From an uncultured virus (IMG/VR IMGVR_UViG_3300034082_002390) (taxonomy: Duplodnaviria > Heunggongvirae > Uroviricota > Caudoviricetes): 60,650 bases of DNA. Every line of letters starts with the position of its first letter. Positions within the stretch are counted from its first letter, which is position 1. The notes beneath the pieces are model-generated. The model saw nothing but the letters and a program-made list of their open reading frames with translations. It had not been told where the DNA came from and ran no database searches. Below, one piece after another: positions 1 to 60,650 of this stretch. The stretch lies in the IMG/VR virus record IMGVR_UViG_3300034082_002390; one strand, given 5' to 3'. Both the position numbers and the translations under genes were made by a program.

Positions 1-2120
1 TTTTCATCCTCGTAGAATTGAGGATTGTAGCTGGTGTTTACGCTGATGCCCTGGTCGATATATTTTTGCAAAATTGCCATGATGTTCAAGTAGCCTTCGG
101 GGCTTTTTTGATCCCACAACAACTCGTACTTGTTTTTTAGTCTTCTATACTCTGGCACCACTTGTTTTAACACACCATCCTTGCTTTGTTTGATTGATAC
201 ATAGCTACGGGGAGGCTCGATACCATTGGTACTGTTGCTAATTTGTGCGCTGGTCTCAGCTGGCATCAGAGCCATTAGTGTGCTGTTTCGAATCCCTGTT
301 CGGCGCAATTGTTCGCGGAGACCTTCCCAATCCACACAATCAGTATGCGGTAACAACTCATCAACTTCTTGCTTGTACGTGTCAACTGGCAACACGCCAT
401 CATGATATTTTGTTTCGTTGCTCTTGGGACATGCACCAAATTCTGCTGCCAGGTCAGCACTGGCCTTGATCAAATAATAACTCCAGTGCTGGGCCCAACG
501 ATCTACTTCAGCTAGAGATGCAGGATTGCTGTAACTTAGATCATGCTTGGCCAACCAGTAAGCAAAGTTAATAATACCAACGCCAAGTGGCCTACGTGCT
601 TCGGTGGCCATCTGTGCTGCCAGAATTGGATAATGTTGATAACTCAACAGTGCATCAAGACCGCGCACTGCTAGATTGCAGGCCTTTTGCATGTCCTCGG
701 GATTACGAAACACACCCCAATTCAATGCACTAAGAGTACACAATGCAATTTCACCATCGGTGTCATTGACATCATTTAACGGCTTGGTTGGCAGTGTGAT
801 TTCACAGCAGAGATTGCTCATTTTAACTGGTGCCAAATCAGACTTGAAGCTGCTGTGAGTGTTGGCATGATCAACGTTTTGTAAATATACTCGTCCGGTA
901 TCCTTGCGCTCTTGCATGAAAGTAGTAAACAGATCAATTGCCTTGAGTTTTTTCTTTCTTAGCTTGGTACTGCGTTCAGCTGACTCGTACAATTCACGGA
1001 ATCGATCTTGATCGTTAAAAAATGCTTCGTACATTTCTGGCACATCATGTGGGCTGAACAATGTGATATCTCCACCTGACAGCAAGCGTTCGTACATTAA
1101 CTTGTTGAACTGCACACCGTAATCCATGTGGCGCACACGATTATCTTCTGTACCTTTGTTGTTTTTTAACACCATCAAGTCTTCAACTTCAAGGTGCCAT
1201 ATGGGATAATACATGGTGGCAGCACCGTTACGAACCCCACCCTGACTGCAACTACGAGTGGCGGCTTGGAACATCTTGTAAAAAGGAACCACGCCAGTGT
1301 GATAAGCATCGCCGTTGCGTATGGGACTTCCAAGTGCTCGGATGCGCCCGCCCCCGATGCCAATGCCGGCTTTTTGGCTCACATACTTGACAATGCTAGA
1401 AGTTGTGGCATTGATGCTGTCTAGGCTATCACCAGTTTCAATCAACACACATGAACTGAATTGACGTTGCGGAGTTCGCACACCTGCCATGACTGGAGTT
1501 GGTAAACTGATTTGATGTGTGCTAATTGCATCGTAATAGTCTCTGACGTAGGCCAAGCGGGTGCTGGCTGGATACTTACTGAACAATGTGGCAGCAATCA
1601 ACACATACGCCACTTGTGGGGTTTCGTATATGGTTTTGGTAACACGATTTTGCACCAGGTACTTGCCACGGAATTGTTCCATGGCAGCATAGGTAAGATT
1701 TTCGTCACGTTCGTGGCGTACAAAACTATTGATGCGATCCCACTCGTCTGCTGAGTAAGTGGTCAATAGTTCAGCATCGTAGAACCCACGCTCAACATTG
1801 AGCTTGACCAGTTCATGCAAATGGCATGGAGTGAATGTGTTGTACACTTGTTTGCGTATGTGATAGCAAATCAAGCGGCCAGCAACATACTGATAATTTG
1901 GAGTATCCTCGCTGATTAGATCAGCTGCACTTTTGATCAAGGTCTCTTGAATGTTTGCAGTTGGGATACCATTATAAAATTGCAGTTGGCTTTTGATTTC
2001 AACTTCAGATGCTGATACTCCTGTGATTCCTTGTGTGGCCCAAAATACCACTTTATGTAATTTTTCAATGTTTAATGGCTCGCGATTGCCGTTGCGTTTT
2101 TGTACTTGTGTTTGTGTCAT
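1..2120 (-). CDS. nrdA: Ribonucleoside-diphosphate reductase class Ia alpha subunit, 3' end beyond window
   Basis: Not in the ORF track because it runs off the edge. Hand translation from ATG 2120 gives MTQTQVQKRNGNREPLNIEKLHKV (ATP cone), PTPVMAGVRT..FSSCVL, QGGVRNGAAT, SNLCCEI, CTLSALNWG, GIRNSTLMALMPAETSAQI. Confidence 0.97.
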   Translation of the reverse strand, partial: MTQTQVQKRNGNREPLNIEKLHKVVFWATQGITGVSASEVEIKSQLQFYNGIPTANIQETLIKSAADLISEDTPNYQYVAGRLICYHIRKQVYNTFTPCHLHELVKLNVERGFYDAELLTTYSADEWDRINSFVRHERDENLTYAAMEQFRGKYLVQNRVTKTIYETPQVAYVLIAATLFSKYPASTRLAYVRDYYDAISTHQISLPTPVMAGVRTPQRQFSSCVLIETGDSLDSINATTSSIVKYVSQKAGIGIGGGRIRALGSPIRNGDAYHTGVVPFYKMFQAATRSCSQGGVRNGAATMYYPIWHLEVEDLMVLKNNKGTEDNRVRHMDYGVQFNKLMYERLLSGGDITLFSPHDVPEMYEAFFNDQDRFRELYESAERSTKLRKKKLKAIDLFTTFMQERKDTGRVYLQNVDHANTHSSFKSDLAPVKMSNLCCEITLPTKPLNDVNDTDGEIALCTLSALNWGVFRNPEDMQKACNLAVRGLDALLSYQHYPILAAQMATEARRPLGVGIINFAYWLAKHDLSYSNPASLAEVDRWAQHWSYYLIKASADLAAEFGACPKSNETKYHDGVLPVDTYKQEVDELLPHTDCVDWEGLREQLRRTGIRNSTLMALMPAETSAQISNSTNGIEPPRSYVSIKQSKDGVLKQVVPEYRRLKNKYELLWDQKSPEGYLNIMAILQKYIDQGISVNTSYNPQFYEDE

Positions 2121-2124
2121 TTAT

Positions 2125-2550
2125 TCAGCCTAGATGTTGATGTAAAATTGAACTATCCAGCTGGCGTTGGATGGTGAGTTGTGTGGATTCGATATTTAAC
2201 ACTACCCTGGGTGCCCAATTCATTATATATTTCCCATGTTCAATTAGGACTAAATTATCAGTTTTTGTTTGAACAAGTGATGCGTGTATGTCTGTTAGGT
2301 TGTTAATCATCAACATAGTATACAGCATTCCAAGCCCGCGAGCAAGCTCACAATAGGTGTTGTCGGCCAATAGATCCCAGGGGCCGGGCCAGTTTTTGAC
2401 CTCGTCCCATTTTAAATGTCTAGCAACTATTGGTACGCGAAACCACCAGTCATTGATCACTGCCACTTGAGTTGCAATGTCAGCGGTGGCAAGATTAGTA
2501 CGCAGTTGGTGCCAATCTGCCAACTGTTCTTCAAACGTGTTTGGCCACAT
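2125..2550 (-). CDS. Hypothetical protein
   Basis: 141-aa ORF coupled to the upstream gene (stop/start overlap at 2550). Confidence 0.75.
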   Translation of the reverse strand: MWPNTFEEQLADWHQLRTNLATADIATQVAVINDWWFRVPIVARHLKWDEVKNWPGPWDLLADNTYCELARGLGMLYTMLMINNLTDIHASLVQTKTDNLVLIEHGKYIMNWAPRVVLNIESTQLTIQRQLDSSILHQHLG

Positions 2551-4106
2551 TAGGATAGGTGTGAAATAGAGTAAGTTAAAGTTCCGTCTACACCAGTGTT
2601 AGATGATGTAAACAACACCGATATCTGATTTCCAGCTTGTGTAGCCGACAAAGTGATGCCGGTGCTAGAATTTTCAGTATAGTCGTCGTTGTAATTACCA
2701 CCGTTGCCGGTCACGGTCAAAATACCGTAACGAATATTGCTGTCGCGTTGAATAGAGTACTGCATTTGAAACGCCTTGGTATACAATTGATTAACAGATA
2801 AAATAGTCTGATTGACCACGTTGTTGACCAATGTGACTGTTTTACCTGTTTCTCTAGTGTATGCTCCCATCTGCAACTGAGTGCCACCCGACATGGTCTG
2901 CCCAGCTGTAATAATTTCTATTCGGGGGATTGTGTAGGCATCTGCATCTGATCTAGTGAACAAGTCATGCACCGACACATTGTTGTCATTGTTAAAGGTA
3001 ATAACCGGTGATATTGGACCAGTGTTGCTGATACCAAAGCCTACATTGTTAAACGCATTATACGCCGACACGTTGAGATTGATATCTCCATATGAAATTG
3101 CTTCTGCGTAGATATTGTCAAACACATTGTGTAGTGCACGGAAGTTGCTGGGGTTGACGTCTAGTACAATGCCTTGATATAATATGTTAAACAAACTGTT
3201 GGACACAGTGATTCCGTACATGCCTGCGGTGGTGTTAAATGCATAAGTGGTATTAGTAAATCCGCATTTGTCAAATGTAATGTCAGTACAGGTTAACACT
3301 CCGTCGCTGGCGAATCTCACCGCAGCATTGTTTGGTAATGGGGTAATTCCTGAGTTCTCAACGTCTGTCAAGGACAAGGCACCAACAAAATACACACTGT
3401 CAAACCAACACTGCGATGCGCGATCAACTAGGAAAACATCAGTTGATTCAGCTGATTGAAAAGTCATTGAATTTATCTCAATGTGCTTTGGCGGCGTTGC
3501 TCCGTTGGTGCCAATGTTTACCCCAGTCTGTTGTAAACTATCACCATACTGTGCCACATACGCAGGTACACTGCTGTCTTGTGTGTCTAAATAAATGATT
3601 GAACAGTCGGCGCCTTCACCAATTAGTTTGGCATAGGTAGGAATTACAATGGGTGAACTGGTTCTATAAGTACCGGCTGGGAAAAACAAACTTCGACGAA
3701 TCTGCGTATTGGTCTCTCGGCAATACAATTGAAACAAGGCTCGGTTGATTGCCGCAGTGTCATCAGCTAGTCCGTCACCAATAGCACCAAAATCTCGCAC
3801 ACTAGCATAGTCATCCAGCGTGGCTTGTAGTGTACGCACAATCGGGCTTGATGGTGACTCGCCGGTTTGAGCCTCGTATCCCACTGCTATGTCTTTGTAG
3901 GTGTAATTGGTGAGAACTGTGATGTCTGAGAATTCAGTCAGTACCTCGGTGTTGCCAATAACCGGGGCACCATCTTGTAAGGTACCGTTACCAATGAATA
4001 GCTGGCGTGTGTCTAGGCACCAGCCCAATTCAGCGCCGGCCAACTGCGGCAGGTCTTCGGAGTACCCTTTTCTTTGCGTAATCTGGGAGATTTGTACTAT
4101 AGCCAC
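2550..4106 (-). CDS. Tail spike/fibre protein: N-terminal virion anchor plus pectate-lyase-like beta-helix
   Basis: N-terminal LPQLAGAELGWCLDTRQLFIGNG (Mtd-N-like); ASVRDFGAIGDGLADDTAAINRA and FFPAGTY (Pectate_lyase_3 signature); GTG start with GAGGA SD and TAAATA upstream. Confidence 0.8.
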   Translation of the reverse strand: MAIVQISQITQRKGYSEDLPQLAGAELGWCLDTRQLFIGNGTLQDGAPVIGNTEVLTEFSDITVLTNYTYKDIAVGYEAQTGESPSSPIVRTLQATLDDYASVRDFGAIGDGLADDTAAINRALFQLYCRETNTQIRRSLFFPAGTYRTSSPIVIPTYAKLIGEGADCSIIYLDTQDSSVPAYVAQYGDSLQQTGVNIGTNGATPPKHIEINSMTFQSAESTDVFLVDRASQCWFDSVYFVGALSLTDVENSGITPLPNNAAVRFASDGVLTCTDITFDKCGFTNTTYAFNTTAGMYGITVSNSLFNILYQGIVLDVNPSNFRALHNVFDNIYAEAISYGDINLNVSAYNAFNNVGFGISNTGPISPVITFNNDNNVSVHDLFTRSDADAYTIPRIEIITAGQTMSGGTQLQMGAYTRETGKTVTLVNNVVNQTILSVNQLYTKAFQMQYSIQRDSNIRYGILTVTGNGGNYNDDYTENSSTGITLSATQAGNQISVLFTSSNTGVDGTLTYSISHLS

Positions 4107-4131
4107 TTGGAATTCCTCTATTTGTCAGTAT

Positions 4132-4842
4132 TTAGCTGACCAAGTAATACATTTCAACCCGTTTGAGCCACTCGTTATGCCAGTGTGCAAATTCATCGTC
4201 TTTGATCACATACTCTGTATACACAGGTTTATCCAGTGATCCGTCGGGTAACTCAGCTGGCTGCATGGCCATCATGATCACCCCTGTTTTTATGTCTGTG
4301 CCATGAGTGTGATTGTGTGCGGCTGCATAGGCTGCAAGTTGAATAAAATAGTCGTCAATCCACTCACGTTTTTTGGGCTTGTTTGTTTGCTTAAAATCAA
4401 TAATTGCAGGTTGCCCTTTCCAAATACCAAGGCAGTCTGTTGTGCCAGCGTAAAGCCCACTGTAGTACACAGGAACTTCTACTCCCCAAAATTCATCCAC
4501 ATTGCACAAGCCTTGTAGAATAACTTCTGCGGCCATGAACCAACTGGGATGAGCAAAGGGATTACCAGGCAAGGGCTTCATATCTGTTTGCAATGCATAG
4601 TGCTCAAGATAAGCATGCATTCGTGTGCCTCGGCTGGCTGCTTCTGTGGTAATTTCTTGCGCCTTGACTTCGCCTACTCTCTTTTTCCAGTTAGCAAGAG
4701 CTTGACGTTTTTCCTCAGGCTTGGTGCGATCTAGGATGGTAGTAACGCTGGGCACTTTAGAACCGTCAGGCAAACAATAGTGTCGCTTTCCTTCAACAGT
4801 TGTTCGATTAAGCGGTGCATAGTTATATCTTGTGTTGATCAT
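4132..4842 (-). CDS. PD-(D/E)XK exonuclease
   Basis: PSVTTIL, RGTRMH, YAGTTDC, IIDFKQ, YFIQLAAYA motifs. Confidence 0.85.
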   Translation of the reverse strand: MINTRYNYAPLNRTTVEGKRHYCLPDGSKVPSVTTILDRTKPEEKRQALANWKKRVGEVKAQEITTEAASRGTRMHAYLEHYALQTDMKPLPGNPFAHPSWFMAAEVILQGLCNVDEFWGVEVPVYYSGLYAGTTDCLGIWKGQPAIIDFKQTNKPKKREWIDDYFIQLAAYAAAHNHTHGTDIKTGVIMMAMQPAELPDGSLDKPVYTEYVIKDDEFAHWHNEWLKRVEMYYLVS

Positions 4843-5521
4843 ATTTTTTTAAAAAAGTTCTGGCCATTTCAGCATGCCATTGTGGTCCCGGGTGGTCGTC
4901 TCGTCCTTGGTCATGAATGCTCATGTCAAAGTCATGTATGTTGTGTTCGTAGACTGTGTAATTATTAACTGTGGCAAGTAGTCCTACCATGGCACGATTT
5001 CTCTGTCGTATGTTATTAAAATTTTCATCTGTTAACATTGTTGGAGTGTATCCATTTTGCACATGTGGATACACTGTTGCTATTTTTAATTCTTGATATT
5101 GTTCGTACCTGTAGATATCTGTCCATAGCACAAATACAATGCTGGGAGTGATTACTCCACTGATATTGTATAATGTGCGAGCAACTGCATCACCTGAGCT
5201 TCCGCCAACCCCAAAATTATAAACTACGTGTTGTGGGAAATTCTTTTCAATCTGTGCAACCCAACTGTCTTCGTAGTTTATTCCTATTGCTTCAGTAAAG
5301 CTACATCCTATGCAAATAATACTTGGAATTGAATTGGTTAGGTCAAACTCTCTAGTACGATATCCATAGCTGTTGTATTTGTAAACAATGGAGGTTTTGG
5401 TGTATCCAGGCTTGGGAGATTTTTTAAAGTTTTCCTCAGTATCAGTTCCAGACCAAAACAAAGTGGCACCGCACCTAGAAGATATTTTGGGTATATATCC
5501 GCGTTGCCAGTAATTGTTCAT
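4823..5521 (-). CDS. SGNH/GDSL-hydrolase-like protein
   Basis: GCSFTEAIG block I, NFGVGGSS, C-terminal DHPG..H; start set at 5521 from ATGA overlap with iscA stop. Confidence 0.55.
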   Translation of the reverse strand: MNNYWQRGYIPKISSRCGATLFWSGTDTEENFKKSPKPGYTKTSIVYKYNSYGYRTREFDLTNSIPSIICIGCSFTEAIGINYEDSWVAQIEKNFPQHVVYNFGVGGSSGDAVARTLYNISGVITPSIVFVLWTDIYRYEQYQELKIATVYPHVQNGYTPTMLTDENFNNIRQRNRAMVGLLATVNNYTVYEHNIHDFDMSIHDQGRDDHPGPQWHAEMARTFLKKYDQHKI

Positions 5522-5844
5522 TTCACTCGAAAACTTTCTCCACAGCCACAACGGTCACGTTCATTTGGATTGCTAAATTCAAATCCCTCATTTAGTCCGT
5601 TGCGCACAAAATCAATAACTGTTCCGTCAAGATACGGCTTGTTTTTGGGATCTATAAAAATTCTCACACCATTGCTGTCATAATGTTGAACACAGTGCAA
5701 ATGAGGATTGTCCACGTATTCCAACACATAGGCAAGGCCCGAACAACCAGTAGTGCGGACGCCAACTTGTATGCCCAGGCCTGATCCACGCTTGGCCAAA
5801 GATGTTTTAATTTTGCAAGCTGCCTTGTCAGTTATTGAAATCAT
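5518..5844 (-). CDS. iscA: Fe-S cluster assembly A-type carrier IscA
   Basis: TTGCSGLAY, F.NPN, CGCGESF motifs. Confidence 0.95.
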   Translation of the reverse strand: MISITDKAACKIKTSLAKRGSGLGIQVGVRTTGCSGLAYVLEYVDNPHLHCVQHYDSNGVRIFIDPKNKPYLDGTVIDFVRNGLNEGFEFSNPNERDRCGCGESFRVK

Positions 5845-6221
5845 CAGTGTTTGCTTCTGTAATCGGCCACTGCGGCCTTGATAGCATCTTCTGCTAGAAT
5901 ACTACAATGTATCTTGACTGGGGGAAGGGCTAGTTCTTCGGCGATTTGGGAATTTTTGATTGATCCTGCTTCGTCGAGTGTTTTTCCTTTGACCCATTCT
6001 GTAACGAGGCTTGAGCTCGCGATAGCCGATCCGCAGCCATACGTTTTAAATTTTGCATCTGTAATAACACCTGTAACATGGTCAACCTTTATCTGTAGTT
6101 TCATTACATCACCGCAAGCAGGTGCACCAACCATGCCAGTGCCCACAGTATCATCAATATCCATTTTGCCCACATTGCGTGGGTTTTCGTAATGATCAAC
6201 TACTTTTTCACTGTAAGCCAT
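5844..6221 (-). CDS. iscU: Fe-S cluster scaffold IscU
   Basis: YSEKVVDHYENPRNVG, GAPACGDVMKLQI, FKTYGCGSAIASSS, LPPVKIHCSILAEDA. Confidence 0.97.
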   Translation of the reverse strand: MAYSEKVVDHYENPRNVGKMDIDDTVGTGMVGAPACGDVMKLQIKVDHVTGVITDAKFKTYGCGSAIASSSLVTEWVKGKTLDEAGSIKNSQIAEELALPPVKIHCSILAEDAIKAAVADYRSKH

Positions 6222-6236
6222 TGTGCTCTCCTGTTA

Positions 6237-6641
6237 TTAGTTACTGTTAAATGTTTGAGTAAACATTCGTCCGCGATAGTTAAATGTAACTATTTCACCT
6301 TGTTGAATTTGAACAGGAGTAAATCGGCACACTTGTCTTTGTTCTATTCTATTTGAATCTCGCCCAACTTCATTGCCAATGGCGCCGCCTATCAATGCTC
6401 CAATCACAGTGCCTGCCACTTGATCATTTCGATTGCTACCAAGTGTGCTGCCTAGCAATCCTCCAGCCACGGCTCCAATGGTACCAGAGCCTGTGTTGCT
6501 TTCGCGATAAAATTCCTGAACATGACATTGTTGTTGTTGCACAGTGACAAATCTTGGTTGCACGTTTACCACATAGACATCTTGTGCTGTTGCCAGTGAT
6601 GCAGATACCAATAATGACAATGCTAAAAGTATTTTTTTCAT
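6237..6641 (-). CDS. Exported glycine-zipper 2TM protein
   Basis: Signal peptide MKKILLALSLLVSASLATA; GAVAGGLLGSTLG and GALIGGAIGNEVG. Confidence 0.8.
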   Translation of the reverse strand: MKKILLALSLLVSASLATAQDVYVVNVQPRFVTVQQQQCHVQEFYRESNTGSGTIGAVAGGLLGSTLGSNRNDQVAGTVIGALIGGAIGNEVGRDSNRIEQRQVCRFTPVQIQQGEIVTFNYRGRMFTQTFNSN

Positions 6642-6671
6642 AACGTTTCCTTTAAAAGGCTGCTAGCTACA

Positions 6672-6700
6672 AGTATACTACCTGCCGACTACAAAGTCAA
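6672..6700 (-). promoter_or_regulatory. sigma70-type promoter for the glycine-zipper/iscU/iscA operon
   Basis: TTGACT-17 nt-TATACT on the minus strand. Confidence 0.7.
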
Positions 6701-6732
6701 CCATCTTGGGCGACAATCAGTATGTGTATTTA

Positions 6733-7680
6733 CTACTTGGGTCGTTTGGATTTTTGTACTGGGTGAATCATTATTGATTTGCCAGCAACTGGGCAAAATT
6801 TGCATTGAGGTATTACGTTATCAATGTTGGCCAAAAACTCACGCCCAGACTGGTCAAATTCATCAATGGTAAGGGGCCGGTAGCTGTGTAACAATTCCCG
6901 GTCCGAATCTGACAATGTTAGTTTGTGTTGAAGGTCAAATTCTGGCATCAGTGCCACTGGGCCGCATTTGTACAACGCACCGCGTATGAAATGATAATTT
7001 TTGTTCGTAGCAAACCCACATCCGTCATGTGCCTGAATTGGGTTGTTGTTGCAAACTGAATAACTACCGTCAGGATGTTTGGTTATTGCACTTGGCAAAA
7101 ACTCATTCTGAATCCAGACTGGAATTCTAATCTTATTCTCATTATCTACGTAACAGTAGTCGGCATTGAAGGGATTTAAATCACGCCCAATAAGAACCTC
7201 AGCCCGACCTTGCAGAAATTGTCTAATTATTTTATCAATGTCGTCAAATTCTGCCATGTTGTGTAAACTGACACCTAGCCAGTTGCCCATGGTGTGATTG
7301 GATCGAGTGTGTAGGTTACGCACTGCTGAATACTCACTTTTGTTTTTTAAAAACAATTGATATAACCCACTGACATGATTGAGACGATACCCGTTTGTTA
7401 ATATTTGTACGTTGCAATCCCAAATAGCATTGATTCCAGTTACCCACTTGATTAGAGATGGGTTTAGCAAAGGCTCGCCACCGAGTATGACTATTTGCTC
7501 AGGTTTGATTTTGGTGGCCCATTTAGAGTAAGTCTCAGCATAGTCATCCCAGTTTTGCCAACCTTTGAAATCAAAGTCGTTGAAACGATTACAACTTGGA
7601 CAAGCCAAGTTGCAAACATTTGTGATATAAAATTCTAATTTGGGTATTATTACCCGGTCTGCGTCAAGATTTAGCTGCAC
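6733..7680 (-). CDS. Radical SAM protein
   Basis: CNLACPSC (CxxxCxxC), GGEPLL, TNG, C-terminal Cys cluster (CGF, CGP, CKFCP). Confidence 0.88.
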   Translation of the reverse strand: MQLNLDADRVIIPKLEFYITNVCNLACPSCNRFNDFDFKGWQNWDDYAETYSKWATKIKPEQIVILGGEPLLNPSLIKWVTGINAIWDCNVQILTNGYRLNHVSGLYQLFLKNKSEYSAVRNLHTRSNHTMGNWLGVSLHNMAEFDDIDKIIRQFLQGRAEVLIGRDLNPFNADYCYVDNENKIRIPVWIQNEFLPSAITKHPDGSYSVCNNNPIQAHDGCGFATNKNYHFIRGALYKCGPVALMPEFDLQHKLTLSDSDRELLHSYRPLTIDEFDQSGREFLANIDNVIPQCKFCPVAGKSIMIHPVQKSKRPK

Positions 7681-7996
7681 GTTTGGCCATCTTATCTACC
7701 GTGGCCCGGGCTTGGTCAACACTCATGTCAGAATCGTCAACCTCGGGTTCGGCACCACGAAACTGTATTTCATTTGGTTCAACATTGGCTATCACCCCAC
7801 TCAGCGGAGGTTGTTGGCTCAATGTCATCAGTTGCTGACGTGATAAACTAATACCCATGCCGTGAGCCAATTGAATAAATGCATCAGTTGAAATTGTTTT
7901 GGGGGCATCTGAATCAGATGCTCTTCCTAGCAAAAATTCAGCTAATGCAGCCAGTCTGGCAGAATCAACAGGGGCTGTTAGTTCATCTATTCGCAT
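7664..7996 (-). CDS. Hypothetical protein, possible head protein
   Basis: 110 aa, N-terminal MRIDEL; coupled to the upstream gene. Confidence 0.7.
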   Translation of the reverse strand: MRIDELTAPVDSARLAALAEFLLGRASDSDAPKTISTDAFIQLAHGMGISLSRQQLMTLSQQPPLSGVIANVEPNEIQFRGAEPEVDDSDMSVDQARATVDKMAKRAAKS

Positions 7997-8832
7997 TATC
8001 GGCGCTCACGACCTAGTGACGATTTAACTTCGGTGTTGTCATCAGGTTCAGGCTCAACATCAACATCAACTTCTGCGTCAATTTCTGCATCAGGGGCTGC
8101 CATAGGATCCAATGCAGAAAAATCAGTATCTCCCGCGGCGTCATCCTCACCAGGTACAATTGGAGCTGTACCAGTAATTGATGCTTGAGCTGCTTCAAGT
8201 TGTGTTTTGCCTTGCTGTACTGCGCTGAGCAATGTACTAAGTGCCGCACTTGCTTGTGCTTGGAATGCAGTGGCCTGTTCAGTGCCCATGTCGTTTTTGA
8301 TACTATCAGTCAATGCTGGCAAGTCTTTAAACTGCATTTCAGAAATTTCTTCAGTCATTTTTTGCACACGATCCAACATGTCCTGACTGGCCAAAACAAC
8401 TTGTGCAGTTTGAATTTCGCTTTCCTTGACCATGCGCTTTGTTTTTGCGCCTTCCTTTTTCATGAGAGCAATTGCAGTCATGGTTTTTTGCTCTTCAGGA
8501 TTTAGCGTTTGACCATTGCTGGCTTTTTGTATAGTCTGCTTGGTCTTGGCATCGTTGACATCAATTGCCATTGGTGCTTCTCCCACTTCAGCTAGATGAC
8601 TTTGCAGAGCTTGCTCCATCATGATTAGCTTTAGGTAGCTAGGATCTTGTTGACTTTGATAAAAGTCCGGAGTAGATCTGGCTTCTTTCACCAGTGAACG
8701 TACACGGCGCAACATGTGTTGTGCCTGCATAGGGTTCATAGATTCGACCGCCAGGCGTTTACCTAGGTGTGTTTCGAATACTTTGGCGATTGTCTTTGTT
8801 TGACGCAGGGCGCCTAGTTCGTTCAATTTCAT
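7996..8832 (-). CDS. Hypothetical coiled-coil protein, possible prohead core/scaffold
   Basis: 278 aa, MKLNEL start, LAE/VKE sites, acidic C-terminus. Confidence 0.7.
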   Translation of the reverse strand: MKLNELGALRQTKTIAKVFETHLGKRLAVESMNPMQAQHMLRRVRSLVKEARSTPDFYQSQQDPSYLKLIMMEQALQSHLAEVGEAPMAIDVNDAKTKQTIQKASNGQTLNPEEQKTMTAIALMKKEGAKTKRMVKESEIQTAQVVLASQDMLDRVQKMTEEISEMQFKDLPALTDSIKNDMGTEQATAFQAQASAALSTLLSAVQQGKTQLEAAQASITGTAPIVPGEDDAAGDTDFSALDPMAAPDAEIDAEVDVDVEPEPDDNTEVKSSLGRERR

Positions 8833-9286
8833 CGTTAAATCCTCTTATTTGCCAATATTTAGCCAAATCGGCACATTTGTCTAGTCCGATTTCAACTGTC
8901 TTTAAAAGCCCTTTTTTAGCTTCTAATTTGGTTAGTGCAGTTTCGCGTATTTCTGGATTACGAAACGTTTTTGTTAACTGGGAAGAAAAACTCACATCGT
9001 CTCTGAGACGGCGGCGTTTAGTGTCTAGCAGAGTGATTTCATCTGCTAGACGATGTTGTCTATATTTGTCTGCAATGCACCAGCTCAGGGCTGTTCTGAT
9101 ATTGTTAAAACACAGTGTCTCACCGTGACGTTTTTTAACTTCAACTGTGTCGATATTTTTAATAATAGTATATCGATCAAAGACTTCGTATCCTTGACCA
9201 GTGTTGATAATCATGTTGTTCTTGGCCAACTCATAGTCGGCAGACAAAAGCTGTTCTAGGCGGTTGAATGTTGTCTGAGTGATCAT
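8759..9286 (-). CDS. Hypothetical protein
   Basis: 175-aa ORF in the minus-strand gene array. Confidence 0.7.
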   Translation of the reverse strand: MITQTTFNRLEQLLSADYELAKNNMIINTGQGYEVFDRYTIIKNIDTVEVKKRHGETLCFNNIRTALSWCIADKYRQHRLADEITLLDTKRRRLRDDVSFSSQLTKTFRNPEIRETALTKLEAKKGLLKTVEIGLDKCADLAKYWQIRGFNDEIERTRRPASNKDNRQSIRNTPR

Positions 9287-9294
9287 TGGTGTGA

Positions 9295-9558
9295 TTATTT
9301 AAACACGTACTGGGTCAACAGATATGAACATGCTGCAACCAAAATGCCAATGATACCAACTCCCCAGGTAACAACACGATCATTGTTTTTAGATGCCATT
9401 GCTTCAACTGTATGTTGTACTGACGATATAGACGCTACCAAACTTGAAATTTTTCCTTCAAGAGACTCTAGTTTTTCTTCAATAAACCGATACCTCTCGG
9501 CACAGAGCTCAACATGGGCTTCAAGGTTTTTCTTCTCTATTTCTGTAGCATCAGACAT
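9295..9558 (-). CDS. Coiled-coil protein with C-terminal transmembrane helix
   Basis: Heptad region followed by VVTWGVGIIGILVAACSYLL; TAAATA upstream at 9574-9579. Confidence 0.7.
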   Translation of the reverse strand: MSDATEIEKKNLEAHVELCAERYRFIEEKLESLEGKISSLVASISSVQHTVEAMASKNNDRVVTWGVGIIGILVAACSYLLTQYVFK

Positions 9559-9572
9559 ACAAATCCTTTTTT

Positions 9573-10010
9573 TTATTTAGCGGGATTACACCAGAACCAT
9601 ATATTCGGATTGACACCGTCGGGTACTAGAGTAGAGACAATTTGACTAGATTCTGTTAGATCCAGAATCATAGGAACATCACGGCAGTCTTGAATCAGTG
9701 CGCCCACTGGATTGTCTGCTAATGTAATGGTTTCAATTGATTCAATAACAAAATCAAATTGCCAGTATTGTGTGGTATCGTGCGTGACAATCACCGGATT
9801 TGTTATGTCATCTGGTAACACTCGCAACGAGATCAATTGGTTTAATGTTTCCCAATTTCGTTGTTGATTTCTAGCATGATGCCAGTCATCGATATTGCTG
9901 ATGGTGGTTCCGCTATCATCAACAAAGGGTATGCGTGAACTTTTGTAGTGACTTCTCACCCCGGTTGCGGTGATGTCAAAAAGTGTTTTGCATTTTATTT
10001 GATGGGCCAT
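9573..10010 (-). CDS. Hypothetical late protein
   Basis: 145 aa; TAAATA 6 nt before the ATG. Confidence 0.7.
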   Translation of the reverse strand: MAHQIKCKTLFDITATGVRSHYKSSRIPFVDDSGTTISNIDDWHHARNQQRNWETLNQLISLRVLPDDITNPVIVTHDTTQYWQFDFVIESIETITLADNPVGALIQDCRDVPMILDLTESSQIVSTLVPDGVNPNIWFWCNPAK

Positions 10011-10031
10011 GGCCTGTATTTAACGGCCAAG

Positions 10032-10061
10032 AAAAACCCTGGAATTAATCCAGGGTTTTTT
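10032..10061 (-). terminator. Intrinsic terminator, potentially bidirectional
   Basis: AAAAACCCTGGA-attaa-TCCAGGGTTTTT perfect inverted repeat downstream of 10078..10542. Confidence 0.85.
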
Positions 10062-10077
10062 ATCAATTTAGAATTGA

Positions 10078-10542
10078 TTAGGCTAGTTTGAAGCCTGGGT
10101 TTGTGACCAATGTGCCGGACACGTTAACACCAGTAACTGTGCCATCGCTAGAAGTGATCTGCACGTTGCCCAATGCCTGCAGGCTGGTTTGCAATGTGGC
10201 CGCAGTCCAAGCACCGCTTGGGTACACGCCAACAGAGATTTGACCTGTGTTGTCGCCTTCGACCTGGTACATAGCAATAGTAGCTGTCTTCTGAATGTCT
10301 TGGTTGATTTGAACCACAACACCCGGAGTGAACACGCCGCCCGAATAGGTACCAAGTTGGTCACGCAAATCAATTGCGCCAGCAGAACCGTCTTTGACTA
10401 GAATTTTGAAAAAGTCTAGTTTAGGACCAGCCATCTGCACTAGTGCATCAGTAGCGCCGATGTTACCGGTCTGAGGACCGTTGTTGATGTCTAGCGCAAA
10501 TACTGGTTGCGCATCACCATTGAAAGGTGGAAAATATGCCAT
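10078..10542 (-). CDS. Probable abundant virion protein
   Basis: Own TATAAATA promoter (10583-10590), AGGAG SD and terminator; Gly/Thr/Val-rich. Confidence 0.65.
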   Translation of the reverse strand: MAYFPPFNGDAQPVFALDINNGPQTGNIGATDALVQMAGPKLDFFKILVKDGSAGAIDLRDQLGTYSGGVFTPGVVVQINQDIQKTATIAMYQVEGDNTGQISVGVYPSGAWTAATLQTSLQALGNVQITSSDGTVTGVNVSGTLVTNPGFKLA

Positions 10543-10608
10543 TTTGAATCTCCTAATTGTTAATGGGCCTTAGCCCTACACTTATTTATACCAGATATCA
10601 AAAAACAC

Positions 10609-12552
10609 TTACTTGGGGTTGTTTTGTGCGGCGTTTCCTGCTGAAAATACGCCACGATTTACTAACTTTACCAATCCAGTTTTTGTTGGCACAACAAAGC
10701 CCTCACCCTCGGCAGCACCAGCTGTGCTTTGGCCAAGTCCTTGCACTTGTTGTTCCAGTTGCTGGGCTAGATTCAATTTTAAATTATAAATTGCATTCCA
10801 TATAGCCAACAACCCTACATGGGCTTGACTTGGTACCGGTTTATTTGCTGCATCTAGTGTGTATAACTTGCCTGGAACATTATTAGTTTTGGCATTGTAT
10901 TGCCCACTTGCATCTGGGTTACCTGTAACCAGGTCGCTGTATTGTTTAGCACTGGATTTTGTTTTTAACCAGTTGGGCATGCTGAGAGTTGTGCCCCCAA
11001 TGATGCGCTGATTAAAGTATGTTTGCATTTGAGCTCGTGTGCTGGCTGGAAGAGAATTCAACAAGTTGTCCACTGCTGTGCCATAGGTGCTGACTGCTTG
11101 CTTGGCCGAGTTGATCAATCCAGGTGGTGCAGTTAATTTGAATGTGATACCAACATTGGGCTTGATAATATCAACGCCACCTTGCACATTTTGCAGACCC
11201 TTGCCGTCCCAAACTTGCGCTGTTTGATCGCCGAGATTGGCAAACTGTTGGTGTACAACTATGCCCCCAGTTTTGCCGGGGATAGTCTGCCCAAGTTCGC
11301 TATTAGCGGGCACTGTGTATTGCACAAGATTGGGTTTGAATGTGTAGTTGCCACCTTGTGGTTTCAACTCGCCGGCCCACATTAGATCGCCCCAGTAGAA
11401 TCCTGGACCCACTGTGGCTGCATCCAGGCCTGGCCATATTGCTTTGAGTTTGGGATACAGGTCTGTTCTTAAGTTGCCAGATTTTTTCTGTTGATCATAC
11501 TTGACCCAGTCCTCGGGACTCTGTGCCGGATACTTGGCATCAAACATGTACTTGTCCATTACAGCCAAGCGGCCATTGGGCAATCGTCCCCAGATCAAGG
11601 CAGGTTTACCGTCCCACTTGATGGTAGTTTTGCTGGCATTGGCAATTGCCCCTTGAAGGTCTTGTATGGCTTTGCTGGCCGCAGTACTGCCGCCTAGAAA
11701 AAACGCATCTTCGGGGTGTGGTATTCTAGGGTCTTTTTTCTTGACAGGTGCTTCATCTTCAATGATAATGTGGTATCCTTGATTGATAATTCTGTCACGC
11801 AGACGTGCCATGAAACCGCCTTCACTCTCTTGTACCTGTCCGGGTTCTTTCAATCCCTCACGAGCAAGATATTCGCGGAAGTCTGTTAACTTGGCATCTC
11901 GATTTGGATCCTTGTCTAGAGTGGCGTAGATACTCTCAACATTTTTAAGATTATCTTTTGTGGCATTGTTGCCCAGTATGGTTCGAGCCAATTGATCAGG
12001 ATCCAGCGACACCACTTGATTTGTTTGTCGATCAATCACTCCATTAGCGCCAACCTTGAGTCCGCTGTGCTTGGCTAGGCTACTCAACAACACGTTTCGA
12101 GTCATGCCCTTGTAGACTGAATTTGTGCCGCCACCATAGTAGAACACTCCCCAGTCTACGTTGGGGAAAAACATAAAATCTGTTTGAACATACCCTTGCT
12201 TGGGGTCTCCATTGATGGGAGTTCTCAAATGAACCTCGCCACCTTTTTTGATCCAAAGCTTGGGATCTTGACCCATGCTTGTGACCCATTTGTTTAGTCT
12301 TGCAAATACTTCATCTTTAGAGATTTCGTTGCTGTCTACAGCAAGATCCATGTCGCCTGATGTGGGTGCTTTTCCAGTACTGCCCAACCACTTGACTGGC
12401 ATCTGTGTTTCTTGATCAATTGCACTGGAAAAATCAAGACCGCTTATTTTTTCCAACCAGTTGACTGTGCCCGGTACATCGGCTTTGTTGATGCGCTGTG
12501 TCAGTGGCTGACCGCTTGCGTCTTTAAATACATTTCCGCCTTCAGCTAGCAT
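10609..12552 (-). CDS. Pol-beta-like nucleotidyltransferase fused to an ATP-dependent ligase-like domain
   Basis: GSTGKAPTSGDMDLAVD and VQTDFMF (GS..DxD..D); TIKWDGKPA (KxDG), WGDLM, EGEGFVV, LVKLVNR; start refined to MLAEGG at 12552. Confidence 0.6.
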   Translation of the reverse strand: MLAEGGNVFKDASGQPLTQRINKADVPGTVNWLEKISGLDFSSAIDQETQMPVKWLGSTGKAPTSGDMDLAVDSNEISKDEVFARLNKWVTSMGQDPKLWIKKGGEVHLRTPINGDPKQGYVQTDFMFFPNVDWGVFYYGGGTNSVYKGMTRNVLLSSLAKHSGLKVGANGVIDRQTNQVVSLDPDQLARTILGNNATKDNLKNVESIYATLDKDPNRDAKLTDFREYLAREGLKEPGQVQESEGGFMARLRDRIINQGYHIIIEDEAPVKKKDPRIPHPEDAFFLGGSTAASKAIQDLQGAIANASKTTIKWDGKPALIWGRLPNGRLAVMDKYMFDAKYPAQSPEDWVKYDQQKKSGNLRTDLYPKLKAIWPGLDAATVGPGFYWGDLMWAGELKPQGGNYTFKPNLVQYTVPANSELGQTIPGKTGGIVVHQQFANLGDQTAQVWDGKGLQNVQGGVDIIKPNVGITFKLTAPPGLINSAKQAVSTYGTAVDNLLNSLPASTRAQMQTYFNQRIIGGTTLSMPNWLKTKSSAKQYSDLVTGNPDASGQYNAKTNNVPGKLYTLDAANKPVPSQAHVGLLAIWNAIYNLKLNLAQQLEQQVQGLGQSTAGAAEGEGFVVPTKTGLVKLVNRGVFSAGNAAQNNPK

Positions 12553-12799
12553 CACTTTTCCTAACACTGCGGGTAAATTTTGTTGAATCACGATCCCGGA
12601 TAGCATTCAACAACTTTCGAACTAGATTCTCGGCTTGATCTTCCGAGTAAGATTCCTCAATCTGTTCAATTAATCGTATGGCCGAGGCAATAACATTACT
12701 CGCACGACTTTCAATGATGTATTGGCGATCTCGATTTGCATTGCGTTCAACGTAAATAGCGTCTAGTTCTTCTAGAATGCTGCGAGTTTTCTTTTGCAT
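12542..12799 (-). CDS. Hypothetical protein
   Basis: MQKKTRSILEEL start; TAAATA at 12820-12825. Confidence 0.7.
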   Translation of the reverse strand: MQKKTRSILEELDAIYVERNANRDRQYIIESRASNVIASAIRLIEQIEESYSEDQAENLVRKLLNAIRDRDSTKFTRSVRKSDAS

Positions 12800-12858
12800 A
12801 ATAACCAAAACCTTTTTTTTATTTATGGGATAATATTTAATATTAGGAATTGTTTAAA

Positions 12859-14310
12859 TTATGATTGTTTGATTTGTCCCAGCAATTGTTTGAGCTTGCT
12901 GCTCTGCACTTCGGCTGCAACTTTGGGTGCTTGTTCCCAGGCCGGTGTGCCTGTTGCCTTTTCCCAGGTTGATTTACTACTAGCATTGCCTTCAACTTCA
13001 TCGGCGGCCTTGGCTTGACTCTTGGCCTTGATAGACTCGTATATGCTGGGTTTATTAAAAAATCCGCCACTGTTTTCTTGGTCGCCGCCTTCGTCTGTAA
13101 TGCGCATGGTTTCAATGTTGTATTCCAAATCAATTTTTTGTCCTACACCTGTTGAACTACGACTCTTCATACACTGAATCTGATACTTGCCACGTTCTTT
13201 CATGGCACGTGACGTAAAGATGCCAAACACATTATCTGCTGTGTTAATCTTTGAAATGCCGCCTGAAATGTGTGAGTGATCAAACTCAATTTCTTCCACC
13301 GCACTACGATTCAACTGACTTGCTGTGACCAGCAATATGCCAAGTTCCTTGGCCAAGTTTCGTAATTCCTCACTTACATATTTGTCCTTGACAAACAAGT
13401 CGTTGGGACTGACCTTTGCACTCACTGGCATCAACAAATCAAGATAGTCAACCATCACAAAGTCCACTTTGATACCAGTTTGCACTTGTACTTCTTTCAA
13501 GTAACTGCGCACATCATTGATGTTGCTTTGTGCTGGCAAACCTTTTACTCGATACTGCCCCGACTTCTTCCCCACCATTTTAACCTTGAGTTCGGTGGTA
13601 TCAATGTCTTTGCGAATGTCTTTGGTGCTCATACTGGTCAACATAGCGTCAGTTCTCAGAGAAGTTAACTCTTCTGACAGTTCCAGCGTGATGTACACAC
13701 CGCTGAGTCCTTGTTGCAACCAGTTCAGCGCAATGTTCATCATCACAAGTGACTTGCCTGATCCAGAGCCACCTGCAAAAATATTCAACTCGCCTCGACT
13801 AAAGCCACCGTACAACAATCTGTCTAGTTGTGGCCAACCTGTGCTAACTTGGCCGCCTGAGTTGAAATACTTTTCAATACGGGCCTTGGGGTCAGCAAAA
13901 TAATCTGTACCCATGTCCTTGGTAAGCGAAATTTGCACTGCGTCTTTGATTAGTTTCTCAACAGGATCAAAGTCTCCTTTCTCAAGCATGTCTGCTGCCT
14001 TGAGAATCGCACGTTCTAACTCTTGTCGTTTGGTAAATGATTCAAATTCTGCCATGAACCATTCAAAATGCCCCTCGTTCAAGTCGGGCACATGTGCCAA
14101 CGTTACATTGCATGCGGCTGCAATTTGTGATCGGTCAGGTAATGTCTTGTATGTGTTGCTGTGTTCTTTAATAAACTCTGCGGCTTTGCGCAAACTTTTA
14201 TCAAAGTTTTCTGGGTTGTAGATATTTTGTACGCGAACATAACTGGCCGCATCCTCTAACATCATTTCTAAAAATAATTTTTGGACATCAAGTCCGTACT
14301 CTTTTAACAA
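12859..14310 (-). CDS. Replicative DnaB-family helicase (T4 gp41-like)
   Basis: GGSGSGKS Walker A, VMVDYLDL Walker B, TASQLNR, MKSRS. Confidence 0.93.
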   Translation of the reverse strand: MLKEYGLDVQKLFLEMMLEDAASYVRVQNIYNPENFDKSLRKAAEFIKEHSNTYKTLPDRSQIAAACNVTLAHVPDLNEGHFEWFMAEFESFTKRQELERAILKAADMLEKGDFDPVEKLIKDAVQISLTKDMGTDYFADPKARIEKYFNSGGQVSTGWPQLDRLLYGGFSRGELNIFAGGSGSGKSLVMMNIALNWLQQGLSGVYITLELSEELTSLRTDAMLTSMSTKDIRKDIDTTELKVKMVGKKSGQYRVKGLPAQSNINDVRSYLKEVQVQTGIKVDFVMVDYLDLLMPVSAKVSPNDLFVKDKYVSEELRNLAKELGILLVTASQLNRSAVEEIEFDHSHISGGISKINTADNVFGIFTSRAMKERGKYQIQCMKSRSSTGVGQKIDLEYNIETMRITDEGGDQENSGGFFNKPSIYESIKAKSQAKAADEVEGNASSKSTWEKATGTPAWEQAPKVAAEVQSSKLKQLLGQIKQS

Positions 14311-14323
14311 GTTGTTTCCTTAA

Positions 14324-14956
14324 TCAAGTCAACCCAAGCACATGGGTATCTATTATTGTTTTTACTTCCTGATAATTTGTGCACAAATTAGAGTAATTTA
14401 TGTCTGCATGCACAAAATTAAAATTCTGTTGAACTACAGTTTTTCCCAAAATTAGTTGTGGAACATTGTTCAAATATAAATCGTAGTCAAATATATCGTA
14501 TGGTATCTGGTGTGATTTTAAATCAGCAATAACTTGATGATACCGACGATGTTCAGCAAGCCAAGAATTTAAAAAATTCATGTTGACGGTAAATTCAACT
14601 GGTTCAACTGTTTCAAATCGCGAGTAGTGAAACTTATCAACCACCTGCTCAGCATAGTAAAGACTGGCACAACAATCAACTAGATTATTTCGTGTTGTTA
14701 CTACTAACTGCATTGGTACTTCTGCAAGCAACTTAATTATGTCAACAGCAGTGGTATTGTGTTGATATAAATTGGTGCTCAATAGTTTCATCACTGAAGA
14801 TTTTTGTCCGGCTGCCCAGGTATAGACATCATGTGCAATTTCGTCTCCACAGAACGGTTCGTTTAAATTTTTAAAATTAAACAATCTAGCCAATGTAAGC
14901 TGTAGCACCGTTGTGGCAGTTCTTGGCAATCCAAAGATTAGTATGCTAGCTGTCAT
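14324..14956 (-). CDS. Sulfotransferase-like P-loop protein
   Basis: N-terminal FGLPRTATTVL, NEPF, R.NLVD...S (PAPS-binding-like motifs). Confidence 0.55.
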   Translation of the reverse strand: MTASILIFGLPRTATTVLQLTLARLFNFKNLNEPFCGDEIAHDVYTWAAGQKSSVMKLLSTNLYQHNTTAVDIIKLLAEVPMQLVVTTRNNLVDCCASLYYAEQVVDKFHYSRFETVEPVEFTVNMNFLNSWLAEHRRYHQVIADLKSHQIPYDIFDYDLYLNNVPQLILGKTVVQQNFNFVHADINYSNLCTNYQEVKTIIDTHVLGLT

Positions 14957-15941
14957 GCTGTGTCAACTTTTTCAACAGTTGCTTTTTGCGCATTTCAATT
15001 TTGATCTTGCTAGTTTCTCTAGCTTGCATGATCATTACCAATGTTGCCAGCTTACCATGTGCTATTACAGAATCGTTTACATCTTTGCAATTGCCCCAGT
15101 TGGGAATACTAACTGCCCAGCCCAGTTCCACTGCACGGTCAATCAAGTCAATCCCGGCCTTGTCCTGGTCAGGGATCACAGTGACTTGTTTACCCAAATT
15201 GCGTATAAGCCTTGCCTGTGTATCACTGATTGTGCTGTGCATCACAGCCAAGCCCGATATAGATAGTGCACAAAACACACCTTCCATGACCAGCACATGT
15301 TCCCAATCAGAATGTTGTAAGTCAGTACCAAATACATATCCCGGTTGTGTATGATTGATGTACTTAGGGATTTTGTTATCCAGCATCCTAGCACTCCACC
15401 CAACTACTGTGTTATCCCATGTAAAGGGAATGATCACTTGTGGGCGTGTCCAGTGGATGTTGTCGTTTTGCACTGCTGTTAAAAACGGGTAATCATCTGG
15501 TGCACATCTTGATCTCAGGTACTCCCACTGAACCTGATGCTCGGGGCTCACTGGTTCGGCATAGGGAGGAAACTCGTCAAACTCTTCAAATTTGATGTCT
15601 GCTAGATTGTTAACTATGCGTTGGCGATCTTCCAGTATGCCATGTATATTTTTATACTTCAAACTTTCAAGATTCAAATGCTCAATCTCGCTGTCGGGCA
15701 CTCCCAGCCAACTCAACAGTTTCTTGGCCTTGTATGATACGTTGCGTCCCAGAATAAAACTGGCTTTGTAGCCACAGTTGAAACAATGATAACTCCAGCC
15801 TTGCTCATTAGCTTTGAGCCCACCACGTTGACGCTTGTCTTGTTTTTCCCCGTTATGGGAACAACAAACTGCATTGAAACTAATCCAGCCCGATGGAGTT
15901 TGCTTTCTCTTACCTGGCAAGTATTGGACTATATCTATCAT
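14946..15941 (-). CDS. DNA primase (gp61-like: zinc finger plus TOPRIM)
   Basis: AVCC..YHCFNCG zinc finger, VMEG, IPDQDKAG, KDVND; start refined to ATG 15941, 6 nt after a -10 box. Confidence 0.88.
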   Translation of the reverse strand: MIDIVQYLPGKRKQTPSGWISFNAVCCSHNGEKQDKRQRGGLKANEQGWSYHCFNCGYKASFILGRNVSYKAKKLLSWLGVPDSEIEHLNLESLKYKNIHGILEDRQRIVNNLADIKFEEFDEFPPYAEPVSPEHQVQWEYLRSRCAPDDYPFLTAVQNDNIHWTRPQVIIPFTWDNTVVGWSARMLDNKIPKYINHTQPGYVFGTDLQHSDWEHVLVMEGVFCALSISGLAVMHSTISDTQARLIRNLGKQVTVIPDQDKAGIDLIDRAVELGWAVSIPNWGNCKDVNDSVIAHGKLATLVMIMQARETSKIKIEMRKKQLLKKLTQHDS

Positions 15942-15947
15942 CAAACA

Positions 15948-15976
15948 AGTATAACACACTTGCCCCGGGAAATCAA
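15948..15976 (-). promoter_or_regulatory. sigma70-type promoter of the primase-helicase operon (leaderless)
   Basis: TTGATT-17 nt-TATACT with extended TGn; ATG 6 nt downstream. Confidence 0.7.
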
Positions 15977-15991
15977 CTCCTCTCGGGCAAA

Positions 15992-16777
15992 TTATCTATA
16001 TGTGATGAGATCAACGTTGCCGTTGTTGATTCCAAGTTCCAATCGCAAATAAGGATGATATCCTTCAACGTTGATGCCGCGACGATCAGTAGCATTGGTA
16101 AATGTTAATTCGGACACAGTATTGCCAGATTGCAAGTCTTCAAAGGGAATAGAATACCATTCCACAGTGTTTGAAGTTGCATCTGTTGCACCCTGAACTG
16201 CAACTGTCCCAGTAAAATCAACTGGATCCAGTTGGAATGTGGTCAAGCTAGAGCCATCGGTGGTCAAGGTACTGGTGTAGTAAATTGAGCTGTCAGGTGC
16301 TTGACTGGGAATAGTCAGCACTTGACTTGCAACAAACGCTGGGAATACAGAATTAACAATGTTGATGTCTCCCCTGGCTCCACTGTAGTCATCAGTAAAC
16401 ACTGCTTGGTTTAACACCCCCGATGAAATTTCAATGCTCCAGCTTGCTGGTTGTGCTTGAAAATACGCTGTGTCCGCAGCTGGTATGGTTACTTTGGATC
16501 GACCCAGCGTGTTGCTGAGACTTACAAGTTCTTTTGCGTACAAAAGATTTTGCCCATCCTGACTGATAATACGGAACGTGAAAGTCGCTCCGGTGATGTT
16601 CACGGGCTTTTGATCTTGATTTTGGAACTGGAACAATATCACATTGTCCACCCCAAGGTTAAGGGTTAATGATTTTGCGTACACTGGCTTCCATCTCCGA
16701 TCGAAATAGGCCCCCGTAACGTCAACCAAAAGTACGGTCTGAATTTGCTGATATAAATAGGCTGTGGTTGCATACAT
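15992..16777 (-). CDS. Hypothetical beta-rich protein, probably virion-associated
   Basis: MYATTAY start with GGAG SD and TAAATA at 16793-16798. Confidence 0.65.
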   Translation of the reverse strand: MYATTAYLYQQIQTVLLVDVTGAYFDRRWKPVYAKSLTLNLGVDNVILFQFQNQDQKPVNITGATFTFRIISQDGQNLLYAKELVSLSNTLGRSKVTIPAADTAYFQAQPASWSIEISSGVLNQAVFTDDYSGARGDINIVNSVFPAFVASQVLTIPSQAPDSSIYYTSTLTTDGSSLTTFQLDPVDFTGTVAVQGATDATSNTVEWYSIPFEDLQSGNTVSELTFTNATDRRGINVEGYHPYLRLELGINNGNVDLITYR

Positions 16778-16797
16778 AGGAATCTCCAACAATATTT

Positions 16798-17175
16798 ATG
16801 GGCGAAAATGTCTTTAAGACTCTAACAGAGCGATACCCTTTTATCACGCTATGCGTGTACGCAGACGCTGAATATCTGGGTGTGGTACAAAACCGAGACG
16901 AGGTGGTTACCACCATCTATGACTTTGGTATGATAGTTGATCCAGTTCAGAAAAAAGTGTTTCTTGAGCTGGCATCTGTCTGGTGGTGGGAAAGCAATCG
17001 TAGCATACCTATCAATATATTTCTTAAAAATGAGTGGGATCCGTTCCGTTTGTATCTAAGAACGTTTGCCAACAAGGATCTTGAAATCTTGCATGGGCCA
17101 GTGTGCAGCCTTAACGATATCTCTCGTAGAAAAAGCAAACGCAGATCCATTACTCTGGTCAAACGCCCAGATTAA
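16798..17175 (+). CDS. Hypothetical protein
   Basis: 125 aa, WWWESNRSIPI motif; fills the gap between minus-strand genes. Confidence 0.7.
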   Translation: MGENVFKTLTERYPFITLCVYADAEYLGVVQNRDEVVTTIYDFGMIVDPVQKKVFLELASVWWWESNRSIPINIFLKNEWDPFRLYLRTFANKDLEILHGPVCSLNDISRRKSKRRSITLVKRPD

Positions 17176-17186
17176 CAACGCTACCA

Positions 17187-17747
17187 TCAATTAAGCAGAT
17201 TCATGTGCAAAGCCACCAAGGCTGCATAACTCACTGCATGCGACTTTTTAAAAGTATACCCTCGGGTAGAGTTGCCGTCCCAAACTTCATCAAAAATTTG
17301 ATCCCAGCTTTTGTTTTGTAAATGTGCTTTGCCCGGGCGTATCAACGAGATAAATGCTGCCATTCTAGGGATACTGTCCGGTTTCATGCTCTGTAATAAA
17401 TTGGTATAATTTCCCACGTGCACCAGCTGCTGACTCCATTCGGGATCTAGCCATAGCCTAGTCCACGGGGGTGTGGCTGTTAACATTTGTTGATAGTGCG
17501 CAGGGCTGTTTATCAATTGATACACACCCATGTTTAAAAAATCTATTTTAAAATACCCACGGTGTTCAGCTTCCTCATATTCAATTGCCGAACACTGGTT
17601 CACAGGATCATAAGGTATGTCTGTTACATACACCCCGGAGTTGTGACGTCGCACCTGCTCCTGCACAACTTGCGCGGCTGGAGTGTGCTGAATCAAGGAC
17701 AATATCTTGTTTCTGTCAGCAAAATCAATGTCAATGTCTGCGCTCAT
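17187..17747 (-). CDS. Miniature DNA polymerase III alpha (DnaE-like) palm/finger core
   Basis: DIDIDF, HNSGVYV, GYFKIDFL, ISLIRPG, YTFKKSHAVSYA, collinear with DnaE motifs. Confidence 0.8.
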   Translation of the reverse strand: MSADIDIDFADRNKILSLIQHTPAAQVVQEQVRRHNSGVYVTDIPYDPVNQCSAIEYEEAEHRGYFKIDFLNMGVYQLINSPAHYQQMLTATPPWTRLWLDPEWSQQLVHVGNYTNLLQSMKPDSIPRMAAFISLIRPGKAHLQNKSWDQIFDEVWDGNSTRGYTFKKSHAVSYAALVALHMNLLN

Positions 17748-18742
17748 GGTGTCTTATTAAAGTACTGGTGTATTTGACTGCTGTGAGTAAACCACTGTGT
17801 TTGCTCAAATGGCAACTCTTTGTTGTAATGTAGTTCTAGTTTAGCACTTAGATAACTTTCTTGCAAGAGGTCCAGGCCAGATATCACAAAACTTTCACCA
17901 GTTACTATACTGTTAAACAAAAAGTCACACTCGGTCTTGGTGTACTTGTAGGGCTGTCGTTTTAGGAACTCGTTGTGTACAGATATAAATTCATGACTGG
18001 GAACAAAGTCAAACCCAAAAGTTTGGGCAACTTTTTTTAATTGTTCTGCAAACAAATCAGTTTTGTAAAAACTTGTGTATGGAATTACAAAAACATTACC
18101 GTTTGTGTTGTAATTCATTTGCTGTTGTATTAACATTGGCCATGACTGATCTGGGATCTTGAATGCCAGCTTAAAAAATTCTCGTAGAATATATCTAGGA
18201 CAGTCTGGCTGCTCACTGGTCAGTGTCAACAATTTCAAGTTGTGTGTGGTCATACACTCGGTTTGTATCCAGGCCGGCAACTGATTGAATTCATCTACAG
18301 TAGCAATATCTGGCCAGGATTCATCTTTGACTGCTTGATAACTATCTCGAAGTTGATTTTTAAAAAACTTGTCAATAATGTTATCCAGGGCGGGTTTGTA
18401 ACTAGAGTTGTTGAGCTTGTGGAATGTGTTTTGTTCCAGCAACTCATTGTCAATGCCAAGCCCGCCTGCTCGCAACAAACATATAGACATCAACGGCAAT
18501 AGGTCATCGGGCAATAGCTGAATTGACAACATGTTGTAGTCATTGGGCAAGATTGATAAATCAGTGTAATGGTGCCCTGACAAAAATTCCACTGGTGATC
18601 CCGGTATGTGCCAGCTGCCATGCGATGATCCTTTTGTATCAAAGGGCGGTCCATTTGTGTCCAGGCCAGCAATAAAGTGATTGCACACATACTCTAGATA
18701 AGCGCCATGGGCACCTGGTTGGAAGTCGATATAAATCATCAC
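17744..18742 (-). CDS. Hypothetical protein, possibly a degenerate P-loop/sulfotransferase fold
   Basis: 332 aa; IDFQPGAHGAYL at the N-terminus. Confidence 0.6.
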   Translation of the reverse strand: MMIYIDFQPGAHGAYLEYVCNHFIAGLDTNGPPFDTKGSSHGSWHIPGSPVEFLSGHHYTDLSILPNDYNMLSIQLLPDDLLPLMSICLLRAGGLGIDNELLEQNTFHKLNNSSYKPALDNIIDKFFKNQLRDSYQAVKDESWPDIATVDEFNQLPAWIQTECMTTHNLKLLTLTSEQPDCPRYILREFFKLAFKIPDQSWPMLIQQQMNYNTNGNVFVIPYTSFYKTDLFAEQLKKVAQTFGFDFVPSHEFISVHNEFLKRQPYKYTKTECDFLFNSIVTGESFVISGLDLLQESYLSAKLELHYNKELPFEQTQWFTHSSQIHQYFNKTP

Positions 18743-19413
18743 CAGCCTGTTTGTTTTAAAATATTTCGCACATAGTCAACTTCATCTGGATTGTCCTTGA
18801 ACTTTTTGCTCCAAAAGTCTGTATCAATGCATGACCATATTATGGCCAATTGACTTGGATTTATACGTGCTAGAAATTCGTTGCCCGAATCACAATTGTA
18901 CAAAATCCAGGCACTAACACGCCCGGTACTCACCGCATAACACAAGGCATTGTCATTGCCATACCGCAAGTAGTCTGCTAGTGGGTTTTGTGTTTTTTCT
19001 TGCCATATCTGGGCTTCTTCAATTGCACGAGTCAATGCATCAGCTATGTTTTCCACACGCAAGTACTCGTTCAAGTACTCGGTATACACTGCATCATTGC
19101 ACCAGTTGTCAATCTTTTTGTTCTGTCTCACAACCCACTCTATAAATCTTGGTGGGTTTACAGCACGAATGGCCTGTATGTGCCGGCCAAACTTTACAAA
19201 CGCACGATAAAACGAACTGCCAGCAAAGTCATCAAATGTTTTGGCCTTGGCAGATCCTTGGGTTATCTCATAGAATCGCAAGTATGCGCGAAGTCCAAGT
19301 TGTACTCCAACTTCTTTCTGCTCTAGAAAGCGTCTCTTTTGTTCACATACGTGCACAGCCAGCGTTTTTTCTTTTACAAAACTACGGCTACAATGTTGGC
19401 AAACAAATGACAT
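18739..19413 (-). CDS. Zinc-finger-containing hypothetical protein
   Basis: MSFVCQHCSRSFVKEKTLAVHVC (C2HC-like); start refined to 19413. Confidence 0.7.
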   Translation of the reverse strand: MSFVCQHCSRSFVKEKTLAVHVCEQKRRFLEQKEVGVQLGLRAYLRFYEITQGSAKAKTFDDFAGSSFYRAFVKFGRHIQAIRAVNPPRFIEWVVRQNKKIDNWCNDAVYTEYLNEYLRVENIADALTRAIEEAQIWQEKTQNPLADYLRYGNDNALCYAVSTGRVSAWILYNCDSGNEFLARINPSQLAIIWSCIDTDFWSKKFKDNPDEVDYVRNILKQTGW

Positions 19414-19452
19414 GTTGTTGGGTGCGTGATCCAGTGTTGATAGTAAGAACAA

Positions 19453-19902
19453 TTACAGTGCTCCGTCAATGCCCATGTCCTTGAGATATGACGATAGTTC
19501 TTTTTTAGAATTAAGCTGACTCATGAGTTCAATTTCATCCATCTTCATATTTGGGTACAACTTCATCAAAAGTTTTTTAACATCGGTGGTGCCTTTGTCT
19601 TTTTTCTTGGGAGAGATCCAATTGTGTGTATGGCATCCTGTATCAGGGCTTACTGCTGTGGCTCCCAGCCATTGCAACTTTGGATGTTTGTTGATAGAGA
19701 AAAAATGTTTGTTGAGATAATGGTTGCAACTTTGTACATAATACTCTTGCAACTCTCTAGGACCTGTAACTTGACTGCTCCACCGTATCATCAAAAAATT
19801 GCTGAACTTCTTGAGTTCGTCAACAGTCAGGCTATCATAGAAGTCTCGATCCTTGGTATCAAGTCTTGCCATCTCGTATCGTATGTTAAGTCTATCGCTC
19901 AC
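19453..19902 (-). CDS. Hypothetical protein, possible clamp-loader small subunit (gp62-like)
   Basis: Size and FLMIRWSS..LQW..WISPKK pattern loosely resemble gp62; replication context. Confidence 0.4.
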   Translation of the reverse strand: MSDRLNIRYEMARLDTKDRDFYDSLTVDELKKFSNFLMIRWSSQVTGPRELQEYYVQSCNHYLNKHFFSINKHPKLQWLGATAVSPDTGCHTHNWISPKKKDKGTTDVKKLLMKLYPNMKMDEIELMSQLNSKKELSSYLKDMGIDGAL

Positions 19903-20134
19903 GACGAACTCCTGTGACCACTGTGTTAAGATTGTTTTTCAAACGAAGAAATTCTTTTTGTAACTTCTCAATTGTTTTTTGTTGTTCCACTAGTTTTTCT
20001 TCCAGGATGTCAATTTTCTGCATTGCAGATTTAAGTGCAGTATCCACAACTGGTTTAACTGGGGCTACCACTCGTTCAGCCGATTCATCTTGTTTGTATT
20101 GATCCATTATATCACCATGCTTGATTGTAGTCAA
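19892..20134 (-). CDS. Small coiled-coil protein
   Basis: 80 aa with heptad pattern. Confidence 0.55.
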   Translation of the reverse strand: MTTIKHGDIMDQYKQDESAERVVAPVKPVVDTALKSAMQKIDILEEKLVEQQKTIEKLQKEFLRLKNNLNTVVTGVRRER

Positions 20135-20612
20135 CTATTTCACAGTTGCGACTTACGTCTTTGACAAAATACACACATTCAGGTTCTATGTTGTCATTCA
20201 ACGGCACACACAGCATTTGGCCATTCTTGAGTTTGGGTGCGTACCAAGTGACTTCATGATATACGTCAACAATCTCGATTGTGGGGAAGCTGGGTCGAAA
20301 TCCAGTTAGTGGATTGAATTGAAATACTCTAAACCCCCTGTCGTTGATTGCTGTCAACGGCAGAACCTCTAGGTCTCCCAGGTCTGGCTCACCAATTAGA
20401 ATTTGCCAATCCATGGGCATTTTAATTGTGTACTCGCCAATTTTGAGAACCAATGCTGGAGCATTAAAGCTTTCAAGAAAGATGAGTGGAATATAGTGAT
20501 AATCAACATTGTTTGGATCCGAGTTGTCTAGAATTGAAAATCGCATGTCGTCGACTTCTTCAGGCAGGGTGTCCAAATCGTATGCAATGTTGTTTAAAGT
20601 TAGTATTCTCAT
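20112..20612 (-). CDS. Hypothetical protein
   Basis: 166 aa directly downstream of a consensus sigma70 promoter. Confidence 0.75.
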   Translation of the reverse strand: MRILTLNNIAYDLDTLPEEVDDMRFSILDNSDPNNVDYHYIPLIFLESFNAPALVLKIGEYTIKMPMDWQILIGEPDLGDLEVLPLTAINDRGFRVFQFNPLTGFRPSFPTIEIVDVYHEVTWYAPKLKNGQMLCVPLNDNIEPECVYFVKDVSRNCEIVDYNQAW

Positions 20613-20619
20613 AAAGTAT

Positions 20620-20648
20620 ATTATATATGGTTATTGTCTGTTAGTCAA
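20620..20648 (-). promoter_or_regulatory. sigma70-type promoter (leaderless)
   Basis: TTGACT-17 nt-TATAAT; ATG 7 nt downstream. Confidence 0.8.
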
Positions 20649-20676
20649 GACTTAGCTGATTTTATTTTTAGCAATA

Positions 20677-21327
20677 TCAAAATAGCTGTACTGCATGTGC
20701 AATCAATGTGTCTGGACTTGCAGAAAGATTGTCTACCGATTGCTGTGTAAACAAATCAAATGCCACCGACAGTCTTACTGGTTCAGTCACAATGCCGACT
20801 TCGTGATCGGCCCAGCAGGGAAAAATTGTGATGCCGCCAAGGCTGTTTTTGATGACTTCGTTACGAGCAGGATAATGAAACGTGGTTGATGTGTTGTCTG
20901 TCAAACTGATAAATCCACTCAAGTGATAATGAGGAGAATGCCAATGCATGCTCAAACTTACCCCAGCTTCTAGGATATTGATCCATCCCGATATCCAAAG
21001 AGATTTCTCTGGCTCAAACTCATATGCTTGTGAAAAATCATGATAGGCTCTGGCAATATCTTGCTTGAACCTGTGTACACTGGGCATGTCAAACTTGAAA
21101 AAATTATAACTGTCCCAGGGCACATGTCCCGGTGGAATATTTTGCCAATCCCAGTTGTGAGGTCTAACATACTGTGCATAGTTGTCATTCACAAACTGGT
21201 GAATATCCGCAAAGTCTGTGGTGCTGACTTGATCTTTCCAAATAGGCACTCGCATATCCAATGCAAAAGGGCCCGGCATTTGTATGCGTCTAACAATTAG
21301 CCTAGGATCTACTTGATGGTCATCCAC
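20677..21327 (-). CDS. Putative 2OG-Fe(II) oxygenase
   Basis: WINIL..HWH..LSGFISL..IFPCWADHEV..RLSVAFD (HxH..H..R jelly-roll pattern). Confidence 0.7.
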   Translation of the reverse strand: MDDHQVDPRLIVRRIQMPGPFALDMRVPIWKDQVSTTDFADIHQFVNDNYAQYVRPHNWDWQNIPPGHVPWDSYNFFKFDMPSVHRFKQDIARAYHDFSQAYEFEPEKSLWISGWINILEAGVSLSMHWHSPHYHLSGFISLTDNTSTTFHYPARNEVIKNSLGGITIFPCWADHEVGIVTEPVRLSVAFDLFTQQSVDNLSASPDTLIAHAVQLF

Positions 21328-22778
21328 TCTAGTTTCTCCTGTGTAAACGGATAATTGGCTTCTTTATAAAATTGTTTACGCTTGGTAAGGTGGCGTTTTG
21401 CAAACTTGCACGTTGACGTGATGTCCCAGATTTGGACATGGTCTTTGTCTTCTGCTTTTCTAATGCCTCGCCCAATACTTTGTATAACGCGGACAAAGCT
21501 TTTTCCGGGCTCCAAAAGAACCAAATTAAAAATACGGGGGATATTAATACCCACAGCGGCCACACCGTAAGTCGCCACAATAATCTTGCCAGTAGATTCT
21601 GCCACTTGATCATAATGTTCTTGCCTTTCTGTTCCTTTGGTTGCACCTGATACAAACACTGCCTGATCTCCCAGTCTCTTGACTAGTTCATGACCCGATG
21701 CCACTCGATCCACAAGCACCAGGGTGTTGCCGGTTTCATTGACCCTGGCAACCAAATTGGATATAGTATCCAATCTTCCAGACTCTTCAAGCAAGTATTT
21801 TAACTCGCTTTGATAATCTTTGTATTCCACATGGTCCACAAGTTGCACAACATTCACGTGACATTGAGCCAATACTCCCATGTCTTGCAAGGTGCTGGCA
21901 GCAAGTTTGCTGATCACTGGACCAAGACTAACATGCAATGCTTCTGATTCAAACTTTTCTTTTGGCACAGTGCCAGTTAGACCCCAGCGAATTGGGATAT
22001 GAGCCATTACTCCAGTCAATAGAGTTTTCAATGCATCAGCTTTGGCCATGTGCACTTCGTCGACCATGACACAAACCACATCCTCAATAAAGTCTTGAAT
22101 TGTCACTTCCCCGACTCCAGCCTTGGTGTTCTTTAACAACACATTCAAGCTTTGCCAAGTGCAAATGGTATGTGTTCGACCATGTTCTTTTCTATCACCA
22201 AAGTACACGCCCACATCTAGTCCTAGATTGATATAGTCCTTTTCAGTTTGTCGCACAAGATCTTTGTTGGGCACAATAACAATACTGCGCCCGTAATCTT
22301 GTACACTCCAGCTCAAGGCAGCTGTCATGATTGTCTTGCCTGCGCCAGTGGCCACTTCCTGAATACATTGAGGATTATTTAAAAAATCATTAATGATATC
22401 AATTTGATAGTCACGCAACACAATTGGTTGTCCTTCTGCCACATGACCCTTGGGCCACAAGTGATTGACAAATGTGTTTTCAGAAGTCAGTGCAAATTCA
22501 AATGTGGTTTTGTAATTGCGTTGATCATCTAGTTCAACATCATATCCTTCAGCCTCAAGCACCGGGATAATCTCTGGCAGCAAGTTTACAAATGTGCTGC
22601 CACCCATTTGAAAATAGCTGACCTTGCCATCCCATCGACCCAGTCGCACAGCCGGAAGATATCTTGCATACGGAATGTCATATTTGAATTTGTTAACTAG
22701 ACGCTTGCGAGTGTCTAGGTCAAGTCCTTCAATTTTAACATTGACCTCGTCGTTTAGTATAAGGGTTGCTTGTTTCAT
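21309..22778 (-). CDS. uvsW: SF2 DNA helicase UvsW-like
   Basis: LRDYQ, ATGAGKT, DEVH, GLTGT, QSIGRGIR. Confidence 0.9.
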   Translation of the reverse strand: MKQATLILNDEVNVKIEGLDLDTRKRLVNKFKYDIPYARYLPAVRLGRWDGKVSYFQMGGSTFVNLLPEIIPVLEAEGYDVELDDQRNYKTTFEFALTSENTFVNHLWPKGHVAEGQPIVLRDYQIDIINDFLNNPQCIQEVATGAGKTIMTAALSWSVQDYGRSIVIVPNKDLVRQTEKDYINLGLDVGVYFGDRKEHGRTHTICTWQSLNVLLKNTKAGVGEVTIQDFIEDVVCVMVDEVHMAKADALKTLLTGVMAHIPIRWGLTGTVPKEKFESEALHVSLGPVISKLAASTLQDMGVLAQCHVNVVQLVDHVEYKDYQSELKYLLEESGRLDTISNLVARVNETGNTLVLVDRVASGHELVKRLGDQAVFVSGATKGTERQEHYDQVAESTGKIIVATYGVAAVGINIPRIFNLVLLEPGKSFVRVIQSIGRGIRKAEDKDHVQIWDITSTCKFAKRHLTKRKQFYKEANYPFTQEKLEWMTIK

Positions 22779-23632
22779 TTAAAATATATGTTTGTTATGA
22801 GTTGTCTGCGTCTAATGTTATCAATTATTTCTTCTCTATTGCCAATGTTGATCAATTTTGCCACCTTGTATCTGTATGGATGTGCTAGTGGATGATTAAT
22901 GCTGTCAATTCCCTGTTTGATAAAAAAGTCCTGGCAAGATTCAAAATAATTCTGCATGCGATCTAGATCCGGTACAGCATCACCAAATGTAACAACAAAG
23001 TCAGCCGAGTACTTACGGAATGGCTGAAATGCCAATTCGCCAATATACTCGTCGTTGTCAACCGACAAGTCCTCAAGAGTCTTGCCAATTTCAACGTAGT
23101 TTAAATACACAGCGCCAAACTCAGTAGCAGTTGTACCGTACTGCACCATCTGATCAATAGTCAAACTTGATAACTTGGGCATGCCATACCAAGTGCAAAC
23201 AAACCTTGGAATTGACTGTCTGCTGGCACTCTCGGCGCGATGCACCAGTGTGTTTAAATCAGCCAATGCCTGCTGTACTGTTGCTGGCGCTGTGTTCCAC
23301 CAGTCGCTTGTTTGACTATCCAATAGTCCGTGATAGATTTCAAAAATGTTGTGCAAATAATTCAACAAATCTTGATCATCAATTGTGGTGAACTCTCTGT
23401 TTACAATAGTCTCATATTTATTAATAACAGCAATACACTCACGTAACCGAGATTCAGCTTGTGCTCTTTCAGAGTTGCCACTATCAAATCCGTAAAATCG
23501 TCTAGCATCATCCATGGGCCATTTGTTGCGTAAATGCATTTTTCGCAACCATAGATCTGCTACAGGCGTGGGCTCTACAGCAAACTCCATTTCAAAATCA
23601 TTGTCAAATTCAATTACTAACACAGTGGTCAT
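22775..23632 (-). CDS. Hypothetical protein
   Basis: 285 aa, translationally coupled to uvsW. Confidence 0.7.
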   Translation of the reverse strand: MTTVLVIEFDNDFEMEFAVEPTPVADLWLRKMHLRNKWPMDDARRFYGFDSGNSERAQAESRLRECIAVINKYETIVNREFTTIDDQDLLNYLHNIFEIYHGLLDSQTSDWWNTAPATVQQALADLNTLVHRAESASRQSIPRFVCTWYGMPKLSSLTIDQMVQYGTTATEFGAVYLNYVEIGKTLEDLSVDNDEYIGELAFQPFRKYSADFVVTFGDAVPDLDRMQNYFESCQDFFIKQGIDSINHPLAHPYRYKVAKLINIGNREEIIDNIRRRQLITNIYFK

Positions 23633-23638
23633 TTAACT

Positions 23639-23667
23639 AGTATAACAGATACAAACACAGAAGTCAA
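23639..23667 (-). promoter_or_regulatory. sigma70-type promoter (leaderless)
   Basis: TTGACT-17 nt-TATACT with extended TGn; ATG 6 nt downstream. Confidence 0.75.
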
Positions 23668-23695
23668 AAAAAGAGGCACCGATTAAGGTACCTCT
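23666..23695 (-). terminator. Intrinsic terminator
   Basis: Minus strand AGAGGTACC-ttaatc-GGTGCCTCT followed by a T-tract. Confidence 0.7.
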
Positions 23696-23744
23696 AAACA
23701 GATTGTCCAAGGAGCTAGCTTGATAAATGACAACCCGGAAACTG

Positions 23745-24191
23745 TTAAGAATATTCCTTGTCTATCTTGGTGTTGGTCAACCCAGCTAGTGTTTGAAACT
23801 GATCCCATGCTGCCTTGACAGCTGGGCGAGTTTCCAACTCTGAATCAGGCAATACTGCTTCCAGCCAAATCTCTGGACGGCGCCTTGGGTGTGCGCCAAA
23901 CTTGCGTGGCTGATGCATTTTACCAGAGTCGTACAAGTCAATGCTGACACCGCGGAACCGATCTTCATCTTCGTCGGAGTATCCTGCCCATTCTGGATTG
24001 CTACCACCAAAAAAGCCTCGCATCAAGTTCGCATCTGATCCGCCAGCATAGCCTTGCCAAATGCCTTGCCATTGGTCATCATCATGTGGGTCAAAGTCTG
24101 TGCGGGCAATAACCACTAAGACATCGTCGATATCTACTTTTCCATCAACAATATCTCTTACGCAACGACTGTAACTAAGTCCAATTTTCAT
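23745..24191 (-). CDS. Hypothetical early protein
   Basis: MKIGLSYSRCVRDI start with AAGGA SD. Confidence 0.7.
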   Translation of the reverse strand: MKIGLSYSRCVRDIVDGKVDIDDVLVVIARTDFDPHDDDQWQGIWQGYAGGSDANLMRGFFGGSNPEWAGYSDEDEDRFRGVSIDLYDSGKMHQPRKFGAHPRRRPEIWLEAVLPDSELETRPAVKAAWDQFQTLAGLTNTKIDKEYS

Positions 24192-24192
24192 G

Positions 24193-24408
24193 TTATCCTT
24201 TTGCAGTAACTGTGGTCTTAAAAAGAAAACCACACAACACAGTGATACCCCAGGCCTGCAACCAAGTTACCTCAGCTACACCTGCAATGGCGCCAACCAA
24301 GCAACCATTCCAAAGCATGTACACGGGCCAACTCATTAAAAAACTCAGGGCCACTAGACTCACAAGAGCCAAAACACCTGCACCAATAACTACTATAATT
24401 TTTTCCAT
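24193..24408 (-). CDS. Small membrane protein
   Basis: Two to three hydrophobic segments. Confidence 0.65.
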   Translation of the reverse strand: MEKIIVVIGAGVLALVSLVALSFLMSWPVYMLWNGCLVGAIAGVAEVTWLQAWGITVLCGFLFKTTVTAKG

Positions 24409-24409
24409 A

Positions 24410-25438
24410 TTAGGCACTCTTCATGCAAGTTGTCTCAGCCATCAATCTCCACTTAGCAGGGAAGCTCTTGACCAAGTCTGCAATCTTGAGAGCCATACGC
24501 AAGCTCATCTCACGCAAGCGAGCCTGGTTGGTGTTCATGAACTCAATGATGTCATCTTGTTGCATCTCTGAAAAGTCATAGTCTTGGAACAGCACACCGT
24601 CCTTGGCAATCTGCTTGATACGCAGGATCTTGTCACGCATGGTGTCCAAGGTCAAGTCCAGATAGTGGCATCGGCTTTGCAATGCATCCAAGTGATCCCG
24701 CAATTTTTGCGACTTCATTTGATCAAACTTCAAGTTAGTGATAAAAATCACACTGCCTTTGAATTCAAATTGATCCGGGATGCCTTCGCGACGCAGAGTG
24801 CTGGACTCGCTCAACCAGGAGATCTTGCGCTTCTTGCCTGAGTCAAGAGCACCCTTGAGCAAGTTAAGAGCAACGTCATCCAGCAAGATGCTGTCGCAGT
24901 CATCAAACACCAGTACGCAATTGGCATCTGAATACTTGTACAGTGTCTGGTACAAACCAATTGGGGTGGCACTGCCTTTAACAACCTCGGCACGCAGTCG
25001 TTTGCCACTCAGTTTGTCAAACAAACAAGCTTTGTCAACTTCAGCTTCGACACCAAAACTCTTGCCCACACCAGGGGGGCCGCTCACAATCATGGCACGG
25101 ATGTCACCTGCTGTGGCTGCTTTGGTCATCTCAGTAAGAATCTCAAATCGCTCACGGATCCGAGTCATTGCTTGCTCTTCAGTTTCTACTACCACTGGTT
25201 GTTTAACCTCTACAGTCTTGGGCTGGGCTGTCACAGTGTCTCCTCCAACAATTTCAATATCTTCAATGCCGTCAACACGCACACGCACCACGTCAAATTC
25301 GGGACCAAAATGCCCATCGCTTTGTACAGTTACAAAGCCGCCGCGGGCGCCTTTTGTAAAATCTTTAACAAGAGTAAACGCAACACCACGCACGTTTTGA
25401 TTGCGATAAGTGCCTTTGTGTATTACAACTTGGGTCAT
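24410..25438 (-). CDS. AAA+-type ATPase
   Basis: GPPGVGKS Walker A, LVFDDCD Walker B, IFITN, ALQSR; AGGAG SD. Confidence 0.85.
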   Translation of the reverse strand: MTQVVIHKGTYRNQNVRGVAFTLVKDFTKGARGGFVTVQSDGHFGPEFDVVRVRVDGIEDIEIVGGDTVTAQPKTVEVKQPVVVETEEQAMTRIRERFEILTEMTKAATAGDIRAMIVSGPPGVGKSFGVEAEVDKACLFDKLSGKRLRAEVVKGSATPIGLYQTLYKYSDANCVLVFDDCDSILLDDVALNLLKGALDSGKKRKISWLSESSTLRREGIPDQFEFKGSVIFITNLKFDQMKSQKLRDHLDALQSRCHYLDLTLDTMRDKILRIKQIAKDGVLFQDYDFSEMQQDDIIEFMNTNQARLREMSLRMALKIADLVKSFPAKWRLMAETTCMKSA

Positions 25439-25469
25439 TCCTAGCTCCTTTTTTAGTTTCTATACAAGT

Positions 25470-25498
25470 ATTATAGCAAAGTTCAAATTATTGGTCAA
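25470..25498 (-). promoter_or_regulatory. Strong early sigma70-type promoter
   Basis: TTGACC-17 nt-TATAAT with extended TGC. Confidence 0.85.
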
Positions 25499-25670
25499 CC
25501 GGGGCAAACAGTTCTTGACCTTGTTGCATAAAAACAACAAAGGCTTGCATTGTGCGCTCACTGTAGACCATACGACCATGCTTCTTGATATCTTGCAGTG
25601 TTTCCAACAGGCCCATGCCCAAGAATTCTGCTTCTTTTTGTAACTGGTTAATTGCTGTAGCTATCTGCAT
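25488..25670 (-). CDS. Small early hypothetical protein
   Basis: 60 aa, AGGAG SD, own promoter. Confidence 0.7.
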   Translation of the reverse strand: MQIATAINQLQKEAEFLGMGLLETLQDIKKHGRMVYSERTMQAFVVFMQQGQELFAPVDQ

Positions 25671-25699
25671 TTCTGCTCCTTGTTTCTTACAATACTTCT

Positions 25700-25728
25700 A
25701 TTATAGCAAATGGAGCATTTCTGGTCAA
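25700..25728 (-). promoter_or_regulatory. Strong early sigma70-type promoter
   Basis: TTGACC-17 nt-TATAAT with extended TGC; closely matches 25470-25498. Confidence 0.85.
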
Positions 25729-25907
25729 CCAGAATTTGTGTTGTATTTTTACAACAATTTGAGATATTTTCAGTATTATTAGCTGATTTTTGGCTCATAT
25801 TCAAATGGCTATATTGGATATTTGATTTTATAAACATTATAATACTCCATTTAATAACCAATTAATTAGTACAGCGAATTGATAATTTCTAGTCAACTGT
25901 TAGCCAT

Positions 25908-25934
25908 AAAAAAACCCGCATAATGCGGGTTTTT
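25908..25934 (-). terminator. Intrinsic terminator, potentially bidirectional
   Basis: A-tract CCCGCA-taa-TGCGGG T-tract. Confidence 0.85.
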
Positions 25935-25953
25935 ATGAGATTATAATGATATT

Positions 25954-26577
25954 TTAATATTCTAAAATTTCAAAATCAAATTCTATAGTGGACCCTGATC
26001 CAACTGCCCAGCGCCATTCGCCGCCAATTGGGAATGTTGCAGTGTCGCGAATTTGCGGAATACCGTCAATTTTAATATTGGTCTTGCCGTCCGACTCAAA
26101 AGAATTGACGTTTGGATCTGCAAAAAATTCATCTGGTGGTGTTACCAATGTGGGAGTACAGTTTGCAGATGCTTGTTCTTTAGTCAATCCATATTTGGAC
26201 TCAAATGCAGGGTTGGCCAATAATTGTATATCTGTTGACACTTCGTTGCCGGTAGTCGGCACATGTGCAGGCCAAGTAGCACCTGAGTTTAGCGCAAACG
26301 AATGGGAACCACGATAGTGGGTCACAGCAATATGACTCACTAACAAACTGCCGTTTAACACTGTGACACTGCAAGGAATTTGACCAGTTACCGATGTATC
26401 ACTAGACCATTGGCATAGCGTGTCTAATTCGCCAAGATACGGTGATTCTAATACCCCTGCCACTGTGGGGGCAGTTCCAGTATACACTTGTGCCCCGTTA
26501 AAGTTCACTGTGATAGTTGCTGGATTTGCTGGGTCTCCCCATATTCTGCCAAGTAATCTGTTGCTTCGAGTAGTCAT
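25954..26577 (-). CDS. Hypothetical late beta-rich protein
   Basis: 207 aa; GAGGA SD, TAAATA at 26599-26604. Confidence 0.65.
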   Translation of the reverse strand: MTTRSNRLLGRIWGDPANPATITVNFNGAQVYTGTAPTVAGVLESPYLGELDTLCQWSSDTSVTGQIPCSVTVLNGSLLVSHIAVTHYRGSHSFALNSGATWPAHVPTTGNEVSTDIQLLANPAFESKYGLTKEQASANCTPTLVTPPDEFFADPNVNSFESDGKTNIKIDGIPQIRDTATFPIGGEWRWAVGSGSTIEFDFEILEY

Positions 26578-26612
26578 TTTTGTTTATCCTCTTTTGTTTA
26601 TTTATCGGAAAG

Positions 26613-27341
26613 TTACAATCTCCAATGTTGCAATATATATTTATCCTGAACTTCGTGTGGCTTAGGGGTTCCGTGAAACACAATAACCCGCACCTTGGGA
26701 TCAATCCTGCAACCTGTACCGGGGCTGTGATATTTACGTGTTTTCATGTTTTGACCGCCGTCGTTCATTTGCCATCTCCAGCTTTGTATCATGTCTGCAT
26801 CAAACAAATTGCGGTGACGCTCGTCAATCACAGCTGAAAGAAAATCCTGGTCCCCCGGGTATCGTGCAGTTACTGTAGATGGCCCTTGACTCATAAATGA
26901 TTCCCAAACATTGCTAAATCTAGTGGTATCCCAAAGCATGACACTGGAGTTAATACCAGCCCAGGCAGGACGTTGCAGATACCTAAAATCACGAATAGTA
27001 GAAAAATGACTTGGGGGAGCTTGTAACATCCAATCAATATTGCCAGTAATCACAACGTCAAGATCAAAATACAACAATTGGCCCGAAAAGTGATCAGGGT
27101 TAAACATCTGTATTTTGTACCACCAAGCACTTTTTGGTCCAGCTATGCCAGGCCAAGTGTCTAGCGTGTGCTTGATAAAAGGATCAGGAACCTCTCGTTC
27201 TTCTTCTGTGAATACATGCAGTTTTACAGGAAACGTTAAATTTCGACACAGCATGGCATAAAGTTTTTGAACATACGTCCATTGATAAGCGTCACCATGA
27301 ATCACACATGCACAGTTTACTGTATAAGTTTGGTTTATCAT
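26613..27341 (-). CDS. GT-A fold glycosyltransferase
   Basis: WWYKIQMF, YFDLDVVI (DxD), NSSVMLW, GDQDFL, VFHGTPKP. Confidence 0.8.
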   Translation of the reverse strand: MINQTYTVNCACVIHGDAYQWTYVQKLYAMLCRNLTFPVKLHVFTEEEREVPDPFIKHTLDTWPGIAGPKSAWWYKIQMFNPDHFSGQLLYFDLDVVITGNIDWMLQAPPSHFSTIRDFRYLQRPAWAGINSSVMLWDTTRFSNVWESFMSQGPSTVTARYPGDQDFLSAVIDERHRNLFDADMIQSWRWQMNDGGQNMKTRKYHSPGTGCRIDPKVRVIVFHGTPKPHEVQDKYILQHWRL

Positions 27342-27383
27342 AAGGATTAATATTTACCGTTATGTACATACATAAATATCTTT

Positions 27384-28142
27384 ATGAAAATCGTACTTGT
27401 TACAGGTGGGTTTGATCCCATACACTCCGGACATCTTGCTTACTTCCAGTCAGCAAAACAACTAGGTGACAAACTCATCGTTGGGCTCAATAGTGATGCC
27501 TGGCTAGAACGCAAGAAAGGTCGTGCGTTCATGCCCTGGTCAGAACGTGCTGCCATTGTTGCTGCCTTGCATGTGGTTGATCGTGTGATTGATTTTGACG
27601 ACCAGGATGGCACAGCAATCGATGCTATTCGTAAAGCCAAAGAGATATTTCCCAATCATGAGATTGTGTTTGCCAATGGTGGAGACAGAACTCAAGACAA
27701 CATACCCGAGATGGTGTTCGATGATGTGGAATTTGTGTTTGGTGTGGGTGGAGAAGATAAGAAAAACAGTTCTAGCTGGATTCTTGAAGACTGGAAGAAA
27801 CCCCGAACAGATCGCGCCTGGGGGTACTATCGTGTGCTACACGAAGTAGGCGGCCACGTCAAGCTAAAAGAACTCACAGTAAATCCCAAGACATGTTTAA
27901 GCATGCAACGACACGAAAAACGTGCAGAGTTTTGGTTTGTAGCCGAGGGTGAAGCCACAGTGTACACAGTGGATCCACACAGCACAGATCGTGAGCTGGC
28001 ATCAAGCCCTGCCCGGCATCAGTCAACTTGGATTAGACTAAATGAATGGCACCAGTTGTGCAACGAAACTAACGAGCCGTTAAAGCTGATCGAAATCCAA
28101 TATGGCGAAAATTGTGTTGAAGAGGACATCGAACGCAAATGA
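27384..28142 (+). CDS. Cytidylyltransferase fused to a mannose-6-phosphate-isomerase-type cupin
   Basis: TGGFDPIHSGH (HxGH), GLNSD, FANGGDR, SSS; then R.WGYY, LSMQRHEKRAEFW, IEIQYG..EEDIER. Confidence 0.88.
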   Translation: MKIVLVTGGFDPIHSGHLAYFQSAKQLGDKLIVGLNSDAWLERKKGRAFMPWSERAAIVAALHVVDRVIDFDDQDGTAIDAIRKAKEIFPNHEIVFANGGDRTQDNIPEMVFDDVEFVFGVGGEDKKNSSSWILEDWKKPRTDRAWGYYRVLHEVGGHVKLKELTVNPKTCLSMQRHEKRAEFWFVAEGEATVYTVDPHSTDRELASSPARHQSTWIRLNEWHQLCNETNEPLKLIEIQYGENCVEEDIERK

Positions 28143-28819
28143 AGCCAATACCAGTGTTTGTTGGTTATGACCCCAGAGAGGCAGTGGCTTATCACACCTG
28201 CGCTAATTCAATTATACGGCAGGCATCAAAACCAGTTGCAATAATTCCGTTGGCATTGAATCTGTTTGAGGACTACACAGAAACACACACTGACGGAAGC
28301 AATCAGTTTATCTACAGCAGATTTCTTGTGCCGCATCTAATGGACTATGCTGGGTGGGCTATCTTTATTGATGGCGACATGATAGTGCGCGACGACATTG
28401 TCAAGTTGTGGCAGTTACAAGATCCCATGCACGATGTCATGGTTGTTAAACACAATTACAAAACTCGAATGCCGGTAAAATATCTTGGCGCCAAGAATGA
28501 AGACTATCCACGTAAAAATTGGAGTAGTGTTATTTTGTGGAACTGCAACAGTGAGTCAAACAAACAACTCACTCCAGATTTTGTACAGCAGGCCACTGGT
28601 GCTGCATTACACCGGTTTACATGGTTAGAAGATCAGCATGTTGGTGAGTTGCCAGTGGAGTGGAATTGGTTACCTGATGAATACGGGCCAAACCCTGATG
28701 CCAAGCTCTTGCATTATACCCTGGGCACTCCATGCTTTCACGAGTTTGCCACTACGCCACAAGGTGATGAGTGGCACCGGGAGCACATGCTAGCCGATTA
28801 TTGTTTACAAAAATCATGA
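28139..28819 (+). CDS. Glycosyltransferase (GT8-like)
   Basis: VFVGYDPRE, FIYSRFLVP, FIDGDM, YPRKNWSS, EWNWL, HYTLGTP. Confidence 0.8.
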   Translation: MKPIPVFVGYDPREAVAYHTCANSIIRQASKPVAIIPLALNLFEDYTETHTDGSNQFIYSRFLVPHLMDYAGWAIFIDGDMIVRDDIVKLWQLQDPMHDVMVVKHNYKTRMPVKYLGAKNEDYPRKNWSSVILWNCNSESNKQLTPDFVQQATGAALHRFTWLEDQHVGELPVEWNWLPDEYGPNPDAKLLHYTLGTPCFHEFATTPQGDEWHREHMLADYCLQKS

Positions 28820-29757
28820 CTCAACCGTTGTCAATTGTAGCCTACAGATCTTGTTTGCCATCAAAAAATAAAAAACAAGAAAAAGTTGATGCACTGATTA
28901 AATTCTGCCTGGGCGTACATGCCAACGGGGACAATGCGTACATGCATGAAGGCCAGGACACAGTGCCATGCGATGTTGCAGTAATACTGGGATGGGTTCA
29001 CGAGGATTCAAAAAATTCACCTCACTTGCAAATGCGCAAAAGAGTGGCTGCTGAACAAGCGGCAAAAAATAAACATTTGGTCATAATTGACAGCAACTTA
29101 TTTCTTTACAAAAATACCAAAAACCCATTGAACTATTTGCGTTATAGTTTCAATGGAGTTTTTCCCAACACTGGAATATACTGCGATTCTAATCCAACAC
29201 TGGATCGATGGTTTGACTTTGAGTCACAACTTGATTTAAAGTTGCAGCCTTATCGTGTCAACGGAAATCACATACTGTTGTGCTTGCAAAGGCAAGGTGG
29301 ATGGAGCATGGGAGGGATTGATGTGCAGTCTTGGATTGCCAGCACTGTGTCTTCTATTCGTATGCACAGCAGTCGCCCCATTAGGTTACGAGCTCATCCA
29401 GGTGATAAAACTCAGCATGACTTTGGTCGAATAATTAATCAATTTCCCAATGTACATGTGTCCAGCCCAGGCAGTTCACTACTAGACGATCTAGCCAATT
29501 GCTGGGCTGTGGTCAATCACAATTCCAGTCCAGCAGTTGGTGCAGCCATTGAAGGTTATCCAATTTTTATCACCGACCCAGAACGCAGTCAATGCAAAGA
29601 AATTGCCAACACCGACTTTGCCAAAATTGAAGATCCAGTGCTGTACGATCGACAACTGTGGCTAACCAGACTGTCAATGTTTCATTGGAATTTTAACGAG
29701 GTTCAGTCTGGGCAATGCTGGGCTCACATGCGCCGTTACTTGCCCGGTATTCCATAA
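28816..29757 (+). CDS. Capsule-biosynthesis-like (GT-B-like) protein
   Basis: IRLRAHP, WAVVNHNSSPAVGAAIEGYP; start refined by ATGA overlap. Confidence 0.6.
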   Translation: MTQPLSIVAYRSCLPSKNKKQEKVDALIKFCLGVHANGDNAYMHEGQDTVPCDVAVILGWVHEDSKNSPHLQMRKRVAAEQAAKNKHLVIIDSNLFLYKNTKNPLNYLRYSFNGVFPNTGIYCDSNPTLDRWFDFESQLDLKLQPYRVNGNHILLCLQRQGGWSMGGIDVQSWIASTVSSIRMHSSRPIRLRAHPGDKTQHDFGRIINQFPNVHVSSPGSSLLDDLANCWAVVNHNSSPAVGAAIEGYPIFITDPERSQCKEIANTDFAKIEDPVLYDRQLWLTRLSMFHWNFNEVQSGQCWAHMRRYLPGIP

Positions 29758-30427
29758 AACGCAAGGCCCACTCATGCCGTGTTTGTCGCATGGCGTCAGA
29801 CTTGTAGATCTTTTTTTGATATCTGCGATTTTGGTATGTGTCATCGCCGTTGTTGCCGGTAACGTCAAACCTATCATGTATGACATTTACCGGCAACTCT
29901 TTAACTGCTCCTGCTTCGTGACAAATATCCTGTATCCACGAATCATTGCAGTTGCACAAACTCAATGTCCCAAATATGTCTATCCATGTGCGTGGGATAA
30001 AGGGAAATAAAGTTAATTTTTTATCAAAATTCGTAGTGGTCATGTGTAGCATGCCAACAAAGTCACTTTGTTCTGCCAAGCAAACATCCCAAGACTTGGT
30101 TTGCATCAACGCATCATCATTCCAAAGCAGTAGCCATTTGCCCTGTGCTTTGCTGGCCAACAAGTTGTAATAATTGTGCAATTCAATATAGCCCCAGGCT
30201 GGTGTTTCAAACACCTGTGTGCTTGCACCGTACCTGTTGATAAAATCTGTCCAGGCTGTTGAATTAAAATAATCTTTACTGGGCTGATCATCATGATCGT
30301 ACGCAATTGATATCTCAATTGATGTGGGGTCAGCGGCACACTCTAACAATGTTTGCACACTGCGATTGACCAATTCCACTCTGTTTCGAGTGGGTAGCAT
30401 AACTGTAACTAATGTATTTGATGTCAT
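29693..30427 (-). CDS. GT2-family glycosyltransferase
   Basis: VMLPTRNR, YDHDD, LLWNDDA; start refined to MTSNT at 30427. Confidence 0.75.
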   Translation of the reverse strand: MTSNTLVTVMLPTRNRVELVNRSVQTLLECAADPTSIEISIAYDHDDQPSKDYFNSTAWTDFINRYGASTQVFETPAWGYIELHNYYNLLASKAQGKWLLLWNDDALMQTKSWDVCLAEQSDFVGMLHMTTTNFDKKLTLFPFIPRTWIDIFGTLSLCNCNDSWIQDICHEAGAVKELPVNVIHDRFDVTGNNGDDTYQNRRYQKKIYKSDAMRQTRHEWALRFMEYRASNGACEPSIAQTEPR

Positions 30428-30473
30428 GTTGTACTTAGTAACCACACCGGCAGTCTAGTCTATAAATATCTAC

Positions 30474-31181
30474 ATGAACATTCCAGCATTTGTCATTGGC
30501 CTCAGCCAAATCCCAAGCTCAGCAGAGAGCTCTAAACGAGTAGTACAAGCTCTTGAAGATTTTGGAATTCATGCGCAACACTGGGAAGGCACATATGGCA
30601 ACGATGCCATTGAATTGTTCAAGAGACTTGGACGCGAAATCCAACCCACCAGCTTTAAAGGAAATCCAATTGATGCTGATTACATCAAATCATGTTCGCG
30701 TCCAGGGGTAATGGGCTGTTTCCATAGCCACTACAGGTTGTGGCAACACTGTGTTGATCTTGATACAAATATATTAATTTTTGAAGATGATGTTATATTT
30801 GAGCGTGGGTTTGAACCAGTTGAGTGGACTGATGTATTGTTAGTTGCAACTGGCAAGAGTGTGCACACACATGAATTTTATTCTGAAAAATTATACTCTC
30901 CTAGTGGTGATCCAGCGGCTGTTGGTTTCAAGGGAAAAGTCATGCCGGGTGCTGTGGGCTACGGACTCACGCCTGCTGGCGCAACCAAATTGGTCACTCA
31001 ATATTCACGCTATTATTTGCCCGCCGACAATGCCATGAATGCTACTGTGGTAGAACTGCAATGTCACAATTATCTAATGGGTAGAGCTGCCATTGACGTC
31101 GATGGCAAAAAAAGTCTTACCAAAACCAGCATGTGGCATAAAATGCTCAAACGCTCTGCCAATACTGCTCAGTCCGGGTAA
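30474..31181 (+). CDS. GT25-family glycosyltransferase
   Basis: FVIGL, GCFHSHYRLW, LIFEDDV, GYGLTPAGA, PAD. Confidence 0.85.
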   Translation: MNIPAFVIGLSQIPSSAESSKRVVQALEDFGIHAQHWEGTYGNDAIELFKRLGREIQPTSFKGNPIDADYIKSCSRPGVMGCFHSHYRLWQHCVDLDTNILIFEDDVIFERGFEPVEWTDVLLVATGKSVHTHEFYSEKLYSPSGDPAAVGFKGKVMPGAVGYGLTPAGATKLVTQYSRYYLPADNAMNATVVELQCHNYLMGRAAIDVDGKKSLTKTSMWHKMLKRSANTAQSG

Positions 31182-31959
31182 CTTTTAAATCCTTGGGTTT
31201 ACTGTGGCCCAGTTGTTTTCTATCACCTTTGAGGTGATCTAGGTATGCTCCCCAGGAAGTGTTGATCAAGGGATGGCCTTCACCCTGCACAATACCTTCA
31301 CTCCAGTTGAGTTCCCGCACTGACACCAAGGAACGCACATGGTCAAATACAAAACTATCATGCCATTCGTCAAGAGCAAATATATCTCCTTGGTCATACA
31401 GTGCTTGGAACTTTGCCAAGAACCGACGGCCTGTGCTTGACCCAATATTGATTGCATATAATCCACATTCGGTGTACTTGCCAGTTCGTCCCAGAAAGCA
31501 CAGATCATAATCGTTGCTGATCATTCGATTGAGATACTCAGTAGTGATCTCTGAGTGGCATACCATGTCGGCATCCATCCATATTAACCAGTCACTTTTG
31601 CAACACTGAGCTGCCGCAAAAATTGCATATACCTTGTGTGCAAATCTCACCGCATCCCATTTAAATCCTTTGCCAGCATCTCGTCGTTTTGAACGTACTG
31701 GGTCTGTTGATACATCACCGTTGGCCATGGGAACATGTTGCCACTTTTGTTTGAATGCACACAGTTCCGGACTGGCTTTTTCTAGATCAATTACCGCCAG
31801 GTTTGGCGCATGCTGTGTTACAACACAATTTTCAGCATAGGCCAACATGTTTACATCCGATGGCCATGTGTTTAAAAATGTTTCAATCATGCGCTGACCG
31901 TAGTCTAGATATCCTTTATGATTGAAAGTGGTAACAACTGAAAATTTATGTTGACTCAT
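31147..31959 (-). CDS. GT-A fold nucleotide-sugar transferase
   Basis: RFAHKVYAI, WLIWMDAD (DxD), WHDSFVFD, DHLKG; start refined to 31959. Confidence 0.7.
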   Translation of the reverse strand: MSQHKFSVVTTFNHKGYLDYGQRMIETFLNTWPSDVNMLAYAENCVVTQHAPNLAVIDLEKASPELCAFKQKWQHVPMANGDVSTDPVRSKRRDAGKGFKWDAVRFAHKVYAIFAAAQCCKSDWLIWMDADMVCHSEITTEYLNRMISNDYDLCFLGRTGKYTECGLYAINIGSSTGRRFLAKFQALYDQGDIFALDEWHDSFVFDHVRSLVSVRELNWSEGIVQGEGHPLINTSWGAYLDHLKGDRKQLGHSKPKDLKVTRTEQYWQSV

Positions 31960-31997
31960 GCGTTTGCCTGTTAAGTATAATAAAGTATTTACACACA

Positions 31998-32837
31998 ATG
32001 AAATTCTCCATTTATAATAATTTTGGTGCTGGTAATAGTGCACCTGTGTTTGCCGCATTTGAGCAAGGATTAACTAGACTTGGGCACACAGTTACACATC
32101 ACGACAACTCTGCAGATGTTGCTGTGATATGGAGTCAACTCTGGGCTGGCACCATGCAACAAAATCTCCCAGTATGGCAATTGTATCGCAATAGCAATCG
32201 ACCAGTTGTGGTACTTGAAGTTGGGGCAATAAACCGTGGACATACCTGGAAAATATTGCCAAATGGTGTTAATCGCATTGTACTCAGTGGCAACAGCTCT
32301 AGTCGTAGTCAACAGTTGGGCATAAACTCCTTGCCCTGGACCAACTCAGGAGAGCATGTGTTGATTGCGTTGCAGAGGCCAGAAAGCAATCAGTGGCACG
32401 GACAACCACAGATGCAATCTTGGCTAAACACTGTGGTGGATGAAATACAACAACACACTGATCGACCCATTGTGATCAGAAAGCATCCTAGATTTCGTGC
32501 TGTGACTATTCCCAGTGGATGTTCAGAGCAATTACCAACAAAAATTGCCAACACATACGACACGTTTGACTTTGATCAGTCACTGCGCAATGCCTGGGCA
32601 GTTGTTAACTGGAATAGCAATCCCGGTATTAATGCAGTGCTTAACGGAGTACCAGCCTTTGTTGGGCCTTCTAGTATTGCAGTGTCGGTGGCCAATACCA
32701 GCTTTGATAATCTTGACAATCCAGCAAGACCTGATCGAACACAATGGATTAATGATTTGGCTTGGACTGAATGGACTACTCACGAAATTGCCACTGGAGA
32801 ACCAGTGGCAATTTACTTGTCCGAGATCAACGATTAA
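31998..32837 (+). CDS. Capsule-biosynthesis-like protein, paralog-like to 28816..29757
   Basis: HVLIALQ, IVIRKHP, WAVVNWNSNPGINAVLNGVP, R.QW..L.W.EW..EI..G. Confidence 0.6.
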   Translation: MKFSIYNNFGAGNSAPVFAAFEQGLTRLGHTVTHHDNSADVAVIWSQLWAGTMQQNLPVWQLYRNSNRPVVVLEVGAINRGHTWKILPNGVNRIVLSGNSSSRSQQLGINSLPWTNSGEHVLIALQRPESNQWHGQPQMQSWLNTVVDEIQQHTDRPIVIRKHPRFRAVTIPSGCSEQLPTKIANTYDTFDFDQSLRNAWAVVNWNSNPGINAVLNGVPAFVGPSSIAVSVANTSFDNLDNPARPDRTQWINDLAWTEWTTHEIATGEPVAIYLSEIND

Positions 32838-33286
32838 ACTTGAATGTCTTCCATGCCGGCTGTGCGTAGTCGAACCACATGCCCCATTTGCCATTGCTTG
32901 GTATCAAGACCTTTCATGATTCCCAACCATTTGTTACGCAACAGTGCCACTTCGTTGATGATAGTTTCAAAGTCGATAACCTCATCCTCACCATCCACGT
33001 ACTTTTCGGCGTCACGAGCAGTGAGTGCTCGTGCATAATTTTCTAAGTACTTTTGAAAATGGCGTCGACGGATTTTGCGTAGTTGTATGTTTAGGAGATT
33101 GAGTACTGCCTCAATCTCCTGTAACTGGTTAAATCTATGTTCGGTAATACCAGGTAATGCTGTGATGTTGCGTTCAACCACACCGGAAATACGGCATTCG
33201 GATTTGGCAGACAATAGTTCTTTTTCGTAATGTGAGATAAAGTCTGGTATCGTCCCAAGGTCAGCAACCACACGGCTATACCACAT
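32834..33286 (-). CDS. uvsY: Recombination mediator UvsY-like
   Basis: 150-aa helical protein with KYVDGEDE motif, downstream of uvsX. Confidence 0.65.
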   Translation of the reverse strand: MWYSRVVADLGTIPDFISHYEKELLSAKSECRISGVVERNITALPGITEHRFNQLQEIEAVLNLLNIQLRKIRRRHFQKYLENYARALTARDAEKYVDGEDEVIDFETIINEVALLRNKWLGIMKGLDTKQWQMGHVVRLRTAGMEDIQV

Positions 33287-33549
33287 TAGTTTTCCCAGTC
33301 TTCGTTTTCGTCGTAGTCTTCATCTATGTCTTCGTCATCCTCTTCATCAAGGTCTTCACCATTGTCGAGATATGAAGCCAAGGCACGTTTGATGTCGCTA
33401 TCGCCTTTAAAGGCATCACGAATGCCATCAGCGTCACTGTCGTTCTCCATTAGGATTTGAACCACAGTGTCTGCTGCCTCTGCGCGATCCACAGTATTGA
33501 TATACCGTTTTAGTTCGCCCCAAATTTCACTAGTTACACGTTCGCTCAT
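33286..33549 (-). CDS. Small acidic hypothetical protein
   Basis: 87 aa with D/E-rich tail. Confidence 0.7.
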   Translation of the reverse strand: MSERVTSEIWGELKRYINTVDRAEAADTVVQILMENDSDADGIRDAFKGDSDIKRALASYLDNGEDLDEEDDEDIDEDYDENEDWEN

Positions 33550-34601
33550 TCAGCGTCCTCCTCCACGATACTTACCTCTTCCTTCTGATTTCCAAAATCG
33601 CTCATTACAGTATCCAGGCAAGCATCATCATTGCGTTCCCAACCTTTGCGGAACTTCTTGATGATTTCGCCTTGGCTTGATGTGAACACTAGGCTATTGC
33701 CTTCTTTCTTGAGCAGGCCTTTTTTCTCAATCAAGTCTGTCAATCCCGAGTAAGGACTCATACCCGTAGTGTAAGGAATCTTGACCTGAACGCCTTCAAA
33801 AGGCTTGGCATAGCGTGTTTTCATAACTTTACAGCCTGCACGGATACCGTTGACTTCAGAGACTTTGTTGCCGTCCTCGTCTTCTTTGAGCTTCATCTTT
33901 TTCATTGCTACCACGATACTGCTGGCGTAGATGAAACCTTGACCACCGGAGATCTTGTCATCAGGATCAAACATGTCCTGACTTGCGTATGTGTGGTTGG
34001 TACATACCAAGCCCACGTTATAGCTACCAAACATGTTCACACAGTTACGCACCAAAGCGGTAAGTGCTTTGGGCTTGCGACCCAAGTCACCCTTCATTTC
34101 GCCTGCTTCAAACTGGTTGACGTCTGTGGGAGTCAACAACATACCCAGGCTGTCAATCACAAACAATACCTTGGGACGCTCGCCGTCTGCCAGTGCTTTG
34201 TAGTCACTCATAAATGTTGAAATTGTTTTAGCAACGTCATCAATCATGGCCATACTGAGTTTAAGAAGTTTGTCTGGACCTGTGTCAACCCCAAGTGCTT
34301 TGAGCCAGTCTTCATCCAGTGCGTTTTCACTGTCAATCAACACCACAAAGATACCTTGTTCTTGTGCGTGTTTAACAATGTTGCCTGAACAGATGTAGCT
34401 TTTGCCTGCACCCGAGTCACCAGCAAACACAGTGACTTTGCCCAAAGGAATGCCACGGTTAAAGTCGCCGCTGATCAAATAGTTTAAGGCAAAGTTGCCC
34501 GTGGAGATCCAGTCTGTCGGATCATTAAAGCCAATACTAAGGCCTTCGATACTTTTTGTAATTTCCTTACGAAATTTACTTACGTCAAATGGTTTTCCCA
34601 T
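33546..34601 (-). CDS. uvsX: RecA/UvsX recombinase
   Basis: GDSGAGKS, IDSENA, VIDSLG, NHTY, SGGQG. Confidence 0.93.
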   Translation of the reverse strand: MGKPFDVSKFRKEITKSIEGLSIGFNDPTDWISTGNFALNYLISGDFNRGIPLGKVTVFAGDSGAGKSYICSGNIVKHAQEQGIFVVLIDSENALDEDWLKALGVDTGPDKLLKLSMAMIDDVAKTISTFMSDYKALADGERPKVLFVIDSLGMLLTPTDVNQFEAGEMKGDLGRKPKALTALVRNCVNMFGSYNVGLVCTNHTYASQDMFDPDDKISGGQGFIYASSIVVAMKKMKLKEDEDGNKVSEVNGIRAGCKVMKTRYAKPFEGVQVKIPYTTGMSPYSGLTDLIEKKGLLKKEGNSLVFTSSQGEIIKKFRKGWERNDDACLDTVMSDFGNQKEEVSIVEEDAE

Positions 34602-34623
34602 ACTTGTTCCTTGAAGATGATAA

Positions 34624-34648
34624 AGAGAGAGCTGATTCAGCTCTCTCT
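34624..34648 (-). terminator. Hairpin/terminator between ssb and uvsX
   Basis: AGAGAGAGCTG-att-CAGCTCTCTCT perfect 11-bp stem. Confidence 0.65.
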
Positions 34649-34656
34649 AGTGCAGA

Positions 34657-35640
34657 TTACTGCTTTTGACGGCTACGAATCATAGCCAGGATGTCTTCGG
34701 CTTTTTGTGTAGGCTTGGCTGCGCTGACCGGAGCCGATGCCATTGGAGTGTCATCTTCGTCATCAAAACCAGATGCTGGTGCCGGTGCTGGTGCTGCCTT
34801 GGCAGGCTGTGAATCACTGTTGCTGTCAGCAGTGCTACCGGCTGGAGCATTAACGCCTGCAGGGCGGAAGTACTGCCCCCAACGTTCTGTGTCGTATGGT
34901 TGACCATCTACTGATGCTTCAAACATCTCTTTCATCACACGCAACTCAACATCGGTTGGCTTCTTGGGCAAGAATGTACTGAGATCAAACAAACCATGTG
35001 TTTCCACAGCAGCCTGTTCAGCTTCAGTCAAGGCAGATTCTTTACGAGCCCACTTGCTTGAGTTGTAGTCAGCAAAGCCACCCTTGCTTGTTTTAGTGAT
35101 ACGGAAGTCTAGACCACGTTGTAAATCAGTTGGCAATTCTTCCAACTCAGGATCCATGAGTGCACCTTTGATCAAGGTAAACAACTGGGGTCCAATGATA
35201 AAGCGTCGAATTGGATTCTCTGGTGTCTTGTCGTCACCAATTGGGTTTTCACGAACAAACCCTTGGAAGATATATGAACGTTTCTTCCAGTATTTGCGAC
35301 CCATTTCTTCAAGGCTCTTGTCCTTGAACCAGGTGCGCACTTCTGCCAGAATTGGGCAGGCGTCTCCCCACATTTCAACGCAAGGTACTTGTACCATAAC
35401 TTGCTTGGAATCCATTTCTCCCTTGATGCCATTGAATGGCAATCGAATCATGGCACGTTCTGCCCAGAAAAATGTATTTTTTGTATTGCCGTCGGGGAGG
35501 AAGCGTAGTGTGGCCGATTGGCCTTCGTCCATGTTCCAGTGAGGGTAAATTGATTTATCACCTCCACCTTGCGAACCTTGTCCGCCTTTGTTGCCTTCTG
35601 CTGCCTGTAGTCGTGCGCGAATGTCTGCTAAAGTTGCCAT
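34657..35640 (-). CDS. Single-stranded DNA-binding protein (gp32-like)
   Basis: LRFLPD, C....CP, ADYNSSKW, acidic/Pro-rich tail; AAGGAG SD. Confidence 0.88.
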   Translation of the reverse strand: MATLADIRARLQAAEGNKGGQGSQGGGDKSIYPHWNMDEGQSATLRFLPDGNTKNTFFWAERAMIRLPFNGIKGEMDSKQVMVQVPCVEMWGDACPILAEVRTWFKDKSLEEMGRKYWKKRSYIFQGFVRENPIGDDKTPENPIRRFIIGPQLFTLIKGALMDPELEELPTDLQRGLDFRITKTSKGGFADYNSSKWARKESALTEAEQAAVETHGLFDLSTFLPKKPTDVELRVMKEMFEASVDGQPYDTERWGQYFRPAGVNAPAGSTADSNSDSQPAKAAPAPAPASGFDDEDDTPMASAPVSAAKPTQKAEDILAMIRSRQKQ

Positions 35641-35717
35641 AGTTTTTCTCCTTAATAAGTTGCCTATGTATATGCCTATCTAAAATTAGATGTAAGTTGC
35701 CTGTGCATACAAGTTGT

Positions 35718-35746
35718 ATTGTACACGCTTCTATTTAGCAAGTCAA
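35718..35746 (-). promoter_or_regulatory. sigma70-type promoter of ssb, with a TAAATA box in the spacer
   Basis: TTGACT-17 nt-TACAAT; TAAATA at 35732-35737. Confidence 0.7.
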
Positions 35747-35751
35747 AGGAA

Positions 35752-35771
35752 AAGGCAGAAAAATCTGCCTT
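35752..35771 (-). terminator. Intrinsic terminator
   Basis: AAGGCAGA-4 nt-TCTGCCTT followed by a T-rich run on the minus strand. Confidence 0.7.
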
Positions 35772-35795
35772 ATTTTATCAGAAGTTGATTCTAGG

Positions 35796-37553
35796 TCAAC
35801 TGCTCATGTTTGACGGTTTGGTCATCATGACTCCGTCAGTATCAAGGTCTTCTGTGGTATTTTGTCCTAACAGTCGGCGTAGACGAACAATGTCGTCTTC
35901 TGCTTCTGGTAGGTTTGGTTCAGGGTGACGTCCTAATCTGTCAGCTACACGACTTTTTATGGTCTTAGCATCTTGCTTGTTCATTACACCAGCCTTGGTT
36001 GTGCGGAAGTTACCACCTGGTTGGCTTGGCTGTCCTAGATTGCTGCCGCGTGGGCCACCACGACCATCGTCTCTACCAAAATATTGTTGATTTCTTGCAT
36101 TGGTCAATTGATCTAATACATCCTGACCAAACCTTTGTGCAACATACTGGTCAATAGCATCATCTTCACTGTAGTCCATGTCGTTGCCGTAACCTTCGTA
36201 ATCATAGATATACAAGGCACGTTTGAACACATCGTTTACGGAAGGATTCTTGCTGAGATCCAATGGCTCTGATCCATCGTATCCGGAGCCTTCTGTTACA
36301 CCTTGATCGCCAGCAGTTGATCCCGCGGTGGGTGTGATATCAATGCCAAGCTCGCCTAGTCGATCAACAATAGCCGGATCATCCCAACAGTTGGCGTTGG
36401 GGTCTTGATCTGCCAAGTCGTTTAATCGATCAAACAATTCGTCGTCGCCAACAAGATCATACAGTTGTTCTGTAGCGTTGGTTGCGTCAGGCCCCACTAT
36501 CAGTGGTTTACTCATTAGCTCTTTTAACTTGGCTTCTGCTTCTGGGGTTTCAGGTAGTGCCCAAGTTCCTTCCATGACCTTGTTGGTCCAGGATTCAAAT
36601 TCATCTACTTCTTTCATGCTATCTTCCTTTGTGTTTGGTGCTAGTTTTGCTAGTATGGGCAAAGCTTCTTCAATTCTGTGGTCAATACTCTGTTCAATAA
36701 ACATGTCACGTATGGCATCGGCTGCAACATTGCTATCAGTCAGTTCGCTAGGGTCGTAGGATTCACGCTCTAATTGATATCCGCGCTGTCCAATCATGCG
36801 TTTGGCCTTGGCTTTAAGATCGCTATAATGTCGAACTGCTGCTTCTACCAAGCTAGAAGTATCGCCAGAAAACTTTTTTGTCCTTGCGGCACGGATAAAT
36901 CTACCCAATGTGCCCATTTCTTCAACTATCTCTGCAATGTGCTGACCAAATGCATCATATGGCGTTCCGCCCTCGGACACGTGTCGAGCCATGATACGTC
37001 CACCAAGTAGGTTACGGAATGGTAATTTGAATCGTTCGCCGTCGGCTGTTTCTACAAATAAACTTTCAATGGCACGATATCTGGCCTCACCCTCACCCAA
37101 GTCTCGATTGTGTTTGATCATCAATCGAGTTTGTTGTGGTTGATCACTGTAGCTTATGCGTTTTTTTCCATAGTAGCCCTCAAACAATCCCTCCTTGATA
37201 GCAGATATCCCTTGCATGGTATATTTTAATCTATTGATATTGTTGAGTTGAAACGTTAGTAGATTGCGTGTGGAAAATGTTTTGAGTTGTTCTAGAAACT
37301 GATACCATTCACTTTTGTCATCGCCTTCCATGGTACGACCAATATTGTCCCCAAAATACACCTCCATGTTGCTGTGATCGTCAATCAAGATAACCACTGT
37401 TCCGTAATCATGCGAATCTGTTTTCCAGTTAAAACTGAACATGTCAGCTTTGCTGGGATCCATTACTGATTTTCCAGCAGAATCCAAGAGCTCAGGTTCG
37501 AGGTTGCGTGTGACCAGAAGGTCGTAAAGTGAGTTGGCTGCGTTATTGTCCAT
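35796..37553 (-). CDS. Large acidic hypothetical protein, probable processed head protein
   Basis: 585 aa; TAAATA 6 nt before ATG; IKEG, LFEG, VMEG, VTEG sites. Confidence 0.65.
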   Translation of the reverse strand: MDNNAANSLYDLLVTRNLEPELLDSAGKSVMDPSKADMFSFNWKTDSHDYGTVVILIDDHSNMEVYFGDNIGRTMEGDDKSEWYQFLEQLKTFSTRNLLTFQLNNINRLKYTMQGISAIKEGLFEGYYGKKRISYSDQPQQTRLMIKHNRDLGEGEARYRAIESLFVETADGERFKLPFRNLLGGRIMARHVSEGGTPYDAFGQHIAEIVEEMGTLGRFIRAARTKKFSGDTSSLVEAAVRHYSDLKAKAKRMIGQRGYQLERESYDPSELTDSNVAADAIRDMFIEQSIDHRIEEALPILAKLAPNTKEDSMKEVDEFESWTNKVMEGTWALPETPEAEAKLKELMSKPLIVGPDATNATEQLYDLVGDDELFDRLNDLADQDPNANCWDDPAIVDRLGELGIDITPTAGSTAGDQGVTEGSGYDGSEPLDLSKNPSVNDVFKRALYIYDYEGYGNDMDYSEDDAIDQYVAQRFGQDVLDQLTNARNQQYFGRDDGRGGPRGSNLGQPSQPGGNFRTTKAGVMNKQDAKTIKSRVADRLGRHPEPNLPEAEDDIVRLRRLLGQNTTEDLDTDGVMMTKPSNMSS

Positions 37554-37565
37554 ATGGTGTATTTA

Positions 37566-39131
37566 TTATAAAGTCATTACAAACGGTAAAGGTTCAATAA
37601 AGGTGTCTTGATGATCTCGCATTTGTGTGTCAAGTTCCACGTGATAATTTTGCAATAACTGTAACATACGAACCACTAGCAATGTGGCCATCACAAGATC
37701 GTCAGTTTCTCCTTGCTTGGCTGCATAACCTGCACCCGAGGCAACAAAATTCTTGAACTCTGTAATTAAACTTCTACTGGAAATTGCCATTCTACCAGTT
37801 TCTATTAGATGTTTGACTTTTGCACAAGCAGCTAGTTTAGGTTTGTTTGATGTATTAAATCCCTTGCGATACTTGCGCGATCCTCCTGCGCCCGCTTCAC
37901 TAAGAAAATATCCTTGGATGTTGTCTTCTCCGTATTCTGCAATCGAGATCAAGGCAGCTTCGCCAATTGTATTGTTTTCTACTGTGTAATAAATGCTTTT
38001 TGGAGATTTAACAACATCGTTGATGTGCGATATAATTGATGCCAGGATACGAATTTGTGTGGGTATATCTGTTTTGTTGTGGCGCCACTCAGCTACTTGT
38101 ACTGTGGTGTTTGCTTCAAACACTTGGATGGCTGCCGGATCACCGCCTGTGCCCAGACTTGGATCAAGTCCAATAGCATAAATTTTACCTGCTTCGGGTT
38201 TTCGATACCAACGCACTTCCCCAGTTTTGTACAAGGGTTCAACTCCTTCAAGTTCAATTAATTTAGCAGGTGCAATCAGTGTTTCATCGGCAATAATGAA
38301 TTCGCAATCCATCTCTCGGCGAAATCGATCCACACCAAGAGCAGCACGTTGTTGTGCGGCCCAGCTCTCGTCACGGTCCGGGTGTTCATTCCAAAAACTA
38401 CGATATGCTTTGAAACCATTGACACCTAGTCTAGTTGGATTGCCGTACTCATCTTCGCACTTGTTGGCGCCTTTCCACAACAAGGCAAATTGATCTTCGT
38501 CGCTGTTGGGAGTGCTTGTGATAATTGCCTTACCACCAGTGGCCAGTGTGGGGCTGATAGAAGTCCAAAATTCTGTAGCAATAGTTGGTCGCACAAACGC
38601 GAACTCGTCAGCATACAATAAGGATATAGACATACCACGACCAGTGTTTTCAGTAGTGGTAGCACTTACAATACGACTACCGTTATCAAACTCTAAACTA
38701 CCTTTGTTGTAACTGGTAACACCTGCTCGAATATGGTTTGGCACGCTTTCATATGCATACCGAACACGTTGCATAATTTCCTGGGCACCGGTGTACTTGT
38801 GTGCAGCCACTAAAATAGTCGAGTCGGGCACAAACATTGCATACCATAACAAGTAACCCGCAGCTGAAGTAGATTTACCAGTCTGTCGAGGCATCAAACT
38901 AATACTGTAACGATAGTTGTGATATACCTCAATCAAGCGCCGTTGATACTCAAAAGGATGATATACCATTCGTCCACGAGTAGGGTGCTGAATATAGAAA
39001 AAATGGTCCATGAAATACAACGGACCGGTAATGGGGTCAGCACACTTGGCAAACTCGTCCAGTTGCTCGTCTGAGTAAGACACCAGTTGATATGGCGACT
39101 TTGTTAGAACGGACTCTAACACCTTGCTCAT
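37566..39131 (-). CDS. terL: Terminase large subunit (gp17-like)
   Basis: PRQTGKST Walker A, LYADEFAF Walker B, ITSTPN, GLDPSLG, DDLVMA. Confidence 0.95.
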   Translation of the reverse strand: MSKVLESVLTKSPYQLVSYSDEQLDEFAKCADPITGPLYFMDHFFYIQHPTRGRMVYHPFEYQRRLIEVYHNYRYSISLMPRQTGKSTSAAGYLLWYAMFVPDSTILVAAHKYTGAQEIMQRVRYAYESVPNHIRAGVTSYNKGSLEFDNGSRIVSATTTENTGRGMSISLLYADEFAFVRPTIATEFWTSISPTLATGGKAIITSTPNSDEDQFALLWKGANKCEDEYGNPTRLGVNGFKAYRSFWNEHPDRDESWAAQQRAALGVDRFRREMDCEFIIADETLIAPAKLIELEGVEPLYKTGEVRWYRKPEAGKIYAIGLDPSLGTGGDPAAIQVFEANTTVQVAEWRHNKTDIPTQIRILASIISHINDVVKSPKSIYYTVENNTIGEAALISIAEYGEDNIQGYFLSEAGAGGSRKYRKGFNTSNKPKLAACAKVKHLIETGRMAISSRSLITEFKNFVASGAGYAAKQGETDDLVMATLLVVRMLQLLQNYHVELDTQMRDHQDTFIEPLPFVMTL

Positions 39132-39201
39132 GAGTTGTTACCTTTTGGGGATTTTTTGATCATGCAGTATTTACACGACCTTTAGCGCAGAAAGTTATTA
39201 G

Positions 39202-39286
39202 TGGTCACTTTGTAGTTCACGGTAGCGAATCGCTTGCTACGCCCAGCACCCGGGCGCCCTCGCAACTAGTGCGGTCCTAAGGGTGT
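39202..39286 (-). ncRNA. Candidate structured RNA (three helices plus possible pseudoknot)
   Basis: GC-rich intergenic island with CCCT/AGGG enclosing a CGCA/TGCG hairpin, a GCCC/GGGC hairpin and a GTAG/CTAC stem; strand inferred from the operon. Confidence 0.5.
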
Positions 39287-39297
39287 TCGTTTAATGT

Positions 39298-39732
39298 TTA
39301 GTTGCACCAACTTTGCTTGGCTTCGCCGTAGTATTCGCGTGCAAAACCGTTGGCAATAAGTCCCTGACGCAGGCTACGGCCATCTAGAATGATGTCACCC
39401 AGCACACGACCGCCAAACTTGTCCCAGGCATACAGTGTGACCTGTCGTTGCTGACTGGCAGCAATTGCATTTTTGGTAAATTCAGTGGCTGCTAGACCGC
39501 GGGCATTTTCTTGCGGGCACTGAGCACGATGTCCTTTTTCAGGAGTGTCTACACCAAAGATTCGTACAGCCAGTTCGGGCTTGAGGGGTGCAGGCAAGAA
39601 TGGTGCAGAGATCACAACTGTGTCCCCATCGTTGATGCGCACAATTTGTGCGTCATAGGTTGCACCTTTTGGTGTTTTTTGTGCCATGGCCAGCACAGGT
39701 ACGATGAGTAAGAGTAGTAGTAGTTTTTTCAT
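39298..39732 (-). CDS. Thermonuclease (SNase) family protein with signal peptide
   Basis: DGDTV, VRIFGVDTPE, DKFGGRVLG, LIANGFA. Confidence 0.9.
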   Translation of the reverse strand: MKKLLLLLLIVPVLAMAQKTPKGATYDAQIVRINDGDTVVISAPFLPAPLKPELAVRIFGVDTPEKGHRAQCPQENARGLAATEFTKNAIAASQQRQVTLYAWDKFGGRVLGDIILDGRSLRQGLIANGFAREYYGEAKQSWCN

Positions 39733-39733
39733 G

Positions 39734-40342
39734 TTATGCTATTTGGTAAGTACCCGAGATATCAAAGTGTGCGCCCGATTGCCAGGCGCCTGTGGCCGGA
39801 GTGTTGAATTTCCAAACTAGATCAGTGGTGCTACCAGAATAATACAATTTCATGACTGTGGTGCTATCAACAACGTCTGTGATTCCGGCAATATGGTACA
39901 AGGCAGGAGAACCAGCACCTGCTGTTTGATGCAGGCTGCCGCCGGCCAGTCTAAATGTGTTTATTGCGGGGGTGGGCAGTGTAATCTGATATCCTGTGCT
40001 GCCAAAGTTGGTAACTCCTGTAAAATCCACATACACATGTATATACATCAGCGGACCCATACGCACATAAGATGCTGTGGCGGTGCCGCCAGCAAATGTG
40101 CCCGATCCGTCAGTGAACTGCGGATTGAATGTTGTGGTGCTGGTGACACCAGATCCGTAAGCGACCAAATTTAAATTGCCGTTTGTGTTGCCTACATAAA
40201 CATTTTGTGTGAGTTGATCAACCACAAGTTCGCTGGGTCTAGCAACACCATTGTAATTACCAATGGTTTCTTGTGCATTGTCTTTCATCACAGAACGGCT
40301 TATGCCGGTGATGTTGTTGTATGGTGGTGGCGGATTTGCCAT
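39734..40342 (-). CDS. Probable virion fibre/decoration protein
   Basis: Gly/Thr-rich beta protein in a late operon; ELVVD..VYVGN anchor-like motif. Confidence 0.55.
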   Translation of the reverse strand: MANPPPPYNNITGISRSVMKDNAQETIGNYNGVARPSELVVDQLTQNVYVGNTNGNLNLVAYGSGVTSTTTFNPQFTDGSGTFAGGTATASYVRMGPLMYIHVYVDFTGVTNFGSTGYQITLPTPAINTFRLAGGSLHQTAGAGSPALYHIAGITDVVDSTTVMKLYYSGSTTDLVWKFNTPATGAWQSGAHFDISGTYQIA

Positions 40343-40348
40343 AATAGT

Positions 40349-40738
40349 TTACCTTGGGTATCCTTTGAATGCTTTTACAGGACTTTTTGTATCCACGAAG
40401 GCAGGTTCCTCGCTGGGGCCACTTGACACCATTTTTTTACCGCCAGGCGTTTTTGTCATTGTTAATGCGGCATCAATAAGTTTATCAACACCAGGGCTCA
40501 TGCCAGCAACAATACCATGCTCGCCAAATGCAGTTTCATCATGCCATGCAGGCATGTTGGGGTTTACATCATCTTTAATTGCTTCGCTTCTTGCTCGAGC
40601 TAGAGCAACACCAAATCTATAATTGCGATACGGATCGGCGGCACTGAGTCCAGGAACCACATAGGTGTATCGCATGGGATCAGCCTGCTCTGGCGGCAGT
40701 TGTGCTGCATTTTCTGTGATAAATTCACGTGCTCTCAT
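40349..40738 (-). CDS. Putative internal head protein (paralog A)
   Basis: Starts MRAREFITE, ends SPVKAFKGYPR. Confidence 0.65.
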   Translation of the reverse strand: MRAREFITENAAQLPPEQADPMRYTYVVPGLSAADPYRNYRFGVALARARSEAIKDDVNPNMPAWHDETAFGEHGIVAGMSPGVDKLIDAALTMTKTPGGKKMVSSGPSEEPAFVDTKSPVKAFKGYPR

Positions 40739-41106
40739 CGGGGATAGCCTTTGAAACTCACAACAGGACTTGCTGTATTAACTTCTGGATGCTCTTCACT
40801 GTCCAGGTCACCGTTGTTTAAATCGGTGTACTCAGCACCAGCTGCCTTAAATGCCTGCTTCAGCATGTCGTGTTCAATTCTAGTGTAGGGATAGGCACCA
40901 CGTTTTTTTCCTATCCAGCTTTTTTCATCCATATCAATGATCGAGTCAGAACCGTCGGCACAGGCCACAGCCATCATCACGCGATTCAGAGTGTAGTCAC
41001 TGTTGGCACGTTCGTTATCGCCAAATATGGTTAGGCCCACTGTGGCGGCTTGACGACGTTTGCCAATCTTGCCGTCTCGTTCAGTGATAAACTCGTTTGC
41101 TCGCAT
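40735..41106 (-). CDS. Putative internal head protein (paralog B)
   Basis: Starts MRANEFITE, ends SPVVSFKGYPR. Confidence 0.65.
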   Translation of the reverse strand: MRANEFITERDGKIGKRRQAATVGLTIFGDNERANSDYTLNRVMMAVACADGSDSIIDMDEKSWIGKKRGAYPYTRIEHDMLKQAFKAAGAEYTDLNNGDLDSEEHPEVNTASPVVSFKGYPR

Positions 41107-41109
41107 CTA

Positions 41110-41391
41110 TCAAGCCTGTATCACACTACGTGTGGCAGAACTTGCTGTGCCCAATTCTAACGCAGTGAATGGTGTACCAGTAACAGTGACTTTGTTTCCA
41201 GCGCCGCTGTATACTTCAAACACAGTATTTGCCGGAATGCTAATAGGTGTAGAATAAATGTTGCCTGCGGCAGTTGCTCCGCCCAATGACACAGCGTAAG
41301 CCTGGTATGTCACAGCGTTTCCAGCTGTGGATATTTGTAGCTTGTCGGTGTACACTGTGGTGTTTCCCAGTGATGTATAAACATTTGCCAT
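41110..41391 (-). CDS. Small beta-rich probable virion protein
   Basis: 93 aa Thr/Ala/Gly-rich, AGGA SD. Confidence 0.6.
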   Translation of the reverse strand: MANVYTSLGNTTVYTDKLQISTAGNAVTYQAYAVSLGGATAAGNIYSTPISIPANTVFEVYSGAGNKVTVTGTPFTALELGTASSATRSVIQA

Positions 41392-41415
41392 TTTGTTATT
41401 TTCCTGTAATAGCAG

Positions 41416-43392
41416 TTACTTGCTGTAACGTTGGTACAATTCCCACAACCGAGACTCTGAGCTTTCAGCTACGCTTGTTTGGCGATCTTGATGTGCAATA
41501 ACTGGAATAGTTGTTTGCCCAGTTGTCTTACGACCGTTAAGCCCGCCACTCAATGTGTTTACCATGGTGTCTGTGTTGCTGTAGTTGGGGTTTGGTGAGT
41601 TGGCAAGTTCTTCGTCAACTTGTTGGCAGCCGCATGCACTTTCACCGCAAGTGGAACAAGCATGCTGACCGCTTTCTTCACCACCTAAGCCAGCCATTTT
41701 TAACAGTTGCGCTAGTTGTTCAGCATCTTCATTGGTGGCGTTAACGCTCAAAGACTTTGTACCATCTTCGCCCACGCTGAGATTAATACTCATGCCTTCG
41801 GTTAATACTGTGTCTAACTTTTTGTCAAAGCTTTCAGCTATCGCACTTTCGTAAACGCCTTTGCCAAAGACACCACCTTTAGCGGCTTTGGCAGGTGCAG
41901 TAGCAACAGATCCAGCTACTGTTGTTTCTTCAACTTCTTTTTTCTTTTCAGTTTTTTTCTTTTCAGGCAGACCTTTGTGCTTGGTGCTAGCAAAGTCTTC
42001 AGCATCTTTCTTGCCCATGCTTTTGGCTACCTTGGCAACTTCTTTAGAAGCAGGCTTTTCACCTTTTTGTGCGGCATGAACCATGCCCATGAACTTTTGT
42101 TGTTTTTTGCTTACTGCTTTTTCGTTAACTTGCTCTTCGTCTTTGTCGGCTTTGGTAATCTCGTATCCAGCTTTCTTCAACATGGACATGGCCTGTTTGA
42201 TTTCATCGCTTTCGTTGTCGCTTTCTTTGGTCATTAATTTTGACTTACCACTTGGGCCCTTGGCTCCGATGCTTTTGCCAGCGCCTTTGCCAGCTGGACG
42301 ACCACGTCCACGCTTTTCGCCCGAAGCTGGAGCATCATCATCTGAGCCCACACTGTGTCCAGTATTAGGGTCAACTCTGCGTGTTACTTTGCGGCCAGTT
42401 GCTGTGTGTTCAATATCATGTAATGCTCCACGCTCAGTGCTACCAACTTTGGGTCGTTCTACACGGGGACGCTTGTGTGCAGTGAATGGACTGTTGTCTT
42501 CTGCTTCGTCAGCAACAACTTTTTTGCCGCGGCCCAGAGCCTGCTTCATGGCTTCTGCTGCTACATCGCCCAGCATTTCGTCAACTTCTTTCTTGGCGCC
42601 GGCAATCTTGTCAGCGAAAGTGATCTTGTCTGTAGGGGGTGCCAATGCGGCAAAAGCTTCTTTGTCAACATTTTCGCTTACGTTTAGTTCTTGTTCAAGG
42701 CGATTGCTAATCCATTCATATGGATCACCATCTCGAGCTTTTGCTGTACCATAAGGCATTTCGCCACTGTCGCTGTAGTAATCAAATAGTGCATTATACA
42801 GTGCATCACTTAGATCACCATCTTGTTTGAATTTAGCAACATCGCCGGACATGGATCCAATGATTTGTTTGATACCGCCGTGTGCTTCTTTCATGTGGGC
42901 CATTGGCTTTTTACCAGTTTGTGGCATGCCAACTTTCTTTTGTAAGTCACGAATCATGTCTTCATCACTGCCGTGTCCCAATGTGTCCAGTGCTTTGCCA
43001 GCACCTTTTTTGACTGCACTGCCAACTTTCTTCACAGTGTCAAGAATGCCTTCGGCAACTTCTTTGTCTGCCACTGCTTTCTTGAATGTTTCTTTTTTGT
43101 TGCCATCTTTATCAACGTCAAGAAAATCTGGCTTGGCGCCTTCGTTTGTGGCAGGACCACGAGTGTCCTTGACGCCGGCAGCTTTCAACATTCTAGCACG
43201 ATCATCGTAGCCGGCTGTGCCAGGCTTGATGTCACCAGAGGCTTTTTTCAACTCAGCCTTTACTCGCGGTGATGCATCACTAGCATCAACATGCTTCATT
43301 GTTGTTTTTGCTTGATGGCTTGCGCCCTCATTCAAAGTTTGTTTTGCAGCCAAGTCACTCAGCTTTTTGTTTAAGTCGTAAAAAAATGTCAT
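41416..43392 (-). CDS. Lys-rich modular putative head protein (DUF3008-like segment, AT-hook)
   Basis: AVSKKQQKFMG..DFASTKHKGLP; KRGRGRP; DVDKDG; many (L/V/T/M)xE sites. Confidence 0.65.
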   Translation of the reverse strand: MTFFYDLNKKLSDLAAKQTLNEGASHQAKTTMKHVDASDASPRVKAELKKASGDIKPGTAGYDDRARMLKAAGVKDTRGPATNEGAKPDFLDVDKDGNKKETFKKAVADKEVAEGILDTVKKVGSAVKKGAGKALDTLGHGSDEDMIRDLQKKVGMPQTGKKPMAHMKEAHGGIKQIIGSMSGDVAKFKQDGDLSDALYNALFDYYSDSGEMPYGTAKARDGDPYEWISNRLEQELNVSENVDKEAFAALAPPTDKITFADKIAGAKKEVDEMLGDVAAEAMKQALGRGKKVVADEAEDNSPFTAHKRPRVERPKVGSTERGALHDIEHTATGRKVTRRVDPNTGHSVGSDDDAPASGEKRGRGRPAGKGAGKSIGAKGPSGKSKLMTKESDNESDEIKQAMSMLKKAGYEITKADKDEEQVNEKAVSKKQQKFMGMVHAAQKGEKPASKEVAKVAKSMGKKDAEDFASTKHKGLPEKKKTEKKKEVEETTVAGSVATAPAKAAKGGVFGKGVYESAIAESFDKKLDTVLTEGMSINLSVGEDGTKSLSVNATNEDAEQLAQLLKMAGLGGEESGQHACSTCGESACGCQQVDEELANSPNPNYSNTDTMVNTLSGGLNGRKTTGQTTIPVIAHQDRQTSVAESSESRLWELYQRYSK

Positions 43393-43401
43393 GTTATTTC
43401 C

Positions 43402-43995
43402 TTATTTTTGAAAGCCGGTCTCTGGCTTGGCGGGTCTCTTGATTACCGACATCGGGCTTCTAACACCTTGTGGTAAATCATTTGTTGTCACAGCTGGTTT
43501 GGTTTTACCACCAGCTACTGTCCATTTGGCATTCTCGGCTGAGTTTTGTACCACTTGTTGGTTGCCTTGTGCATGTTCTTTTTTCAACTGACGTTGTTCA
43601 GCATCAGTTGCGGGATACTCACTGTTTAGCAAATCTGTTTGATCAGCAATGCCCAAGAGTTCCTTGTCCATACCTTCACTCCACTTCAAATCGTTAATGT
43701 CAATTTGTGTGGCTTGCAAACCCAGTAGTTCAGCTATCTGAGTAATTTGTGGTGGTGTTGCTGGATATCTAAATGTTGCATCAATGATTGTGACTGGCTG
43801 ATTTTCGTGGTTGGGAAATCCAGCTGGCTTGGATTGAATGGGAGTTTTCTTTGGGTCTGAGACTTTTACTGGTTCAAACTTTTTTAGTTTATCCTTGAAG
43901 TCTTTCATAAAGCCATCAGGGACATCTCCCACAATCTTAATGCGGTAATCAAAGGTTTTTTCACTTTCAGTGAGGTATTGCGCAAATGTTTTCAT
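43402..43995 (-). CDS. Putative head protein with T4 internal-protein-like N-terminus
   Basis: MKTFAQYLTE; TAAATA at 44013-44018. Confidence 0.65.
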   Translation of the reverse strand: MKTFAQYLTESEKTFDYRIKIVGDVPDGFMKDFKDKLKKFEPVKVSDPKKTPIQSKPAGFPNHENQPVTIIDATFRYPATPPQITQIAELLGLQATQIDINDLKWSEGMDKELLGIADQTDLLNSEYPATDAEQRQLKKEHAQGNQQVVQNSAENAKWTVAGGKTKPAVTTNDLPQGVRSPMSVIKRPAKPETGFQK

Positions 43996-44011
43996 AATTC
44001 AGTCCTGTATG

Positions 44012-44512
44012 TTATTTACCGTCGTTTGTCTTTTCCGCATCCTGTTGGAGTTGGCGTAAAAGATCGTTACGGTCAAGCATGCGCCCCTCGGCACTGGGTA
44101 TTTTGGCAGAAGGGGCGTCAACTTGATCTAGCTTGGCTTTCTTTAATTGAAGATCAATCATCTTGAGCTTTTTGTTCAGCTTGGCTGTTTTGGCTGTTAT
44201 TGCATGGCCTAGCATTTGGCTTGCTACTGAAAAAATTTCACTAGCGTATCGGCTATCTACATTCATTCCCAGGTCCATGAGATTGTCATAGCTGTCAACT
44301 GCTTTCTTGGCCAAGTCATCCATTTCAACATCGCTAGCCTCAAGGCCTCGCACTGCCGGCAAAGCTGATTCTATTTTGTCAAGGGCGGATAGTGCAGATG
44401 GTAACAGCGACATGTTTGCTTCATCAATATCACTGTTGGTATTGTCAAAGCTGGGTATGCTATCAGGATCAGCCTGTGGCATATCAAAAAGTTCTTCAAG
44501 TTTACGAGTCAT
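44012..44512 (-). CDS. Possible terminase small subunit (gp16-like)
   Basis: 166-aa helical protein, DSRYASEIFSVASQML pattern; late promoter 4 nt before ATG. Confidence 0.45.
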   Translation of the reverse strand: MTRKLEELFDMPQADPDSIPSFDNTNSDIDEANMSLLPSALSALDKIESALPAVRGLEASDVEMDDLAKKAVDSYDNLMDLGMNVDSRYASEIFSVASQMLGHAITAKTAKLNKKLKMIDLQLKKAKLDQVDAPSAKIPSAEGRMLDRNDLLRQLQQDAEKTNDGK

Positions 44513-44519
44513 GCGGTAT

Positions 44520-44960
44520 TTACCGCTTTTTAGACCCGTTGTGGAACATCTGATCTTCTGTAATTACTCGGAATACAATGCCAGCTCTCTTGCACCAGGC
44601 CTGTGCTGCGGCCCACTTGGCGTGGTTTATGGCAACAACAGCCCTGTCTCGATCTTTCATTTTCTCTGTTATCATGCTTTGATTTTTTGGCTTGATCTCA
44701 ATTAGCTCTGTACAGATTTTATCATTGCGAGCCTGATATCGCATGAACACATCAGGAATATAGTTGGCCATTTTGCCAGTCAAAGGGTGCAAGTACTTGA
44801 TTGCAATTGCTTCGCTTGCCCACTCCAGTACTGCATCGTTGTTGTCGCAGAATTGAAAAAACGCCCACTCCCACCCTGATCGATATCTAGGACTACCTTT
44901 GCCAACATATTTTTTGGGATTTTTAACCTGGTAAACCCCTTGGGCGAAGTTGTTGCTCAT
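44520..44960 (-). CDS. Head completion nuclease (gp4-like, TnsA-type)
   Basis: NPKKYVG, YRSGWE, WASE, YIPD, IEIKP, KWAAA, FRVITE. Confidence 0.88.
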   Translation of the reverse strand: MSNNFAQGVYQVKNPKKYVGKGSPRYRSGWEWAFFQFCDNNDAVLEWASEAIAIKYLHPLTGKMANYIPDVFMRYQARNDKICTELIEIKPKNQSMITEKMKDRDRAVVAINHAKWAAAQAWCKRAGIVFRVITEDQMFHNGSKKR

Positions 44961-45316
44961 GCTAGAACATTACGTGCTGTGAAATAGTTAGGAGTTAGAA
45001 CTGAGTTCACGCCTAGCAAAGTACTGGGGCTACGCAGTCCATTCAAGAAGTAAGCCAGTGTGGTATTGACTGTTAGTGCATCTTGTGACTGTAGCTGTGC
45101 TAACAATGTCATGACTGGCACTTGAGTTTGTTGTGCAACCCTAAACAGTGTTACTGTAAAGTTTCTTGCGGCAGTGATTGATTTAAATACTGATATAAAA
45201 TAACTGTTGACCACATCATACTCGTTTTGCGGAACTTGTATGTCAAAATTATAAAATTGGTCAAAGATTCGGACTGTATTGTCAAGGGCTGGATTGACAA
45301 CGTTTACTGTACTCAT
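44957..45316 (-). CDS. Hypothetical protein
   Basis: 119 aa in the tail operon. Confidence 0.7.
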   Translation of the reverse strand: MSTVNVVNPALDNTVRIFDQFYNFDIQVPQNEYDVVNSYFISVFKSITAARNFTVTLFRVAQQTQVPVMTLLAQLQSQDALTVNTTLAYFLNGLRSPSTLLGVNSVLTPNYFTARNVLA

Positions 45317-45322
45317 ATGCTG

Positions 45323-46471
45323 TTATCCTTTTGGTGGAACTGGGAAAATTGGTTTTTGCAAGATATTTCTTACTGGTGATAACACTTCGCGGCCAACATT
45401 GGTACTGCTGGGCGCACCCGAAGTGGTACTACGCAGAACATCTTGTACTGCACCAATTGCTTCTTCTTTGACAATGGATTTTAAATTTGCACCCTTAAAG
45501 GTGTTGTAAGCTGTTCCAGCTTTTTGTACTGCACCTATTAGGCCGCCTACAGTGCCTGACTCAAGATCTGATATAATTCCAAGACCTGCATCTAGAAGAC
45601 CGCCTTGTCCAAGTATACTTCGAGTGCCACCAGGTCTGCTCAATGAGCCACCTTGCTGGTCATAGTATGATGGAGATGCAAATCCTTGAACGTTTGTGTC
45701 CGGACGGACTCCGCCTACAGCACCAGAATAATACTTGACTGTTTCGTAACTAATGGTCACGTTGTTTTCCATGACGCCAGTGTCTTGACTGTAGTCATAT
45801 GTGTCATGATTCCATTCTGAAATCATGGGATTGATCAACACGTATTCAACAAACTTGTGTTGGTTGAGTCCGTATATGCTAATGTCTCTGAAAAACGGGG
45901 GTTTTCCGTTGGAACTATTGGTTCCGTCGTAGTAACTCTCGCCAATGTAGCCCCAGTCATTTATGGGACGACTGTTTTCATAAATGTCACGACTGTTGTA
46001 ATTAAAACCGTTGCTCAAGGTGGCGCTATCACCAATGGAACCATTGGTATTTGTCTGTCCACGATAGGGTTGGCTGGGGTCTTTGTAGTAGTATGAATAA
46101 TAATTGTACCACATGTTGCGAATAAGGTCGCCACTGTCATCATGGAACTTTACTGCAATTGGTTGATACTCAATTTTCTTTTGTATAATACGCTTGCGGT
46201 TGTACTGATTAAGGGTTTCAGTATCTAAGCGAAATTTAGGAAGATCAATTGTTTTAACCAACAACCCAATGGTTGAAGTATCAGGAGTGGAGAAAATATT
46301 TCTCAACTGCGGAATTTGACTTGTGTTTAGTGTGAAGTAAACATGAAAGAGAAACTTAACTCGGGGAGAATTTTCATATCCGTTTGAACGAAACGTTTTG
46401 GATGCGTGAGTGTAATCCTTAACGTAGTCGTTACCAAAGAACGACTTTAGAAAATCCTGCCCGAATGCCAT
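45323..46471 (-). CDS. Tail-tube-like/baseplate-tube junction protein
   Basis: VKTIDLPKF, YNRKR, FHDD, INPMISEW (tube fold pattern); follows the tube gene. Confidence 0.65.
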   Translation of the reverse strand: MAFGQDFLKSFFGNDYVKDYTHASKTFRSNGYENSPRVKFLFHVYFTLNTSQIPQLRNIFSTPDTSTIGLLVKTIDLPKFRLDTETLNQYNRKRIIQKKIEYQPIAVKFHDDSGDLIRNMWYNYYSYYYKDPSQPYRGQTNTNGSIGDSATLSNGFNYNSRDIYENSRPINDWGYIGESYYDGTNSSNGKPPFFRDISIYGLNQHKFVEYVLINPMISEWNHDTYDYSQDTGVMENNVTISYETVKYYSGAVGGVRPDTNVQGFASPSYYDQQGGSLSRPGGTRSILGQGGLLDAGLGIISDLESGTVGGLIGAVQKAGTAYNTFKGANLKSIVKEEAIGAVQDVLRSTTSGAPSSTNVGREVLSPVRNILQKPIFPVPPKG

Positions 46472-46478
46472 TTAGCTA

Positions 46479-47120
46479 TTAGACGCCGGCAAAGCCTGCG
46501 CCAACTCCAGTTACAACACTGCCAGCCAAACGTGCAACCGATGAGCCAACGCCAGTACCGTTAGGTGTCTGAACTGCATTGTCAAATCGAATTTGCATAG
46601 TAACTGTCACTGCTTCACTTGAGCCATAGTTTAAGTCGTTATAGTTTACTTGATTCAAGTAGCAACCATAAATTTCCCAATTTTCTAGCACCACAGGTGT
46701 TGCGGCACCGTTGCCACCATCAAGGATTTCAACGCGAGTCAAAAACTTATAGTCAATACCAGCTGCGGCCGATGCCATTTCGTTAAAGTCCAATTGCTTT
46801 TGCAATTGTTCACCAACCAAACGTGCAACTTCACCTGAAGCATCGTCGCGCAGGTTCACAGTCAACATTTCCCATGTATGCTTGCCAGCAAGATACATAC
46901 GACTGTTGTAGATTTCAATTGGAATCTCATCAAATGTAACCGAAGGACGAGTAAAGTCAATAACTTGCTTTGTCAATTCAGTACGTGGAGTTGAAACTCC
47001 AAAATTCTCAAACATCACTCGAAAGCGATACTTGAGTTTCGGCATCAACAGCCCTTGGTTCTGATTACTCTGATCATTTGCCAAAGGGACTGTCATTCTT
47101 GTTAGTGATGCAACGGCCAT
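46479..47120 (-). CDS. Tail tube protein (gp19-like)
   Basis: PKLKYRFRV, AGKHTW, WEIYGCY, IRFDNA; downstream of sheath with own TAAATA and GGAG SD. Confidence 0.85.
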   Translation of the reverse strand: MAVASLTRMTVPLANDQSNQNQGLLMPKLKYRFRVMFENFGVSTPRTELTKQVIDFTRPSVTFDEIPIEIYNSRMYLAGKHTWEMLTVNLRDDASGEVARLVGEQLQKQLDFNEMASAAAGIDYKFLTRVEILDGGNGAATPVVLENWEIYGCYLNQVNYNDLNYGSSEAVTVTMQIRFDNAVQTPNGTGVGSSVARLAGSVVTGVGAGFAGV

Positions 47121-47155
47121 ATATGTTTCTCCTGTATGTGTTTATTTATGTTCTA

Positions 47156-50100
47156 TTAAACAGTAGCAGAGCTAGCTGCTTGTCCCGATGATATCTCACC
47201 AGTGTTCTTGAGACGAACTGGAATGTAAATAAACTCTACTGCTTTTACTGGTTCAATAGCAATATCAACATAAAGTTCGTTACGATCAATTCGAGCTGGG
47301 GTGTTGTTACTTAAATCACACACAACCAGGTAATCGTAAATACCACGTTTTGCCACAAGGTCAATCATTAAACCGTCGATGGCATTGGTAATTTCATTAC
47401 GAGTAATTTGATCGTTTGGTTCAAACACAAACTGTTTACCAATCTCATTCAATCGTCCACGTACAAATGCAACCAAACGTGCAACGTTGATTCGATCCAA
47501 TGCACTGGTAACTGCACTTTCTGTCTTGTTACCGTAGTTGGTAATACCAACACCTGGAATGAATGTGATTGGGTTGATCTTGTTCTGATACAACACATCA
47601 CGAATTCCTTGTCCAGTTGCAATAGTCACAAACTCACCTGTAGCAGATTCAATATAGCCAATGCGTTCAGCATTATCAATAACGCCTCGGCGTACACCAG
47701 CTGGTGCTAACCATGGATAAGCAACTTCGTCACTACGAACAATAGTACGCAACATCATGTGGCTGGCAGGCTGTACAACTTGACTACCGCTTAGATCAGT
47801 TGTTTGGCAAGCTGGGTAGAATACACCAACATACGGATCACTTGTGGTGAAGCCATCGCCCGAAACAAAACCTAATCCACCAGCATCAGTAGCCCAGGCT
47901 TGGATAACAGTACCACTTGGCGGCAAGCGCATTGGTGTGTCGCCAACAATAAAGCCAGTGTTACCACGTTCGTTGTTTAGACGTACCATGTTGATAATCA
48001 ACTCTGGATAGTTAGGGCAACCAAGCAAGTTGAATTGATTTTGCTCTTCACGCAGTGTGTCTTGAGTGTCAATTGCAGACTTCATGGCCGCAACAACAAG
48101 CTGACGCTGTGCCAAACGGCCCATGTAAGGAGTACCATCAGCACGGTTACCATTTGCATTGACCCAAGCATCAGTTTCTAGAGTGGCCCAGAAATTGGTG
48201 TTAGTTGGTGCGTTGCCTGTGGTTGTTGTGGTTGAAATATACAACACACCTTGATACAATACCACAGTATTTGCGGCATAAGCAGTGGTTGCACTGTAAC
48301 CATCCACAGTGAATGTCTGTGGATTGAAGTAGTTGGTCTGGAAACTCTTGACATTGAAACCACTTCGACGAGTGTTAAACAACAAAGTCCCTGTTGGATA
48401 CAGAGCTGAGTCTGGTGCATCTAGATCCAAGTAATTGCTTGTTAGCAAACTGACAATTGTAGGAATGTTATCAGTAATTGGATTGGTTGTGCCATTAGGT
48501 GCCCAACGTGCATCTGCAAACAAAATACCATTGCTGGTTGTTTGGTCTGTATTGTTAATCAACACCCACTGTGCAATATCATTCAGCAATTCCCAACGTC
48601 TAATAACAGGGTATACTTCAAGATCGCTAGTGTCAATCCACAAGTCACCGTACGCCAATGCAGTACCATCACTTTGTGTTAGTGGCTCACTGGCAGAAAT
48701 AATTGGGCCAGCTGGATCTGTTTGTGTTAGGTTATAACCACGCACATCAAGTGCCACGTTGCGGTAGCCTTCCCATCCTGAGCCACTCTGTATCATAATG
48801 TCAACTTGATTTGTTGCACTGTAATACCACAAGCGACCGTCTGCTGGATTCAAGCTAGGAGCAGTTGATGATGCAGTGTAAGTCAATGGAACCCAAGGAG
48901 ACAAAATCAAACTGCCAGTTAAATCGCCAGTACCAGCCTTGACTTCCTCAATACTGGTAGTAAACCCAGCTGACGCTACTGGAGTGCCAGTTACGTTGGT
49001 CAATACAATGACGCCACCTTGACTGTGTGTGAACGAAATAGTGCCTTCGGCTGTTACTGCTGCTGACACAAAAGGAACACCGGCTGCAGAAACTGCTGCC
49101 ACAAAAGCAGCTGGAGTAGTTCCAGAAATTGTAGCTGTTACTGGTGTTGTTAATGTGTTGCTGTTGACAGCACTAGCAGAAATACTGAACTGATTACCGT
49201 TGACAAATGTTGGATCAACTGTTGCACCAGAAACAATTGTTGCGCCGGTTGTTGCACGTTCAAAAACTTTGAGTGTAAGAGTATTGTTGTACACATCATC
49301 GGCATTTATTTCTGGATCAGAATTGTACTGAACGTACAATGCTCCGGCCACAATGTTTTTGCCGCCACCACTTGGATCAAGTGCTTTGTTTGCGCTTTGA
49401 TCGTTTTCATAAATTGGTGAGTTTTGTGTGACAAATGCACCCAGTGCTGCATCATAACGCTTGACTACAATATTGGCACCTTGATTAACCGCAGTTATCA
49501 TGTTCCACACTGATCCAGTAGGACGAGGGTCAGTGTCTGTAGTGCGCCAGCGCGGTACAGTGAAGTTTGCACTTTGTTGCAAAGCAGGTGCGCAATATGA
49601 TTGTGCAGTAAAGCCGATTGCAGTTAATAGTCCTGCAGTACTACTGCTTTCAATATGCACAACGCCACCATCGGCTGTAGAGCCATCAGCAGTTGCAGTG
49701 CTATTGGCATATATTACCAAGCGACCACTTGAGTCAACTGCTGAAGTTACACCAGCAATTGGTACTGCATTGATTGCGTTTGCTAGACCTGTTGCGTTGT
49801 TATTTGGGCCTGCTGGAACTGCTACGCTGGTTCCGTTAATCACTAGAGTATTGCCAGCAGTTAGCGTGACACCAGTCAACGACACTGTGCCCTGCACTGT
49901 GGGCCAACTTGATTTCCAGTCATCGCCACCAACTATTACCCATTGGTTGCTTTCATTCTTGTAATACACTGGGTCGTTTGCATTTGTTGTAACAACTGCA
50001 TAATCACCAATGCTGCCAATGCTGGAGTTTGGAACACTACCAGTAACTTGAGTTGGATCTGTAATAACAATAGGAGTCTTGGTACTAAATGCACCAGTTG

Positions 50101-50554
50101 ACTGATTCCACTGGAAAATACCCCAAGATGTAATACCTGTGTCTAACCAATAAGTACCATTTGTAGGAGAACCAGTTGGACGTGTCAAACTAGCTGTTAA
50201 CTCGGACAAATCAATGTCGGCTCGCTGAACGTAAGCACGGTTGCTAATTCCCAGCACAGAGTTTGCTGCCAATAGTCCGTATTCGTTTAGTTCGTAACCA
50301 TTGATTGGTGTGCCGGCTGCCGTCTTGTAAAAGAACGGATTGCCAAATGTTGCTGCCAAATCGCGTTGACTTGTAATGGTATAAACCTTGCCTGCATTTA
50401 CTTTTAATGTGCCTGCTGCAACGCCGGCACCTGTACCAGATACCTTGTTTTGGGCAGTCGCTATTAAAATGTAAGGGACTGAGTTAGTTGACGCTGGAAT
50501 ATAATTCGACTCGTCAACTACTGTTACTTCTACGCCTGGAGATACTAGTGCCAT
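47156..50554 (-). CDS. Tail sheath protein (gp18-like) with large insertion
   Basis: MALVSPGVEVTVVDES, FGNP, PWLAPAGVRRG, INPI, LDRINVARL, FEPND, PVKAVEFIYI. Confidence 0.95.
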   Translation of the reverse strand: MALVSPGVEVTVVDESNYIPASTNSVPYILIATAQNKVSGTGAGVAAGTLKVNAGKVYTITSQRDLAATFGNPFFYKTAAGTPINGYELNEYGLLAANSVLGISNRAYVQRADIDLSELTASLTRPTGSPTNGTYWLDTGITSWGIFQWNQSTGAFSTKTPIVITDPTQVTGSVPNSSIGSIGDYAVVTTNANDPVYYKNESNQWVIVGGDDWKSSWPTVQGTVSLTGVTLTAGNTLVINGTSVAVPAGPNNNATGLANAINAVPIAGVTSAVDSSGRLVIYANSTATADGSTADGGVVHIESSSTAGLLTAIGFTAQSYCAPALQQSANFTVPRWRTTDTDPRPTGSVWNMITAVNQGANIVVKRYDAALGAFVTQNSPIYENDQSANKALDPSGGGKNIVAGALYVQYNSDPEINADDVYNNTLTLKVFERATTGATIVSGATVDPTFVNGNQFSISASAVNSNTLTTPVTATISGTTPAAFVAAVSAAGVPFVSAAVTAEGTISFTHSQGGVIVLTNVTGTPVASAGFTTSIEEVKAGTGDLTGSLILSPWVPLTYTASSTAPSLNPADGRLWYYSATNQVDIMIQSGSGWEGYRNVALDVRGYNLTQTDPAGPIISASEPLTQSDGTALAYGDLWIDTSDLEVYPVIRRWELLNDIAQWVLINNTDQTTSNGILFADARWAPNGTTNPITDNIPTIVSLLTSNYLDLDAPDSALYPTGTLLFNTRRSGFNVKSFQTNYFNPQTFTVDGYSATTAYAANTVVLYQGVLYISTTTTTGNAPTNTNFWATLETDAWVNANGNRADGTPYMGRLAQRQLVVAAMKSAIDTQDTLREEQNQFNLLGCPNYPELIINMVRLNNERGNTGFIVGDTPMRLPPSGTVIQAWATDAGGLGFVSGDGFTTSDPYVGVFYPACQTTDLSGSQVVQPASHMMLRTIVRSDEVAYPWLAPAGVRRGVIDNAERIGYIESATGEFVTIATGQGIRDVLYQNKINPITFIPGVGITNYGNKTESAVTSALDRINVARLVAFVRGRLNEIGKQFVFEPNDQITRNEITNAIDGLMIDLVAKRGIYDYLVVCDLSNNTPARIDRNELYVDIAIEPVKAVEFIYIPVRLKNTGEISSGQAASSATV

Positions 50555-50653
50555 GATTGCATCCTTCTAAAAATTGTTAATGATATTTATCAAAAACATC
50601 AAAAGAAGGCTGATTGCAGGACCTTAATTAAGGTTTACATCAATAAATAACAC

Positions 50654-50998
50654 ATGCGACCCTTATGCAAAGCTTGCGGCAAGAATTTTGCAGCCGTCAA
50701 CGGATATCATAACGATAAAAAGTATTATCGATCAAGATGTACTACCTGTATACGCCGTGGAAAAGCTTTGCCAGCATTGGCACCCAGATGGAAAACTTCA
50801 GGTTATAAGAAAAAAATCAAGTGCGATCGGTGTGGGTTTAAATCTAGGATCAGTGCTCAACTCATGGTGTTTCACATTGACGGAGACTTGAATAATGTAG
50901 ACCTCCGCAATCTCAAAACTGTGTGCCTAAATTGTGCAGTTGAAGTTACCCGACTTGATTTGACCTGGCGCCCTGGAGACGTAGAACCAGATCATTGA
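50654..50998 (+). CDS. Zinc-binding HNH-like protein
   Basis: CKAC, CTTC, CDRC, HIDGDLNN..NLKTVCLNC; TAAATA 4 nt before ATG. Confidence 0.7.
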   Translation: MRPLCKACGKNFAAVNGYHNDKKYYRSRCTTCIRRGKALPALAPRWKTSGYKKKIKCDRCGFKSRISAQLMVFHIDGDLNNVDLRNLKTVCLNCAVEVTRLDLTWRPGDVEPDH

Positions 50999-51608
50999 CT
51001 TGTGAATACAAGTGGTCCATGGTATTGTTGTTGTCAATAACAGCATCAAAATCTGTACCAACCCAACTGTATTCACTAGCATGCACACCGTTTCTAGCCA
51101 GGTAATTTTTACCTATTGACCAGCCTAGACGCTTTTCGCCGGCATTGAAATTGATTGCATGATCATACCAGTCTGGCTCTGGGCCACGTGTTACCCTGAT
51201 AACAGCGCCGCCAGCGTTTTTTATTGATTTGATTTCGTTTGGAAATCTGCAGTCGCTAATTACAATATTATCACTACTGGTACGCAGTTTGTTTTCTAGG
51301 CTGGCAATCCATATGTCATCATGAAAACCTTTGCGGCATACTTCAGTGCCCCATAATTGTAGCATCAATCTAGGAGTTAAATCAGGCATGTTTAGTCGGT
51401 CGGCCCACCAGGTGTCCACTTGTTCACGCCATTCACGGGCTTGTTTTGTGCGGCCTTCTAGCATGGTCCTATCCCAACCAAACACCTGTGCCACTGCATC
51501 TTTGAGAGTGTTGGCAAAACTTTCTCGTCGAAACTCATGAACGTTTGTTAGATAATCAGCAATGGTATCTTTGCCGCTGCCAATGAATCCGCATACACCT
51601 ATAATCAT
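50946..51608 (-). CDS. Deoxynucleoside monophosphate kinase (T4 gp1-like)
   Basis: GFIGSGKDT, FANTLK, LQLWGTE, ISDCRFPNE, HASE. Confidence 0.9.
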   Translation of the reverse strand: MIIGVCGFIGSGKDTIADYLTNVHEFRRESFANTLKDAVAQVFGWDRTMLEGRTKQAREWREQVDTWWADRLNMPDLTPRLMLQLWGTEVCRKGFHDDIWIASLENKLRTSSDNIVISDCRFPNEIKSIKNAGGAVIRVTRGPEPDWYDHAINFNAGEKRLGWSIGKNYLARNGVHASEYSWVGTDFDAVIDNNNTMDHLYSQVNDLVLRLQGARSNQVG

Positions 51609-52093
51609 TTTAACACTCCTTCAAACCAAGTTTTACATGTTGTCCAGTTGCGATAAACATGGGCTTGCCCGCCAGCCGAGATCCATTCGTTGCAATTGCT
51701 GGATCTATCATCAATTAGTATATCGCTAGGATGCTTGCAGTGACGCCACTTGTCATGGCTAAACGGGCCTAAAAATACAGGCACGCCTGGAAAATAACGG
51801 TTGGCCCACCATACTTTATCTTGTGCGGCATATGGCATTGAGTAGTCATGTGGTAATGCACTCAAGAACTGCAAAGTTCCGCCTGTGCTTTTTGTCAGCT
51901 CTGTGCAGTACACAACCAAATCAATTGCCCCAGTTTTTAATGGCAACTCAAGGTAAAATCTCTCATTGTTTTTGAGCTTGTCCCAATCTGTTTGGGGAAT
52001 ACGCTCACCGGGTTCCCAATCCATGTTTAGCACATTTTTTGCATGAGCCATCCAGTCGGCAACAACATCGTCCATGTCTAAAAATATATTCAT
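51605..52093 (-). CDS. HAD-family 5'(3')-deoxyribonucleotidase
   Basis: FLDMDDVVAD, K..W, LIDDR. Confidence 0.82.
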   Translation of the reverse strand: MNIFLDMDDVVADWMAHAKNVLNMDWEPGERIPQTDWDKLKNNERFYLELPLKTGAIDLVVYCTELTKSTGGTLQFLSALPHDYSMPYAAQDKVWWANRYFPGVPVFLGPFSHDKWRHCKHPSDILIDDRSSNCNEWISAGGQAHVYRNWTTCKTWFEGVLK

Positions 52094-52614
52094 ACCAGTT
52101 GTGTTATGTTTAATTGTTTGAGTGTCACTTGCAACAGGTCAATCTGACGACGGCAATCTTCCAATGCATGGTGGCTAGTGGGTGGTTTGGGCAGGCTTGG
52201 GTACAAGCTGTACACAGTTCTAGCATCGCGTACTACATAAAACTGCCAGGGAATGGGTTTACCAAAGCTTTTATACGCATGTTCAATAATGTTCATGTCG
52301 TATGTGGGACCGTTTGCCCATATGCGTTTGCTCTGCCAGATAAATTTTGCCAACTCGTCAAGAGCTTGGTCTAGTGGGATACGATCAGTTTCACCAAACG
52401 CTTCATCTCTAGCTTCTGCTGGCTGTGATGCCCACCACTCGATTGTGTCCTGTTGAATGCTACGATTTTCTTGGCTCTCCAATGTGATCCTAGCATAATA
52501 ATGCTTGTTGAAATAGCCAGACCCCAGCGGGTCAAAACTCTGCGCCGCTATGGTTAGGATTGTGGTGTCGGGCCCTGTTCCCAGTCCCTCGATGTCTATC
52601 ATTAAGTCTGCCAT
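52090..52614 (-). CDS. DEDDh 3'-5' exonuclease
   Basis: MIDIEGL, WANGPTYD, RDART, HHALED. Confidence 0.85.
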   Translation of the reverse strand: MADLMIDIEGLGTGPDTTILTIAAQSFDPLGSGYFNKHYYARITLESQENRSIQQDTIEWWASQPAEARDEAFGETDRIPLDQALDELAKFIWQSKRIWANGPTYDMNIIEHAYKSFGKPIPWQFYVVRDARTVYSLYPSLPKPPTSHHALEDCRRQIDLLQVTLKQLNITQLV

Positions 52615-52656
52615 ACTGCAAGTATAACAGAATTTTTTACATTTGTCTTGTGGTGT

Positions 52657-53421
52657 TTAGCCAATTACCAGCGTGAGTGGCTGGCTTCCATCAACATAGA
52701 GCTTGAGATCTTCAATACACTTGTCCATTTGTGTTTGAGCCTCAGCTTTCATTGCGGCACCGTTTAGGGTACCACCACCTTGAGGCCCTGCTATAGTGCC
52801 AAACTTTTCACGTGCTTCGCCAATGATCATCTTGCAGGCTGCCACCATGTAGTCACGTATCCATTGACTAATTTGAAAATCGCTTAACAACACAATTTCT
52901 GGACGCAGATTGTATGTCCACAGCAACACCACTTCGCCAGTGCCGCGTGGGTCGCGGATTAGTTGTAATTTTTTAGTAACAGGATTGAACGTGTAATTGA
53001 TATAACCGCCAAACATACGAGCTGCCAATTCAACATATTGTTGATAGAAATCATATGTGGCCAAGCCACCACCAGATTGGTTGAAATTCAACAAATATAC
53101 ATTTAATGTGGCAGCACCAAACGGATCAAAGCTTCCGCCTCCGCCGCCTGTGCCTAGTCCAATTGTGCGTCTAAAAATTTGACGCACAGTTACAACTTCC
53201 TGTGGCATCACATACTCATTGACGCCGTCAAGCAGTTCCATAAAACTGTAGCTTTCTTCATAGGCGTTTTGTGCACGTTGGCGATAAGTGCCTATTGTTT
53301 TTTGATATGCCGCTTCGTAGTGTGAGGGATCTAGCTCAATGTCAACAATTTGATCGCCCAGTTGTAACTGTACGTACTCAATTAGTTGTTTTTTAAGTGG
53401 ATCTAGTGTTTGGTCAGCCAT
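52657..53421 (-). CDS. Neck protein (gp13-like)
   Basis: LGDQIVDIEL, WIRDY, KFGTIAGPQGGGTLNG; TAAATA at 53441-53446. Confidence 0.8.
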   Translation of the reverse strand: MADQTLDPLKKQLIEYVQLQLGDQIVDIELDPSHYEAAYQKTIGTYRQRAQNAYEESYSFMELLDGVNEYVMPQEVVTVRQIFRRTIGLGTGGGGGSFDPFGAATLNVYLLNFNQSGGGLATYDFYQQYVELAARMFGGYINYTFNPVTKKLQLIRDPRGTGEVVLLWTYNLRPEIVLLSDFQISQWIRDYMVAACKMIIGEAREKFGTIAGPQGGGTLNGAAMKAEAQTQMDKCIEDLKLYVDGSQPLTLVIG

Positions 53422-53443
53422 TAGGGAACTCCGTTCCTTCTAT

Positions 53444-54580
53444 TTACCAACTTTTAAGAATGATGATATTCTCGGTACCCCGGCCGTTCCAGGCCACTTC
53501 TGTGGCTTTAATATCTTTAAAGAACTTACGTGCCGCCGGTTTTCCAGCCCCAGTAATAGCCTTTAGCTGTTCTGCTGGTTTACGCAATGTTTTTTGTGTG
53601 GTCTCGGCTGTGCTAAACCCAATAATAGAGTTACTCTTAATTGTAAACTCTTTAGTGTACTCATCCGCTACTATATGGATAAGCTTGCGTTTCTTGGTAT
53701 CATACAACCAAGCCTCTGCTTTGTTAACCAGTGCAGTCGCTGGCAAACTTGTTAGTTTGAGTTCTGGAAAGTCTTTGAGAAACTTGAATTTGCTAGCTTG
53801 TTTCTCTGGGCTCACTGCTTTTTTGGCACGTGGTTTACGCTCAACCTTTTTAATCTGTACATAGGTACCGCAGTCGTTGATCACTGTCTCACAAAATTTG
53901 AGAACATTACGCATTTGAATTTTTGTCAAGTGACTGTAAGCTTCAACTAGTTGAGCATCTTTGCCTTTGACCACTTCTTCAAATTCAGACTGTTTCTTTT
54001 TCCAAATGTCAGCAATGTTGCTCACCATTTGTGGTGCCACATTCATGCCACGAATGGTCATGATTGGTTTGTAGTCTGCCGACATCTTTGCACCTGACGC
54101 AATGAAGTCATCAAATAACGCTTCTAGTTCACCGGCACACTCGCTAACTTTTTCTCGTAGACGATCTTGAATGGTAATCCGTGGAACAGTATCTTCTACT
54201 GCTTCAACTTCTACTTCTATTTGCTTGGTTTCCAGCAATTCTTTCAACAAGTTATCTAGTTTGCTTTGCTCATGTTCGGTTAACTCTAGTCCCATCATGC
54301 TCATGCGACACAACCAGCCGGTGGTAAGACGTATACCAGAATCCGGCACCCCGCGAAGCAATCGAACATCACTCTTGCGACTGTGCAGTTCAAGATAGTT
54401 TACAATCATTTCTCGGGCATCTTTTTTGCCATAAAAATAGTTGTACCACGAAAACGCCTTGCTCAAGGCGCTGATCCGATTGTCTGTGGGCTGAGTTTTC
54501 CATGTTGGCTCCATGCCCATGGCATTGGTATCGGGACTACGTGGGTTCAAGGGCTTGATGGGTTTGGTAGCTACTGTCAT
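53444..54580 (-). CDS. Hypothetical early protein
   Basis: 378 aa, AGGAG SD, own sigma70 promoter. Confidence 0.75.
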   Translation of the reverse strand: MTVATKPIKPLNPRSPDTNAMGMEPTWKTQPTDNRISALSKAFSWYNYFYGKKDAREMIVNYLELHSRKSDVRLLRGVPDSGIRLTTGWLCRMSMMGLELTEHEQSKLDNLLKELLETKQIEVEVEAVEDTVPRITIQDRLREKVSECAGELEALFDDFIASGAKMSADYKPIMTIRGMNVAPQMVSNIADIWKKKQSEFEEVVKGKDAQLVEAYSHLTKIQMRNVLKFCETVINDCGTYVQIKKVERKPRAKKAVSPEKQASKFKFLKDFPELKLTSLPATALVNKAEAWLYDTKKRKLIHIVADEYTKEFTIKSNSIIGFSTAETTQKTLRKPAEQLKAITGAGKPAARKFFKDIKATEVAWNGRGTENIIILKSW

Positions 54581-54606
54581 GCAGACTCCTGTTTGTATAT
54601 TGTGTA

Positions 54607-54635
54607 ATTATAGCACATCGTAATTATTTGGTCAA
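54607..54635 (-). promoter_or_regulatory. Early sigma70-type promoter
   Basis: TTGACC-17 nt-TATAAT with extended TGC. Confidence 0.85.
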
Positions 54636-54905
54636 GTCTGCAGAAAGTAGTACTAAAGTTAAGTCTGCTTCGTTGCGGAATGTGATCCAGTATGGGCGAG
54701 CAACATCACGATCATAACGACTGTTTCGTTCGCCATAATAACTGTACCAGTTCTGGTCACGCGACCAGCCACCGGCCTTTAATCGTTCACGGCAGACTTT
54801 TTCAACCTCGGTTGCTTTTTTGGTCCAGCCTTCAAATCGCAATGCAACTGTGTGCCCATGTTCTTTGAACTGCCGGAATCTGCGGTTTAATTTAACTACT
54901 TTCAT
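54624..54905 (-). CDS. Small early hypothetical protein
   Basis: 93 aa, ATG 6 nt after a -10 box. Confidence 0.7.
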   Translation of the reverse strand: MKVVKLNRRFRQFKEHGHTVALRFEGWTKKATEVEKVCRERLKAGGWSRDQNWYSYYGERNSRYDRDVARPYWITFRNEADLTLVLLSADLTK

Positions 54906-54911
54906 ACCCGT

Positions 54912-54940
54912 ATTGTAGCACTTCTGGAATTATCGGTCAA
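54912..54940 (-). promoter_or_regulatory. Early sigma70-type promoter (leaderless)
   Basis: TTGACC-17 nt-TACAAT with extended TGC. Confidence 0.8.
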
Positions 54941-54961
54941 CCTGTCCATAAATAGTATACT

Positions 54962-56326
54962 ATGCCAAGACTGTCACTTTATCGCCCAAATCGCACAAAC
55001 GATTACCAATTTTTTGATCGAACCATTGCAGAAATGTACACTGTGGGCGGGGTGGATATCTATATCCACAAATACCTGGGACCAAAAACTGGGGGCGAGG
55101 ATTCAGCTGAAAGTGGTAATTACGATGCTACTCAGCCGGTGTACAGTCAAGAGAACCCATTGTTTATTCAAGACTTGCTGTTGTTGGAAAATAGAGATCG
55201 TGCATATGATCCAGACATTTACCAAATGCGTGGTGTTTATCGAGCCCAAGATGTTGATTTTGATCTAAGTCAATTTGGATTGTTCTTGAACAACGACACG
55301 TTGTTTATTACATTTCATTACAACAACATGATCGACACCATTGGACGTAAGCTCATGAGTGGTGATGTTTTGGAAATTCCAAACCTACGAGACATCAATC
55401 CTCTAGATGCTGCTATTCCCAGAGCATTACCTCGTTACTATGTGGTTCAGGATGCTGCCTTTGCCAGCGAAGGTTTTAGCCAAACCTGGATGCCACACTT
55501 GTGGCGCATCAAGGCCACACCAATGGTCAATGCACAGGAATATCAAGAGATTGTGAACAAACCATTTGTTAGTGAACAAATATGGGATTCTGGTAATTTC
55601 TATCCACCGGGCAGTATTGTCAATGCTGGTGATGTGTATTATCAATCTCTAAAGAGCACACCTGTGGGGACTGATATTACCAATACTGAATACTGGCTGG
55701 AAATAGATCCACCAACCACTGCTGACCGTGCAAGCACACGTCCACGCGATTACGAAATCAATGATTCAATCCTGTTACAAGCAGACATCGAAGTTCCGCT
55801 ATCAGGATACGACACTGTGAAGTTTTATATTTTCCCAACCAATCCGGATGGATCACCGGCCAACCCTGGCGGGCCCACTGCGGATTCATCGGTAATCAAT
55901 GCATCGCAGGATATAAATTCTAGTGATGCATCGCAGACTCCAACTAGCGATGGCTACACCATGGGTTACTTGACTGGGGATGGGATTGCGCCCAACGGAT
56001 TGCCAGTTACCCCAGGTGTGAGTTTTCCGGCTAATCCAAGAGAGGGTCAGTATGCTCTTCGATTGGATTACTTCCCCAATCGATTGTTTAGATTCAATGG
56101 CGGTTCCTGGGTCAAGATTGAGGACAATGTTAGAACTGACCTCAACAATGGTCCTAACAACAAAACATTGCGCTCAAGCTTTGTTAACAATACATACACT
56201 GTACCAACTACAGATCTTGGTAATATACCAAGTCGTCAGAGCCTTAGTGAACTACTCAAACCCAGAGCTGACAATGGTGATGACGGTGGCAATTTGCCGC
56301 CAAATCCAAGACCCCCAGGAAGATAA
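54962..56326 (+). CDS. Neck/head-closure protein (gp14-like)
   Basis: GVDIYIHKY, LSQFGL, GDVLEIP; precedes the gp15-like gene; TAAATA 7 nt before ATG. Confidence 0.65.
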   Translation: MPRLSLYRPNRTNDYQFFDRTIAEMYTVGGVDIYIHKYLGPKTGGEDSAESGNYDATQPVYSQENPLFIQDLLLLENRDRAYDPDIYQMRGVYRAQDVDFDLSQFGLFLNNDTLFITFHYNNMIDTIGRKLMSGDVLEIPNLRDINPLDAAIPRALPRYYVVQDAAFASEGFSQTWMPHLWRIKATPMVNAQEYQEIVNKPFVSEQIWDSGNFYPPGSIVNAGDVYYQSLKSTPVGTDITNTEYWLEIDPPTTADRASTRPRDYEINDSILLQADIEVPLSGYDTVKFYIFPTNPDGSPANPGGPTADSSVINASQDINSSDASQTPTSDGYTMGYLTGDGIAPNGLPVTPGVSFPANPREGQYALRLDYFPNRLFRFNGGSWVKIEDNVRTDLNNGPNNKTLRSSFVNNTYTVPTTDLGNIPSRQSLSELLKPRADNGDDGGNLPPNPRPPGR

Positions 56327-56329
56327 TAA

Positions 56330-57712
56330 ATGCAACAGTTCTTTTATGACGAACAGATACGAAGATTCTTGTTACAGTTTACAAGAATCTTTTCAAACTT
56401 TCAAGTAGAATACGGTCGAGATGCCGCTGGGGCTCCTACTTTGTTACGTGTGCCAGTGAGATATGGTGACTCCACTCGTCAAGTACAAACGGTTCTACAA
56501 CAAAACTCATCTAGTAGTTTGCCCAGCACACCATTGATAACATTTTATATCAATGGCATGGAATACGATCGTCCGCGAATGCAGGATCCTTACTTTGTTA
56601 GCAATATTCAAGTTCGACAAAGATCGTATGACCCTGATTCAGAAACATACGAGACCTCACAGGGCAATGCATTCACGATTGAACGCTTGATGCCAGTTCC
56701 TTACAAAATGGGTATCAATTGCGATATCTGGACCAGCAACACCAATCAAAAATTTCAATTGTTTGAGCAAATTTCTACGCTGTTTAACCCTGCACTTGAA
56801 GTACAAAGCACCGATAATTATCTTGACTGGACCAGTTTGAGTGTGGTTGAACTAGATCAAGTCACATGGTCCAGTCGATCAATCCCAGTAGGAACTGATG
56901 ATCCCATAGACATCATGACCATGAGATTTAGTTTGCCAATCTGGATATCAAGTCCAGCCAAGGTTAAAAAGCTGGGTGTGATTGAACGTATTATTGCATC
57001 CATCCATGACAGCAACGGTGATGCTGTTAATGCTATTGCCAACAATGATTTGTTACTGGGTACTAGACAGGCTTTTACGCCGTTTGGATATCAGGTGCTG
57101 TTGATTGGGAACAAACTGCAAGCATTAAAAGTATCTGCTGTGGTCAATCCAACCAATGCCAGTGTACAGCCACCAGTTAGTCCCCCTAGCAACGAGTTCT
57201 GGGGAGCCATTGCTGGCATGTACGGAGTATTGAGACCTGGTATTAGTCAAATACGACTTACCAATCCCTGGGATACTACTACCGAGATTATTGGTCATGT
57301 GACATTTGATCCAACTGATGATAGATTTATGTTGTTTGACGTTGACACAGACACAATTCCACAAAATACATTACCGGCTATAAATGCTGTGATTGATCCA
57401 TTGCTGAGTGGCCCAGGTAGTGGTCTTCCCAATGCTTCAACAGGACAACGATATCTTGTGTTGAATGCCATTGGCGATCTAGACAATCCTGTTCCAGCCT
57501 TGGCCTGGGGTGACTTGGTTGCCGAAGCCAACGACATAGTCGAATTTGACGGATCCTCTTGGGTGGTTGCATTTGCAGCCGGAGTACATTACAATAACAT
57601 ACAATTTGTAACAAACATCACAACTGGTCTTCAATACCGTTGGACTGGTCAAGAGTGGGTCAAGAGTTACGAAGGTTTATATCCAGGTGGCGAGTGGACA
57701 TTGGTATTATGA
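56330..57712 (+). CDS. Tail terminator/sheath stabiliser (gp15-like)
   Basis: FFYDEQIRR..F..IFS, VPVRYG, MPVPY, EQISTLFNP, IWISSP. Confidence 0.8.
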   Translation: MQQFFYDEQIRRFLLQFTRIFSNFQVEYGRDAAGAPTLLRVPVRYGDSTRQVQTVLQQNSSSSLPSTPLITFYINGMEYDRPRMQDPYFVSNIQVRQRSYDPDSETYETSQGNAFTIERLMPVPYKMGINCDIWTSNTNQKFQLFEQISTLFNPALEVQSTDNYLDWTSLSVVELDQVTWSSRSIPVGTDDPIDIMTMRFSLPIWISSPAKVKKLGVIERIIASIHDSNGDAVNAIANNDLLLGTRQAFTPFGYQVLLIGNKLQALKVSAVVNPTNASVQPPVSPPSNEFWGAIAGMYGVLRPGISQIRLTNPWDTTTEIIGHVTFDPTDDRFMLFDVDTDTIPQNTLPAINAVIDPLLSGPGSGLPNASTGQRYLVLNAIGDLDNPVPALAWGDLVAEANDIVEFDGSSWVVAFAAGVHYNNIQFVTNITTGLQYRWTGQEWVKSYEGLYPGGEWTLVL

Positions 57713-58155
57713 ATGCAGTTGGTGTATGGTTTTATAGTCTTGATACACAAAGATATCTTTATTTGATGCGAAATGACGCCAAGTATCCAATGACTTGGGG
57801 ACTAGCTGGTGGTAAAGTTGAATCAGGAGAAAGTTTGCTTGACGCAATCAATAGAGAGTGTCGGGAAGAACTGGGATCAATGCCCAACTATGTGCGGTTG
57901 GTGCCAATTGAACAATTCACCAGTCAAGACAATAACTTTGTGTATCACACATTTTTCTGTTGTGTTGAGCACGAGTTCCAACCTTGCTTGAATCACGAAC
58001 ACCTAGGGTACGCTTGGATTGACACTACAGCATGGCCCAAGCCCATGCATCCTGGCCTTTGGAACACTGTGAATTTTGATGTTGTTATGAACAAAATTGA
58101 TCTAGTCAGAGATCAAATGCGACCCACGATTGCCTCAATTACACCAGGTTCTTGA
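57709..58155 (+). CDS. NUDIX hydrolase
   Basis: GGKVESGESLLDAINRECREELG Nudix box; start refined by ATGA overlap. Confidence 0.9.
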   Translation: MNAVGVWFYSLDTQRYLYLMRNDAKYPMTWGLAGGKVESGESLLDAINRECREELGSMPNYVRLVPIEQFTSQDNNFVYHTFFCCVEHEFQPCLNHEHLGYAWIDTTAWPKPMHPGLWNTVNFDVVMNKIDLVRDQMRPTIASITPGS

Positions 58156-58964
58156 CTATTGTAACTTCCCAAGGCCTTGCCAATAACACAACCTGGTTGA
58201 TAACTGTCACGATCTAACGCAGTTGCAATGCCATGCTGCCTACTTGCTACCAGCAAGTCTCCTGGATTGATAGATCCAACTACTCGAACAGGTACTCGAC
58301 CCAACAAGGCCACCACAGCAACAAAGTTTCCACCTAGGCCTGAATTCATGACATAGGCTGGCTTATCGCTAACAGTGCCAATTACATCAGATCCATGATA
58401 GGTTTTAGATGCAGTTACTTCACTGGCTCCGCCAATCGACAACACTGTGCCAACAGGATAGTCATCATCTGCTAGATATTTTTCAGCGACGTCAGCGTAC
58501 TGGGCTGAAGTTGATTTGGCAAAAACTGTATTGAAAAATCCGCCCACTGTGCCAATGTTGCCCACGCCGTTGGCCTGACCATTACGTATGTCTTTGTTGG
58601 CCACAATAACACCTGTTCCGTTTGGACTCAAAGCGATGTTACCATTGGATCCAGAAATCAATTCCAAGACACCTGTGTCAACAATTGATCCAGTTACGTT
58701 TAAGTTGCCGCCACTGACGTTACCAGTAGCTGAAACCACCCCAGTTACAGTAACACCAGTTGTGGCAAACACAGCCACGTTCGACGTGCCACCTACGCTG
58801 ATGTTGGCGCTGCCGCCAGAAGTTCCCACGTTAACTTCGGTTGTACCGTTGAAAATTCTGCTTGAACTGATACCAGTGAGTGTGCTTGCGTTACCAAATA
58901 GAAATGCGCCGGTAACGTTGCCCGAAGCTGATACACCTGTTGTGCCGTCTAAAATTAATGGCAT
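58113..58964 (-). CDS. Tail fibre protein with C-terminal intramolecular-chaperone-like domain
   Basis: Gly/Thr/Asn beta repeats, then AQYADVAEKY, VALLGRVPVRV, GDLLV, IGKAL. Confidence 0.75.
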   Translation of the reverse strand: MPLILDGTTGVSASGNVTGAFLFGNASTLTGISSSRIFNGTTEVNVGTSGGSANISVGGTSNVAVFATTGVTVTGVVSATGNVSGGNLNVTGSIVDTGVLELISGSNGNIALSPNGTGVIVANKDIRNGQANGVGNIGTVGGFFNTVFAKSTSAQYADVAEKYLADDDYPVGTVLSIGGASEVTASKTYHGSDVIGTVSDKPAYVMNSGLGGNFVAVVALLGRVPVRVVGSINPGDLLVASRQHGIATALDRDSYQPGCVIGKALGSYNSQEPGVIEAIVGRI

Positions 58965-59003
58965 TTTGTTTTTTCCTTGTTAAAGTATTTAGTTTAGATC
59001 CAG

Positions 59004-60650
59004 TTACATATAAATGTAAGAACTTGACGAGTCTGGAACTGTTAAACTTGCTCCGTTAGCTATGGTAATTGGCCCAACTAACATGGCATTGACACTTGCG
59101 GGCAGTGAAATATTTAACGAAATAGTTTTTGGATTTGCAAATCCACCAACCAGTGTTAACGACCCAGTAGTAAAGGTTGCAATGTTTGCAAGTCCAGCCA
59201 CAGTAACTGTAACGTTACTGTTAGCGGGTTGTATCTGAACATTTGAGTTACCATTTTCAATTTTTGATACCGAAACCGCCGCACTAATTCCTGTCAAAAA
59301 CGCACCATTGCCCACAAAAAAGTTGGAGGTTGTGATATTACCAGTTGCTGACGCAACACCAGCTGTGATTAAATTACCACCAGTGACGTTGCCTGAAGAA
59401 GAAATGCTTGTCAATGTGCCAACACTTGTGATGTTAGGTTGTGCGGCTGTGGTTACTGTACCTGCTGTGGTGGCTGCTCCAGTTAACGCACCAACGAATG
59501 TGGTTGACGTTACACTGGTCAAACCAGCCACTGTGGTTACTGTGCTACCCAATGTGAGTGCTGTTGAGCCTAGTGTCACTGCGGCATTAGCCAGTCGTGC
59601 TTGTGCCAAAGTACCCGAACTGATATTAGTGGCACTGATACTGGTAACGTTGGCCCCAGATCCATTTAAGATTCCAACAAAGTTGCCACCTGTGATGTTA
59701 CCTGACACACTTAAACTACCCAAAGTACCCACGCTAGTAATATTTGTTTGTGCGGCAGTTGATAATGTACCTGTTAGTGTAGTTGCCACCACTGTTGCGG
59801 CACCCAGATTGCCCACATTGGCATTGCCGGTGGCATTGAGTGTGCCTGCAATATTGGCACCTGTGGTTGTGGCCACCAACACATTGGTTCCATTGGGTGC
59901 CAGGCTAACGTTGCCACTTGCACCAGTGATAATTGTCAATGCTCCAGTGTCAACGATATTACCTGTGACATTCAAGTTTCCACCACTGACGTTACCAGTT
60001 GCTGTGATTAACCCGGCTGTGATTAAATTACCACCTGTGACATTACCCGAAGAAGAAATACTTGTCAGTGTACCAACACTTGTGATATTTGGTTGTGCCG
60101 CTGTGGTCACAGTGCCAGCTGTGGTGGCTGTTGGAACTGTGCCAGTAACGCTGACTGTGACTGCACCAGTTGCGGCGCTGACTGCAATATTTGTGCCTGC
60201 TACAACACTGGTCACTCCAGAGTTGGTGAAAGTAACTGCGCCTGTTGCCGCACTTACAGAAATACCAGTACCTGCCACAGCTGACCCAACACCTCCGTGT
60301 GTGTGGTCTTCTCTGGCATATTTTAAACTTGTGCCAACTGCGGCTGTGCCAATTGTTACTGGAGTTAGCACACCAGCCTGGCCCACCACAAATGCTGTGG
60401 TTGCAGCCTGTGTTGTGTTGGTGTTGGCAGTTGCTGTTGGAATTGCCAAGTTACCAGCTGTGGTTATATTACCACCTGTGATGTTGCCAGACACACTCAA
60501 ACTGCCCAGAGTGCCAACACTAGTAATGTTAGTTTGTGCGGCTGTGGTTAAAGTACCCACAATGCTAGTACCTGATAAATTACCGCCACTGATGTTGCCA
60601 GTGACACTCAATGATCCCAATGTACCCAATGAAGTAATATTGGTCTGTGC
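59004..60650 (-). CDS. Long repetitive tail fibre protein, 5' end beyond window
   Basis: Open to the window edge; repeats TTAAQ(T/P)NITSVGTL.S(L/I)S.(S/T)GN(I/V)TGGN. Confidence 0.8.
   Translation of the reverse strand, partial: AQTNITSLGTLGSLSVTGNISGGNLSGTSIVGTLTTAAQTNITSVGTLGSLSVSGNITGGNITTAGNLAIPTATANTNTTQAATTAFVVGQAGVLTPVTIGTAAVGTSLKYAREDHTHGGVGSAVAGTGISVSAATGAVTFTNSGVTSVVAGTNIAVSAATGAVTVSVTGTVPTATTAGTVTTAAQPNITSVGTLTSISSSGNVTGGNLITAGLITATGNVSGGNLNVTGNIVDTGALTIITGASGNVSLAPNGTNVLVATTTGANIAGTLNATGNANVGNLGAATVVATTLTGTLSTAAQTNITSVGTLGSLSVSGNITGGNFVGILNGSGANVTSISATNISSGTLAQARLANAAVTLGSTALTLGSTVTTVAGLTSVTSTTFVGALTGAATTAGTVTTAAQPNITSVGTLTSISSSGNVTGGNLITAGVASATGNITTSNFFVGNGAFLTGISAAVSVSKIENGNSNVQIQPANSNVTVTVAGLANIATFTTGSLTLVGGFANPKTISLNISLPASVNAMLVGPITIANGASLTVPDSSSSYIYM

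Follow-up and report, generated by a model that had tools for sequence, protein, structure and literature searches.

The window, by which we mean the whole 60,650-nucleotide stretch of DNA analysed here (uncultured Caudoviricetes virus, IMG/VR record IMGVR_UViG_3300034082_002390), carries at positions 17187–17747 an uninterrupted open reading frame (ORF) of 186 amino acids, stop codon included. The first-pass annotation of this DNA had placed an intact ORF at exactly these coordinates, but its strand needs correction: the gene lies on the minus strand, and the plus-strand frame of the same interval is riddled with stops. It is the last of four abutting or overlapping minus-strand ORFs that run from 19902 to 17187, and its ATG overlaps the stop codon of the upstream ORF (ATGA). 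We refer to the 186-aa protein as the C-half and to the product of its partner gene, described below, as the N-half. The relevant features of the window are the following.

12859–14310, minus strand: DnaB/gp41-like helicase (PHROG match; PHROG 47 and PHROG 19 cover the primase and this helicase)
within 12859–15959, minus strand: 210-aa ORF, listed between primase and helicase
14946–15959, minus strand: gp61-like primase (PHROG match, as above)
16798–17175, plus strand: convergent small ORF of 125 aa, PHROG 11637, function unknown; same layout in relatives
17187–17747, minus strand: C-half gene, putative C-terminal (Mg-binding, trimmed-fingers) subunit of a split minimal Pol III alpha (PHROG 11778, family profile, AlphaFold2 model and VIA-align)
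17238–17252, minus strand: codons F166-K-K-S-H170, equivalent to E. coli alpha F756-N-K-S759-H760 (profile alignment and conservation)
17331–17339, minus strand: codons R137-P138-G139, equivalent to alpha RPG 639–641 in the fingers (profile alignment and conservation)
17541–17549, minus strand: codons K67-I-D69, equivalent to alpha K553 and D555, the third catalytic Asp (profile alignment and conservation)
17724–17738, minus strand: codons D4-I-D6-I-D8, equivalent to alpha D401, D403 and D405 (profile alignment and conservation)
21309–22778, minus strand: DNA helicase, which delimits the module upstream here and in relatives (PHROG 16, E 4.7e-75)
32834–33286: UvsY
33546–34601: UvsX
34657–35640: gp32-like SSB

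The primase, the helicases, UvsY, UvsX and the gp32-like SSB give substance to the T4-type replication neighbourhood that had been recognised around the gene; elsewhere the window encodes a terminase, a tail sheath protein of 1132 aa, a tail tube protein and NrdA. The arrangement of the module is shared with other phages. A DNA helicase gene, several small ORFs, the C-half gene, the convergent ORF, an ORF of ~270–320 aa, the primase gene and the helicase gene follow each other in this order in the window, Atu_ph07, RaK2 and Paride, and the relative G002 agrees over the helicase-to-primase stretch that was compared. The helicase at 21309–22778 occupies the position of the RaK2 gene annotated as uvsW, and a Paride helicase gene stands at the same relative place. 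The C-half gene is always followed by a small ORF on the opposite strand (Atu_ph07 gp073, RaK2 ORF125w, Paride_0018 and its counterpart in G002). The 332-aa ORF directly upstream of the C-half in the window (17744–18742) is absent from G002. A DnaQ-like exonuclease gene beside the helicase, like RaK2 ORF117, was considered and rejected, the window ORF at 22775–23632 being dissimilar to it (E 0.73).

The 186-aa protein matches the PHROG 11778 family ('DNA polymerase') with an E value of 9.2e-54, its residues 3–185 covering profile positions 7–191 of 197. The Pfam search of the protein returned only a sub-threshold match to DNA_pol3_finger (PF17657; E 0.047, 13.5 bits against a cut-off of 22) and no match to PF07733, and a single-sequence phmmer search against the PDB gave nothing at E ≤ 10. 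When the PDB was searched with a profile of 83 full-length relatives (alignment A1), nine Pol III alpha/DnaE chains were retrieved with E values from 7.7e-6 to 1.5e-4, the former belonging to E. coli Pol III alpha. By sequence, the same profile reached no PolC chains at E ≤ 1; that it finds DnaE but not PolC chains hints, if only weakly, at a closer tie to the DnaE branch. In the HMMER alignment, residues 5–21 correspond to alpha 400–418, residues 55–140 to 539–641 and residues 151–180 to 739–769.

Five DnaE-like motifs had been reported in the protein, and all five are found in DnaE order: DIDIDF at residues 4–9, HNSGVYV at 35–41, GYFKIDFL at 64–71, IRPG at 136–139 and FKKSHAVSY at 166–174. 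The proposed equivalences to DnaE hold by profile alignment for four of them; HNSGVYV is left unaligned by HMMER, and its correspondence to HAGGVVI comes from the structural alignment of the whole model alone. The profile alignment places D4, D6 and D69 on E. coli alpha D401, D403 and D555, S169 on S759 and H170 on H760. In the part of PMC8485763 that deals with these positions, D401, D403 and D555 are given as active-site residues of E. coli alpha, the equivalents of the RPG and FKKSH segments are placed beside the incoming dNTP and include the proposed steric gate, and H760 is the residue proposed to act as this gate against ribonucleotides.

The relatives of the protein are found in large phages. 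By tblastn, the C-half was detected in 96 of 50,697 phage records, each match covering at least 80% of the query, and all of these records are jumbo phages: RaK2-like Klebsiella phages, 121Q-like coliphages, PA5oct-like Pseudomonas phages, Atu_ph07, Phosso and XacN1. The identity to proteins of isolated phages, some of which are annotated as 'DnaE-like DNA polymerase III alpha', is 34–43%, and to those of uncultured relatives 72–78%. An identical protein occurs on 28 public contigs. As a member of its 90%-identity cluster lies on a 344-kb contig, and as G002, a 345-kb record rated 99% complete, encodes a protein 75% identical to the C-half, the window stems from an uncultured jumbo phage. When 1.84 billion cluster representatives were searched exhaustively, 381 clusters were obtained at E ≤ 0.001; among the 150 representatives listed, most are ~180–220 aa long or shorter fragments and one exceeds 240 aa. 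The C-half is a stand-alone protein of 186 aa that opens with DxDxD (D4–D8 at the N-terminus). Looking for longer members that might be further fusions brought up one protein of 335 aa, with a helicase C-terminal Pfam domain and 75% query coverage; it may be a read-through with a neighbouring helicase gene.

The predicted structure agrees with this assignment. The AlphaFold2 model of the C-half has a mean pLDDT of 96.6 and a pTM of 0.89, and its Foldseek ranks 1–14 are all C-family polymerases (best E 6.7e-4, probability 1.00). With VIA-align the model matches PolC (3f2b; Z 9.5, rmsd 3.3 Å, 183 aligned residues), Taq Pol III alpha (3e0d; Z 9.3, chain residues 460–833) and E. coli Pol III alpha (2hnh; Z 8.6, chain residues 399–776, 181 aligned), and the best unrelated fold scores Z 3.6. 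A structure prediction set against Pol III alpha had been proposed as a check of the first annotation; it returns only C-family polymerases and half of a Pol-beta-like palm. The predicted fold comprises the latter half of the palm of Pol III alpha, followed by trimmed fingers.

All 186 residues align inside alpha 399–776. Alpha 419–538, which we take to be the thumb-holding stretch, is replaced by 33 residues that form a tight beta-hairpin in the model (strands 22–28 and 31–40), and alpha 642–738 is replaced by 10 residues, with ~87 fingers residues deleted. Because the chain ends near alpha ~776, it has no helix-hairpin-helix, clamp motif or OB domain. Overall, the PHP domain, the thumb, the (HhH)2 motif, the clamp-binding motif and the OB domain are all missing from a protein that aligns within alpha 399–776, and the first palm half with its GRGS motif has no place in it either: the model starts at alpha 399 and the ORF contains no G[RK]GS motif. 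The earlier statement that PHP, the GRGS-containing palm part, HhH and OB domains are absent is in full accord with this confinement.

Conservation was assessed in 85 sequences, that is, 84 representatives of 175–235 aa and the query. D4 and D6 are each kept in 84 sequences, D8 in 83, and K67 and D69 in all 85; R137 and P138 are kept in 84, H170 in 82 and K167 in 79. In alignment A1, where identity to the query goes down to 29%, K67, D69 and P138 are invariant. The decay of the Asp motifs in homologs, which would have spoken against a catalytic role, is not observed, D4, D6 and D69 being present in 84–85 of the 85 sequences. Selection was estimated, as had also been proposed, from 81 genes (the window gene and 80 IMG/VR loci): of 3240 pairs, 269 have 0.05 < dS < 1.5, and for these the median dN/dS is 0.085 (range 0.036–0.21). 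Pairs that involve the window gene itself show synonymous saturation. The C-half family is under strong purifying selection. It is also very common in uncultured jumbo phages: clustering at 90% identity gives at least 7989 C-half clusters and at least 7995 N-half clusters.

The missing first half of the palm is encoded by a separate gene in the relatives. Gp316 of Atu_ph07 (177 aa), annotated as a Pol III alpha subunit in the part of Attai et al. (2018; PMC6102473) that covers it, has a GRGS-containing segment at its end and stops just short of the point at which the C-half starts. With gp316 as the query, matches were found in three of the four long contigs that bear a close relative of the C-half (E 1e-28 to 4e-24); no match was obtained in G005, a 133-kb contig rated 39% complete. 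In G002 the N-half gene lies at 29.2 kb and the C-half gene at ~125 kb. The G002 N-half (P0124, 174 aa) passes the Pfam threshold for PF07733 (32.2 bits against a cut-off of 23.9) and aligns to E. coli alpha 327–391. Its model (pLDDT 73.8) matches alpha 271–393 with Z 7.7 over 105 aligned residues and M. tuberculosis DnaE1 304–413 with Z 9.7 and an rmsd of 2.8 over 95; C-family polymerases fill structural ranks 1–14, after which Z drops to 2.2. Since the N-half matches alpha 271–393 and the C-half starts at ~399, the break in the palm falls between alpha ~393 and ~399.

The search for a GRGS-containing partner ORF, which the first-pass annotation had called for, was thus successful in relatives, as a separate gene of ~175 aa, but not within the window. 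There, tblastn with Atu_ph07 gp316 gave only matches at E ≥ 0.18. The best of these, at 20571–20630, was rejected as an N-half candidate, for it crosses stop codons upstream of an unrelated ORF, and of the four G[RK]GS matches in the six frames of the window none is in a DnaE-like context. Nor was an N-half or PF07733 found in the nearest record, G001, an 80-kb fragment that says nothing about its phage in this respect. As to the family B polymerase that was likewise to be looked for, PF00136 is present in G002 and G003, but no family B polymerase PHROG matched any of the 67 window ORFs scanned, and PF00136 was not found in G001 and G004, both of them fragments.

Several observations indicate that the two halves belong together. 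In the 50,697 phage records the N-half occurs in 93 and the C-half in 96, a difference of three records, and the counts per taxon for N-half and C-half are near-identical (Escherichia 34/34, Pseudomonas 11/11, Salmonella 8/8, Erwinia 8/8, Klebsiella 10/11). The two genes are always apart, the distance being ~34 kb (RaK2), 44 kb (PA5oct), 183 kb (Atu_ph07) or 224 kb (Phosso), and the N-half gene, far from the C-half, adjoins unrelated genes. A fused form is nevertheless on record: in P0200 (375 aa) residues 78–180 correspond to the N-half (E 4e-20) and residues 190–372 to the window protein (E 1e-34). This fusion is a single sequence on one contig of 2415 bp, and scans of viral contigs and metagenome contigs returned no relatives of it.

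The prediction of a complex between the G002 N-half (alignment A2) and the window C-half (alignment A1) gave an ipSAE of 0.92 in three runs, with 0.01 for the best control; 116 of 157 solved complexes and 2 of 215 mismatched pairs attain the mark applied, a calibration that is only rough, since own alignments were used here. At least 97% of the contacts recur between runs, the partner has a pLDDT of 92 and ~160 inter-chain contacts are predicted. The tightest of them join N-half residues 139–140, just before GRGS, to C-half residues 7–9 in the DIDIDF strand, and N-half residues 165–167 to C-half residues 168–172 in the FKKSH helix. As modelled, the contacts between the chains reproduce the native palm architecture. 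The score may, however, reflect likeness to, or the model's memory of, the solved single-chain Pol III alpha structures.

Taken together, the data make it likely that the ORF specifies one chain of the two-chain, minimal split Pol III alpha found in RaK2-like (group 2.2) jumbo phages. The C-half carries the latter half of the palm, including the putative metal-binding residues D4, D6 and D69 as well as K67, together with trimmed fingers that retain RPG and the FKKSH helix, H170 standing at the proposed steric-gate position H760. The N-half of ~175 aa, encoded tens of kilobases away, would supply the GRGS/GS loop of the palm. The two chains may join by completion of a beta-sheet, the strand that precedes GRGS pairing with the DIDIDF strand, to give a nucleotidyltransferase of ~360 aa. 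We infer that such a heterodimer would be an active, dNTP-selective and template-directed DNA polymerase; the use of dNTPs is argued from the conserved His (H170). As the PHP domain, thumb, HhH, clamp motif and OB domain are lacking, the enzyme is expected to be distributive and non-proofreading, and it probably performs short-patch synthesis alongside the family B replicase, whether to extend primers, to fill gaps or in repair. The suggestion of a split or minimal C-family polymerase made in the first-pass annotation is sustained by the separate GRGS gene of the relatives, the Pol III alpha fold and the preserved Asp motifs. Its description as a miniature DnaE core is apt as regards the three catalytic aspartates; starting at alpha ~399, however, the protein is half of a catalytic core and would need a partner.

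The putative enzyme may be a dedicated extender of the RNA primers made by the gp61-like primase, which it would pass on to the family B replicase; this is a narrower form of the reading just given and compatible with it. The fixed position near the primase makes this attractive, the C-half gene lying two to three genes upstream of the primase and helicase genes in the window, Atu_ph07, RaK2, Paride and G002; the conserved His at the proposed steric gate would suit such a task, and B. subtilis DnaE provides a precedent in the part of PMC5627055 concerned with it. However, the convergent gene between the C-half and the primase precludes a common transcript, the N-half gene is far off beside unrelated genes, and the order of the module may be mere inheritance, so that we regard this dedicated role as possible but on the whole doubtful. 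The reduction of the domains with which Pol III alpha holds DNA (33 residues in place of 419–538, the end of the chain near 776 and the loss of ~87 fingers residues) would also fit an enzyme that does not copy a template at all, such as a terminal transferase, a modifier of DNA ends or nucleotides, or a maker of signalling nucleotides in phage–host conflict, and the Pol-beta-like fold is found in CD-NTases and other non-polymerase enzymes as well, according to the relevant passage of PMC11646218. Against this stand the retention of the nearly invariant RPG and of FKKSH with S169 and H170, C-family polymerases as the sole structural neighbours and the location of the gene within a replication module; we judge a non-templated nucleotidyltransferase to be unlikely.

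Two further readings dispense with the partner or with catalysis. The three catalytic aspartates and K67, the equivalent of alpha K553, are all present in one chain, as a self-sufficient polymerase of 186 aa would require, but this chain begins at alpha ~399 and lacks alpha 271–393 including GRGS, and the co-occurring N-half, the existence of the fused form and the many predicted contacts between the chains argue for a two-chain enzyme, which makes partner-free activity very improbable. The extreme reduction relative to all bacterial Pol III alpha architectures, as these are set out in the part of PMC3919608 drawn on here, might alternatively mark an inactive relic or a non-catalytic regulator, for instance a decoy for host replisome proteins. 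Residues of the catalytic and dNTP sites that are invariant or nearly so across 83–85 relatives, at identities down to 29%, are hard to reconcile with a relic, as are the low dN/dS and the thousands of clusters of both halves, and we give this explanation hardly any credence.

Should the split polymerase prove active, half a palm per chain and a stub of the fingers would mark the least that a C-family polymerase requires; the enzyme would be a second polymerase beside the T4-type family B replicase, and it would offer enzymologists a compact scaffold and inform ideas on the origin of Pol III. To our knowledge, no smaller natural template-directed C-family DNA polymerase has been described. The boldest form of the proposal, which we put forward as a conjecture with the balance clearly against it, is that two proteins of ~180 aa constitute one of the smallest natural template-directed C-family polymerases, thumb-less, clamp-independent and non-proofreading, that extends RNA primers or fills gaps and hands over to the family B replicase. 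If true, this would be the phage counterpart of the division of labour between DnaE and PolC or between Pol alpha and Pol delta, and the pair might even show, in a present-day phage, what the ancestral Pol III core was like, as suggested by Iyer et al., cited below.

The closest known system is the 'minimal, split Pol III alpha' which Iyer, Anantharaman, Krishnan, Burroughs and Aravind (2021; Viruses 13:63, PMC7824862) described computationally in group 2.2 (RaK2-like) jumbo phages. In its passages on this polymerase, the N-terminal part is the NTP-binding subdomain and the C-terminal part the 'Mg2+- and DNA-template-binding' subunit; cooperation with the family B enzyme in the synthesis of one strand or in repair is suggested, as is the possibility that the split form may model the ancestral enzyme. 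The window protein resembles this group, so far as it is characterised in those passages, in being a stand-alone C-terminal subunit of ~190 aa with the N-subunit in a distant gene of relatives, in its T4-like, RaK2-like background and in the family B polymerase of the relatives' genomes. No essential difference is seen; the window has the extra 332-aa ORF directly upstream of the gene that G002 lacks. The 'split' reading is therefore right but not new, the family having been described in 2021, and since the concept was published then, the window adds another member and not a discovery. Beyond what those passages contain, the present analysis maps the protein residue by residue, the steric-gate His included, models both halves with confidence and predicts their heterodimer; it also records one fused form, the strong purifying selection, the abundance of the family and the conserved order from helicase to primase. 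A full-text literature search returned no experimental or biochemical work on any member of the family, and the portions of PMC12926913 and PMC11646218 that were consulted make no mention of the phage mini-form. The paper on the jumbo phage PaBG (PMC7412058), which deals with beta and gamma subunits, was set aside as concerning something different from the C-half family.

With cellular DnaE1, DnaE2, DnaE3 and PolC the phage protein shares the Pol-beta-like palm, the three Asp, the K553 equivalent, RPG and the steric-gate helix, and C-family polymerases are the only structural neighbours of the C-half. Unlike them, it has no PHP domain and nothing past alpha ~776, so that the C-terminal domain is missing too, and the palm is divided over two genes. 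All bacterial Pol III alpha architectures keep the PHP, palm, thumb, fingers and HhH, according to the section of PMC3919608 on domain composition, and the phage form thus lies far outside the cellular range covered there. A drastically reduced viral palm-plus-fingers polymerase is also known in African swine fever virus, whose Pol X is a Pol-beta-fold enzyme consisting solely of an NT-fold palm and fingers, with a role in repair, as summarised in a passage of PMC11646218. The likeness is one of analogy only: Pol X is a single-chain family X enzyme of other ancestry, and no sequence or fold match between it and the C-half was found here. A possible functional model is given by DnaE of B. subtilis, which, according to the abstract of PMC5627055, extends the products of primase beside PolC as the main replicase. 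By analogy, the phage protein may likewise act as a C-family polymerase next to a different main replicase, although the B. subtilis enzyme, unlike the phage one, is a full-length single chain.

Both halves of the minimal Pol III alpha, which relatives of the uncultured virus encode as separate genes, occur in a single chain in the 375-aa metagenomic protein P0200, where they are joined by a linker of about 9 residues. This fused form was encountered once, on a contig of 2415 bp, and scans of viral_contigs and metagenome_contigs yielded no relatives of it. The separate N-terminal half, the GRGS-containing partner, differs among phages over its first ~70 residues, which form a low-confidence region of the structure model. 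In the related 345-kb contig G002 (locus 27714-31205), the ORF two genes downstream of the N-half gene encodes 124 aa and looks GroES-like when judged by eye. In the isolated jumbo phage Atu_ph07 (locus 240-242 kb), the matching position is taken by a gene with the annotation 'head morphogenesis', and there is a clamp loader gene nearby.

The features of the window that bear on the surroundings of the C-terminal half, together with its other gene clusters, are the following:

5844-7680, (-): three genes, encoding NifU-like Fe-S assembly, glycine-zipper membrane and radical SAM proteins
14324-14956, (-): 210-aa ORF between primase and helicase
16798-17175, (+): 125-aa ORF, PHROG 11637, annotated function unknown
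17744-18742, (-): 332-aa ORF directly upstream of the C-half gene
26613-32837, both strands: glycosyltransferase-rich cluster, from PHROG and Pfam matches
50654-50998, (+): HNH endonuclease-like ORF

The stop codon of the 332-aa ORF and the start codon of the C-half gene overlap within the sequence ATGA. This ORF has no counterpart at the same position in G002 and no match in Pfam and PHROG searches; its protein atlas matches are phage hypotheticals only, accompanied by weak sulfotransferase-like structural leads that fall below threshold (TM 0.44-0.49). The 210-aa ORF gave a weak Sulfotransfer_3 match (E 0.0017). Both ORFs are possible variable insertions within the replication module.

The glycosyltransferase-rich cluster, flanked by replication genes on one side and by UvsY on the other, comprises two PHROG glycosyltransferases and one GT2-like ORF (Pfam). 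It also includes one ORF with a match to a heptose kinase/adenylyltransferase PHROG and another that resembles 2OG-Fe(II) oxygenases. The NifU-like, glycine-zipper and radical SAM genes adjoin the NrdA gene at the start of the window. The HNH-like ORF, situated on the opposite strand between the genes for the 1132-aa tail sheath and the dNMP kinase, may be a homing endonuclease insertion.

On its other side, the C-half gene stops 11 bases from the convergent 125-aa ORF. This convergent pair is common to G002 and to the isolated jumbo phages Atu_ph07, RaK2 and Paride, and in all three isolates the 3' ends of the two genes overlap.

What the first reader, a model, noticed from the sequence alone, without database searches (positions are those of the whole stretch)
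39202..39286. Compact, possibly pseudoknotted structured RNA between the late head operon and the terminase gene
Seen: a GC-rich island in otherwise AT-rich intergenic DNA. Minus strand: ACCCT-TAGGAC-CGCA-CTAGT-TGCG-AGGG-C-GCCC-GGGTGCT-GGGC-GTAG-CAAGCG-ATTCGCTAC-CGTGAA-CTAC-AAAGTGACCA. Three consecutive helices form. The middle hairpin loop (GGT-GCT) can pair with the 3' tail (AGT-G-ACC) as a pseudoknot, and the tail ends in ACCA. The TAGGAC bulge and ATTCG loop resemble D- and T-loop sequences. It is not a cloverleaf and has no U-tract. Inference: a phage ncRNA, such as a tRNA-like structure, ribozyme, 3' processing element or packaging-related RNA, beside a nuclease gene and terL. An alternative GTAGC/GCTAC pairing also exists.
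Basis: partly seen in the sequence, partly recalled or inferred. Interest (0 to 1): 0.8.

Follow-up and report, generated by a model that had tools for sequence, protein, structure and literature searches.

The report
Phage pseudoknot RNA antisense to 23S
The flagged stretch is a real, folded, roughly 86-base phage RNA whose never-changing exposed bases are the mirror image of a universally conserved part of the bacterial large ribosomal RNA, so the phage probably pairs this RNA with its host's ribosomal RNA, which nobody has tested.

Summary
The sequence is exactly as described (minus strand, 39202-39287). Single-sequence folding energy gives no support (z 0.08).

It matches no Rfam 15 family and no tRNA. 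It occurs once per jumbo-phage genome, always just after a same-strand gene, but beside many different genes. Close relatives have the same nuclease-terL junction without it.

Key result: the invariant unpaired bases are antisense to E. coli 23S rRNA 1909-1937 (helix 69 and the junction after it), in three blocks of 8, 11 and 9 bases. At least 120 more viral contigs share the two main motifs in other architectures, some ending in an intrinsic terminator.

My reading is a loop-presenting antisense RNA aimed at host 23S rRNA. The pairing is shown on paper only, and its effect is inferred. The tRNA-like, packaging and ACCA-end ideas are not supported.

This scan's earlier notes report the same reading on other genomes. 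I reached it before seeing them. I found it in no paper or RNA database searched.

The parts
39202..39287 (-). Whole RNA element as conserved across contexts: leader AACA through the pseudoknot 3' strand plus A, 86 nt
   Evidence: Sequence. The conserved block has sharp borders in different flanks. CM R1 scores it 105.2 bits, E 1.5e-29, and it is the only significant match in the window.
39284..39287 (-). 5' leader AACA (family consensus RAAYA), unpaired
   Evidence: Columns 8-11 of A2 are invariant or at least 90% conserved in differing flanks.
39280..39283 (-). P1 5' strand CCCU, pairing with AGGG at 39257-39260
   Evidence: 63 of 63 sequences paired, but the pair is invariant because the search pattern fixed it. 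Variant L316 has CACAC/GUGUG there instead.
39257..39260 (-). P1 3' strand AGGG
39274..39279 (-). Asymmetric bulge UAGGAC. This is the unpaired core of motif A and is invariant.
   Evidence: Invariant columns in A2. Lies inside the 11-nt antisense block to 23S 1920-1930.
39261..39273 (-). P1a hairpin CGCA-CUAGU-UGCG
   Evidence: Covaries with CGUAAC/GUUACG forms: pair 24-39 is CG in 45 and UA in 18 sequences. The loop and 3' strand UAGUUGCG are antisense to 23S 1909-1916.
39241..39255 (-). P2 hairpin GCCC-GGGUGCU-GGGC. Loop 39245-39251 supplies the 5' strand of the pseudoknot.
   Evidence: 3 of 4 pairs change on both sides and 98.4% of cells are paired.
39203..39209 (-). Pseudoknot 3' strand AGU-G-ACC, pairing with P2-loop bases GGU and GCU
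   Evidence: Helix 4 has 89.2% of cells paired; pair 60-113 is CG in 39 and GC in 17 sequences. Other variants are GCCACU/AGU-GU-GGC, GCUACU/AGUAGC and GAACCC/GGGUUC.
39212..39240 (-). P3 (GUAG/CUAC) enclosing internal loop CAA/GAA and P4 (GCG/CGU)
   Evidence: All 4 P3 pairs and all 3 P4 pairs change on both sides.
39222..39230 (-). Loop L4 AUUCGCUAC (motif B), 9 nt, invariant
   Evidence: Invariant in A2 and A4. UUCGCUACC (39221-39229) is antisense to 23S 1929-1937.
39272..39282 (-). Antisense block 1: CCUUAGGACCG, complementary to E. coli 23S 1920-1930
39261..39268 (-). Antisense block 2: UAGUUGCG, complementary to 23S 1909-1916 in the same gapless register as block 1, with one G.U at 1911
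   Evidence: (offsets 12-19)
39221..39229 (-). Antisense block 3: UUCGCUACC, complementary to 23S 1929-1937
39298..39732 (-). Upstream gene: SNase-like nuclease, 144 aa. Its stop lies 10 nt before the leader. It is a neighbour, not part of the element.
   Evidence: PF00565 at 1.1e-09 and phrog_452. The same gene abuts terL without the RNA in L002 and L006.
37566..39131 (-). Downstream gene: large terminase, starting 70 nt after the element. It is a neighbour, not part of the element.
   Evidence: Terminase_6N/6C and phrog_36964 at 2.8e-116.

Best explanation
The element is a member of a large, uncatalogued family of phage RNAs that act as structured antisense to the host's 23S ribosomal RNA. 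It is transcribed as the 3' untranslated end of whatever gene lies upstream. In this window that is the nuclease gene.

The fold is P1 with a six-base bulge and the P1a hairpin, then P2 locked by a pseudoknot to the 3' tail, then P3/P4 with a nine-base loop. This scaffold holds three stretches in or next to unpaired positions. Together they complement 23S rRNA 1909-1937 (E. coli numbering): the loop and 3' strand of helix 69 and the strand that follows it.

The two outer arms are in 'parallel' order: the 5' arm pairs with the 5' part of the target. They therefore must contact the target as separate loop-to-strand helices, not as one continuous duplex.

Most likely the RNA captures this stretch of 23S rRNA while it is still unfolded (nascent) or flexible (free 50S). 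That would disturb helix 69, the main bridge to the small subunit, or mark the rRNA for a double-strand nuclease.

Shown here: the RNA family, its fold, one copy per genome, its position after genes, and the complementarity and its statistics. Inferred: that pairing happens in cells, which state of the rRNA is bound, and what follows.
For: (1) Fold: 92.9% of cells are paired against 28-44% when slid. None of 500 shuffles reach the paired share or covariation score. 14 of 28 pairs covary, pseudoknot included.

(2) The invariant unpaired motifs have single antisense sites in E. coli rrlH, one base apart: 1920-1928 and 1930-1937. In the window the blocks extend to 11 and 9 nt.

(3) A third block, UAGUUGCG, pairs with 1909-1916 in the same gapless register. 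It is present in about 58-66% of 53 J-type segments. By my own reading of the sequences, the CGUAAC subtype carries UAGUUACG shifted by 2 nt.

(4) Null test: 3 of 200,000 letter permutations of the two motifs give adjacent antisense sites in the rrnH operon.

(5) Among about 1050 windows of the operon, the best duplex for the 31-nt 5' segment is at 23S about 1892-1931: -40.1 kcal/mol against a mean of -18.1 (sd 4.8).

(6) A second architecture in at least 120 viral contigs keeps the same two motifs. Motif A complementarity extends 3' by 2-4 more matching bases in 69 of 96 distinct sequences. The J-type model finds 72 matches in the 100 loci searched, at E up to 0.01.

(7) The 18-nt target is identical in E. 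coli and in 28 of 61 genomes sampled from a distant phylum; the reversed control gives 0. That fits motif invariance across phages whose terL proteins are only 73-82% identical.

(8) One strong copy in each of 5 records searched, including G002 (100% complete) and G003 (97%), and one in the window.

(9) Precedent: a synthetic PNA against helix 69 blocked translation and E. coli growth (Kulik 2017, as described in a passage of PMC12828698).
Against: No expression or binding data exist. The two RNA runs found did not cover the element.

The single-sequence MFE is no better than shuffles.

Nested cofolding with 23S 1900-1945 gives ddG -18.2 kcal/mol against a mean of -7.8 (sd 3.4), but one of 197 other rRNA windows reached -19.7.

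An 11-nt exact antisense match alone is seen in about 5% of shuffles.

Parts of the arms are sequestered in P1, P1a and P4, so pairing needs strand invasion.

In the mature 50S most of 1920-1937 is paired or buried, and U1915 is modified (recalled, not tested).

A phage needs working ribosomes, so the benefit is unclear.

E. coli stands in for an unknown host.

P1 invariance was imposed by my search pattern.

The motif set was defined before the rRNA idea, but the idea itself came from recall, so the test is post hoc.
Confidence: 0.55

Rival explanations
1. A self-contained functional RNA (self-cleaving ribozyme, ligand aptamer or protein-binding RNA). Its invariant bulge and loops would form a tertiary core or binding site, and the match to 23S rRNA would be coincidence or mimicry without pairing.
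For: The RNA has a compact pseudoknotted fold with about 30 invariant unpaired or junction bases, typical of ribozymes and riboswitches. It sits between genes, as many phage ribozymes do. No Rfam family is hit, so it would be a new class.
Against: Three separate conserved blocks fall colinearly or adjacently on one 29-nt stretch of 23S rRNA, and 3 of 200,000 permutations reproduce even the two-block adjacency. The same motifs persist in a different architecture where P1, P2 and the pseudoknot are absent, so they are not held by one tertiary fold. Complementarity extends in the direction the rRNA predicts.
Confidence: 0.17
2. A cis-acting 3'-end element of the upstream mRNA, acting as a terminator, a 3' stabiliser or a processing signal.
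For: It always lies 2-41 nt after a same-strand stop codon in most contexts. 23 of 63 distinct J-type 3' flanks have a run of 4 or more T right after the tail. In the second architecture, motif B is the loop of an intrinsic terminator. Sigma-70-like promoters often follow it (read).
Against: Each of the 5 large records searched (176-353 kb, including a complete 353-kb and a 97%-complete 349-kb genome) has one strong copy, although such genomes have many transcription units. Terminators do not need about 30 invariant bases. The window copy has no T run and no terminator call on its strand. 40 of 63 flanks lack a T run.
Confidence: 0.1
3. A tRNA-like structure or packaging RNA tied to the nuclease and terL genes.
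For: In the window, L007 and L063 it lies directly before terL. The window copy ends in ACCA.
Against: ARAGORN finds no tRNA, and Rfam gives no hit, including no tRNA or phage pRNA. The ACC covaries as part of the pseudoknot. Only 3 of 64 downstream contexts are terL. In G003 and G006 the element is 160 kb from terL.
Confidence: 0.03
4. A DNA-level element: a captured piece of rDNA, a recombination or attachment site aimed at rrl, or a nuclease target.
For: At the DNA level, 19 of 22 bases match rDNA 1909-1930, and nuclease genes lie upstream in 23 of 51 contexts.
Against: Helices covary with G.U pairs that would be C.A on the other strand (pair 62-110 is G.U in 49 of 63), so one strand folds. 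The element always has the sense of the upstream gene. The rDNA-like pieces are permuted and split. These are large phages with no sign of integration in the stretches seen.
Confidence: 0.03

Closest known systems
Loop-presenting antisense RNAs of plasmids and bacteria (CopA/CopT of R1, RNA I/RNA II of ColE1, OxyS-fhlA two-loop contact); recalled
   Same: Short conserved complementary stretches are displayed in hairpin loops or bulges of a stable scaffold. Contact is expected to start as loop-to-target helices at two or more sites.
   Different: The target is ribosomal RNA, not an mRNA or primer. The arms are permuted relative to a plain antisense copy. The scaffold contains an H-type pseudoknot. 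The RNA is encoded by phages and is invariant across distant phages.
3'UTR-derived, seed-plus-terminator base-pairing small RNAs of bacteria (CpxQ, SroC, DapZ type); recalled
   Same: It lies directly after a coding gene with no room for its own promoter. The second architecture ends in a GC hairpin plus U run.
   Different: The window's type has no terminator or U tail. The seeds match rRNA. No Hfq or ProQ link is testable here.
Synthetic antisense PNA against helix 69 of E. coli 23S rRNA (Kulik et al. 2017, seen only as described in PMC12828698)
   Same: Same target helix. It shows that antisense to helix 69 can block translation and growth.
   Different: It is man-made, linear, and covers only helix 69. 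The phage RNA is natural and folded, and also covers 1925-1937.
Exon-binding sites EBS2/EBS1 of group II introns and the two-site tRNA recognition of T-box leaders; recalled
   Same: Two separate loops of a folded RNA pair with two neighbouring target stretches in 'parallel' order: 5' loop with 5' target part, 3' loop with 3' target part.
   Different: No intron domains, no catalytic domain V and no T-box sequence are present, and there is no Rfam hit. At about 86 nt it is far too small for a group II ribozyme.
Guide and chaperone snoRNAs/sRNAs of eukaryotes and archaea that pair with pre-rRNA (U3, U8, box C/D, H/ACA); recalled
   Same: A small RNA with short antisense stretches to conserved rRNA, and possible action on nascent rRNA.
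   Different: It has no C/D or H/ACA boxes, and its arm order is opposite to an H/ACA pocket. No such guides are known in bacteria. It is encoded by a virus, presumably to the host's cost.

Membership tests
tRNA / tRNA-like structure | Cloverleaf or L-shape mimic detectable by tRNA finders | tested here: not met
   ARAGORN finds 0 genes in the whole window. There is no Rfam tRNA or TLS hit even at E up to 10.
tRNA / tRNA-like structure | Conserved single-stranded 3' NCCA acceptor end | tested here: not met
   The ACC of the window is paired in the pseudoknot and is replaced by AGC, GGC or GGU in relatives.
Any Rfam 15 family (ribozymes, riboswitches, phage pRNA, Y RNA, group I/II intron parts and others) | Covariance-model match at the gathering score or at E up to 10 | tested here: not met
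   0 matches in the window at gathering. 0 at E up to 10 on 39050-39400. 0 at E up to 1 on 12 loci of the sister architectures.
H-type pseudoknotted RNA | A hairpin loop pairs with a downstream single strand, supported by compensatory changes | tested here: met
   The pseudoknot helix has 89.2% of cells paired, and pair 60-113 is CG in 39 and GC in 17 sequences. Further variant pairs were seen by eye.
Trans-acting base-pairing (antisense) RNA | Conserved, at least partly unpaired seed(s) complementary to a defined target | tested here: met
   Blocks of 11, 8 and 9 nt match 23S 1920-1930, 1909-1916 and 1929-1937. Permutation null: 3 of 200,000.
Trans-acting base-pairing (antisense) RNA | Discrete transcript and demonstrated pairing with the target in cells | not testable with these tools
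   The only RNA runs found (X1, X2) did not cover the element.
3'UTR-derived small RNA with intrinsic terminator | GC-rich terminal hairpin followed by a U run | tested here: not met
   The window copy has no U run and no terminator call on the minus strand at 39132-39202. It is met in the sister architecture, where the hairpin has 98.7% of cells paired and is followed by T runs.
Self-cleaving ribozyme (new class) | Site-specific self-scission | not testable with these tools
   There is no match to known classes. Activity needs a bench assay.
Intrinsic terminator / generic 3' stabiliser | Many copies per genome at operon ends, with little sequence constraint | tested here: not met
   Each of 5 large records has one strong copy, and so does the window. 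About 30 columns are invariant.

The most novel reading that the evidence does not exclude
Phages of many lineages encode a dedicated RNA that attacks or reprogrammes the host ribosome by pairing directly with helix 69 and its flank in 23S rRNA. The RNA would trap nascent or free large-subunit rRNA, so that new 50S subunits fail to mature or join, or the rRNA is cut and recycled. That would be an RNA-only mode of host takeover acting on ribosomal RNA itself, and this jumbo-phage pseudoknot would be one of several scaffolds that evolved around the same antisense core.
Probability: 0.35. Interest if true: 0.92.

Novelty: categorically new. Interest (0 to 1): 0.85.

Why it matters
If the pairing is real, this would be the first natural viral RNA I know of that targets bacterial ribosomal RNA directly. 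Its target is a universally conserved site that synthetic antisense agents already exploit.

It would open a testable question about how phages handle host ribosomes: assembly block, subunit anti-association, or rRNA recycling in nutrient-poor lakes. It would explain a widespread, unannotated RNA family in at least 200 viral contigs. It would also offer natural, evolution-tested scaffolds for presenting antisense to helix 69.

Even if the rRNA reading fails, this is a new, strongly covarying pseudoknotted RNA class with about 30 invariant bases, which would be worth a ribozyme or ligand screen.

Tried and rejected
1. Single-sequence thermodynamics shows no signal (z 0.08 and -0.44).

2. Rfam at gathering and at permissive thresholds gives nothing, on the window and on 12 sister loci.

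3. ARAGORN finds nothing.

4. BLAST of the window region and of the J-type and three type-A elements against 50,697 isolate phage records shows no element match. The only hits were two Pseudomonas jumbo phages over terL.

5. The window's own assembly is not held. The nearest record, G001, is a 23% fragment without the locus.

6. RNA runs: two metatranscriptome runs with small word shares, held as contigs, did not cover 38959-39587, so nothing can be said about expression.

7. Five further large relatives (37-60% complete) gave no CM match. This is uninformative because they are fragments.

8. Group I intron or homing cassette idea: there is no space for a 5' intron part before the nuclease gene and no intron hit. 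Rejected.

9. Read-through signal idea: an in-frame TAG lies inside the element (read). Rejected.

11. Other conserved parts (tail, P2 loop, leader) show only chance-level 6-7-mers against rRNA.

12. The 20-nt segment around motif B has its best RNAduplex score on 16S about 1390-1410, not on 23S. Its variable flanks dominate that score.

13. Literature: six full-text searches, by motif letters, by the 18-mer target, and by phrases on 23S antisense, helix 69 and phage RNAs, found primers, I-CeuI cloning sites and unrelated work, but no description of this RNA. The catalogue of Fremin et al. 2023 (PMC10690425) was read as abstract and outline. Six supplement files were searched without a hit, and files 1, 2 and 4 could not be searched, so the motif may be listed there unnamed.

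14. The MAG holding one copy has no 18-mer target hit, probably because it lacks rRNA genes. Uninformative.

Full report
THE OBSERVATION. It lies in a 166-nt gap between a staphylococcal-nuclease-like gene (39298-39732; PF00565 at 1.1e-09, phrog_452) and the large terminase gene (37566-39131; Terminase_6N/6C, phrog_36964 at 2.8e-116). No ORF of 40 aa or more overlaps it. GC reaches 0.60 there against 0.39-0.43 in the rest of the gap, though nearby coding DNA reaches 0.575. On its own the sequence does not fold better than shuffles: MFE -25.5 kcal/mol, z 0.08, with 102 of 200 shuffles as good. The plus strand gives z -0.44. ARAGORN finds no tRNA in the window. Rfam 15 gives no hit at gathering score, nor at E up to 10 on 39050-39400.

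RELATIVES AND FOLD. Eighty loci encoding terL relatives (69-85% identity) were fetched. Only L007 and L063 carry the element before terL. In L063 the flanks differ, and the conserved block has sharp borders.

The invariant 27-mer occurs in 61 viral contigs. A degenerate pattern occurs in 107 stretches, of which 64 are distinct. The window has one copy.

On an alignment of 63 distinct sequences (A2), RNAalifold recovers P1, P2, P3 and P4. It has 92.9% of cells paired, against 28-44% with partners slid 1-3 columns. Its covariation score is 0.360 against 0.081 or less when slid. None of 500 shuffles reach the paired share, the number of doubly changed cells (258) or the score. The count of pairs with double changes (14) is reached by 22 of 500 shuffles.

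- Three of four P2 pairs change on both sides, as do all four P3 pairs and all three P4 pairs.
- P1a pair 24-39 is CG in 45 sequences and UA in 18.
- Pseudoknot pair 60-113 is CG in 39 and GC in 17.
- P1 (CCCU/AGGG) never varies, but my pattern fixed it. Variant L316 has CACAC/GUGUG there.
- The window's ACC-A end is the pseudoknot strand and is AGC, GGC or GGU elsewhere.

WHERE IT SITS. A covariance model (R1) finds one significant match in the window: 105.2 bits, with the next best at 9.3 bits and E 0.94. It finds one strong match in each of five large records. These include G002 (352,754 bp, terminal repeats, 100% complete) and G003 (97% complete). G002 also has a weak partial second match of 22.9 bits.

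Three of these five records encode a terL 73-82% identical to the window's. In G003 and G006 that terL lies about 160 kb from the element. Five other fragments (37-60% complete) gave no match, which shows nothing.

Across 72 distinct contexts the element follows a same-strand open frame, and the stop usually lies 2-15 nt before P1. The 51 upstream proteins of 60 aa or more fall into 21 clusters. The 64 downstream proteins fall into 25 clusters.

- Upstream genes include a family with a borderline GIY-YIG hit (15 contexts), the SNase-like nuclease (7), a subtilase and tail-related proteins.
- Downstream genes include a 105-aa regulator-like protein behind its own sigma-70-like promoter (17), a sigma-factor-like protein (8) and terL (3).
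- By eye, some 3' flanks look like the end of a convergent gene (read).
- L002 and L006 (terL 83% identical) have the nuclease gene directly before terL without the element.

The element is therefore a single-copy module that is independent of its neighbours.

THE KEY FINDING. To see variation in P1, I scanned for the two invariant motifs with a non-C base before the first. Nearly all belong to another architecture, which I call type A. It has a 5' hairpin, then UUAGGACCG, then a hairpin with GUU in its loop, then an A-rich linker, then a GC hairpin whose loop is AAUUCGCUAC, followed by a U run.

On 64 distinct type-A sequences the last hairpin has 98.7% of cells paired and all six pairs covary. 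The whole two-helix structure scores 0.585, against 0.194 or less when slid. Type A also sits 6-40 nt after a same-strand gene in most cases, for example after the ribonucleotide reductase large subunit in 13 cases. A third form precedes a small basic protein gene. R1 finds 72 matches in the 100 loci searched (E up to 0.01, 17-57 bits), which argues for common descent. Rfam gives no hit on 12 such loci.

Two motifs that survive a change of scaffold suggested an external partner. I recalled that their complements resemble the 23S rRNA stretch after helix 69, so I fetched E. coli rrlH to test this.

- The complement of UUAGGACCG occurs once, at 23S 1920-1928. The complement of UUCGCUAC occurs once, at 1930-1937, one base further on.
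- In the window the exact antisense blocks are CCUUAGGACCG for 1920-1930 and UUCGCUACC for 1929-1937.
- In the same gapless register, UAGUUGCG (the P1a loop and 3' strand) pairs with 1909-1916, with one G.U. This holds in about 58-66% of 53 J-type segments. By my own reading of the sequences, the CGUAAC subtype carries UAGUUACG with a 2-nt shift.

Together the three blocks cover all of 1909-1937 except 1917-1919.

In type A, complementarity extends 3' of motif A by 2-4 bases, in the direction the rRNA predicts, in 69 of 96 distinct sequences.

Statistics:
- An 11-mer antisense match alone is unremarkable, being reached in 96 of 2000 shuffles.
- Adjacent antisense sites for both motifs arise in only 3 of 200,000 letter permutations.
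- The 31-nt 5' segment has its best duplex in the whole rrnH operon at 23S about 1892-1931: -40.1 kcal/mol against a mean of -18.1 (sd 4.8).
- Nested cofolding gives ddG -18.2 against a mean of -7.8 (sd 3.4), but one of 197 other windows reached -19.7. Nested folding also cannot place both arms.
- The 18-nt target is identical in 28 of 61 genomes sampled from a distant phylum, with a reversed control of 0. The other 33 may simply lack assembled rRNA genes.

HOW IT LIKELY WORKS. The arms are in 'parallel' order: the 5' arm pairs with the 5' part of the target. This is the order seen in group II EBS2/EBS1 and T-box recognition (recalled). It is not the order of a plain antisense, an H/ACA pocket or a hammerhead. 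The RNA must therefore touch the target through separate loop or bulge helices on a rigid scaffold. The six-base bulge, the P1a loop and the nine-base L4 loop would serve as toeholds.

Helix 69 forms the central bridge to the 30S subunit, and its loop is exposed in free 50S (established knowledge, recalled). A synthetic PNA against helix 69 blocks translation and growth of E. coli (Kulik 2017, as described in a passage of PMC12828698). I judge the most likely course to be capture of nascent or free-subunit 23S rRNA. Possible consequences are a block in 50S maturation or subunit joining, or cleavage of the paired region.

All of this is inference. No transcript or binding data could be obtained. 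Two RNA runs did not cover the element.

Against the reading: parts of the arms are paired within the RNA. Most of 1920-1937 is structured in mature subunits (recalled). A phage also needs working ribosomes.

RIVALS. There are four.

1. A self-contained ribozyme or aptamer, with the rRNA match a coincidence. This is weakened because the motifs outlive the scaffold and because three blocks are colinear.
2. A 3'-end element or terminator. This is weakened by one copy per 350-kb genome and by the lack of a U run in the window and in 40 of 63 flanks.
3. The tRNA-like or packaging RNA idea, which is contradicted.
4. A DNA-level element. This is contradicted by strand-specific G.U pairs (G.U in 49 of 63 at one pair) and by the fixed sense relative to the upstream gene.

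KNOWN OR NEW. No Rfam family matches. No isolate phage carries it. Six literature searches gave no description. The IMG/VR catalogue of candidate structured RNAs (PMC10690425; I read the abstract and outline and searched six supplement files) may list it unnamed in three files I could not search.

After I had reached this reading (note), this scan's own notes turned out to hold the same reading on other genomes. One of them describes a lake jumbo-phage pseudoknot that sounds like this family. These are unchecked AI notes and I do not count them as evidence. One of their leads, a paired anti-16S RNA, is not present in this window.

VERDICT. The functional guesses tied to tRNA, packaging and the neighbouring genes are not supported. 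The best reading is a new family of phage RNAs antisense to 23S rRNA helix 69 and its flank. I put confidence at about 0.55 for that mechanism and above 0.95 that it is a real structured RNA.

Noticed in passing
L254 1500-1575 (record G002, 76952-77023): The complete 352-kb genome that holds a full copy before terL also has a weak second match (22.9 bits). It has a P2-like hairpin, a UCGCUAC loop and an AAGUGAGCA tail but no 5' domain. It may be a decayed or divergent partial copy.
   Followed up: partly
L257, L266, L310, L320, L331, L336, L360, L361, L372 (about 60 nt either side of the motif): This is a third architecture. A promoter-like TTGATAAATA box is followed by AACUACC-UUUAGGACCG, a hairpin with the AAUUCGCUAC loop and a U run. 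After that come GGAG and the start of a 55-64 aa very basic protein (MRLFELFEAK...), which has no Pfam family above cut-off. It looks like a leader or attenuator arrangement.
   Followed up: partly
window 39298-39732 and L002, L006, L063 before terL: Different nuclease genes (SNase-like in the window, phrog_14168 nuclease in L063) sit directly before terL in related phages. 23 of 51 J-type upstream genes are nuclease-like. These may be free-standing homing-type nucleases that shuffle this region.
   Followed up: partly
L255 (NZ_JBBAKG010000001.1, 178632-181694): The only hit in 185,579 prokaryote genomes is on a 183-kb contig of a Haliscomenobacter MAG. It is followed by a sigma-70-like promoter and an AGGAG ribosome site. 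It is probably a phage contig binned into the MAG rather than a host clue.
   Followed up: no
window 41416-43392 (minus strand): A 658-aa protein has a DUF3008-like stretch (residues 426-479; 22.9 bits, just under the cut-off of 24) that matches several small PHROG families of unknown function.
   Followed up: no
window 37566-39131: The terminase aligns only to positions 434-887 of the 890-position phiKZ-type profile phrog_36964. Its only nucleotide matches among isolates are two 285-kb Pseudomonas jumbo phages at 67.6% identity. The window therefore comes from a distant, uncultured jumbo-phage lineage.
   Followed up: no
J-type loci, 10-40 nt after the element (for example L152, L164, L205, L231): A strong TTGACA-N17-TATACT promoter and an AGGAG site drive a conserved 105-aa protein (phrog_12534/phrog_639) right after the element in 17 of 64 contexts.
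   Followed up: no
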